From Phoronis australis (Eukaryota; Animalia; Phoronida), in contig NMRA01000114.1 of assembly GCA_002633005.1 (NCBI GenBank), positions 2,343 to 51,282 of the forward strand: 48,940 bases of DNA. Direction: 5' to 3'. The translations under genes were made by a program, and so were the position numbers. Of this stretch, positions 1 to 48,940 are shown in pieces. How positions within the stretch are numbered: the stretch's first letter is position 1; each line of letters begins with the position of its first letter. The notes under the pieces are model-generated. The model worked only from the letters and a program-made list of their open reading frames with translations. It did no database searches and was not told the origin of the DNA.

Positions 1-3000
1 ATTTCAGGTAATTTGTTGAGTCGAAACTATATTTTTATTCAAGAGTACAAGTTTTCCTATTGACGATGGCGATTCAGCGGCGACGCATCAGTCGGCAAGT
101 TTTCGCCCTGTGATGAGCACATTTTTTTGAAAAATTATCGTAATTTAACAACGGAAGTTCATAGCAATGCATCACAATTTTGTAGAAAGACTGTCATACA
201 TGTAGGCTAAAATTCGTCACAAAGCGTAAATTTTATGAATCCTAGCTTCCGATTTTACCCGTTTTGGAAACCGGCTTTCAACTGCCGTAGGCTACAATAA
301 GAATCCCCTCCCCGTGAAATGATTTTTTCTAAGCGTTTATTAGAGCCAATACAGTATACAGCTTTCCACCAAGGCTAGATGATACTACGACACTATTCTT
401 TGCTGCATTAGTAACTGGTCTTGGCTAATATTATCATTTTATGGCCTGGTCATCCATTCAGCCAAAAGTAGTTCCAGAGGTGGCTTATCAGCAAGCTGAC
501 TCACAATAGAAGCCTGATAAGAGTGAAGGTGGATAAATGCGGTGTTCCTACAGTTTCTTGTTTTAGTGGATGTGTTCACGATATGGATATTTGAAAAAAA
601 AATTCCACGACTGTTGACAATTGCATTCCTGTCGGTATTTTCATTAGAGGCTAACCAAGAAAGCAACAGCATTTTTCCAAACAAGTTTCACTGAATTGTT
701 AAAGAGGCCAGGAACGTGGTAAGCAGATTAAATTGCAATATTGAAAGTGGTTCTCTCCCACTGAAGCACAATTCAACCTGCTGACCTGGTAGTTTTAGGG
801 TTTGTTCGTAAGGATTTTTTTTTAATTTCTGTTGGTATCAAAGCATTATCTTTTATTTCGAATTCCAAAAAACGATATGTCAACTGCTAGCCACTTCGTC
901 GATTTTTCTCCCACAAGAAAACCACGAACTCTCCTTATTTGGTATAACAATACACAGACATGGCACATTTGCCTTACTTGGAACATGTGACCTTTGACCT
1001 CAAGCGACTTCAAGCAACTGATCGTGAACGCATGCGTGCATTTCTCATAACAGGGAGGAAGATTAGAAACTGTGGTCAATCTCACAGTTTTACTTCGCGC
1101 GTATTTCAAAAATCGTGATTTCCATCCTTGTTTTAAGTCTTTCATGTATTTATGCCTGCTGTCAATCAATAGGCAATGCCTCGAAATTATAATCTAACTC
1201 AAAGTCTTATAGACGAATTGCATTGTAATGAGGGTCGATATTAGGCTAAAGACCGATCGACGAAGTGTGGGGCGGGGATGACCTGGTACAACTATTGTTC
1301 CCTAATACTGAACACAAATGGCAAGCGTCATTTAGTTATTTCGGAGGACTGCGAACTGAATACTGTGATAGGCCTGTTATGCACACATCAAGGTGACAAG
1401 ACGACTTACGTTACTTGTATCTAAGTCGAGCACTTCACATGTGATTTCGTGTACACAATGCATTAACTTTCAATAGTATCAGCTGCCATTGTTTTCTAAC
1501 TGATATACTAATTTCCCAATTGTTCTTCAACTTTTTATATTTTCAGTTTTACTTTTTCACGTTTTGTCTTTTTTGGATTTGATTTCTTCTTACATGAAGA
1601 TGATAAATTATGAGAACTTGAAACAAAAATTGTGTACCAGCTGGTCTCCCAAAACAATGAATGTTGATGGTGAATTCCCACGCACTCGAATGTCATTCAG
1701 TCATATCACCAGCGGTAATTTCCAGTAAAAAGTACCATCGTAAATAGTATTTTTTCTAAAATTTTGGGAACAAGGTAACGGAAAGTGAAAGCACCCGCCC
1801 GTCAATTGATGAGGGTAATTCGTGGCTTATCTTCATGTCGTTCTATAATTTGTCGTTGTAATTACAACAAAATCTGGAACTTGAGAATTTTAAACATATT
1901 ACTTACAAATACTTTCAAGCTTTAACGTTGCAATATTGTTGTCAATAGTTGACGCTTTTTTACTCGAACATGGTTTACGACCTGTGTTTCAGCCGGACAC
2001 CAGATTATTTTTGCGCTTGTTTCCTGGCTGATACTTACTAAGCCAGAGTTTGCCAATTAGAACCTACTGAAATTCAATTTAAAGCAATTTGGTTTGTGAT
2101 ACATCAAAATAATTCATGAACTTTGATCCCGGTTCCAAAGTTTCCAAAGCCTCGTGCCCTTGCATTCCCTAACAATAATCGCGGAAAACCGTGCCCCCAT
2201 GAGAAGAGTCGAAGTTGTAAGACAGCCTGTTTTTCTCGAATGGACGCGTTGTTTAAAAATTTAAAACTTTTATGAAAACTCAAAAATCGTGCCCACTCTA
2301 ACTCCGTACAGTACAAAACCCATAAAATTGCACAAAACAAGAATTTAACAACTAGAATAACTTTTCCGCTTCATTTTTTCAATAGAAAATTACGTAAACG
2401 TGTTTCAAGAATATTATAGAATCTCAACGACTTGAAATTCCTTTAAAGCATACAAAAATTAAAGTTTCAACAATAATCAGCAGAATGCGTTTTTCTGCCG
2501 TTGCACTGAAAATGTCCTTTTAAACACCAAATCATTATCAGTTAAAGGCAGGAAAACGCATTGTTTTGTGTCACAACTTACAAAATTTTGTTTTTCGAGG
2601 ACTTTCATGAAAAGAAAGAAACTATTTTAAAATGAATTGTAGTTCCGCTTGTTTCATATAGCAGCTTACACCAGGGTTTATTTTTGTGATACACCAACTC
2701 AGGCCAGTACATTTTCAAATTCTCAAAATTCAACTTGCAGAGAAATATTGTATCAACCTACCTTCGGCGTTTGAGAGTCTCGCGAGGAGACACGCGATGA
2801 AGCACCAGTGTGGGAGATTCATCACGATAGTGATCGCCTCAAATGTCTTTCCAAAACCACTGAGAAATTTGCGATTCCTTCGTTATTTATAACAAGACGT
2901 GTGAAAAGAGCCGTTCCCGTTCAGGAAAATTATAAAAAAATGTCGTGCAAGTGTTTTTTTCGCCCACGTGTGATGACGTCAATGCGTAAATGGGTACATG

Positions 3001-3411
3001 TATAGAAAATGGGTGCCGAGGTAGAGTGAATAGAAATTCACACTGGCAATAAAATTTCAATTTCAAATGCGCACGAAAAGGAGTGCTATTCGATTGTGAG
3101 GCGAATCAATGTTTTCGCATCCTGTCGATGAAACAATTTCTTGATAATAACAGCGGAAAGCGAGGATAGGGTTTAAGTTTCATGAGCTTTCATACACGCT
3201 TGTGCCTCCAATTTAATTAATGCTTTAAAAACTAATACAAATTTTCATTGGTGTTGATTTCATAAAAAAGTTTCTTACCGTACAATTTTGTATATTTAGG
3301 TACACGTACATTCAGTGGTGTTTTTTTTTTCCGAAATTATGCGTTTTTTCCCAAAGAACTTCCATTCGTTTCGTCAAGTATTTTGAATACAGACCAGTGA
3401 AGTTTTGATTA

Positions 3412-3628
3412 TATGTGCAGGTGAGTGTCAAATGCACTGATGCACGGCTTTACATTGTTGAGGATTCGGGTTACACGGAATGATATCTCTCAAAAAAGTA
3501 CACAGTCTAGATCGTGCATTATGTGCAGGTGGGTGTCAAGTGCACTGATGCACGGCTTTACATTGTTGTGGATTCGGGTAGACGCAATGATCTCGCCAAA
3601 AGTACATGTACACAGTCTAGATTTTGCA
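3412..3628. repeat. Two-copy ~108-bp tandem repeat, probably inside a small TIR element extending to ~3718
   Basis: TATGTGCAGGTG(A/G)GTGTCAA(A/G)TGCACTGATGCACGGCTTTACATTGTTG starts at 3412 and 3520. An inverted copy of the start (TTGACACTCACACTTGCA) lies at ~3700-3718. Confidence 0.85.
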
Positions 3629-3755
3629 AAACATTTTTTCAGCAAGTAAACCGGGATTTATATTTTCCTCGGTTACAACTTTTATTTTGATTGCTTATGT
3701 TGACACTCACACTTGCAAGTGTTAAAAACTCACTGTTTTAGTGGTTAGATCATTG

Positions 3756-3896
3756 TAGAGTTCAGTAAGGACCAGCGCCAGGACCTCGCTAAAATCTAGC
3801 CAATATCACGTATTCTCCTTTAACATACGCGGCAATATATCACGTAAGCTTGCGAAGTTTTGCTTTTTAGCGAGGTCCTAGCGGTACTGAACTCTA
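3756..3896. mobile_element. MITE, ~140 bp (copy 1)
   Basis: Terminal inverted repeats TAGAGTTCAGTA...TACTGAACTCTA plus an inner inverted pair AGGACCTCGCTA/TAGCGAGGTCCT. A related copy is at 6763-6895. Confidence 0.75.
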
Positions 3897-4106
3897 AATA
3901 GCTTGTGCAACTGCTCGTTAAACCACCACCAAGAAGGTCATGACCGTGCTTAAGTTACTACAACAAGTGTTATATCGCTTCATCCACTTTTCTATGCTAC
4001 AGCCGCATTGATGTGAACAGGACATTAGTTTAGTAGTGCATGTCCTAGATTATACAGTGCAACTCAAATAAAATTACGTCCTTTGAGACTCACCTGGGGA
4101 GCCGCT

Positions 4107-4175
4107 CATGGGCGGCGCATCATAAGGGGCTGGGGGTCTATAGCCCCCACTGATTTCAGTGCTGCGCCATCCATG
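4107..4175. mobile_element. Short non-autonomous TIR element (CATGGGCGGCGCA family)
   Basis: CATGGGCGGCGCA...TGCGCCATCCATG inverted ends. Homologous copies at 48603-48731. Confidence 0.6.
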
Positions 4176-6762
4176 GTCAACAAGAAATACAAGTACTGTC
4201 CAGTTCAGGGGAAAATTGGTTTTAATGTTTTCATATTCGTAAAGGGTGAACAAAACTAGTATATTATTAATTGAAATACAATTTAAGCTTGAATTTTAAG
4301 TGTACAACTCACACCTAGCCGCATTCAGTCTTACAGGTCTTTGGTTTTCTAAAGGCGAGAAAGTTGCCAAGCAAACTTTTAAAAATGGCTATTGCAAAGA
4401 GGCTTGGACAGACCTGTGGACCAAATCATAGACACTATACGAACAGCGCAGGTTTCTGTTGCGAAGACTTGGTGCGAAAAGGGGTTAACTTACGCTGTGA
4501 TCTGAAGCCTGGTTTGTTGCACTTCTGATGGGGACTTCCGACTCGGTCCGCAATTAAACACAGTTTTTCCTTAACCTAAGTGATGAACAACTCGATTTAT
4601 TTGATTTGAAACAACACACGCCACTGTCATCAATTGGTAGGGGTTACGAATACCGTGCATTTGCGATCATATCGTTAGCACGCTCCTGGTATCGCACGGA
4701 GACGACATGGGTTGTCAGACTGGCTGGTCCATTCCTAAATAAAACATTAGAAGTTTTGGTGTTCCTCAACATAGTGGCAGTTCGAGCACCAGCAAAATGT
4801 GTATCCGTAAACTTTTGTTATATTTTTTGTAACAGAAGTTCTGCACTCAATCTCTCTACCGTAGTCTGTAGTACCAAAACGAATTCTGTTTCGGCCACTG
4901 CAAATTAACTTCTCCGAAAATGTCGTTTGTTCAAATTATTCTCGCGTTGAAGTAAAATTAGTTACTGAACGATTTAGTAAGTTTCAATGTGAGATTCGGC
5001 AGAACCAGTGCTTCTTAATTATTCAGCTTACATACTTTCTTTTATATATTTGCACTGTAAACCCCTTGTAATACGGGCCCCTTCCTGTATAGTGAATTGA
5101 CAAAATATTAGTTCGCTGCGTATACTTATCATTATAAGCATTGGGCCCTCCTGTAGACACAATTTGTCATTCACACAAAAATGCTCACGATTGATATTCA
5201 TAACGATATTTGTTCGAGCTCTCTGTATCTTTGACAGCTGTTCTCAGCGCAACAAGAAAGCTGACGGCTAACTAGAAACATAACGAAAGCAATATGTCGA
5301 GACCGTCACAGAAACAAACAACTCTTAACGAATGGCGTTGACAATTTTTAATCGTAAAATTAATATCGTTATGTGTTCAACAAATTTTGTGTTTGTGCAC
5401 TCATCATCTAAACGCTCTTCCTAATTATACTCTTGGCTATACCTCGAATGTTCATGTCTATTTACAACAAACCTCGTAAACATGGCCTCAACTTGGAAAG
5501 AACTGAAACAGTTCATTATCTTGTCCATGACCTTATTCCGGCTCGAGGCGTAAAATGAGCTACCGTGAGATTAATTAGAAGTTTTTACCAAGTCCCAAAC
5601 ACTAACAAGCTGCCAGTTGGGTCAAAGCCTGCAATCATTTCTATACTCATTAACGGGTAAAATCGAGAGGTGAAATCATTTTTTCAACGTACAGCGATAG
5701 TAACAGCTTTAATTATTGCACATGAGGTCAAGTAAAAATTATACCACCTCTTATATATTTTCTGTTCCCATTGACCCCTTACAAAAACGTCTTAAAAGGG
5801 CCCGAGCAATTATCTGCATTTTTGATTAACGCAAGATTTTGAAGACATCTAAAATTTGGGCAAAGCACGATATTATTAACCTAATTATGGAATACGACGT
5901 GTGGAGACAGTTGCCATTTACGACGGAAGCTTTCATTTTACTTTGCAGATTGATAAGCTTGATCGGCCTGAGTGTTTTTTTTTTTAATTTAACAGAGCAA
6001 AATGTGCGTCTGTTATTGCATGGGGCAAATCCGCTACATTTATGCCGCGACCGAGTGTTCGTTGAAAAGTGAAACGGCCGGGAAAGGAGTGGGAAAGCAC
6101 CCGTTGAGATAATCAAATTTGAATGTAGTTAAAGTACATTTAATTATAGATTTAATTACTTTCAAAGAGAGGAGAATGTTGCTTATAATCAAAGCCCATA
6201 CATCCTCTTTATCAAATTTCACCTTTACGAATGCATTCGAGCGACCATGCGCATTATCATAGTCGTGACCAAGAGCACTCTATTCAAATTTGTGTCAAGC
6301 AGGAGCTTGCACATAAGCAAAAACTACCTCTCCTGGGGGTCGAATAACAAGCTGAACACGAAATCAATTATCGAAATTGCTTTCCTAGATATTTTGTCAC
6401 GCTCTGAAACCTCATTGGCGACCTATACATGAGCATTGTAGCGCATCGACAGATCTATTTTTTTGGTTGTTCGTGGATACAAAATTTTCACTAGTTTCTA
6501 ACTGAATCCCACTAATCTACATGTACTTGCATGCGTCATTTAAAATTTACGTTTGTTTGGATCGTTACTACTCTTTATTTCCATCCCACTTGCGGTGCTT
6601 TAACAGTACATGTATGATTATCAAAAGAATTTGGCCAACATGTCAGTACGACACACACAATATCGCCCGGTTGATCCGCCGAATTCAACAGTGTGTGACG
6701 TCAACATCGACACGTATTGGTGCCGGGGAGACAGTACGCGTATGTGTCGAGCAGCTGCGGGG

Positions 6763-6895
6763 TAGGAGTTCAGTAATGCTAGGACCTCGCTAACAACTAG
6801 CCAAACTGACGAGTTCTCACTTAAAATACTACAATATCTCACTTAATCTCCCGGCGTCTTACTTTCCAGTGAGGTCCTACAGTTCCTGAACTCTA
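6763..6895. mobile_element. MITE (copy 2 of the 3756-3896 family)
   Basis: GAGTTCAGTAATGCTAGGACCTCGCTAA...GAGGTCCTACAGTTCCTGAACTCTA is colinear with 3756-3896. Confidence 0.7.
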
Positions 6896-9271
6896 CTCCA
6901 GATTAACACCGTAACGGATGTTGCTTAAGCTACGGGCTCCGCCCTTTTGTGGTCCCTGCTCTCACAGCATTATTAGAGGTACCAATAACATAAGCGTAGG
7001 CCTACAAAATTTTCTTTGAATATGGAAGCACTGACCTCAGGTGGTGCACGTTTGGGATGGGACACCGCCATTTTCAATGTGTGGGGTCAAGAGTGTGGGG
7101 CCCCACTGAGTAAGCTACGCTAATATATTGTAGGTGTCGTTGTGCTGCTCAAAGCTAGTACATAAAGGTGTCAGGTACCTAAAAGTGCAAAGACTCATCA
7201 TGGCGCCAAACATTCCTCGATCGGTATTTTAACCATTCTTGAATTTACAGTTTGGGTTTTGTACAGACTGACAGAAATCTGCAAAACTGATATGTGCGCG
7301 AAATGTGTATATTTGACATACGCATGTATGTAGCATTCTTGATATTGTAATCGGCACAAACACGGGGGACCTGATTAGAGGGGGGTGCACACATGAACTC
7401 GTCCAGTTCGATCAACTGACTATACCCAATGAACACACGTCTCATCATGCAGAAGTGGTCTCAATTGCTTTTCGTATCAAAGGTGAAAATCACTCGTTAA
7501 TTTCTTTGGCTTTGGGGTAATTGCTATGATGACCATTCGAGTAGGGGCTCCGCTCTTCGACCTATGCAACGGAACTCATAATTGCTTAATCCGGCACTGG
7601 TGTCCAGAGCGATAGTATCTGTTGTTACATGTACGTTGTGGTGGCTTGTACTAGAGAGTTTCAGCTACACCTTAAACGTGAGGTCGGCATTCTTTGCTTT
7701 CTACGTCGCAATAATGACCTTTAATTTCGCATTCAGTCTTGTCACACCAACCTCTGACCCCGAGTAACTGCACAACGTGAGCTTTAGTTTCTGGTTTATC
7801 TTAAATATCACTAAATTAATAGCAACTTTTGGTGTTGATAGAAAATTTAGCCCTGGAGCGATCTGTTTCATAAAAAATGACTTTTGAGACTTACATGTAG
7901 GACAGAAATTTGGCCTTACGCTCCATGCATCTATATCTGAAAACAAAATTAAGTCTCACTTGAGTAAATATGCAATCTACCTGTGTCTATACACATAATT
8001 TCTTGTCAATGAGATAATTTCTACATGTATGAATGATTTCTAGGCGGCAATGCGCTCCTTTACTTGGCTAAACCTTCATTCAGAAATAATGAGATTTATG
8101 GCACTCTGACATAAATCCTATTATTTGGGCAAATACCATTATAGAGCCCTTCATGCTTCATATCCAACTGCTGGTTAGTTCCTACCAAGTCCGATGGTTG
8201 CGCTGTTTGTTCTTTCTCTCCAGCTTCCTGTTTGCCCAGCCTCAAGCAACAGTACATTCACTCGTTTTCCTAATTAGACAAGTTTATAACTAGTAGACTC
8301 CTTCCCGTTCGTCGTTAATTGTCCTGGACAAACGATTCTTCCCTTATTTATTATTTGTAGCCACAGATGGCTTTTCTAACGGTCGATTTCTTTCGATTTT
8401 AATGATCCCTCAAACCCAAACCAATTCCTCGCCATTTCACCACGTCCCTGAGTATAAGTGGGATATCGTGTGACAATCGCCGTCTGCTTTGGGGATGAGA
8501 CCCGGCGACGAGGTATAAAGGTTATCAACGGGGCTCGTAGGACAGGGGCTAGTCAACGCGTAGCCCCTCGGTTGGCCGGTTGGGGGCTAGAATACTTCTC
8601 ATCACTTTCTGTACCATTTCGTCTGGCCAAATCCGGCCACTGATTTTGAGTTTAACCTCGTCAAAAATACATTCCACACTTAAAACTATCACTTAAAAAA
8701 GCGCTTCATTTCTTCATGGATCCATTTATTTTACTTCTATACATATCTTCGATGATGCTTAGTTATGAGATTGGGGTGATTTTGCCGAAGAATTTCACCT
8801 CCACTTTTTTGGTTCCCGTTGACGTTTTCACTGCGCGCGCCATAACCGAAAGTATGTCCACTGAGTCACGCGCGTTAGGCAAAGGCTAGCGCGAGACAGA
8901 GCGAAGCGCGTGAGTATAGTGCATGACACTAGCTATTTTAAGCCTTGAACAAGGAGTGAAGCACAGGTTGGGGTCTGGATACCCATGTAGAACGAGCTTG
9001 AATGCCAGCGGTTTGACAAGTGTGTGACCTCGGCTCCAGACGTATTTATGGTTTGGGTACATGGCGGATACTGGAATTACATAACACTAGACTTGGTACT
9101 ATTCCAGCAGGACTGGAGGTATTATTAATGTAAACAGATGGGATTTACAATGGTTAAGACCTAGATGGGAATCTATCCCATATCGCCCTGAAGCCTGGTG
9201 CGGTAAAGCTCGAAAGTGCCGCGTCTAACACATGGAAGTGTCCTCATATAGCGCGCAACCACTTTGGTGGG

Positions 9272-9440
9272 TAAAATAATAGTAATAAAATTTAGGTACT
9301 AAGTAAAACAAAACAATAATAAAAAATAATAATAAAAAAACCAAAAGTAATAATAACAATAAATAATAACAAAGAATAATAAAAAAGTAAAAAATAATTA
9401 TAATAATAATAAATAAATAATAATAATAATAATAATAAAT
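9272..9440. repeat. A-rich/(AAT)n low-complexity tract
   Basis: Runs of AATAATAAT and AAC with very few G. Confidence 0.9.
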
Positions 9441-11199
9441 TTGGATGTCACTGTTGGCATTTTATTCGACTTTCCATGAAAGATACGGAGATACTGTACT
9501 CACCCTTGGATATGTTGTTTGTTAGGCCTTTTCAAGTACTTCGTCACCGGCCCTAACCCTACCATGTTTATCTACGCTTTTGATCGGCATACTTCCTTCC
9601 GAACAACACTTAAAAAACATGTATACTTTACCGACGCACGAAAAAAATCAATAAAAAAAAATTAAAAACCCAACATATAATACAACTAATAAACAAGCTA
9701 AAATGTACACTAAAACATTGCTACGAATTAAATAAATAATAATTGAAAATAAACTAATAACATAAAAATAATAACAACAAAATGTGCTAAACATTTTAAA
9801 ACACTCGTGTCAATTGCTATCACATAATACTTCACATTTCGTTCTCTCGGCATAATTTAAACCTATTCCAACCGCGCTTAAGTTACGGTAATACGTCAAC
9901 TTTTCTTTTCGTCTAGCATCGTGGTCGGGTATTTCCCACCAGGACGATTTTCGAATAGTCGGCTACTCTAGTGGCAGATAGGCGAACGTTATGATCGACG
10001 AGATTACGTCTCACATGCCTGCTAAGTTGTCCACTGCCCAGGCGCGTATAGCTTAGTCATACGAAATCTGCGCTCGAGTGCCTCCAGAGCGAGGGCATGA
10101 CCGACTTAAGCTGTTTCCTTTAATTTTACGATTTTCGTATATACTAGTTCATTTCGGTGTAATTAGGTCTAAGCCAGTCACTCTAACAGTTGTCCTTATC
10201 CGCTAAAGTAGGGTCGTTTTCATCTGCAACCCAGGATCCACTACACCCGGGCTATTAGTAGGCCTAAACAGTATCCATGTCATTGCGCCAAGTTTTTGAA
10301 AACGCGTCACTCACACTAGTGGGTTACATCTGCCCGTTTAGGCGTATAAATCATATCAGATTACCAGTAATGTCTGACATATTTTAACACAAGATTTTTA
10401 ATTTACGATTTCAAAATCTTGTAATCTTCCATTTTGTTAACCTATATTGCACGCAAATGTGCCTAACCTACTTCCTAAAATTTTGTCACCAAAGCACACT
10501 GGGATCACACTAGCCCAAATTCAGTTGCAGCGCTCATTGACCCAGATTTCATGGTAATGGGCCAGCCTGTGGTTTCACTCTTATGTAATTACATAATTAC
10601 TTGTTGCATAGTGCTGATGACCTGGTGCCAGCAATGGAACTTTCTAGACTAAATTTTCATGATACCAGAACCCTAGGCTTTATTGCATTTCCTAACTAGT
10701 TGTGACCATCTTTTCCTGACATCGACAGCACAAATGCTATTTGTCCTTTTGCTTAGCTCTAGGATATTCGTTGAACACAATGATAGGGTGCTAGGCCTTT
10801 ACTGCCAATCATATTTTGTAGACCAAGTTGCTTCCTGATTTGTGTACTTGATGTTGTCTATTTTATACGACTCGGGGCATCATTATTCCTGAGAGCCTGT
10901 TGCTCTCTCCTCTCTCGTATAGTTGTGTTCTGTAGGATTTTTATAGATATTTTATTTTTCTTAGGCATATAGTAGACATGCAAGTTTCCGTATGAAGGTC
11001 TGTCTGTGGCAGATAGCTTGGTACATGGTTTTAATTAATGATTTTTATCAATCGGTCAGTTTTCATCTTTAAAGCATCAGCGAATAAATAGGACTGTTTG
11101 AATAATGACTTTAGATCTGTTCATAATCTTTATATGAAATGACATCTCCCATGCTGATGGTCCTTTACCTTTCCTGCACCATTACTTCTTTTCTAACTT

Positions 11200-11560
11200 A
11201 TATAAAAAAAATAAATACAAATCAAACTATTAAAAAAAAACTAAATAACAAATATAAAAATTAAATAAAAATATATATTTAAAAAAGTAAAATGTTATTA
11301 AAAAGAATAAATAAAATATTTTAAAATTTACATAAAATATTAAAAAAACACAAATGAAAATATAAGAAATAAAGACAAATCAAACTATTTAAAAAATAAC
11401 AAATATAATAACTAAATAAAAATATATATTTAAAATAGTAAAATAATATTTAAAAAAATACCTAAATAAAAAAATATTGAAATTTATTTAAAATATTAAA
11501 AAAAAACACAAATGAAAATTTAAAAAAAAACTAAAGAAAATGTTTTATAAAAAGAAATCT
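11200..11560. repeat. A-rich degenerate tandem repeat, ~158-bp period
   Basis: CAAATCAAACTATT recurs at ~11218 and ~11376. AAATATATATTTAAAA and ACACAAATGAAAA each recur once. Confidence 0.85.
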
Positions 11561-12524
11561 ACGATCTTTCTTTTCTCAGTACAATTTTGCAGCGAGTTTC
11601 CCTAACAGCACATGCTTCCGCGTGAGGTCACTCCCCAGCCAATGTCACAACGCTTACCTCTTCTGGTACGCAAGTTAATTGTTCCACCGCAATACCAACG
11701 CCTTCGCACATACATGTAGGAACCTGAACGTCAGTTCTCTTCGGCTGCTCTACCCTAGCTCATACATGTACATGATGCATTAGATTCGTAATAATTGGGG
11801 GGCACTAAACTTGGGGTACTAAAGTGTGCCCTCAACCTGCTGAATTTCGCTAGGATTTGCCGCGATATGAGTGAGGTTTAGTTTGGGGCGGCTTGGACCC
11901 GGGGAAAGCCCGGCCGGGAATGTAGGGTGGTCCTGTGCCATGCGATGCTCGGGTGGGAACCACCGCAGGTCCTCCAGGTAGGTTTGTGCTTGCACCGTTA
12001 TGTGGTGCAATTTCCCTTGTAGTTAAGGCATAGCAGTGTCTGCTAGGTGAGTGTGCTATGGGGTCAGTAGAGGTGCCTGTAATGTGCAGCAATCACAACT
12101 TTCTCTCGACGACCAGGGTGTGGCTGGACTTCGAGCTTGCCGGGAGCAGTACTGTTCACCGTGAGGTATCCAATATGTCCTCGTGTGCCGTGCCCCAAGT
12201 CTAACATCGTGCCTGCATCCCGGAGGGCGGGGGGGGGCAGCTTCAATGAATATGGAGTCAAATCCGGGACCGGTATTAGTCCTTTTCTCACTGCTTGTGA
12301 CTACCGTTTTCTCCCATCCCCTGTCACTCCCGCTACCAGGGTCACGGCCCCCACGTGAGTTGTGGCGGTGGACAGGATTGTTCATCCATGAACAACCCTG
12401 CCCATGTGGCACATACTGAGCCACAACACCACGTTCCTTACAATATCTCTTTTTATCTCTCCGGCTGGTCTGCTCACTCAGCTTGTCCGGAACCTGCTTT
12501 GCAGGTTGTTATAGCCCAGTTGGC

Positions 12525-12730
12525 TGTTTGGTGTACCCACTTGGTACTTTATATGATATTTGCCCATTTGGCAGTTTGTACCCACTTGGTACTTGTTATT
12601 GAATTTGCCGCTTTGCTCGACCCAGTTGGTAGGCAATGGGCCAATACCCATTTGGTATTATGTACCCATTTGGTACTATGCTAACCTGTGCCACTTAGTA
12701 TCCGATACTCAGTTACACTTTGGGTATCGG
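12525..12730. repeat. Cluster of short quasi-palindromic repeats TACCCA(C/T)TTGGTA
   Basis: Motif at ~12534, 12579, 12645 and 12663, with variants at ~12561 and ~12619. Resembles DNA-transposon subterminal repeats. Confidence 0.7.
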
Positions 12731-14949
12731 AAATGTGTGTGTTATCTTATGTAATTAAGGAACCCATCTGGTTCCTTCTGTGAAATATTTATTTGTAGAG
12801 CTGTGACCCTGAAATTCCCAATACAACTTAAAATATTTATTTTTCTTGTTATTTTATTTGTCTCCAATAATGAAGTGAAAGCATGACATCGAATTTCTTT
12901 CTCAAGTATTAAGCCACTTTCCTGAAACAGACCCAAGGAGATGGTGGCCACTGGTGCATAAGTTGCATGTGTATAACAGGCTGAATGTTTGAATTACCAC
13001 CTTGGTTCCGAGGCTTCCGTCGCGTTGTTGATTTATCTCGCAGAAACCACAGTAATTAGTCGGAAATGGGCGACACAGAAAACTAAACGAATGTTTCGTA
13101 CATAAACAACCCATGTTTTCATCAAAGTAAAAGAGACGAATGCTTTGATTAGAAATACATGTACTCAAAGCAAACAGAAATAGCTGACACATATCTTTTT
13201 CTGGTTTTTAAATCATATAAAACGACATCTTAGAATGTTTATACCTGGGATATTGATTGCTTTCACCGAGTGCAAATATACAATGTCGTAGCGTTGACAC
13301 CCTCCCTCCTGTCGCCACTTATTTGCCGCCTCCCGGCCGCCAAGTCACCATCTACATGTATTCCTCGCACCCGCAGCCTACGTCTGGCGCCCGGGAGCAG
13401 CTGCCCTACTCCCCTGCCCCGACACTCGCTACTTCGAGACACGGAATTTTCATCCAAACAACACAATTTGTAGAGGAACTCAAGTCGCAGACACTGCGTA
13501 CATGCATCAATTACGAATTGGAAAATTTGAGGTTGTCTAACTTCAGTGAACTCTGAGGCGCTGATGGTTTCCATGGTATGTTTGATAACGGAAATAGAAT
13601 CTTGTCGTGGTGAAAGTAATGTGAGACCGATTTCGGCCACCTCAATAGACTTCAATGCGCAAATTCACCAAAAACTAGTGGAAACAAAAAGACCGACTAT
13701 ACATTAGAATTTAATAGTTATTATTGCGGGTGTCAATGGAAGTCAATTGTATTCACGCAAGGAAATACGCGCGCCCTTGCATATGAACGAGCAACGAAAG
13801 AACGCTGAGATGTATAACACGTTTCTATGAGATTATTCGTATTTGTAAATACGTCAGTGATTGTTTATGACTGTTATGTGTCCAGCTTTCAATAATTATG
13901 TCCCTTGATGCAAAATCATTTCTAAGAAAAAGCCAGTACTGAGTTTTTGTATCGGAAATTACATGGACATATCTGTGTAATTAGCCACAACAATAGTTTT
14001 TCTGTTGTCGTTTTTTTCTTTCTTCCAAATCACCGTCTGAGTTTTACACATTTACAATACAGAAGTTATGGAAATGGTTTAACATCGATCCTATCTCAGA
14101 TTGGTTGTGCTCTTTCTGCCTGGGAAAACTGAAAAGTCGTTGGTATTATCCCAGGGGCCATTGTGTACCGGTACACCGCGAGTTCCTTGCAAGTCCAGCA
14201 GGCGTACATGTAGATGTACATCAAATCCAACCTGACACGACTGTACAACGACAATTCATCGCTAAATACGAAGCTTTTATTGGCAGGAGACAGATTCATA
14301 GTACATTTAACGGTTGCTGAATGTAACAAAATCTACCTCCCGGGTTGCAAGAGTAAATCTTGTTAAGGTACATCTGTACGAGAAGTGCAGGTAAAAAGTA
14401 TAAATGATGAGCACATTCGGTTCCGATATGATCACTTGCATGTTTCTCGTTTGGTGGCGCATTTTCTTGAATTTCCTCCCAAAAGAACGAGCAATCAAAA
14501 TCAAACCTAGCCTTTTGCAAGCTAAATTGTCAACGCCTGAGAACCCATTGACAATAATACAGCACGCGTCCTACGTGACATGCACAAGACATGTCAAAAG
14601 GATTTTTTTACTTCGCTGAATGAACATTGTTTATGCAAAATAAGTCAAAGCAGGTGTGTTGTTTTCGGAATACCCTGGTCTCCATTTGAAGTTTTGAGTT
14701 AATATCACTGTGGAAATACTGTTTGTTTGTTTTCGAACGTACTTGGTCTCCACTTGAAGTTCCGACTTTTCTATCTTGTAGAAATTCCGTTTTTAAAGTA
14801 AACATGCTTTGGATTTGTACTCATTCTGGTTCTTATTGCCTATAATAAGCACTGGAACGACGTTGGGAAGAATAGGATGCAATTACATAAATTTTATCAA
14901 CACAAGAAACAACAAAGACCTTATATTTTTATACTGTGTGCTGACATTT

Positions 14950-16820
14950 TGTCCATATGACGTGAAAAGTATAAAAATCGGCGACGTTATAATGACTTCG
15001 TTATAACACAATACGCAGATGACACAACTTTCACATTGGACAGAACTCCAAGATCCCTGGCAGCACTTATGAATAACCTAGAGTTATATGCAGGGATGTC
15101 GGGGCTGAAGATAAACTATTCTAAGACAAAAGTAGTGTGGATTGGAAGTAGAAATTCTCTCAAGAAGTGTTTCACCGCACGCGTTGGAAATTAAAATGGG
15201 GTGACGTTGATTTCATGCTTCTGGGTATTAATTTCAGAGTGAACTTGGATACCATGTCCAAAGATAACTTTGATGCAAAAATAATGGAAATATATGATCT
15301 CGTAGAAAGCTGACTATCTTTGGAAAGGTCAAAGTATTAAAAACAGTTGTGCTTCCAAAAATTATACATCTGCTAATGCTGCTCCCAAGTACCAATGATA
15401 CTACTTTTAGGGATATTGAATCTTTGTTTTTCAAATTCATTTGGGACGGAAAACCTGATAAAACAAAAAGAGGAGTACTCATTAAATCCATAGAAGAGGG
15501 TGAATTGATGATGGTTGGTGTCAACAAATTTAATATGTCTTTAAAAATTCCATGAATTAGAAGATTCTTTGTAACAACATTCCCATGGACTTATTTGTTA
15601 CAAAAAGATATCGGGCTTACTAGAGATGGAATGTTGAACTATGGAGACTATAGATTAACTAGATTGGATAATTGTAACTCTTTTGGGGCAGAATGCTTCT
15701 AGTATTGGAGCCTTTTAATTCACAAACAAACTATTTCAGGTCACGAAGATGCGGTGTCAATTAATGTGTGGGCCAAGAGTAGCATAACGGTGGAATACAG
15801 CCCTTGTATTTATGAGTCATTCGTTGAAAAAGGTAGAATATTTGTGAACGATTTTTTAGACTGGAATGGTAACTTCTACACCTTTGAAAGTTTCTAGACG
15901 ATTCATCAGATTAATGTCAGCTTTCTCAAATATTATTCAATTGTCAGTGCAATAAAAAATACCTGAAAACGTTTTCCAAAAACATAATACTAAAATAGAT
16001 ATATGGACCACTTGTACCTTTTCCCTAAAAAATATGATCTTGACGAAAAAGCGGTGTCGGGACTCTTACCATATTCTGTGCAAAAATGGTATAATACCAT
16101 CGGCTCCAAAGAAATTTGAAGTATTGTGATTTTCACTATCAGAGAAGATGTGGAACTTCTATTACAAACTTCCACATGTGAATGTACGAATGACACAAGC
16201 TTACTTTTCTTTCAGTTTCGCTTACTGCATAGAATTCTACCTACTAACTACTTTTTTAAATAAGATTAGATACGTGGACTCAAATTCTTGTACTTTTTGC
16301 AAAAGCCAAATGCTTTCCCGAAACTCTAGAACATTTATTCTTTGAATGTGAATATGTTAATTCTTTCTGGTTAACAACTACAATGCAAATAAATTTTGAA
16401 ATAGACAAAACCACCATAATATTTGGTCTTTGAAATGAAAAGACTAGAATTCTCAATTGTTTTTTTACAAAATAAAATTTCATTTTTAAAATGAAATTTG
16501 TTAACGTCAAACCTAATTTAGGATGTCTTAAAAAAATTTTGAACGAGTGTTTCAATGTAGAAGTTAGTGCTTCGTTAAACACACGTAAATTTAATGATAC
16601 AAAAAATGGGGAGATTGGAAATGTGTTTTTGAAACATGAGGGGACCCAGAGAGTTTACCAGATGCCAGAACAGAAATTTAAGTAGTACATTTTAACTTCA
16701 AAGTAACAATGAAATGCTTTCTCGTTATTTTTTGCACAGTTCTGTACGTTGTTGTGTTGTGTTGTGTATATTTGTATATGTATCTGTCTTTTGTAATAAA
16801 TGTATTAATTGCGAAAAAAG
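14950..16820 (+). mobile_element. 5'-truncated, disrupted non-LTR retrotransposon (L1/Tx1-like RT C-terminal half and zinc finger)
   Basis: QYADDTT at 15009-15029; GLKINYSKTKVVWIGS; RKLTIFGKVKVLKTVVLPKIIHL..FKFIWDGKPDK; FQFRLLHRILPTN..CTFCK..HLFFEC..FW (16210-16370). Many stops and frameshifts. AATAAA and a short A tail at ~16795-16819. Confidence 0.9.
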
Positions 16821-18652
16821 CTGTGTGCAGGTAATGTCCTGAAACAATTATTGTATTAAGATCTTGTTAGACAAATGAGTTCATGGCTCGGTCAAATAAA
16901 AAATTAGTGCTAGACTGGTGTGAGTATACGCTAAAAGATAAACATGCCATGTAACCAATCACCATGGTTTTATTTCCGAATAATTACATGTATGTCTACA
17001 AATGTGTCTTTTACACCATGTGATTAAACTTACAATTTCCATTAGATACCTAATTCTCCATTTTGAACGCCACAAATCGCCTAATTCCACTGGAATTCAA
17101 AGATAACAGCGAATGAGAATATGACGGCTCTAACAATCACTGCTCTTTACTAATAAGGTTTTTGAATCAAGATAGAAATTTATCAGCCAGTGCAGAAAGC
17201 AATTTGCTGAGAAGACTTTCCAAAATAAAGATGAACTGGAATGGTTAATTTCAGAATTGCGTCTGATGACCAGTTTTTGGAAGATGAACATGCAAAATGT
17301 TTTTTCCGACGGTGACAGTAATATCAAACCGTTCTTTGACACTTATAGGGGCATTAGGTTTATGGTCGAGGCGCCCATTCCAGGATTATTGCTGAATGGG
17401 GTTGACGTTTTCAAATTATTAATGTTGACCAGAGCTTTAGTTCAATAAAATAATTTGTTGATGCAGTTTTATTTAAAATTGTAGATTCTGGTCATCTTAT
17501 TCCAGACATGCGCTGAAATTATAGTCGCTGACTTCACAATTTTGAAATACTGCTTTTAAAAATACTTTGACACAAGGTGAGGTGGATTTAGGTCAGCAAA
17601 TAAAGCGGTTTCCTACAACAGGGAATTTCTGTTCGATTCCACCCCAGGTTCAGATCTCAAAAAGTACTTTTTCCTGTCTATAGTGTCACCTTAGAGCCAT
17701 TCTCAATGAATCGCGACAATTCGACTCCTGAGACACTCGATTTTCAAGTATCTTCATCTGGAGCTAACGTATTATTTTTTCTTAGTTTAACGTATGAATG
17801 ATAAGTTTTGAACAATTTCCTCAGCTCAGCAAGTGCAGTTATAGAGTTATTTTGTTGTTTTATTAGAGCAACTGGATAATTTATTTGAAAACATAAAAAC
17901 GCGTTCGTTGGGTTAATTTTCGGTCTAGTTTGTTATCATTGAAAACGAACAATCTCATTGTGCAATTTTATTAACCAGCATGCTTGGTAAAATCGAGAAA
18001 AACATCTCTTAGTATTTTCTACTTTCTTGTGTATTTTTCGTGGACTTTTAAAATTTAACTTTTGAACTAAATTTTTACTTTTTTAAAACACGTCGTTTGT
18101 TTTTAACTGTGCTTTATAAAAACAGGTGCTGTGGTGTTTGCACTTGTCTTAATTTTCATTTGCGACTATCGATCATTCAAAAACTGGTATCCAATATCCG
18201 GTAATGTGATGACTAAAAAATCATTAAGTGAATTTAAAGACGTCTCGTAAATGACACAACATGTCCCGTAAGTGAGGGGCAAGTGATACTGTGTCGGTGG
18301 GAATAATTTCTGACCACCTACACTTCAGGAAAAACTGGTATGAAGTAATGACGGATAGTATACGAATTGAAGGCTATTTGTTGTCACTTGTATGAGTTGA
18401 TGTAACTAATTACGTAATAAAAATGACAACAGATTACAATTCAACCGTCTGTGATGCAAGAAGGCACGTGGAGACATTTGTAACACAACTCACATGTACA
18501 TGTACAGGTAAATCCAAAAGTTTGTATTCAACATTTTTACAACATTTGCTATACAATTGTGCCTGACATTTAACACATGTCACGTCCCGTAAATGACAAC
18601 TTAAGCGTTGAAAATTGGGCTAAAGACTTTAAACGTTGAAATTGCAATATTC

Positions 18653-18787
18653 CTGGGGTGGATCCAGGGTTTTTGAAATGGGGTTAGATCAACGATTTTT
18701 AAAAAGGGGGACTCAGACAACAATGTGAAAATTCCAAGCTTTACATCACTAAAATCAAAGAAAAAAGCGGTACCGGATCCGCCTATG
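18653..18787. mobile_element. Non-autonomous TIR element (GGCGGATCC-end family)
   Basis: GGGGTGGATCCAGGG...GGATCCGCCTATG inverted ends, similar to 43850-44010. Confidence 0.55.
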
Positions 18788-21224
18788 GTGCCCGGCAAAA
18801 ACTTAATTGTCAAAGCACAATTGTTCCAAATAACAGAGTACAAGAATAACAGTGTGTCTCCGAGTAATTAGAACTAAATAATTTTGATATATTCAAGCCA
18901 TCTTTTAACAAGCTCCAGCGGATATGCGTCTTTACCTAGACGGGCTTATAAAACAATGACAGCTTCACCCATTTGCTAAAGAACTAGAAATGATAATTTC
19001 CTTACACAAAATATGTTGCAATATGTCAGACAAAGGAGTCATCGTCGCGCCTATATAACTACATGTTTTTACTGTGATATCGTGAAAATAAAGCATGCGT
19101 AATCAATAAGCATTTTTGTAAAACAGTCCTAAGCTCGACTCAATTATAGGTCAACATTACAGAATGCTCGCGCATGTATGACTTGTCGCAAATCAGCAGT
19201 AAGTAACTCCCGCAACTGTTTAACAACAAATGGTAAACGATATGTCCGTTAAGAGTAAAAGACAAAAGATAAAGTAACTGCCGCATCTTTCGAGTTGTTA
19301 CTAATGTCAGTAACGTCCTGCCACCGTCTCATATTCAAACCTTTTCATGTTGGACAATTAAAACGGTAGAGATACCTACAGTGATTGATATTGTATTTAC
19401 AGTGTAGTGATCATGTCTTAAACTGAACTCATCAGCACGGTACTAATAAACTAGACATAGTTCGCCAGAATTCTGCCAGCCTCTGTCGTACTTTGCCAGA
19501 ATTATTGGGAAGTTTACTCCAGTAAAACACTGTATACATAAAACTTTTGTCAGAGTTTACATTTTGTACGACGATATTTCCCCTAAGGCTAGTTGTTTAT
19601 TTATGAAGGGACTTGCGATTTCGACAACACGTGCTGAGACTTTGTCGAGAATCAGCCAGAATTGACACGGATTTTAGTCGAAAAGGAAATGATGCTTACT
19701 TGTGTGCTCTCAATTTATCGAAATTTCCCAGTTTATTTTGAAAACTTTTGTATGTGATGTCGTATGATAACTTTTTTCAAGCTTCATGTGTACAAATTTT
19801 TATAAGATAATTCGACTCGGTTCGCAGGCGTACAACAATCAACAATTGTTTTGCATGAAATTCTATGGTATAAGTTGTTGGAATTACCCACAGCATCACT
19901 GATTAAAACAAGGGCTGAAATCATATATTTACCACCAACTATATTGCATTAAGATTGTATAAAGTACTCAAGATGCCAGAGACAAAGTTTGAAAATATTT
20001 TTAATGTTTGCATGGGACAGTTCAACACTTTATTTTCTTGTGTTTTTATTTCCATACAAGGTCATCAGGATAGGGTTTGAATGTTTGACTATAAAGAGAC
20101 GGGTGCAAATTTTATTTAAGCAATGTTGCCGCTCAATGCACGTCTTAAATCTTTTCATAGCATATCGGAAAATAATTTTCTTTCCCAAACACCACATCCA
20201 AGACATCTATGAGTAAAACAGAGACAACAAGTCAACAATTTCTACAATATTGACCTACAAACATTTGGCTGATTCATTTCAAAGTATGGCGAAAATTCAG
20301 TTCGATTTGATGGCCAAAAGCAAGGTGTTCCTTAGTCAAGTAGAGTTTCGAGACCAATTTGCCAGTGGCAATAAGCCCGTTTCGTGTTATTCATATTTAG
20401 GCCGTACGTAGGGAGGAAATGTCCTCTTGTAGAGCAACTGAAACGCACTTTCGAGACGTTATACCACGGTGATTATGCGCATGATATGAAATGTCATTTC
20501 ACCTCCTATAAATGCTAGAGTAAGAACTCGTGAGCTTGAGCTGCGTTACACGTGCATCGTGAGATAGTCTGGGCTTAGAAGATCTAAAGCTCATACACGT
20601 TGTCTTGTAAGTTGTTTTGTGCCGTTTAATCAAAGCCAAAGGTCACAAGTCCGGTCGTTGCACGTTGGTGCAAACCCGACCCTACGATTGTACAAGAGTG
20701 AGACGTTGGAGCTGATGTTAAGTTACTTCGCCACCGTCTTCACATGCCAACTTATTGAAGTGCGAGCGCAGTAAAACAGAAGTTACGACTATTGATGAAT
20801 GCGACCCCTGATTTAACAGATGAGCGTCGCATCCCAGATACATTATCCCTTCATAAAAATGCCGATGTCATAAATAATATTCATTCAGTAGTTTTCAAAA
20901 TTAAGAAGACAACGTCGATTTTGACCCTCGGCCCATAATTCTGCATCATAATTATCATTTTTTCGACAAGAATCCGTCTAATTTTATCTAAATCGTCACA
21001 AAATTTTGACAGGTGGTGCTCCATCCACCTTGTGGAGTCGAAATAGGACAAATTACTGAGCAAGGCCATTGCATAAATAAAAAATGGCTAGGCGCAAACC
21101 GTCACATTAAACTCCGAGAAAAAAATTAACACAAAGCTTTTTGTTGGCACAAAATTCAGCCTAAATTGGCAAATGATTCCGGAACGAAGTGTATCCGCGT
21201 TTGGCAGAGTTGAAGTCTGATGAG

Positions 21225-21230
21225 TTTATT
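21225..21230 (-). promoter_or_regulatory. Candidate polyadenylation signal AATAAA of the TLDc-ZP gene
   Basis: TTTATT on the + strand, ~260 nt downstream of the TGA at 21490. Confidence 0.4.
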
Positions 21231-21489
21231 TTGAAAACTCGTGAAATTGATAGTGAACTCTATGCATTTCTTATTAGCTTCACATCAATGACAAGCTGAG
21301 ACGGAATTGATATTGTGAGTTGAACATTTCAAAGTAAACATAGTTCCGCCACGATGCACGTGACAACTAGCGCATGCTGGTTGACTTATTTTTAAAAATA
21401 TTAACTTAGCGAGAGCTTGTGATATTTGACTTGGCTTAGAAAATGCCTGCGGTAGCTAAATTAGTAGCAGCACTTCATTGCATCGATCT

Positions 21490-21674
21490 TCAGTCTTTGT
21501 ATTCTCGGTAAGTGACATTACGTTTGGCAAAAAAGCCCGCCAAGCAAATGACCAGCAACAAAAGGAAAGCAAGAACTGACACCACAGCATAGAACACAGT
21601 GATGTTAACATATCCTCTACAGACGTCGGTTTTGAAGTCCTCCTTGTATTGGTCTTTGTTTTCGGGCAATCCGT
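21490..21674 (-). CDS. Last exon: stalk, transmembrane helix, short cytoplasmic tail, stop
   Basis: ttcttgcag|AC GGA..: (D)GLPENKDQYKEDFKTDVCRGYVNITVFYAVVSVLAFLLLLVICLAGFFAKRNVTYREYKD*. A ~25-aa hydrophobic run is followed by KR. Confidence 0.88.
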
Positions 21675-24600
21675 CTGCAAGAAAAGAACTTACAGTGACA
21701 TTAGGCCCAAACCATGCGTTTACACAGCTTGGTGTAAGTAAAGCGGCTTTAAATTGAACTTTTGACTTTGATAATTTATCACTATAAAATGGGTTTTAGT
21801 TTGCTCCTTATACTGATTAGAAAATATTCGCCGAAGGGATGAAAGCTCGTTGCTTTTTGAGACTGCGCTCGGGGTGTCAGAAATAACGAAACGTCTATTC
21901 TGTGTAAACCCTAAATCACGTCGAATCCGAATACGGAACAAATGGAGACTAACGCAAAGTGATTTAATGTCATGCAGGACTAATTCGACAAGTATGCACA
22001 TTTAACCAAATACGTGTATCTACTTAACTGTAGCTACATACAACGTATCCGATCAAACTTTACGTGCAACGTCGAAACTTTTCCAAGGAAAGTATTTTAG
22101 GTCCCTTTTTAATAGCCTTTCATGCAAAGGGGAACATTTTAAAAATATTTTCGATCACCGGCTTAGAGAACCAAAGACAAAGAATAGCATTTTAATTCTC
22201 GTATGATAAACCAAATGTGGACATTTTTCTTTGGTCTTACATAATCTTAATGAGGACACGTTATAAAATTTCATTTTACTATATGAATGTCCAAGACTGA
22301 ATCCCAAGAACATGGTTAGAGTTTCGAAGTTATCACTTCGTTTTCGTCGTTTACAATATTGAACTTTTCATTAAAATCCTAAACGCCTTTTTGGTAACCT
22401 CATATGCAAAACTGGAACATTTGGAAAACAATTCCTGATTTTGTTTTGAGAACATGAAAGCAAGTTCATTTTATGAAAGTTTCATATGAGTCTGATCAGC
22501 TATTCTGAAATACGGTGTTATGTAACATTTGGAAAAATACTACAGAACTAAAAGTACATGTATGTCTAAATTAATTTACCTTCGTTGGAGACTTGTAACT
22601 CCATCTCTAATACCTCTCTGACATATTCACCGTCTGCAGACCTTCGTTTACGTCTAACTGTGCTACACGTGTTTCCGTTCGTCTGAAACAGCGGCGCTTA
22701 AAATTTACCAAATGCTTAATCACATAAATTACAAGTAAGCTCTAGTGAGTCATCTAGATTTCTCCATGTTTAAGTTCGGTAATATGGTTTTAGGAATAAA
22801 TATTACCTGATTTTTGGTTTCTCGCGAAAACTCTACAGTGACTTCATAAATGGCGGAGGTTTGGCCATAAAACCTGAACGTTGTCATGTCAACGCACATG
22901 GCTTTGCTCGAGGGATCGGTTGTGGGGAAACTGGGACCCACTTGAGTAATGGTGTTGGATTTGCATCTGAAAAGTTAGAACAATGAATAGTGACTGGTGC
23001 ATCGACCAAATACCCGAAATCTATAAACCAAAGGCATGGCAAAACTAAAGTGCTCTGCTTATATACTGGATCAATTAAAGGTTTATTAAAAATTTCAGTG
23101 GTTAAGTTAAGTCTTCCAAACTGGGTAAATCAAAAATATCTTCAAACTACAAGTGTTTTACAAAATTATCAACACGATTTGTTTTCTTGTGATAGTTCTG
23201 CAGTTATTACTTTGGTTAAACTTACCCTTCTTTAATGATGTAAAACTTCTTACCAGAAGCATCTATGGTTACAACGTCTACTACTATAGCGCCCTTGTAT
23301 GCTGAAATAAAATGGTTTGCAGGCCAGTGAATTGTGGTCTTGTGGCTATATGGCTTGCCATGCAAATAAACAAGTTGCTCGCAGGACATAAGGTAGAAAC
23401 GCAACAGTGACGAAGAGAACCAAATTAGGGTGTGATGTGAAGGTCAAATTGTTAGTTGCAAGGGAACGAAACGGCTCAAAAATATTTAACCTATCAAAAC
23501 AATGTTGTTGTGATGTCAGTCTTCGGTATTACTCGATTGTGATGACTAATAAAGAGACAACAATAATGACAAATTAAGAATACATTATGGGTGTTATAAA
23601 AATGTCATTGGGGCACATTAATAAGTGTTTTCGTGATTACACAACACCGTGTACTCGTTTTTCACAGCGCAGATACATACGATTATCGTCACTAAATTTG
23701 GGCTCCGCACACAATTGGAATCGTACTCCCAGTGTCGCTAGTGAGATCGGTTGTCCACCGATGTAGGCATGCAGAGAAGATGACGGCGGCGCAGCTCTTT
23801 CAGCGTTGAGATCTCTCCATTTGCTGTAACCAACAACTACGTAAATCAGAGCAATTACTTGGTACAATTTTCAGGTAACATGTTGTGTGATTGCGCCCTG
23901 ATTCTGGAATACCTTGTCTCCAGGTATCAGAAATAGCTAACAAAGTTTGCAAAATGGCGGCTACTAAAGTCATGGATCTGATACCTAGCAGCAGACAGTT
24001 TCTACGTGTACTTTCAATTGATTCAAAATGCATGCTATTTCCCATGCCAAATAACAAAATATAGAGGTAGCAAGCTATTGTTCACAATCGGAGAACCATA
24101 GAACGCGCGTGAGCGCGTCGTATAGATATTTCCTATGGGACACTACCATTGTTTTCCTTTGTTGGGTCGTTCTTGGATATCCCAATACATGTAGCACGGC
24201 TATCGTACCTTTGGCACCCAAATGCAGGTTTCCGATGAATGCTTACAACTATTTTTACGATAAGAAAGAAAAACAAAAAACACCGTGGATACGCCTATCT
24301 ACCGATATTTATTAAACGAGCTTGCAACCTAGTTTCCCGTGGGCTACGTTTCCAGTCCTCCTGAACGGGTATGGTTAAATTGTACCGGTACATTCATTAA
24401 ACAAGAACACGGGAACTTTCGACAGAATATTCAATTGCGTAAACTGCACCTAGGGGGCGCAGTCGTAGCGGCTAATACCCGGTTATGTACACATAGTAAT
24501 TCTATGACATAGTCTCTTTTGGTACTGAGAGGGGGCATGGTGCCAGATGAAGACAGCTTTCCTGATCTTTGTAGGAATGTACCTCGTCTAACTGTTCAAA

Positions 24601-27600
24601 ATGCCAGCAGATTAGCAGCCAGTAAATAAGGTCGTGTTCTTGGGCTGAAGACAACGAGCCGGTCCTCACAGAATTCTGCTCCTCAATACGGGCTTTTAAC
24701 TGATGACCAGACTCTCCAATACAGGAAGCCTCACAAGAAAAACTATCCAGCTGATAAACAACACTACACTTTGGTTCAGGGTTATGTATATCCTTGGGGA
24801 ACACTAGTGGATCCCGTAGAGTGTTGCCAAAGAGTAAACCTGCGCCCGTATTGTGTTTCATTCTGCAGTCTCTCTGAGATGCCTTGCGATTATGGTAACA
24901 CCGTCTTGCATTTACCTTTCTTGCACTCCTCAGTACTTCCGGTAGGTTTTCAGTCAGTTATCCGCCGCGGTGTCAGTTAGTATACTCAAACGGGGACGTT
25001 TTCTTATTTTAATAAGGCTTTGCTGGTTGAAATTGGGGTTTAACGCATTCGGCTGTTGATGTTGGCATATGTTTTAAATAAATGTAGGCCGCTCCACATC
25101 GCTGAATTAACTCGTTTCAACGGAACACGCGTTTGGATATGGGTGACATCTGTGAGTCACAATTTTACTTAGGCTGACCCTTGTACATGTATAGTAGACC
25201 CCTTACTGTTATAAAATTCTTCAGATTAGAAAACCAGATAATCGATCACTGCTTGTAACCATACCCGACATATAAATGACACGCCGTGGAAAATCGAAAG
25301 TTATCACGTCTCACAGGCCTCCAGCAATAACGTATTGTCACATCTTGTCAAGATCGGGACCCCAGTTTTAATCTTTTTACTCGAAATTATGTTTAGCATT
25401 TTCAACTCTACTTTTGTGCGAACTCAAAGTAATTGTCTTTTATTCTGTACTTGAGTACATAACGACTAAAGTGAATAATATTTTAGTCCCATATTGCAGT
25501 TGATAAACCCAACATTACTCGAGTTTGTAGCACGAATATCAGGGTCATCAAGTGCATACTTGGGCTGGTAACTCATAACTATAATTTATACCACAATATT
25601 AGCTTCGAATAGCAAATACAACCGTGCAATAACCCATTTAGTTATCTCACTAGTGAGATATCATTTTGGCGGGAAACCGAGGCCGATTTCGAACCCGGGC
25701 CTCAAGACTTTGGTGTCGCCGGCTTTACTACTACACCACTCAGCGGCTGACGTCATCGAAAGTGAAAATAGAATACTTAAATGAGCACGCGTAACAATCG
25801 CATGTTCAGCAAAGTGCATTGTACCGTCATTTATACGCTATGAAAATAAGACGCATAATTTCCATAAAAACTATATTTTAATTCAGTGAAATTTTTCTCT
25901 CGCGTTCTCTCATTTGTAAATCACCGATCTCCAATTTGAATGGGGGTATCATGTCGTCGAGATCCTTTGACCTGAGCATTGTACTCAGTTACTAGTGGTA
26001 AACTACTTTAGCACCCGATATTTTCCCGGTCCAAGCTTAGCTTGATAAAATGTATAGTAAGCTATAATAGATGCTAAACCGTAATTTATAGATTCACTTT
26101 ATTATTTCTATTTTGTTTAAATTTTCAATTGGTAAAAGCATTATTTGCCAAAAAACCTCGTCGACTTTTCTTAAAAGGTCACGACCTCCGACCTCGGGCC
26201 TCTGACATAGACAGTAGTTACGATAATTCTCCAAAATCCACTCGGGTTTTAGATAACGGGGGACAACGACTTCGCCATGTAATAATCTATATGTATCCGA
26301 GCACAGTTTGATTACCACCTACTTGAGTTCGCGCAAAAGTAGCAGAGAAATTTCCAAAAATAAATTCGAGATGATTTCCAGTACAAAAATTAAATTTCAG
26401 GCCCCTGAAATCGCTTCTAATCTGAATATTTTAACTATAAGATTAACTATGATTTATTTTTCAAAATGCGCATAAATTTTTCAACAATATGACAAGATGA
26501 ATGGTAGAAAGATAAAAGTTAGGAAGTGGCTATCGTAGATGTACTCAGTGTTGCTGAAAGACATCAATGCTTGAACACACAGCCTCTAGTTTACTAGCTT
26601 GTCACTTACGCAAACACTCCTAATTCCGCTGAAAGGCTGTGAGAAATCGGATCACCCTTGGTATTACAGGAAATGTTGACGTAGCCGTCTTCAGGACTGT
26701 CAAAGCCCAGTAGTAGCTGTAGTCTTACTTGGAAGCTCACCTCACCGTTTGTCTGTAAGGAAATAATGTATAGTATTGACGTAGCTTGCACCTCGCTATA
26801 CATGTATTTACGGCACCGCCAGTAACTTATGTGAACGGAACACCTGCCCGGGGGCTTCTCTTATCATCCGCAGCGCCTGCTCGTTATCCATATTTGTTGT
26901 AAAGGCTAGTCGTAATTTAGTCTTATAAGCTAATTTTCACAAGAAATCCTGCTCACTAGAGAGACACATCTAAAGGCCAAATGCCAAATACGCGGCGACA
27001 AACGAACTTGATTGAAAAACATAGGGACAATTAACTTTCCAGACATTTAAATAATAGATTACAAAAAAATTACAATATCTGCCATGGGTGTGCCAAGATA
27101 ATAGTTTCATTGTAAGAGAGCCCGGTATGCACTGAGCACAGTATTAGTTTCAACGTCATAATTAAAACCATCGTTGTATTTCCTTAAATGCTGTCCTTTA
27201 TTCTCATTATCCCACTTACATTTGCCGTAATGTTGCATTTGGGAAGATTAGTAATGTCAAGGACGAAACTTCCACTTCCGTCGTCAGATGTAGAACAGCT
27301 TGAGTCGCCAGGAAATCCCTTGATGAAGGCTTGCTGATACGTCATTCCGTTTGACATACGTGCAGGAAACGTCACTCGCACTCCGTTGTTCCCACAAATA
27401 TATTCACCTAAATAGGAGCGAATACGTTAGAGCAGGAAGGAGGCCCCATGTGAAAAATTAAACACAATCTCAGATCATACGCGCAACATATTTGTTCAAG
27501 ATCATTAAACAATTGAACAGAATACTTTAAACGCTATTCAAGTACATTCAAGTCACAAGACATGATCATTTCATGAAGGCAACCCAGACTATGTCGGCAC

Positions 27601-30600
27601 GTACCTTGAGTGTCGTTTCGTACGCCAGGGCTGCCTGTGGATGCAACTGAAACTTATCGAAAACACATTACAAAAGTTTCCAAAATGGTCGTCGAATAAA
27701 TCTGGATCCCGACCATTGGGAGCTAGCGATGGTTTGCCATTATATGAATCCTAAAGCTTGTTTTTCAAGTCGCAAATGGTTATAGGAAAACAATCCTGCG
27801 TTTATACCCTCACCGGTCAAGATTGGGCAACTAGACCCGTTTGGGTACCGCGAAATCTGCCGCAGTAACCAAGGACACAATTCACTTGTAACCAATTACA
27901 TCGCACCTACAAGTCACAGGCTTCTGATGTTATAGTTTCCTAGATAATCAGACCCACCATAAATACACTGGGGAGACAAAAATAATTTTAAATGTTCCTT
28001 TTAAAGTTTTTAAACGGCATTGAATAGTTCGTGAAAAGTTTTATATTTGAATTTTGGAAGTTTGAAAATCGGAGACGAAATGTGGCTATGTTTTCATACA
28101 ATGCCTCTCATTATTCGGCTGTTTGTGCAACATTCTTTTCAAACCAGCACCCTGAGAAGCTCAATTGTTAGGTAAGCCAAATGCCATCCTACAATTCTTG
28201 GCATGCATGCATCTCATCTTCGTTACTTGCTTTCACTGGGATGCAATGGGACAACATCAACCGAAAAACACGAACCGGAAATGTCAACAATCGTGTAAAT
28301 AGATCCAAGTCATGTCCTTACTGTTGTATCTTGCCATTTTCCGAATTCAGCCCAGATATGTAAAGAGTCCAAGGTTTCAAAAAGGACACGAGATACGTAA
28401 ATATTTCAACTAACTGTGAAAGATCGGGTTTACTTTGCTGTCCCTGTACGCGTACATCGAATAATTAAAACGGTAATCGAGAAACTGGAATGCCATATCA
28501 GGATTAAATCTTTCTATGTGATGTTTCACCCCATGCGATTGGCGCCCGGTTAACAGGACAACAAATATGAGTGTGTAATAATTAAGGGTACCTGCACAAC
28601 TCTGCTTTTTGCATTGCCGTGTCATCACTGAGGCACCTGAACAGTTCTGGAACTCATTCACACTCAGAGAATTTTTACACGACCGTGTTCTTGATTGAAT
28701 TCCTCCTCCGCAACTTTTACTGCAGTAACCCCATTCCGTCCACGTGGACAAACTAGCACCTGCCGACAATAAAAAAAAACGTCAGACATTTTCATTTCCA
28801 GCCTGTTTCATTCTGTATGTAACGTGAAATCAAAGACGTTTTCAAATCAACATTGGAATAGGTGTGTGATGAAAATAACATAGTTGTAAATGGGGGCTCT
28901 TCACGACATGCACGCAGCATAGGCTTTCAGGTTTAATGATTTTGTGACCAGTAGAAATTCGTCGAGTGACACAACAGATAACCCTAACCCTAACATTAAC
29001 CATTGAATTTTATTGATGAACTTAAAACAATTCCTTGAGGGGGGGCAGACAAACGGGATTTAGGGGAGCAAGTGTTGCAGGTGCTCCACTAAAGAAGCAA
29101 CATAATGCTGACAAGATTACGTCACCTGCGTATGTAACAGAGTACACCTCGATGTCTGACCATTTGACACTTCTCCCACAACCCAATGATCCCCCGCTGT
29201 ATGTGTGATCTCTTTCAGAGCAGTAACCATTGGTGGCAAAGTACTTAGATGTTGCGGTGTAGTTGGAGGATCCGTTGAAGAACATCAGGTCATGGCCACC
29301 ACCAAACGTCGGTCCGTATTTCCAATAGTGATAAAGTGCATGCCTGCTGTTTGATGACGTCTGGTTAAATCGTTTACTGCTGCATTCCGATGCACATAAG
29401 CGAAACAAAAAAGCACTGCTGTCTTGTCCATAGCTTTCACCATCCCCCCAAGACTCAAATGCGTAACCCCCATAGACGGTGCCGTTCGTAGCTTCGCGAC
29501 CAATGGTGAGAGTGGGACCTTTATTGTTACATAGTTGGTGGAAAACTGAGCTCACCATACCATCACCGGTCGCACGGTAAAGCAATTTGAACGCACTATT
29601 CGGTAAGTACTGGCGGATTTGAGACACCTGCTTATCGGACAACAGTTTTGAACTCTCGATGGACTCTGAAATACAATGTAAACGTGAAAAGGATAGTCCA
29701 ATATATATGTATAAAAGTACGACAATGTGCATTTTATTAAACACAACAACGAGCATTATGTGACTAGGAAAAAGCAGAGGAAATAAATGTTGGATTTTGA
29801 CGAACTGAGACAAGTATGAAACTAAAGACTTGCATGAATTTTGAGATTGCCTTGAGACCGTTGCAATAACGTGAATTCACGTTCGTCGCATTTTGTAGGA
29901 TCGTTATCTTGGAGTAAACACATTTGACTAGAGCCATAAAAGTGCACAATCTATTGAACTGTCGTGATTTCATCGCAAAATCACCGATTCCTTATAAAGG
30001 CTTCAGGGAGGGGGCACAACCATTTGGACTTCTTCAATCTACACCCCTTCCATCGCCACCACCTCCGCCGACCACTCCCTGCACCGTCCACCCTAGGTGG
30101 GGGCAATCCCGAGGGGTGCAGCCATCAACAGTTGAGTAACCATGAAGCAACAGAGTTTCACGGAGAGTAAGAATGGGCCTAGGACCAGTGCACTGACAGG
30201 TAGCTGGGAGATGCCTCAAGTAACTGTAGCTAAGATCTAACATTGTGGAAATACGAAACTCCCGTTGAACTTGAGGTAGTTGTTGGTCAGCTCAGCTGTG
30301 ATTCACTTGAGAAAGGCAGCTCAGTTCGTACCTATCCGTCTGCGCTCGCTATCAGTCAAGATTCGTTTCACTGTGATCCAGTTTCGGGAAAACTTTATTT
30401 TATTATGGTTATTCTTTGAAGGAGATATTTGAAAGGGTGAGGTCCCAGGGTCCCTGGTAAAATGCCTTTGGGGTTATTTCAAAATCTCTCGTTGAAACAC
30501 GACTGGTAGTCCAGTTTCTGGTGCCTGGGAAAAATTATACAGAGTAGGCCTCAAAAATGTACACACGTCAACGCCTGGAGTTGAGTTCCCGTGGATCTCG

Positions 30601-33600
30601 GAGATTCTTCGCGCGCGTACTGCATGCTTACATCATAGTTGTCGTGGGTTAGTCAGTCATGACGTTCTTTATCTGCGTAGTACATGTATGCACGGGAATC
30701 GGAGCAAGCAAACAATTCGGTTTTGAGGAACAAAAATTCGTTACACCACTCTACTGGAAACCAAAAAAAAAACAGTAAAGAAGTGCAAAGAAAACCTTTC
30801 CAATGCGTTAAATTTCATTAATTTAAGGATTTAAACTTCTTTTTGATCAACGGTTTGTGAATTTAAACCATTAATCTAAGTCGACAAGAAATTTATTGTC
30901 ACTTGAATTTCGAGAACATTTTGGTACAGTTTTTAGAGCTGTCCAACATTAATCAATGTCCTTGAGTCTAATTTCAGATTATACAAAATAGCTTAGTGTA
31001 CTTTGCTATTTGGGAATCTGATGATAGATTGAATTTTCCCAGCCTGCAAATAAGTTCATTGAAGCATCGCCATTTCTTAAAAGAATCGCTTCTAATTGTC
31101 AAAAAATCATCTAAAATCAGTCGATTTTCGTAGATACATAAACAGGAAAATCAGAAACCAATGATGTTGTTTATCAAAACAGCATTTTTTCAGGCAGGCT
31201 CACAGACTTTTGATCGGTAAACCTGGGAGATGAGCCATTCGTATTAAGGTGTATCTTTTCTCATTTCAGAGGTACCTATAACTCTTCACAAGCTAAACTT
31301 GAATTCGGCTGACAACAAAAAGGTGAAATCTTTGTTTATGATTGCGAGAGTTCTTTGAGTACCACTTTCGGCTTGTACACGGTCATCACAAATAGTAGCC
31401 TAGACAGCAGTGTTTTACACAAGTGGGAATTCCTTACAAACAACTCATAATGACCATCCACAAAACGGATACTATTCTTGTGTTACTATGGGAAACAGTA
31501 ACATTATTCTGTAACAAACCATCTTAAGTATTCCTTTTGTGTAATTCACAAATGGTGGTCTTCACGTTTTTCAAAATTCCACTCGTTCGATATGGCTGTC
31601 AATCCTATTGTATTTTTTCACATTTTAGGTTGTTTTGATACTGCTGTGATGTGCACGAATATTTTTTATGAATTTGTAATATCAACTTCCTTCGTGAATA
31701 CTTGGTAGTATTGGATTGACGTGTATAGAGGGACAAAGAGACATTTCTCTCGAACTGCACCACCGAGAGAGGGTACCGTCTGAAAAGGGACACCTTAAGA
31801 CGAAAGGCATAACATCATTAAGCTTGGAAAATGAAAATTCATTCTGACGTCGTGCAGTCACAAGACGGCACAGGAAAATAGAGGTAATCGATTCCAACAT
31901 TGGGCCCTCTCTTTGTGAGCGGCCCCTTAAGCATTTGTCAATAAAAACATAAAAGGGGGCCACTTGAATGTCATCAATGGACTCCTTCCAGGGCGGGGCT
32001 CCTAAATATTAAAATCCATGTATTTACGAAATCCGCAGCAATTGATGTTATCTGTCGGGTCACCTTTTTTTCTCAAGTGACGTACAATTCCGAGAAAAAA
32101 AATAAAGCAACTGGTGTCTCCATTATCCTTTGCCGGAGAGGGTCTTCCCAAAAATACGGTTTTGCATTCGCAAATAAATACACTCCGCAAAAGCGTCGAT
32201 TAACAAATTTTCTCGTGCACGTTCTCAAGTGCGTTTAACGACCTGTGCTGCAAAAATGGAGACTCTAACGACAATGTCCTGGCCACGGTCATCAAAAGGT
32301 AAACCATGCACTGATATAGAGCTGTTAAATGATCTCTTCAATTTTCTCTCTTACGGTATTTAGCAGCCTTTCTTTTCTGGCTGTCCCCGTCCCCATTCTT
32401 GTGCCGTTTGCCACGCTCTAATCCTGACGCCTGAAAACGCTTCTCCGCTTCCTGCGGCCCTGGGTTTACAGATAAAATTACACAAAACCAAAGTGGCGAC
32501 CAGCTAACCAGATGTTTCGTTGCTGGACGACGTGACGGAAATGGTTAAGTCGTCGATGTCTGGTATTGACTAAGAAGTCCAAACGATAGGTAATTGCATG
32601 GATGTACATTGTATGTGAGGCGAACCACATTCCAGTAGAAATCTCACTTGAATAATCGTTTGGGCAAAATTGAACTCTGGACTGTTGGTCGCCACAAGCT
32701 AGCACTTCATTCGAGCTTACTCTGCTCCATGCACGTTAGTTGCCGGCTTTGCAACCCTCTCGTTTTTAGAAAAGTATGGCATGTCCATAATTATGGGGAT
32801 TCGAGCATCCCCAGAAATCCGCTTGCGTTCTAAATCCCCATTGAACAAAATTCAGCAACTTTTCAATCATAACCTATTGTATAAACGTTTTGGGGTTAAC
32901 TATTATCAAACTACTGAGTTGCAAGATATCGTTTCTGAACCCTAACATTACTGGCAAAGTTAGTTATAAGGTATAACGTGGAATATGAAAGTCGCGTTTC
33001 TCAACAGAGACGGAATCAAAGCAACGCAAATAAACAGAACTTTTGTTTTACGAAAATGCTCGGAGCAACTGCTGACGTGTTATCTGAGAAAAATAGCACA
33101 AATGCGTTCACATAAGCTCGAATTCTTGAAGCTCCATTGTCACCGGCTATGTCTTACCCTCCACGCCATACACCTCAACATCCGTCCATTTGACACTTCT
33201 CCCACAACCCAATGACCCCCCGTCGTACGTGTCATCGCTCCTGGAGCAGTTACCATTGGTAGCAAAGTACTTAGATGCTGTGTTGTAGGCATACGGTCCA
33301 TTGAAGAACATCAAGTCGTTACCACGACCAAATGTGGGTCCGTAGAGTGCATGATCGTAAACAGCAAACTGGTGTTTATCTGATATCTGGTTAAATCTCC
33401 TACTGGTACACTCCGGGCCACAGAGACGTAGAAGGAAGGCGTTGCTGTCGGAAGCATACCCATTGGATTGCCTCCAAGATCTAGATGCATATCCGACATA
33501 GACCGTGCCTTTGGTAGCCTCGCGTCCTACGGTGAGTGTGGGACCTTGCCTGTCACAAATGAAATGAAAGGCGGTGCTTGACATTCCGTCGATTGTGGCG

Positions 33601-35996
33601 CGGTAGAGTAACTTCATCTTCCTGCCTGGTATGTATTGCCTTAGCTGTGTCAGTTGTTGGGAAGATAAAAGGTTCGAGTCTTCTATGTACTCTGAAATCG
33701 TTAAAGCGATGAAAAAATCATTACCATAACAACCATGATCTCATAGGCTGGGAATCAATGTTACAAGTACACTGTAATTGCCATCCTTTATAGGATGCAG
33801 TTTGGCCTAGTGGAGTAATTATCCTCCTTCTTTACTCAAGACTTAAGTTCAGGTTCCACCGTAGCACCCTGCTAGACCCTTGAGACAGGTATCTACCTCT
33901 TATCATCTCGGTTTTAACTACATATGACTGAAACATAAAAATGGTTCCAGGTGATTTGTCAAATGAGCCCACCTGATCAGCTTCTGATTATTTGTATAAA
34001 TAGCGATCCTTAGATGTACAAACTAATCTCTGTCACTGAACGGAAGTGAATTTTCTCTTATCTTGGAACACGGTATTTGCTTGGTACTTTACTCGGGCAA
34101 AACAAAAACAACCAGTATAATGATTTCAAAATTCAAAATCTACACTACACCGCAAGCCCGTATTATCATGAGTGGAAGTACGATCACGCCGCTCACAGTT
34201 AAACAATTAAATCACGAAGAAAACAAGTTCCCGGTAAGGGCATGAGAAACTTACAGGCAATGGACTTAAAAGACACAGGTGAAACTGCAATCGTGAATCG
34301 TGAATGAAAACAATTAATATGGCTTCTTGGTGTGTCGGTTTATAGTTTCGGACAAGATGTGGCTTAAATTGTAATACTTAGTTGTTTCCATGCTATCATA
34401 GCCATCTCCTTAAATATATAATTTAAATTACGTTTATTTGGAAAATGATATTTGTTTTTCACTTTTTGGTCAGAAGAGGATGGACTTCATGCACGATTTA
34501 AGCCACAAATGCCAAAACCCGGCATGTTTTGAACACAATTTGAGGTTTAATTTTTCGCCTGAAGCAGTGGGCAGTTACCGTCACTATGTGAAATTTACCT
34601 TCAATGCTGTATGTTTCCATGTCGACCCACGTAACGTTTGATCCACAGCCAACTGAACCCCCATCATACGTGTTGTCAGTCGCAGAGCAATAGCCATTTG
34701 TAGCAAAGTATTTCGATAATGTGTTGTAGTTGTATGATCCAGAAAAAAACATCAGGTCGTGGCCGCCACCAAACGTGGCTCCATAGTTTGAATGATCGTA
34801 GACAGCATACGCACTTCGAGTTGACATAAGATTAAACTTTGCACTGGTGCACCCTGACCCACACAAGCGGAACAGGAAAGCTCTAGTGTCAACAGTTAAG
34901 CCATTGCTATTTTTGTTCCAAGACCTGGACGTATACCCGCCGAAGACTGTGCCGGTGGTCGCGTCCCTAGCAATAGTTATCGTGGCGCCAAGATTGTCGG
35001 CACTCCAATGAAAAGCTGGTCCCGACATGCCGTCTCGCGTTGCACGGTACACCAACTTCAAACTTTTGCCTGGTACACGCATGTACTTTCGCAACTGTGT
35101 GAGATGTCTAAGTGTCAAGAGTTTAGAGTCTTCTATAAATTCTGAAAAGAGATAATGGTTGACATTAATTTGGCATAACTTATACAACTACGACTTTGTT
35201 GAGAATGTGGTCACCATCTCACAAAAGAAACGTCCAACAGCTAGAACGATGAAAGATGGAGAACAAACACAATAACAATTAACACACATTCAAACACAAC
35301 GTCAGGTCCTCCTTAAAAGGTAGACAAAATTTTTACGTGAGCCATACCACAAAACGAAATCAATACAAACATGACACGACTAATGACAACAACATCAAAC
35401 ATAGAAAATGTGTAATGTGCCCTAAAGGCTAACGAAATTTTAATTTCAGTCTACAGTCTTACCTACGAGGCTGTACACTTCTATATCCACCCATTTGGCA
35501 AGAAATCCACAACCAAGTGACCCTCCGATGTAGCTCCGGCCATAGCAGTACCCACCGGAGGAAAACTGCTTAAGTGTACTGTTGTAATAACTATAGCCGG
35601 AGAAGAAAAACAAGTCAAAGCCGCTACCAAATGCTGGACCATAGCTTGCGCTATCAAGAACGGCGTAATTTTGGAACGATGATGACTGCGATTGTTTTGC
35701 ATTGGTGCATTCAGAGCCACATAGGCGGAATATGAAGGCGTTTTTATCGGCCATAAAGTCGTTAAGTCCTCTCCAAACTGTAGCTCTGTATCCGCCGTAC
35801 ACGGTGCCTTTTGTAGCCTCGCGTCCTATGGTGATGGTAGACCCTTGCTTGTCACAAAGGCTGTGAAACTTGGAGGCCGCCATGCCATCACGTGTGGCTC
35901 GGTAAAGCAATCGATATGTCTTCTCTGGAACACTCATGTACTGTCGTAGTTGGGATAAATGTTGAGTTGTCAACAACAGCGAGTCCTCGATGAACT
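21490..35996 (-). CDS. Multi-exon gene: 4x TLDc + TSP1 + ZP domain + furin site + TM (type I membrane/ZP matrix protein), 5' incomplete
   Basis: Exons 35463-35996, 34599-35141, 33158-33691, 29126-29665, 28592-28759, 27605-27646, 27220-27407, 26610-26752, 23681-23823, 23226-23301, 22807-22966, 22580-22682, 21490-21674. All have AG/GT boundaries and compatible phases and give one open frame of ~1119 aa ending in TGA. Confidence 0.88.
22580..22682 (-). CDS. Exon with last ZP Cys, consensus furin cleavage site and EHP-like strand
   Basis: tttcag|TNGNTCSTVRRKRRSADGEYVREVLEMELQVSNE G|gtaaat; phase 0-1. Confidence 0.88.
22807..22966 (-). CDS. ZP-C exon
   Basis: ttttcag|(G)CKSNTITQVGPSFPTTDPSSKAMCVDMTTFRFYGQTSAIYEVTVEFSRETKNQ|gtaata; ZP-typical FRF motif; phase 2-0. 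Confidence 0.85.
23226..23301 (-). CDS. ZP-C exon
   Basis: tttcag|(P)YKGAIVVDVVTIDASGKKFYIIKE GG|gtaagt; completes the ZP-C YIIKEGC motif; phase 1-2. Confidence 0.85.
23681..23823 (-). CDS. ZP interdomain linker / start of ZP-C exon
   Basis: ggttacag|(A)KWRDLNAERAAPPSSSLHAYIGGQPISLATLGVRFQLCAEPKFSDDN C|gtatgt; phase 2-1. Confidence 0.8.
24500..24960 (-). mobile_element. Penelope-like element fragment (GIY-YIG endonuclease), intronic, degenerate
   Basis: NTLRDPLVFPKD..KCSVVYQLDSFSCEASCIGESGHQLKARIEEQNSVRTGSLSSAQEH matches the PLE consensus VVY.I.C..C...YIGET.R.L..R..EH. Upstream LP*SQGISERL. Confidence 0.8.
25670..25750 (-). repeat. tRNA-like/SINE head with Pol III A and B boxes (not a functional tRNA call)
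   Basis: Minus strand TGGTGTAGTAGTAAAG...CCCGGGTTCGAAATCGG. I could not fold a convincing cloverleaf. Confidence 0.4.
26610..26752 (-). CDS. ZP-N exon 2
   Basis: ccttacag|TNGEVSFQVRLQLLLGFDSPEDGYVNISCNTKGDPISHSLSAELGVF GC|gtaagt; contains ZP-N Cys4; phase 0-2. Confidence 0.85.
27220..27407 (-). CDS. ZP-N exon 1
   Basis: tatttag|(G)EYICGNNGVRVTFPARMSNGMTYQQAFIKGFPGDSSCSTSDDGSGSFVLDITNLPKCNITAN|gtaagt; ZP-N Cys1-3; phase 1-0. Confidence 0.85.
27605..27646 (-). CDS. 42-nt linker mini-exon
   Basis: gtttcag|(V)ASTGSPGVRNDTQ G|gtacgt; phase 1-1 and open. Skippable without frameshift, so inclusion is not proven. Confidence 0.6.
28592..28759 (-). CDS. Thrombospondin type-1 repeat exon
   Basis: STWTEWGYCSKSCGGGIQSRTRSC..NCSG..RQCKKQSC; WxxW, CSxSCG and RxR motifs, six Cys; phase 1-1. 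Confidence 0.93.
29126..29665 (-). CDS. TLDc domain exon 4
   Basis: KLLYRATGDG..FHQLCNNKGPTLTI..VYGGY..W..D..AFLF..YGPTFGGGHDL..IEVY; tttcag| and G|gtgacg; 540 nt; phase 1-1. Confidence 0.92.
33158..33691 (-). CDS. TLDc domain exon 3
   Basis: KLLYRATIDG..FHFICDRQGPTLTV..YGPTFGRGNDL..VEVY; tttcag| and G|gtaaga; 534 nt; phase 1-1. Confidence 0.92.
33793..34030 (+). mobile_element. Degenerate tRNA-derived SINE-like sequence (intronic)
   Basis: TGGCCTAGTGG A-box, AGTTCAGGTTCC B-box-like motif, then a CCCTTGAGACAGGTATCTACC core-like segment. Confidence 0.4.
34599..35141 (-). CDS. TLDc domain exon 2
   Basis: KLVYRATRDG..FHWSADNLGATITI..VFGGYTSRSW..YGATFGGGHDL..METY; ttttcag| and G|gtaaat; 543 nt; phase 1-1. 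Confidence 0.92.
35463..35996 (-). CDS. TLDc domain exon 1
   Basis: RLLYRATRDG..FHSLCDKQGSTITI..VYGGY..YGPAFGSGFDL..IEVY; ttctag| and G|gtaaga; 534 nt; phase 1-1. Confidence 0.92.
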
Positions 35997-36447
35997 CTAG
36001 AAGACGTGTAGAACAAGAAACTGTCAGTGTTTTAGACGTTCACAGAGACGTGGACACTATATATTTTACACCATTTTATTTGTAAACAAATAATTATCTA
36101 CAACGACTGGCTAAATTCTCTTACTACACATCAGCCTTCAGCTGCCGCGTTGGATTCAAATAAAATTATATTGGTAAATTGTGCTGTAAAGCTTACCAGC
36201 TAATACCGTTCTGATATGAATGTGACCCTTATCGATGCCATATAAGCAAACCAGTTTTACCGTATATTTTATTTGCTAATATAATAAGACATTTTCCGTT
36301 ATAACAGTGACGCGATTTCAAAACTTAATTTTGTAATTTTATATGTCTAGAAACTAGTGCACGAACTGCAAGGACTATAAAGTACGTTGTCCTTGTTAAC
36401 TAAGTGACTAATGTGACCAAAGGGCTGGGTGTTCAAGTAACACTGGA

Positions 36448-36552
36448 CTCTCCCTATCTCTCATTCCCTCCCCCTCCTCCCTTCCTCTCTTCCCCTCCTT
36501 CTCTCCCCTTCCCTCTCTCCCTAACTCCCTCCCCACTCTCTCTATCCTTCCT
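36448..36552. repeat. Polypyrimidine (CT-rich) low-complexity tract
   Basis: About 105 nt almost entirely C/T on the + strand. Confidence 0.9.
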
Positions 36553-38698
36553 GTCTGTTAACCACGCATTTCAATCATTGGACGAAATGTAAAGTTCAAA
36601 TACAAGTTTGAAAAGTTGGAAGTTTAACTTATTGCAGAATAAATCAATTACATGCGTGTATATGATCATTCTGATGCTATGGTGATAATTATTGTTCATC
36701 AAACACGACTAAGGACCGGCAAATCTTCTTGTTGTACCACCAATAACAACTAATTTTGTCCTGAAATGAGACTTTTCCTTTGAGTGTAATTGTCAAACTT
36801 TTTAAAATCTGATTCCTCAAATAAACTCTTCACGTTAAGTTGGAGCTTCTCCGTCATTCTCTATGTTTTGCCAAATATGAGTCAATAAACGTATTTATTT
36901 CAGGAAGTGGAAGTCCTGTAAAATTTTATTTCTGACTTAACTAAAACCTGCTATTAATTTGGTTACATAACTGTACCTTTTAGTAGTTAAATTAACAAAA
37001 ATATAGATTTATTCTTAGCAATACGAAATCGACAACATGACCAAATTCCATTTGGTATAAATATTAATTATTAAAACACAAAAACCTGTTGCAGTTGTAC
37101 ATACATGTAAAACATACAGGTAGTATGTGAACATTTGCTGTAAATTCAGCCATTTATTAGATAAGATGTTCCAAAGTTAGCCAATGTCAAGAGTAGACCG
37201 ACAGTAGTTTTGGATCTATAGATAATATTTTCCTGTTAACCATTTGTTTACTAGTAGATAGCACTTGAATGTGAAAGTTGTTTACGACTACAATTGGATA
37301 TTAGAGAACATTCTAAGACAGTGAACCATGGGGTCGGGTTACTGATGACGCTTGACGTAATTTGTTTACAGTTGGAAACATGTGGTCGTTCTAGAAGAAA
37401 GTTTCGTTATATAAATCTAGGCTTGCACTAGCCGCTCGAGAGCTCGCCATTAGCGATGGTAGGGCTAAGTCTATTCGCCAAATTGACCTATCGCAAGCTC
37501 CGCCCTTATGCGAAAAGTCACGTGATACCCGACAATCGAACGAGATATCAGAGGCAAATACACTGCCGCTAAACGACGTTCCTTCTGGAATCGATGAGTG
37601 TTTTTGTACTATTTGACTAAAACGATACGACAGAGACAAGAGGTGATGCTTTTCAACAGAGAATCGTACGTTCATGATATGGGAATTTGTAAAGGTGACG
37701 ATGAAAAAATAAGTGCTCGAGGACCCAGCGAAAATCCTAAGAACCCCTCGGCCTCGGGGCCACCTTCACTTGCATTACCAGCAATTCGTAAACTAGGTCA
37801 TCCGCCAGGTTCTCTGCGTAAACTAGGTCATCGCTTATGGACCAGTTAGCGCTTCACACTCCGCGTGTCTACTTGAGAGAAGCACCAGGAAGGTTGTTCT
37901 ACATTTTGTAGCCCAAAATTACCAAAGTTCAAATATATTCAGTTGAAAAGGAAAGACAAAACATATCATTACAGATGTCTGGCCAATATCATGAGTCACT
38001 ACTCGTAAGCAAATCAAAGCTGTCCTTACTCGTTGCCTTATCTCCCACTACCCGTCAATAGTTTTCAGTTCGCAATGCAACAATACAATTCTCATAAATT
38101 CAGCTTGTAATGACCCCTTTCAATTTTAAACCATGCCCAAAGTACTCGGAAACAAATTATTGTTAGATACAACGAGTTTTTTTTTTCTCTGAAGTGGATC
38201 GTAAACACCTCAGGTGACTGAGTTTTCCGCACATAGCTACTTTGGCCTAGAGCTGAATCCTGCTCCTCGGGCTGGGCCGGTCAAGGGCTAATCCCTGTTG
38301 TACGCACTACTTAAGCATTGGAACCAAACTGTTATATATAGAGAAAACGTTTATTAGTATACTGGTGTGAATATTATCAGTGATTTAACCAAAAACTTCG
38401 AATTAACTAGACCCACTAATGGATAGTCTATGACGATAAACTGATATCAAAAGGCCAAAATTGGCAATTTTCGGCGACCCCATGTTAAATACAAAATTTT
38501 GCCTAATTTTATTCAAAATTCTATATTTCAATCTTGATTATACTGACATCTGTTGGGTCTATCGGCAACTAACCGCACATGAAAGGCTTGGTCGAAAATT
38601 ATCGTTTTCTCACATGCACTTTCGGGTTTTTAGCGGCGATTCCACTGATCGAAGCGACAAAATAAGCCAAAACTTTGGCCATACCATGTTAAACATAA

Positions 38699-39268
38699 NN
38701 NNNNNNNNNNNNNNNNNNNNNNNNNNNNNNNNNNNNNNNNNNNNNNNNNNNNNNNNNNNNNNNNNNNNNNNNNNNNNNNNNNNNNNNNNNNNNNNNNNNN
38801 NNNNNNNNNNNNNNNNNNNNNNNNNNNNNNNNNNNNNNNNNNNNNNNNNNNNNNNNNNNNNNNNNNNNNNNNNNNNNNNNNNNNNNNNNNNNNNNNNNNN
38901 NNNNNNNNNNNNNNNNNNNNNNNNNNNNNNNNNNNNNNNNNNNNNNNNNNNNNNNNNNNNNNNNNNNNNNNNNNNNNNNNNNNNNNNNNNNNNNNNNNNN
39001 NNNNNNNNNNNNNNNNNNNNNNNNNNNNNNNNNNNNNNNNNNNNNNNNNNNNNNNNNNNNNNNNNNNNNNNNNNNNNNNNNNNNNNNNNNNNNNNNNNNN
39101 NNNNNNNNNNNNNNNNNNNNNNNNNNNNNNNNNNNNNNNNNNNNNNNNNNNNNNNNNNNNNNNNNNNNNNNNNNNNNNNNNNNNNNNNNNNNNNNNNNNN
39201 NNNNNNNNNNNNNNNNNNNNNNNNNNNNNNNNNNNNNNNNNNNNNNNNNNNNNNNNNNNNNNNNNNNN
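38699..39268. other. Assembly gap (570 N)
   Basis: Run of N. Confidence 1.
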
Positions 39269-42108
39269 CCCCCCCCCCTAAATCTGCCTATGGAATTATC
39301 CGTTTGCACCATTAAGACATTTAAATTAGGCCTACCTTCTTATGAACTTGGCATTTTTGTAGTTCCATTCCATAAAGGTAGATTTCATTTAATTTTGAAG
39401 GTAGCATGATCACTAAGTCGTGGTATGGTTACAAAAGGTTACGAGTCTGGTGTGGTAGTTGCAAAAATAGGGTATTTACAAAAATAACTCAAATTCAATT
39501 TTAAAGCTTCATAAATCTAAATATCATGTTTGAACAACTTCAAAATGAGCTCTCTCTAACTCTACAGACATAGTGCATACTAGAGTTACACGTCAAAAAG
39601 TAATTCAATATAGTTTATTTTTAGTGACAACAGCTTGACCAAGGCTTTGAGCTCCGGCAGTAGTGCCCTTCCCTGTGCCGATCGAATCTCTGAATTTTGA
39701 CCGGGAGATAAGTTCAGTTGATCGCCAGCCTATGGTTTATGAATAACAAAAATGCACCTCCGATACGAAACAAAATAATGTCCATTAGTTTGAAATAAAT
39801 GAAAATAAAATATAAATGTCCTTGAAAACAACAATTTCCGGAGTGCTGTGATCCAGCAGGTGCCGAAACAAAGGCGGCCAGACGTAGGAAACTCGGGAGT
39901 CAAAATCTGAGATAGCCCTGCATCATAGACACCATGCTGAATAGTGCGTAACTTGGAACTAACATATTTGTGTTTATTATAGTCTTCGAGTTATAAAGCA
40001 ACACCGCTAAGTTCAGCTGCTCGTGTGGCCGTACAGTTTGATTCATAGTTTACGCTTTCAACATCATTTTTCGTCTTAGGACATGCCAAAAATGACAGGA
40101 TATTATTCTGGAGCAGCATAACGGCTGTCGGTGCTACACATGCCATATCAACACCGTTTTCCTATTCTTAGCGGACAATTTCTTGAGCTATAGACTAAAG
40201 TAAGTTTTACTCAACTACGTGTGGTTTGTCGGGTAAAATGGCGGCTTGGAAACGCAGACGAAGGTGTGCCAAGAATGCTGCGTTCTGATTGGTCAATTAA
40301 GCCGTCCGTCATAATCTTGGCGATAGGTCAATTGGCGTACGCTTTCGCAACCTATCAATAAAAATTAATTTCGGGAAACCTGCTCTTGTGTCGACTAACA
40401 GTGAATCAGCTTGAGTCAAGATGTGTTACCAACGTCATTCTTACTTCGATTAGGAGTCCTAACCTAAAAGTAGCAAGGGAATATTCCATTTCATGTCAGT
40501 CTCCCCCCCCCCCGAAATCACTCTTTTACCGCTACGAAATGTTCAACTGTGTACGGGGAGTTAAGCGCTCTTGGTAGTGGCAATTTCTCGCTTCATAGCT
40601 TGTCGTCTGCAGGTGACAATGTCAGAACGATGAATAGAAAATTATTTCGGCGGCAAACATGACAAGGTCTCACTTTTTACTCTCGAGACTTTGTTTGAGC
40701 CGGTCCGATGGTATTAAATTACACGGGGGGGGTAAAGCTGAACTGAACTGTCTTAAATATGCAATATGAACTCAAGGTTTACATTGATTACTTTCATATT
40801 ACATGAATCTCTCCTAATTCATAACCAGCTTTACTAATTTCCATCGCACAATTTGTGGTGTCAAATACTGTTTGAGTCTTGACACTGAAAGGTTTCCTTT
40901 TCATGGGGTAAACGGCGCGAACGACGCCGGAAGAACGAGTGCTATCTATTTTCAAATCAAAAAGCGTCACGTGCCATACTTAGCTAGCTAGACGTCGCAA
41001 GTTTAGAAACAGAGCCCTCGATTATACGAAAGGAAAAATGCCTGTGCCTTCCGACAGGGGAACTTTGGGAGTGTGGAAAAAATTCTAACCCATCAATAGT
41101 ACCCTCAACCCACCCTGTTGCAACCCCCATAGGCTGTGCCTCAGTATTCAAAAGTAACATTTTGCGCCATTTCAAATTGTGACCTGCGTGAGTTACAAAT
41201 GATTCGAACCTAGAGGACAATTTTTCAAACACTTGAGAGAAATTGTTGACTTCATGGGGGAATTTCGAGTGACTTTTCTATGTTTTTCGGGGAAGAATAG
41301 GGTCGATATTAGGCCACAAAATCTAGGGATTGAGGGCCCAGAAAAAGTTATTGAGAGACTGGGACGCGTTTGCATCGCGGCGGCGGCCGAAAGAAACCAA
41401 TGCAAAGTAAATCTGCACAATTCACCTCTATTTTACAAGTCACAAGTTATGTTAACCTTTTGGACCTAAATCTCTTGGTCATGTGGCCTGCGTACCCCAT
41501 TGTAATTTGGGGACAGAGGGAACCCCTTCCCAATTTTGTTTAAGGTCAAAATAATTTAAAGGCCCATGTGGAAATCGTACACGAGATGTAAATTGAGTAT
41601 AGGGGGAGCCTCTGCCCAAACTTTTTATGTCCTAACAAAATCCATGTTGGCTGACATCCCCTCCAACTTATTAGGTTGCTATGTAACCTTGGAAATTTTT
41701 TTCGAATGAAACTTTTAATTCAACCAACCAGTACATAGCTGTACTGCAACATAACGCTAAAATCTCGTGAGAGACCGTCCCGAGTTGGCAGCTCGAGCAA
41801 CTCGGGGCGGTCTGGGATCAAGAGAAAAACCACAGGGTAGACCTGTGGTCGACAGATCTATTCGGTCGATTACATTTTATTGCCCGTGAAGGCTGCCTGA
41901 AGAAACATGACTCGCGTGTTTGTATTTTCGCCTTTTTCAACGACCTGTAAAAGGTTGGTCAACAAATTCCTCGTAAAATTCTGAAAACAAGCGTTTTTCT
42001 CCCAGGAAAATCGATGAAGTTTTGGCCGAGATATTTCACTTTCAGTCCAGGCTAGCCCTGCACACTCGAGAATCGTCAGAAAAGATTCCTACGCGGTAAT
42101 GCGGTTTC

Positions 42109-42237
42109 TATGGTGGGCCGTTGAGGGGAAAGTGTCGCCGTAAAATTACGCTCGTAATTATGAGCGTAATTTGAATTGCAGGAGTGTCGCCGTAAAATTA
42201 CGCTCGTAAATTAAATGGTGAAAAATTTCGCCGTAAA
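42109..42237 (+). mobile_element. Second left end of the IS3EU-like family, cut off at a single-N contig join
   Basis: TATGGTGGGCCGTTGAGGGGAAAGTGTCGCCGTAAAATTACGCTCG.. is nearly identical to 43388 onward but has a different 5' flank. N at 42238. Confidence 0.75.
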
Positions 42238-43411
42238 NTCCTAGATCCGCCACTGTAGACGTAACACTTTTCCTTCGTATGGAAAATGTGACCTTTGAAC
42301 TTCGATATAAACAAAACAATAGCGACTTAAGCAGCAGCCAGTCTAATTACGAGACAATTGGTGTAATTTTTAACTGTTCAAAATAAGTTAAAAAAGTATC
42401 GTATGCATTCAAATATGTTCTAAAACGCATTTGGGATTATTTTTAGAAAATGGCTTGCTTCACTGGCTTGCTGGGAGGCAAATTAGAAACTCTATGGTAA
42501 CTACAGAGGTTTTCCTTTGCCCGTATTTCAAAAATAATGAATTTTGTGATTTTTTCTGGATATTCCCTCACAAAGGAAAGTGAATAACTATGTAGTAGAC
42601 GTTGCGAGATGGTACTTTCGTCAGGAATTGTTTAAAAATATATTTGACGTGCGTTCCATGTCTCTTTAAAATATTTGCAATATAAGAAATCCGATCACTG
42701 TTTCCTAAAAAGAGTGAATAGTTCTCGGTAGTACAATAAAGTGATGCAGAGCTCAGCAGTGCTCCCTCTGGCGTAGTCAACAGATCGTCACGATTCACGG
42801 AATAAAACGATTTGTTAATTTTAAAATATTGGCGACTTCCGCACTCCAGTAACTGTTCCCAAGAGATAATTAACAGATTTCGGCAGCGCGTTAAAATTTC
42901 TTGTTTTATTACATTTAGATTTGTACCTACATCTAACCACTGTTCTCTTTGATTGATTCAACGGATCATAGTTGCGAGGCAATGAAAAGATGTGGGTAAT
43001 TTGTAACTAAAATGCAGTACGAAACTAAAAAGACGTTGATTTGGGTATTCCTTCATTTTAGCATTTGGAATTCATTGAAAGTCACAAAAAGTGGATCATT
43101 AACAAATTTAAAAATTGTTTTATAGTTTCGTCATGGTCGTGTTATAGTGGAAAGCAGAACTTACGAGTGGGGGTAAAAAAATCAAATGTACCCTTTGTCG
43201 GTATTTCATGGGACACACTAGAACTAGATTCAAAGTGAACCTACTGTAATCGTCTCCTTTATCTTTGTAATTTTCTACGTCGTTGTTCAGATTGTCTAGA
43301 ATGCCTTGACATGACCCTGGGGAATTGGCAACAGGTGGTAGTGGATAAGTTAAACAAAATTCAAAAAGCTCATAGAATCCCGAAAAGTATGGTAGGCCGT
43401 TGAGGGGAAAG

Positions 43412-43632
43412 TGTCGCCGTAAAATTACGCTCGTAATTAGGAGCGTAATTTAAATTGCAGGAATGTCGCCATAAAATTACGCTCGTAATTACGAGCGTAA
43501 TTTGAATTACAGGAGTGTCGCCGTAAAATTACGCTCGTAAATTAAATGGTGAAAAATTTCGCCGTAAAATTACGCTCGTAATTACGAGCGTAAATTAAAT
43601 AAGGAAATGTCGCCGTAAATTACGCTTGTAAA
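43412..43632. repeat. Subterminal array of five TCGCC(G/A)TAAAATTACGCTCGTAA units with internal palindromes
   Basis: Units at ~43414, 43466, 43518, 43559 and 43610. Perfect 30-bp palindrome AAATTACGCTCGTAATTACGAGCGTAATTT at 43474-43503. Confidence 0.92.
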
Positions 43633-43849
43633 ATTCCTCAAGAACGTTCCAAATTTAAACCAATCAATGGTAACCTAACATACTCGAAAAACCAATATGG
43701 CTACGGATGGACATGGAGATGACTTTCTGTTGAATGTGCAGCGAATTGTAAATGACATGTGTCGACGAACTTCTACGCCTCCCGTGGAAACAGGTGTCCT
43801 CAATTCAGTGACACTAAGGTAAGTTTCTCTCTCTAGGGTGAGGTATGCT

Positions 43850-44010
43850 CAGGGGCGGATCCAGGATTTTGAGTTAGAGGGGGGAAGGGCAAAGTATTAG
43901 CCAGGATTTTGCCAGTCAGGCATTCGCACCCCCGAACTGCCAAATGTAATCTGGTAGAATTTTAGGGGGGGGGGCATGGGCCCCTTGGCACCCCTCTAAA
44001 TACGCCACTG
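43850..44010. mobile_element. MITE inserted in transposase intron 1, with 5-bp target-site duplication
   Basis: ATGCT|CAGGGGCGGATCC...TACGCCACTG|ATGCT. Confidence 0.85.
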
Positions 44011-44760
44011 ATGCTGGTGGAAAATTAACATACCAACAAATTCAGTGACTGTACTTAAAAACGTTGTCTCAGACTCAATGTTCCATTGATTACGAAAATT
44101 CCGTAAATTTGTCTCCCTGACTGTAAGTCATCTTACTAGCGTCGGGGTACACATGTATCCGGCGTCTGCATTTTGCTGAATGCTAACATAAGCACAGCTA
44201 TACCCTTCATTTGACTTATTGTTTGTGTCCGAGACTGAAATGGTTAAGGTCGATCAATTTTTATTTAGGGGCCGATTGTGGGTATACTGTCGACTTTACT
44301 AAAGGAACTCCACGGTAAATTTGCTGTATAAAGACTACGCTTGTTGTTGTCAACGCGTAACGGGGAACTCTATCTTGACTTGGCGAAAATGCTATGATCA
44401 CTTTAGAATCATGCGTACATGTATGTATCGAAGTCTCATTCGTCCCTGATCCCGCCATATGGCGTGACTGTTTGTTTTCACTCAGGGCCTGATGCCGTCT
44501 GGAGGCGTTATCTAAACAATGTATCTCACAGGCGGATCACGCCTTCAGGAGGGATAGAAGGCAGGAACTTATTGGTTTAAGTTTAAATATATCTAGGGTA
44601 TTCCCAGTTTTGTGTCCAATGATTATTGAGACACCAGATTCTGTATTAACTTGTTCAGTTTGTGAAGTTAATGCCTATTGGTTGTTATTTCTGGATTTTA
44701 GAACCATTTCTTCACAAGCGAATTATCAATTCAAGGAAAAACCAGGAAGCGTGTTAACTT

Positions 44761-46466
44761 TGTAGTGGCTGTTGTGGTACCTTTTGAAAGGTTATAGAGA
44801 TGTTTCTCCATGAAATATAGTATATTTGTTTGATTTGAAGACATGAAGCTAACTGCCCTGAATTGGAGTCTAATTGGTGTTACATGTACATAACACTGCT
44901 GTCACCACTTAATCATCTGCTAGGGTCCTCCTGTTTATTTTATTTGAACTGACCAGAAACAATAACAAAATGTTCAATTACTTTACTGTGACTAGCACTG
45001 TGCACATACTCACTTGAAATTGCTGCCTTGATATTATACGGGCATCATCTCTGCTGCTCTCTCACAGTTCTTGAAGTTTTTATTACGGAGGATAGTGTGG
45101 ATACTGATGACACTGGTCACATTTAGATATAGACTTCAGTGATTATGGATATGAAAGGGTGGATACCGATGGCACTCAGTGGCCAGATTTAGATACAGAT
45201 TTAAGTGATCTAGATTATGACGGGGATATGACACATTGAAAGCTTTCTTGACATCTTTTCTGGAAATTTAAATGGATTATTTGTAAACAAATATCTTTGT
45301 TTCTGGAAAACAAAAAGTAAAACTATTTGTTGAACCCTTTATCAATATTGAACTTGGATAAATTTTATATCATCATGAAGCTCATTTACTCAAGATGAGT
45401 TGCTGAAAATTTGCTAAGTATATGTTTACTAATGACTGAGTGACGAGGTTTTAATTATGTGCAGTGCTTCTGACCTAGTTCTGAGTGAAATACCCTCCGA
45501 CTTCAAGGGGTAGACATTCCACAGCTAAGCCAGCCTATTAGCTGCTTATGCCATATGGTGCTCAGGGTCGAATGAGTTAACGAATTGTGCTTCACATCAT
45601 ACCTCACAGTTGTACNTGTAGTGGCTGTTGTGGTACCTTTTGAAAGGTTATAGAGATGTTCCTCCATGAAATATAGTATATTTGTTTGATTTGCAGACAT
45701 GAAGCTAACTGCCCTGAATTGGAGTCTAATTGGTGTTACATAACACTGCTGTCACCACTTAATCATCTGCTAGGGTGCTCCTGTTTATTTTATTTGAACT
45801 GACCAGAAACAATAACAAAATGTTCAATTACTTCTCTGTGATTAGCACTGTGCACATACTCACTTGAAATTGCTGCCTTGATATTATACGGACTTCATCT
45901 CTGCTGCTCTCTCACAGTTCTTGAAGTTTTTATTTTGGAGGATAGTGTAGATACTGATGACACTGGTCACATTTAGATATAGACTTCAGTGATTATGGAT
46001 ATGAAAGGGTGGATACCGATGGCACTCAGTGGTCAGATTTAGATACAGATTTCAGTGATCTAGATTATGACGGGGATATGACACATGGAAAGCTTTCTTG
46101 ACATCTTTTCTGGAAATTTAAATGGATTATTTGTAAACAAATATCTTTGTTTTTGGAAAACAAAAAGTAAAACTATTTGTTGAACCCTTTATCAATATTG
46201 AACTTGGATAAATTTTATATCATCATGAAGCTCATTTACTCAAGATGAGTTGCTGAAAATTTGGTAAGTATAGGTTTACTAATGACTGAGTAACGAGGTT
46301 TTAATTATGTGCAGTGCTTCTGACCTAGTTCTGAGTGAAATACCCTCAGACTTCAAGGGGTAGACATTCCACAGCTAAGCCAGCCTATTAAGCTGTTTAT
46401 GCCATATGGTGCTCAGGGTCGAATGAGTTAACGAATTGTGCTTCACATCATACCTCACAGTTGTAC
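44761..46466. repeat. ~855-bp direct duplication joined by a single N (likely two haplotypes abutted by the assembler)
   Basis: 44761-45615 and 45617-46466 are nearly identical. The N at 45616 is exactly at the junction. Confidence 0.9.
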
Positions 46467-48602
46467 TAGGTACAGGCAGCCTAATCTGGGAAAGGAGCAT
46501 CAACGAAATTCATATTAAACTGTCGCTATCTATGTGTTGACTGGGTCTACATTACATGTTATTTCAGATGTGAACAATTGATGACTAATGTGCTTAGAGG
46601 CAGTTGCAGTCTATGCACAGAGAGCGAGTCGGAGCGTATTACTGGTCTCCTGTCACAACTACGTCATGAGGCAAAAACATTACTGGAAAGTAATAACACA
46701 GATACCTTGTGCAACATAGCAGTTAGGTACTTAAAACCTTCTGTGCAAATGAGGCCCATGTGCCTACATCCAAAAATAATGTATTCGCACAATCACCTAT
46801 TCTTCAATATTTAAACACAGGCTACTCTGTACATTTGCAATTGTTTTCTGTGAAAAAATAAATTTCTTGGAGAAATTTTGAGAAATAAACTTGTTTTAAA
46901 GTGTAACGCATGTTATAGTTTCTATGGAAAATTAAATATCTGTACTCTGGTCAATTGTAGCTCTATATGGATACACAGCACCTTGGATGTGTAATGGGAA
47001 AATAGGAGGTCCAAAGAAGAACATATCCAAAGAACAACTCCTGTTCTTAACTAAAGCAAAGATGACCAACCGAGCCATAACGAATTGCCTGGGGGTGTCA
47101 GTGGACACCGTAAAATCGGGACTTAGGTAAGTTTTAGTTGGAAATGCAGCATAAAAGGCCAAGATGATGAAACTATGCATTATTTCTGTTCATAAAGTGT
47201 GGTTTTAATGCTATTACTAAACTTGATCAAACAAGAGAGAAACCGAATATCAATGGAGAACATTAATACATTTAGAAACGGATATGTAAATTAAGCTCGC
47301 ACTAAACTGACCATACTTCCTTACTGTGGGATTCCGCTTCTCCAAGTTGAAACGGGTTGATTTGTAGGCCCAGTTTACCCCCACAAATCGGAATCTGTAT
47401 GCAAATTATCATGGATAAGAAAGTTTGAAAATGAAGTTTATTCTCATTTGATAGAGATCTATATGAAATATTAGAAAAAGGTTTGACGCTTTTGGTAATT
47501 ACATTTACTTAAATATGAAATCATTCACGAAAATACCATGCCATTCACCTAAATATGTAGTTTTAGGAATCTATTGCACTCGCTAATGATGCTGTTACTG
47601 TAAATTAGCTAATTGTGTTATTGTTGCACAGATTATGGCTATACTTTTGTTGCCAGACACTGTCATTGTCATACAGTGTTTTCTTCACAGCCTCTTGAGG
47701 AATTTTTCTTCACCAACAGAAAATTATTTTGCCAACTTTTGTTTCGAATGTATTTCAGAGAATATGGTATTTTTAAAAGAACCCCATGTGATCTGTATAA
47801 CGGAAGACTTAGACATGGAGGTTGAACGGGCCATTGAAGGAAACAGAAAAATCGGCCCAAATGCTGTGAGAGCTCGCCTACAAGGCAAGGGCGTTTTTGT
47901 ACCACGATCAAGGGTCAGAGAAGCACTTCACCGAGTTGATCCTGCCGGATGCGCCATGCGCTCAGTTGGTGCGCAACTACACAGGCGCACTTACAATGTA
48001 CTTCCCCCCAACTCTCTTTGGCATGACGGGAACCATAAGTTAATAAGGTATATGTTGATTTGGTGAGGTACTCCATTTTCGTACTTTTATGCTACAAATG
48101 CCTAATTCAAGAGTGCAGCCTTTGTAACAACGCGTGCAGTCTTTTAAATATTTCCCATTTGTAACAACAAAAAGCTTAATGTGCGTGAGATTGTGTCAAT
48201 TTTATGTCAAGTTTTAAAAAATTGAACTATTCTGTCGGCTTTTCATTACGTTCAAGCGTTTACCTCTACGTTCATTCCCATTTACTACTTCTGACATTAC
48301 TTCCAGATGGGGCATAGTTATTCATGGTGGGGTGGATGGCTACAGTAGGTTGATCACCTTTATGCAGGCAGCAAACAACAACAAGTCAAGCACAGTTTTT
48401 CAAGCCTTCAAGGGAGCCGTTGAAGAGTAAGCATATACACTATATACACAAGAAGACAACTACATTAGAATATTGAAAGGAAAATGCGTTGTGCGAGGAA
48501 TACTCACCAAAAACACACACACACAAGGCACACACGCACACATTCATTGTTGCAGTATATTGCAGTCTCTATATCAGAGTCGAAATCTAAACTGCAGTCT
48601 AA

Positions 48603-48731
48603 ATGACGGCGCACCATAGGGGGCTGGGGGGATATACCCCCGCTTTTTTCAGTTCTCTGCGTCCATGGTCTATGGGCAGTGCACAAAGGGGGGCTATAAC
48701 CCCTATTTTTTCCAGTGCTGCGCCGCCCATG
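48603..48731. mobile_element. Two tandem copies of the CATGGGCGGCGCA short TIR element
   Basis: Homologous to 4107-4175; ends CAGTGCTGCGCCGCCCATG. Confidence 0.6.
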
Positions 48732-48940
48732 GTCTTATCTGCATTCCCTAAACCACATTACCAGCGAAACTTGTGACCATACATGCTCATCTTGTTCACA
48801 ACCTGATAGAATTTACACAGTAACCTTAACTGAGTTCATACAACAGACAACCATTTGAGGCCCATAGTCTCGTGTATCTAACTAGTACAGGGATGATCTA
48901 TGAAAACTTTCAAATGATATTTTGAGACATCTTAGTGTGA

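Follow-up and report, generated by a model that had tools for sequence, protein, structure and literature searches.

Four TLDc domains on the predicted outer side of a TSP1 and ZP-like membrane protein in Phoronis australis

The case for what TLDc does biochemically has been built almost entirely on cytosolic V-ATPase regulators (PMC13570293, PMC8608904; both in part). OXR1, NCOA7, TBC1D24, mEAK7, TLDC2, and yeast Oxr1/Rtc5 act on the cytosolic V1 sector (PMC8608904, PMC13570293; in part). Among invertebrate ZP proteins, variable N-terminal domains on the filaments are usual (PMC11673550, PMC9290575; in part), and most molluscan EGF-ZP proteins are suggested to remain on the cell surface even though they have a furin site (PMC9290575, in part). 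In uromodulin, an FXF motif, a cleavage site, and a hydrophobic patch follow one another in that order (PMC7737619, in part). Here, we describe a gene that joins TLDc domains to a ZP-like region, in a 48,940-nucleotide stretch of Phoronis australis DNA (contig NMRA01000114.1; hereafter, the window). The first-pass annotation called this combination undescribed. Our search of open-access papers, which took in few supplements, likewise returned no TLDc-ZP protein, and “TLD” occurs nowhere in the main texts of PMC9290575, PMC11673550, and PMC13361971 or in one PMC9290575 supplement.

As first proposed, the gene model comprises 13 phase-compatible exons on the minus strand (21490..35996), each bounded by AG acceptor and GT donor sites where it is spliced (Table 1). 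Joined, these exons give a frame of 1119 amino acids with a single terminal stop; the proposed junctions (29126/28759 and 28592/27646/27407) have correct coordinates. The encoded order is four TLDc domains, TSP1, a ZP-like region, RRKRR (residues 1034-1038), one membrane segment, and an 11-residue tail (KRNVTYREYKD). The model opens mid-codon at 35996, and this span contains no signal peptide. Membrane-grade hydrophobicity is confined to one 19-residue segment (1085-1103; Kyte-Doolittle mean, 3.05; runner-up, 1.22). Thus, no barrier lies between the TLDc domains and the ZP-like part, in agreement with the earlier placement of both on the same side and of a furin-type site ahead of the membrane anchor. 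There are 13 N-glycosylation sequons ahead of the membrane segment. The head exons are all symmetric phase 1-1 cassettes.

Table 1. Positions of the exons and associated features in the window.
Feature	Position	Strand	Properties
TLDc exon 1	35463..35996	-	Phase 1-1, 534 nt; PF07534 E 7e-17
TLDc exon 2	34599..35141	-	Phase 1-1, 543 nt; PF07534 E 9e-19
TLDc exon 3	33158..33691	-	Phase 1-1, 534 nt; PF07534 E 4e-18
TLDc exon 4	29126..29665	-	Phase 1-1, 540 nt; PF07534 E 8e-23
TSP1 exon	28592..28759	-	Phase 1-1, 168 nt; six Cys, WxxW; skippable; TSP_1 E 3.6e-12
Linker exon	27605..27646	-	Phase 1-1, 42 nt; also entry point for a different upstream exon
ZP-N, first half	27220..27407	-	Cys 792, 825, 845
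ZP-N, second half, and start of interdomain linker	26610..26752	-	Cys 879; from sequence pattern
Linker and first strands of ZP-C-like domain	23681..23823	-	Cys 936; from RNA joints
ZP-C-like middle exon	23226..23301	-	Ends KEG before Cys 972; from RNA joints
ZP-C-like exon	22807..22966	-	Cys 972, Cys 995, FRF 1001-1003; motifs by eye
Exon with Cys 1030, RRKRR, and candidate external hydrophobic patch VLEMELQV	22580..22682	-	From sequence
Last coding exon	21490..21674	-	Stalk with lone Cys 1077, membrane segment 1085-1103, tail, stop
3' untranslated region	20803..21489	-	X1 contig and stranded X2 and X3 reads; barely in X4
Signal-peptide-like first exon MNLPHWCFIACLLARLSNAE	2762..2822	-	Phase-1 GT donor; 18.7 kb downstream of the stop

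All four TLDc exons match PF07534 (62-82 bits; cut-off, 24.5; profile positions 3-169 of 170). The TSP1 exon matches TSP_1 (PF00090; 46.7 bits against 21.6) and has a WxxW motif and six cysteines (730, 734, 745, 757, 767, and 772). With every copy above its Pfam cut-off, the original naming of these domains is borne out. An AlphaFold model of copy 4, the one copy modeled, reaches pLDDT 95; a single-sequence prediction (pLDDT 31) was set aside. The best fold match of copy 4 is the zebrafish OXR2 TLDc domain (4acj; Z 20.1, rmsd 2.0, 159 aligned), and the highest non-TLDc match has Z 4.2. A lectin identity was dropped, as fibrinogen-like and lectin folds reach only Z 4 or under. An inter-helix glycine, matched by eye to the position of NCOA7 G815, is kept in all four copies and in 90% or more of 64 aligned family rows. 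All four copies also carry two added cysteine pairs, a CxxxC and a second pair, which may form two new disulfides per domain. The added pairs are complete in none of 429 homologous domain hits, a control that is weaker for the second pair because only 139 of these hits extend to the last Cys column.

In the ZP-like region, four cysteines (792, 825, 845, and 879) have the spacing of ZP-N, in which Cys pair 1-4 and 2-3. In the ESM Atlas, the first ZP-N exon has a top match of 0.93, a score attained by shuffled proteins in 4-10 of 100 cases; ZP-N and CUT_N account for 14% and 11% of the members of its cluster, and 10 of 10 family hits fall in one clan. This exon has no Pfam or PDB sequence match, and the second-half exon has no Pfam match. 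Together, these sequence features point with modest confidence to ZP-N. The ZP-C exons, searched singly (24-53 residues), have no Atlas, Pfam, or PDB match, which may reflect the shortness of single exons (24-62 residues with the ZP-N exon, also missed by Pfam). The ZP-C-like part has only four cysteines (936, 972, 995, and 1030). It lacks the canonical Cys5-Cys7 and CysA-CysB pairs, and there is no Cys in the segments read by eye as strands C and F. Cys5-Cys7 is also lost in nematode CUTL-28 and fly NompA, and CysA-CysB in CUTL-24b and ZP3 (PMC7456536, in part). The missing Cys5-Cys7 therefore speaks against the canonical eight-Cys form only. By eye, Cys 972 (KEGC) and Cys 1030 are at the expected Cys6 and Cys8 positions. 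The FXF motif is present as FRF (1001-1003), and the R-X-K/R-R consensus cleavage site as RRKRR, before the anchor. Past the cleavage site, VLEMELQV (1048-1055) alternates like a strand and is a candidate external hydrophobic patch. The order and spacing of GC, FXF, C-RRKRR, patch, and membrane segment are consistent with ZP-C, FXF, cleavage site, and patch following one another as in uromodulin, and from these motifs, we infer a noncanonical ZP-C. Of the first-pass annotation's ZP-N/ZP-C module, ZP-N thus has modest support from its Cys spacing and Atlas match, and ZP-C is recast as noncanonical, identified from motifs and with no database match.

Our preferred explanation, which we hold with a little more belief than doubt, is a one-pass membrane protein with its TLDc heads outside, a likely cut at RRKRR, and a ZP filament or coat that displays the heads. 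A putative signal peptide, seen in a relative's contig, would direct the protein outward. An extracellular position is predicted for the four TLDc domains, TSP1, and the likely ZP module. Cleavage at the furin-type site near the membrane would then let the protein polymerize as a ZP filament or apical coat, which would present TLDc as multivalent binding heads. A role in mucosal defense, egg coat, cuticle, or shell matrix is a conjecture of the first-pass annotation.

The same gene and topology might instead yield a membrane-anchored, nonpolymerizing receptor or adhesion molecule in the style of betaglycan or endoglin, with the TLDc domains as ligand-binding ectodomains. We think this unlikely, although it has some points in its favor: a ZP-C without Cys5-Cys7 and CysA-CysB, and the receptor-like FN3-TLDc x3-TNFR-TM architecture of the choanoflagellate protein P0014. 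In addition, the lone stalk Cys 1077 could link a dimer, a role that we presume by analogy with endoglin. However, the strong RRKRR directly after the last ZP Cys, the FRF, and the candidate patch are parts of a polymerization switch, and the 11-residue tail leaves little room for signaling. It is also improbable, more so than a receptor, that the C-terminal region pairs a ZP-N-like domain with some other beta domain, in a TLDc-bearing surface glycoprotein without ZP behavior. The unmatched ZP-C exons and missing canonical cysteines would suit such a protein, but single exons are too short to search, the ordered motifs suit ZP-C, and comparable Cys losses are known in the CUTL-28, NompA, CUTL-24b, and ZP3 cases cited above.

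RNA data support one gene, rather than separate TLDc and TSP1-ZP genes. We used contigs presumed to be RNA (X1) and three read runs chosen by species label (X2-X4). These sequences are 90-99% alike to the window and thus come from a different individual, possibly of a sister species. RNA joints were seen for 11 of 12 introns. TLDc exons 1 and 2 are joined in X1, X3 (5 reads), and X4 (1); exons 3 and 4 in X1, X2 (1), and X3 (1); and exons 2 and 3 only by reciprocal loose ends of X1 contigs. The junctions singled out by the first-pass annotation for an RNA check were all found. TLDc4-TSP1 is crossed by 13 reads in three runs (X2, 2; X3, 9; X4, 2) and an X1 contig, and linker-ZP-N by 99 reads (X2, 3; X3, 15; X4, 81) and an X1 contig. 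TSP1-linker is thin, with one X1 contig and two X4 reads whose cut site is inexact; another X1 contig skips TSP1 and joins TLDc4 to the linker. Joints flank 26610..26752 on both sides, and those of 23681..23823, 23226..23301, 22807..22966, and 22580..22682 occur in X1-X4. Joint 22580-21674 is present in all four. The indels shown within exons add up to multiples of three. First mates of the stranded reads lie almost exclusively on the plus strand, the pattern expected of RNA from the minus strand. No single read or contig in X1-X4 covers the whole gene, and a paralog could supply some joints. A splice-site scan placed the 23823-23681 exon outside its top 40; its boundaries were set by RNA joints.

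One X1 contig splices a signal-peptide-like exon onto TLDc exon 1. The window exon at 2762..2822 matches 29 of 30 letters of that spliced sequence and probably opens a tandem sister gene that leaves the window at its left end, or else is a misplaced assembly piece. An ATG scan, motif search, blastn, and internal-exon scan of 36000-48940, which includes a 570-base N gap (38699-39268), did not find the signal exon of this gene copy. In X4, most ZP transcripts are without TLDc exons (depth 21-54 in ZP exon bins versus <1 in TLDc bins), and 117 reads continue from the linker exon into an exon that is unmatched in the window at up to three mismatches. This sister transcript has the ZP stem in common and a different 5' end, which tracks the other ZP haplotype (4, 9, and 91 reads in X2, X3, and X4). 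Across the same runs, TLDc4-TSP1 reads (2, 9, and 2) covary with the window-type ZP-N joint (2, 8, and 0) and with 3' UTR bin depth at the locus (4.6, 12.1, and 0.7). Given the skipping of TSP1 and the sister transcript's shared stem, the heads appear exchangeable. Largely separate transcription of the TLDc array and of the ZP-TM exons, with the joined form a minor read-through product or one from a paralog elsewhere, is very improbable: the X4 depths, the 117 foreign reads, and the signal exon missing upstream would fit, but TLDc4 contains no stop and is joined in frame to TSP1 or the linker, its joint to TSP1 covaries with features of this locus, and the foreign 5' end belongs with the other haplotype.

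The TLDc heads are closest to animal IFI44-like TLDc domains. The two group with 96/94 support in a 38-row tree (which omits P0017, P0054, P0199, P0264, five IFI44-like, two BTB, and six “other” proteins) and with 97 aLRT in a 64-row quick tree. A single clade of the window TLDc with all other secreted TLDc is rejected (p-AU 0.0017); a clade with secreted coral TLDc is not (p-AU 0.16). This grouping, the phase 1-1 cassettes, and the apparent exchangeability of the heads suggest that the heads were recruited separately, through exon shuffling of an intracellular IFI44-like TLDc. IFI44-like proteins of bivalves, gastropods, amphioxus, and lamprey (35-50% identity to the window TLDc) carry a P-loop-type domain after a single N-terminal TLDc and are without both Cys pairs; in the window gene, tblastn and the exon model place TSP1 and the ZP-like part after TLDc, with no P-loop-type domain. 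None of 266 retrieved TLDc proteins, IFI44-like included, resembles residues 718-1119. No close relative appeared among 8 matches of a longer protein search with TLDc4, the best 150 of 6741 representative-protein matches, or the best 120 of 395 matches to a four-copy profile, nor did the ZP-N exon match any of 74 candidates at E 10; these negatives argue only weakly for absence. Four loci emerged from a metagenome scan, none with the TSP1-ZP part.

TLDc proteins with signal-like N-termini also occur among database entries for coral, choanoflagellate, rotifer, and Naegleria. Oculina P0167 is PAN-EGF-TLDc x3, and Salpingoeca P0001 and Microstomoeca P0014 are FN3-TLDc; Didymodactylos P0041/P0158 and Naegleria P0240 are further uncharacterized examples. 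Like the window gene, these proteins have several TLDc among extracellular domains, but they are without ZP, TSP1, and both Cys pairs. No papers on them were found among the titles and abstract openings listed. The proposal that the window TLDc are extracellular gains from the RNA joints, the signal-like exon, and the new cysteines; this gene is not alone in having extracellular TLDc. A soluble intracellular OXR1/NCOA7-type regulator was rejected, judging from a sequence in which TLDc precede the sole membrane segment and a signal-like exon is spliced upstream. The cell's own V-ATPase is an unlikely ligand because the TLDc-binding V1 sector is cytosolic.

More speculatively, and with considerable doubt, TLDc might be a general binding module with a second life outside cells. 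An immune-associated IFI44-like TLDc would have been exon-shuffled to a ZP filament, given two disulfides, and multiplied. The result would be a tandem family of ZP stems with exchangeable heads, serving as a uromodulin-like decoy or a coat that reads microbes or gametes. If so, the ligand would reveal TLDc binding targets besides V-ATPase. The predicted outside position of TLDc with added Cys pairs points to a capacity of the fold for other ligands; as a compact domain, the window TLDc should be secretable for ligand fishing. TLDc would also be a new head type for ZP proteins, and its outward move would exemplify phase 1-1 exon shuffling of an intracellular domain. This is less surprising given how often ZP proteins acquire heads and that other unstudied, secreted-looking TLDc are already in databases.

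The window TLDc, modeled from copy 4, shares its fold with 4acj, 7uzk, 7une, 6r82, 7fde, and 9moy (Z 14-20, 14-24% identity). Unlike the OXR1/NCOA7 type, it occurs in four tandem copies, with added Cys pairs and on the predicted outer side. The ZP comparators of the window protein are nemertean NeZPL1-6 (EGF, CUB x8, VWD; PMC11673550), molluscan EGFZP (PMC9290575), and nematode cuticlins CUT/CUTL and fly NompA (PMC7456536), each source in part. The window gene shares with them a signal peptide (putative here), an N-terminal array, a four-Cys ZP-N, a furin-type site, one membrane segment, a short tail, and tandem gene copies (likely here). Unlike these comparators, the window array is TLDc x4 plus TSP1, and its ZP-C has four cysteines only. 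Membrane-proximal cleavage, FXF, a hydrophobic patch, and a filament-displayed N-terminal branch would be as in uromodulin (PMC7737619, in part). The window protein differs from uromodulin in having a membrane segment rather than a GPI anchor, a TLDc/TSP1 rather than an EGF/D8C branch, and fewer ZP-C disulfides.

The window DNA is animal-type, rich in introns and ~39% G+C. On its minus strand, 13 exons with AG/GT ends and compatible phases join from 35996 to 21490, as the first-pass annotation had proposed, into one frame of 1119 residues with a single, terminal stop. Exons 1 to 6 are symmetric phase 1-1 cassettes, and the frame is kept on removal of any one. The proposed order of four TLDc domains followed by TSP1 is borne out: each TLDc exon encodes a whole domain (62-82 bits; Pfam cut-off 24.5), and the repeat in exon 5 is recognised as TSP1 at 46.7 bits (cut-off 21.6). 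RRKRR (residues 1034-1038), the only membrane-type segment (1085-1103, mean hydropathy 3.05) and an 11-residue tail are also present; the runner-up segment reaches 1.22, leaving no hydrophobic segment between the TLDc array and the ZP part, as had been claimed. Thirteen sequons lie N-terminal of the membrane segment. We consider this architecture very probably real and extracellular.

Features of the window
Feature	Position	Strand	Observation
TLDc exons 1, 2, 3, 4	35463-35996, 34599-35141, 33158-33691, 29126-29665	-	
TSP1 exon	28592-28759	-	
Linker exon	27605-27646	-	
ZP-N exons	27220-27407, 26610-26752	-	
Differences right after RRKRR	22580-22682	-	three, read-supported, all amino-acid changing: G1042D, Y1044S, E1047Q
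Signal-peptide-like exon	2762-2822	-	MNLPHWCFIACLLARLSNAE; phase-1 GT donor
LINE-type reverse transcriptase fragments	14961-16682	+	broken; Pfam RVT_1 E 1.4e-05, under cut-off
Intronic repeat	25500-26540		heavy RNA coverage of both strands and numerous loose ends, the usual signature of dispersed elements
Repeated units	42109-42237, 43388-43632		41-53 bases, partly palindromic
Two 855-base copies	44761-45615, 45617-46466		head-to-tail, 97% identical, one N between; likely an assembly haplotype duplication
Integrase-core element	47590-48427	+	interrupted; Pfam rva_4, E 1.7e-14 and 4.8e-04

The product would enter the secretory pathway, where disulfides would form and glycosylation occur. Furin-type cleavage at RRKRR, then loss of the hydrophobic patch, would come before polymerisation of the ZP part, which would build an apical coat or a mucus filament with four TLDc heads per subunit. 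This whole chain is the most likely mechanism, favored somewhat above even. A protein that stays as an anchored receptor, against which the RRKRR site speaks, is rather unlikely.

In the annotated ZP-N half, residues 792-879 hold four Cys spaced as in ZP-N, and the Atlas (ESM Atlas) neighbours of the first ZP-N exon are ZP-N/CUT_N clusters (0.93, 206 shared features). Families occur on 11-31% of members (top five rows having one) and fall in one clan (10/10), which is modest backing. The ZP-C half was called by eye, in comparison with the cuticlin-type consensus, from its motifs: KEGC, FRF, a final Cys directly ahead of RRKRR, a strand of alternating hydrophobic residues and then the anchor, the element order described for uromodulin (PMC7737619). 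Searched as short single exons, ZP-C had no match in Atlas, Pfam or PDB; the ZP-N exon too had none in Pfam or PDB, so searches with exons this short carry little weight. Cys5-Cys7 and CysA-CysB are absent, a loss known from other ZP proteins (PMC7456536, in part), and Cys 936 and Cys 995 may form a new bond. The region is not a canonical eight-Cys ZP module; it is ZP-like, and ZP membership is probable. A non-ZP stem would fit the unmatched exons and missing bonds but not the Cys spacing and ordered motifs, and is improbable.

Four public RNA runs of one organism label (2 studies) were mapped to window 20800-36440: X1, contigs whose RNA nature is guessed, and X2-X4, stranded raw reads, 18-19% of them read. 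They are 90-99% like the window and thus come from other individuals or a close species. Joints are seen for 11 of 12 introns, each in an X1 contig and in reads (X2/X3/X4; among joints listed, with 22 further joint rows): TLDc1-2 (0/5/1), TLDc3-4 (1/1/0), TLDc4-TSP1 (2/9/2), TSP1-linker (0/0/2, cut inexact), linker-ZP-N (3/15/81) and the next six (2-102 per run). RNA crosses 29126/28759 (TLDc4-TSP1) and 27605/27407 (linker-ZP-N); 28592/27646 (TSP1-linker) has the two inexact reads and a contig. For TLDc2-3 there are only X1 contigs whose loose ends are reciprocal (19/20 letters matching). One X1 contig skips TSP1, and listed exonic indels sum to 3 or 6 bases per site. Because no single record covers the whole gene, the chain is built from pairwise joints; separate genes for the TLDc array and the ZP-TM part, against which the TLDc4-TSP1 joint speaks, are highly improbable.

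X4 depth is 21-54 in ZP bins and <1 in TLDc bins, with the 3' UTR nearly absent (X2/X3/X4, 4.6/12.1/0.7). At 27646, the linker exon is joined in 117 X4 reads to a sequence without a match in the window. A ZP-N joint with a base change has 4/9/91 reads, the window-type joint 2/8/0. From the foreign reads, different ZP haplotype and different 3' end, we infer a sister gene whose ZP stem is nearly the same and whose head and 3' end differ; an allele is less likely. The data point to its abundance in the X4 sample. Across X2-X4, a small basis of three runs, the window-type ZP-N joint, TLDc4-TSP1 joint and 3' UTR depth covary, which argues that the TLDc exons go with the window-locus stem. Between X1 contigs and the window, the 543-nt TLDc exon 2 shows 34 differing positions and 3 gaps, the ZP-N exons only 3/131 and 3/186; the heads may be evolving faster than the stem, or derive from a paralog.

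One X1 contig extends 221 letters upstream of TLDc1; of the last 30, 29 match window 2762-2793, within the signal-peptide-like exon. Lying downstream of the gene, this exon likely begins a tandem sister gene leaving the window at its left end; alternatively, the assembly is misordered. Scans of 36000-48940, where a 570-base gap lies, did not reveal the window gene's own first exon. Splicing of a signal-like exon to TLDc1 is thus shown for the family and not for the window copy.

The TLDc copies are 52-62% identical. Third codon positions have diverged further (35-50% identical) than the other two (62-81%), a pattern expected of old duplicates under selection. A 64-row alignment gave a model of copy 4 (AlphaFold pLDDT 95) that matches TLDc structures only (fold-match Z 14-20; next fold 4.2). 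All four carry CxxxC and a second Cys pair. Neither pair is complete in any of 429 TLDc matches from 266 fetched proteins; single pair columns hold Cys in 16/405, 4/326, 36/215 and 9/139 covered matches. The pairs are predicted to form disulfides, which would adapt these domains to the outside of the cell.

Protein searches found no close relative, and tandem TLDc arrays are common among the matches. By a rough proxy for a signal, Met at the start together with a stretch of strong hydrophobicity, 31/266 qualify, including Salpingoeca and Microstomoeca FN3-TLDc, Didymodactylos and Naegleria; a coral Oculina PAN-EGF-TLDc x3 protein is just below threshold. None of the 266 resembles residues 718-1119 (TSP1-ZP part) or combines TLDc, TSP1 and ZP. 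Five (P0167, Oculina; P0014, Microstomoeca; P0017; P0054; P0069) mix TLDc with PAN/EGF, FN3/TNFR, EGF/LamG, Ig/MACPF or STIG1 repeats and represent a wider set of TLDc proteins that are likely extracellular.

In an unrooted tree (38 rows, 185 columns), the window copies group as a single clade (100/99) adjoining animal IFI44-like TLDc (96/94). Constraining them with all 17 secreted-type domains, which do not themselves group together, is rejected (p-AU 0.0017); with coral copies alone it is not (p-AU 0.16). On this unrooted tree of 185 columns, it is likely that the window TLDc were recruited separately, from an IFI44-like ancestor.

The available part of PMC13570293 has 0 occurrences each of "extracellular" and "signal peptide". 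Like PMC8608904, it discusses TLDc function in terms of cytosolic V-ATPase regulators. TLD has 0 occurrences in the main texts of the ZP papers PMC9290575, PMC13361971 and PMC11673550 and in the one supplement of PMC9290575. The annotation's view that the combination is undescribed holds for the literature searched; subscription journals and unseen supplements may mention one. The wider idea of TLDc outside the cell recurs among database proteins, though apparently unpublished. The gene is real and transcribed: a variant, with an architecture not found described, of the ZP-type surface proteins.
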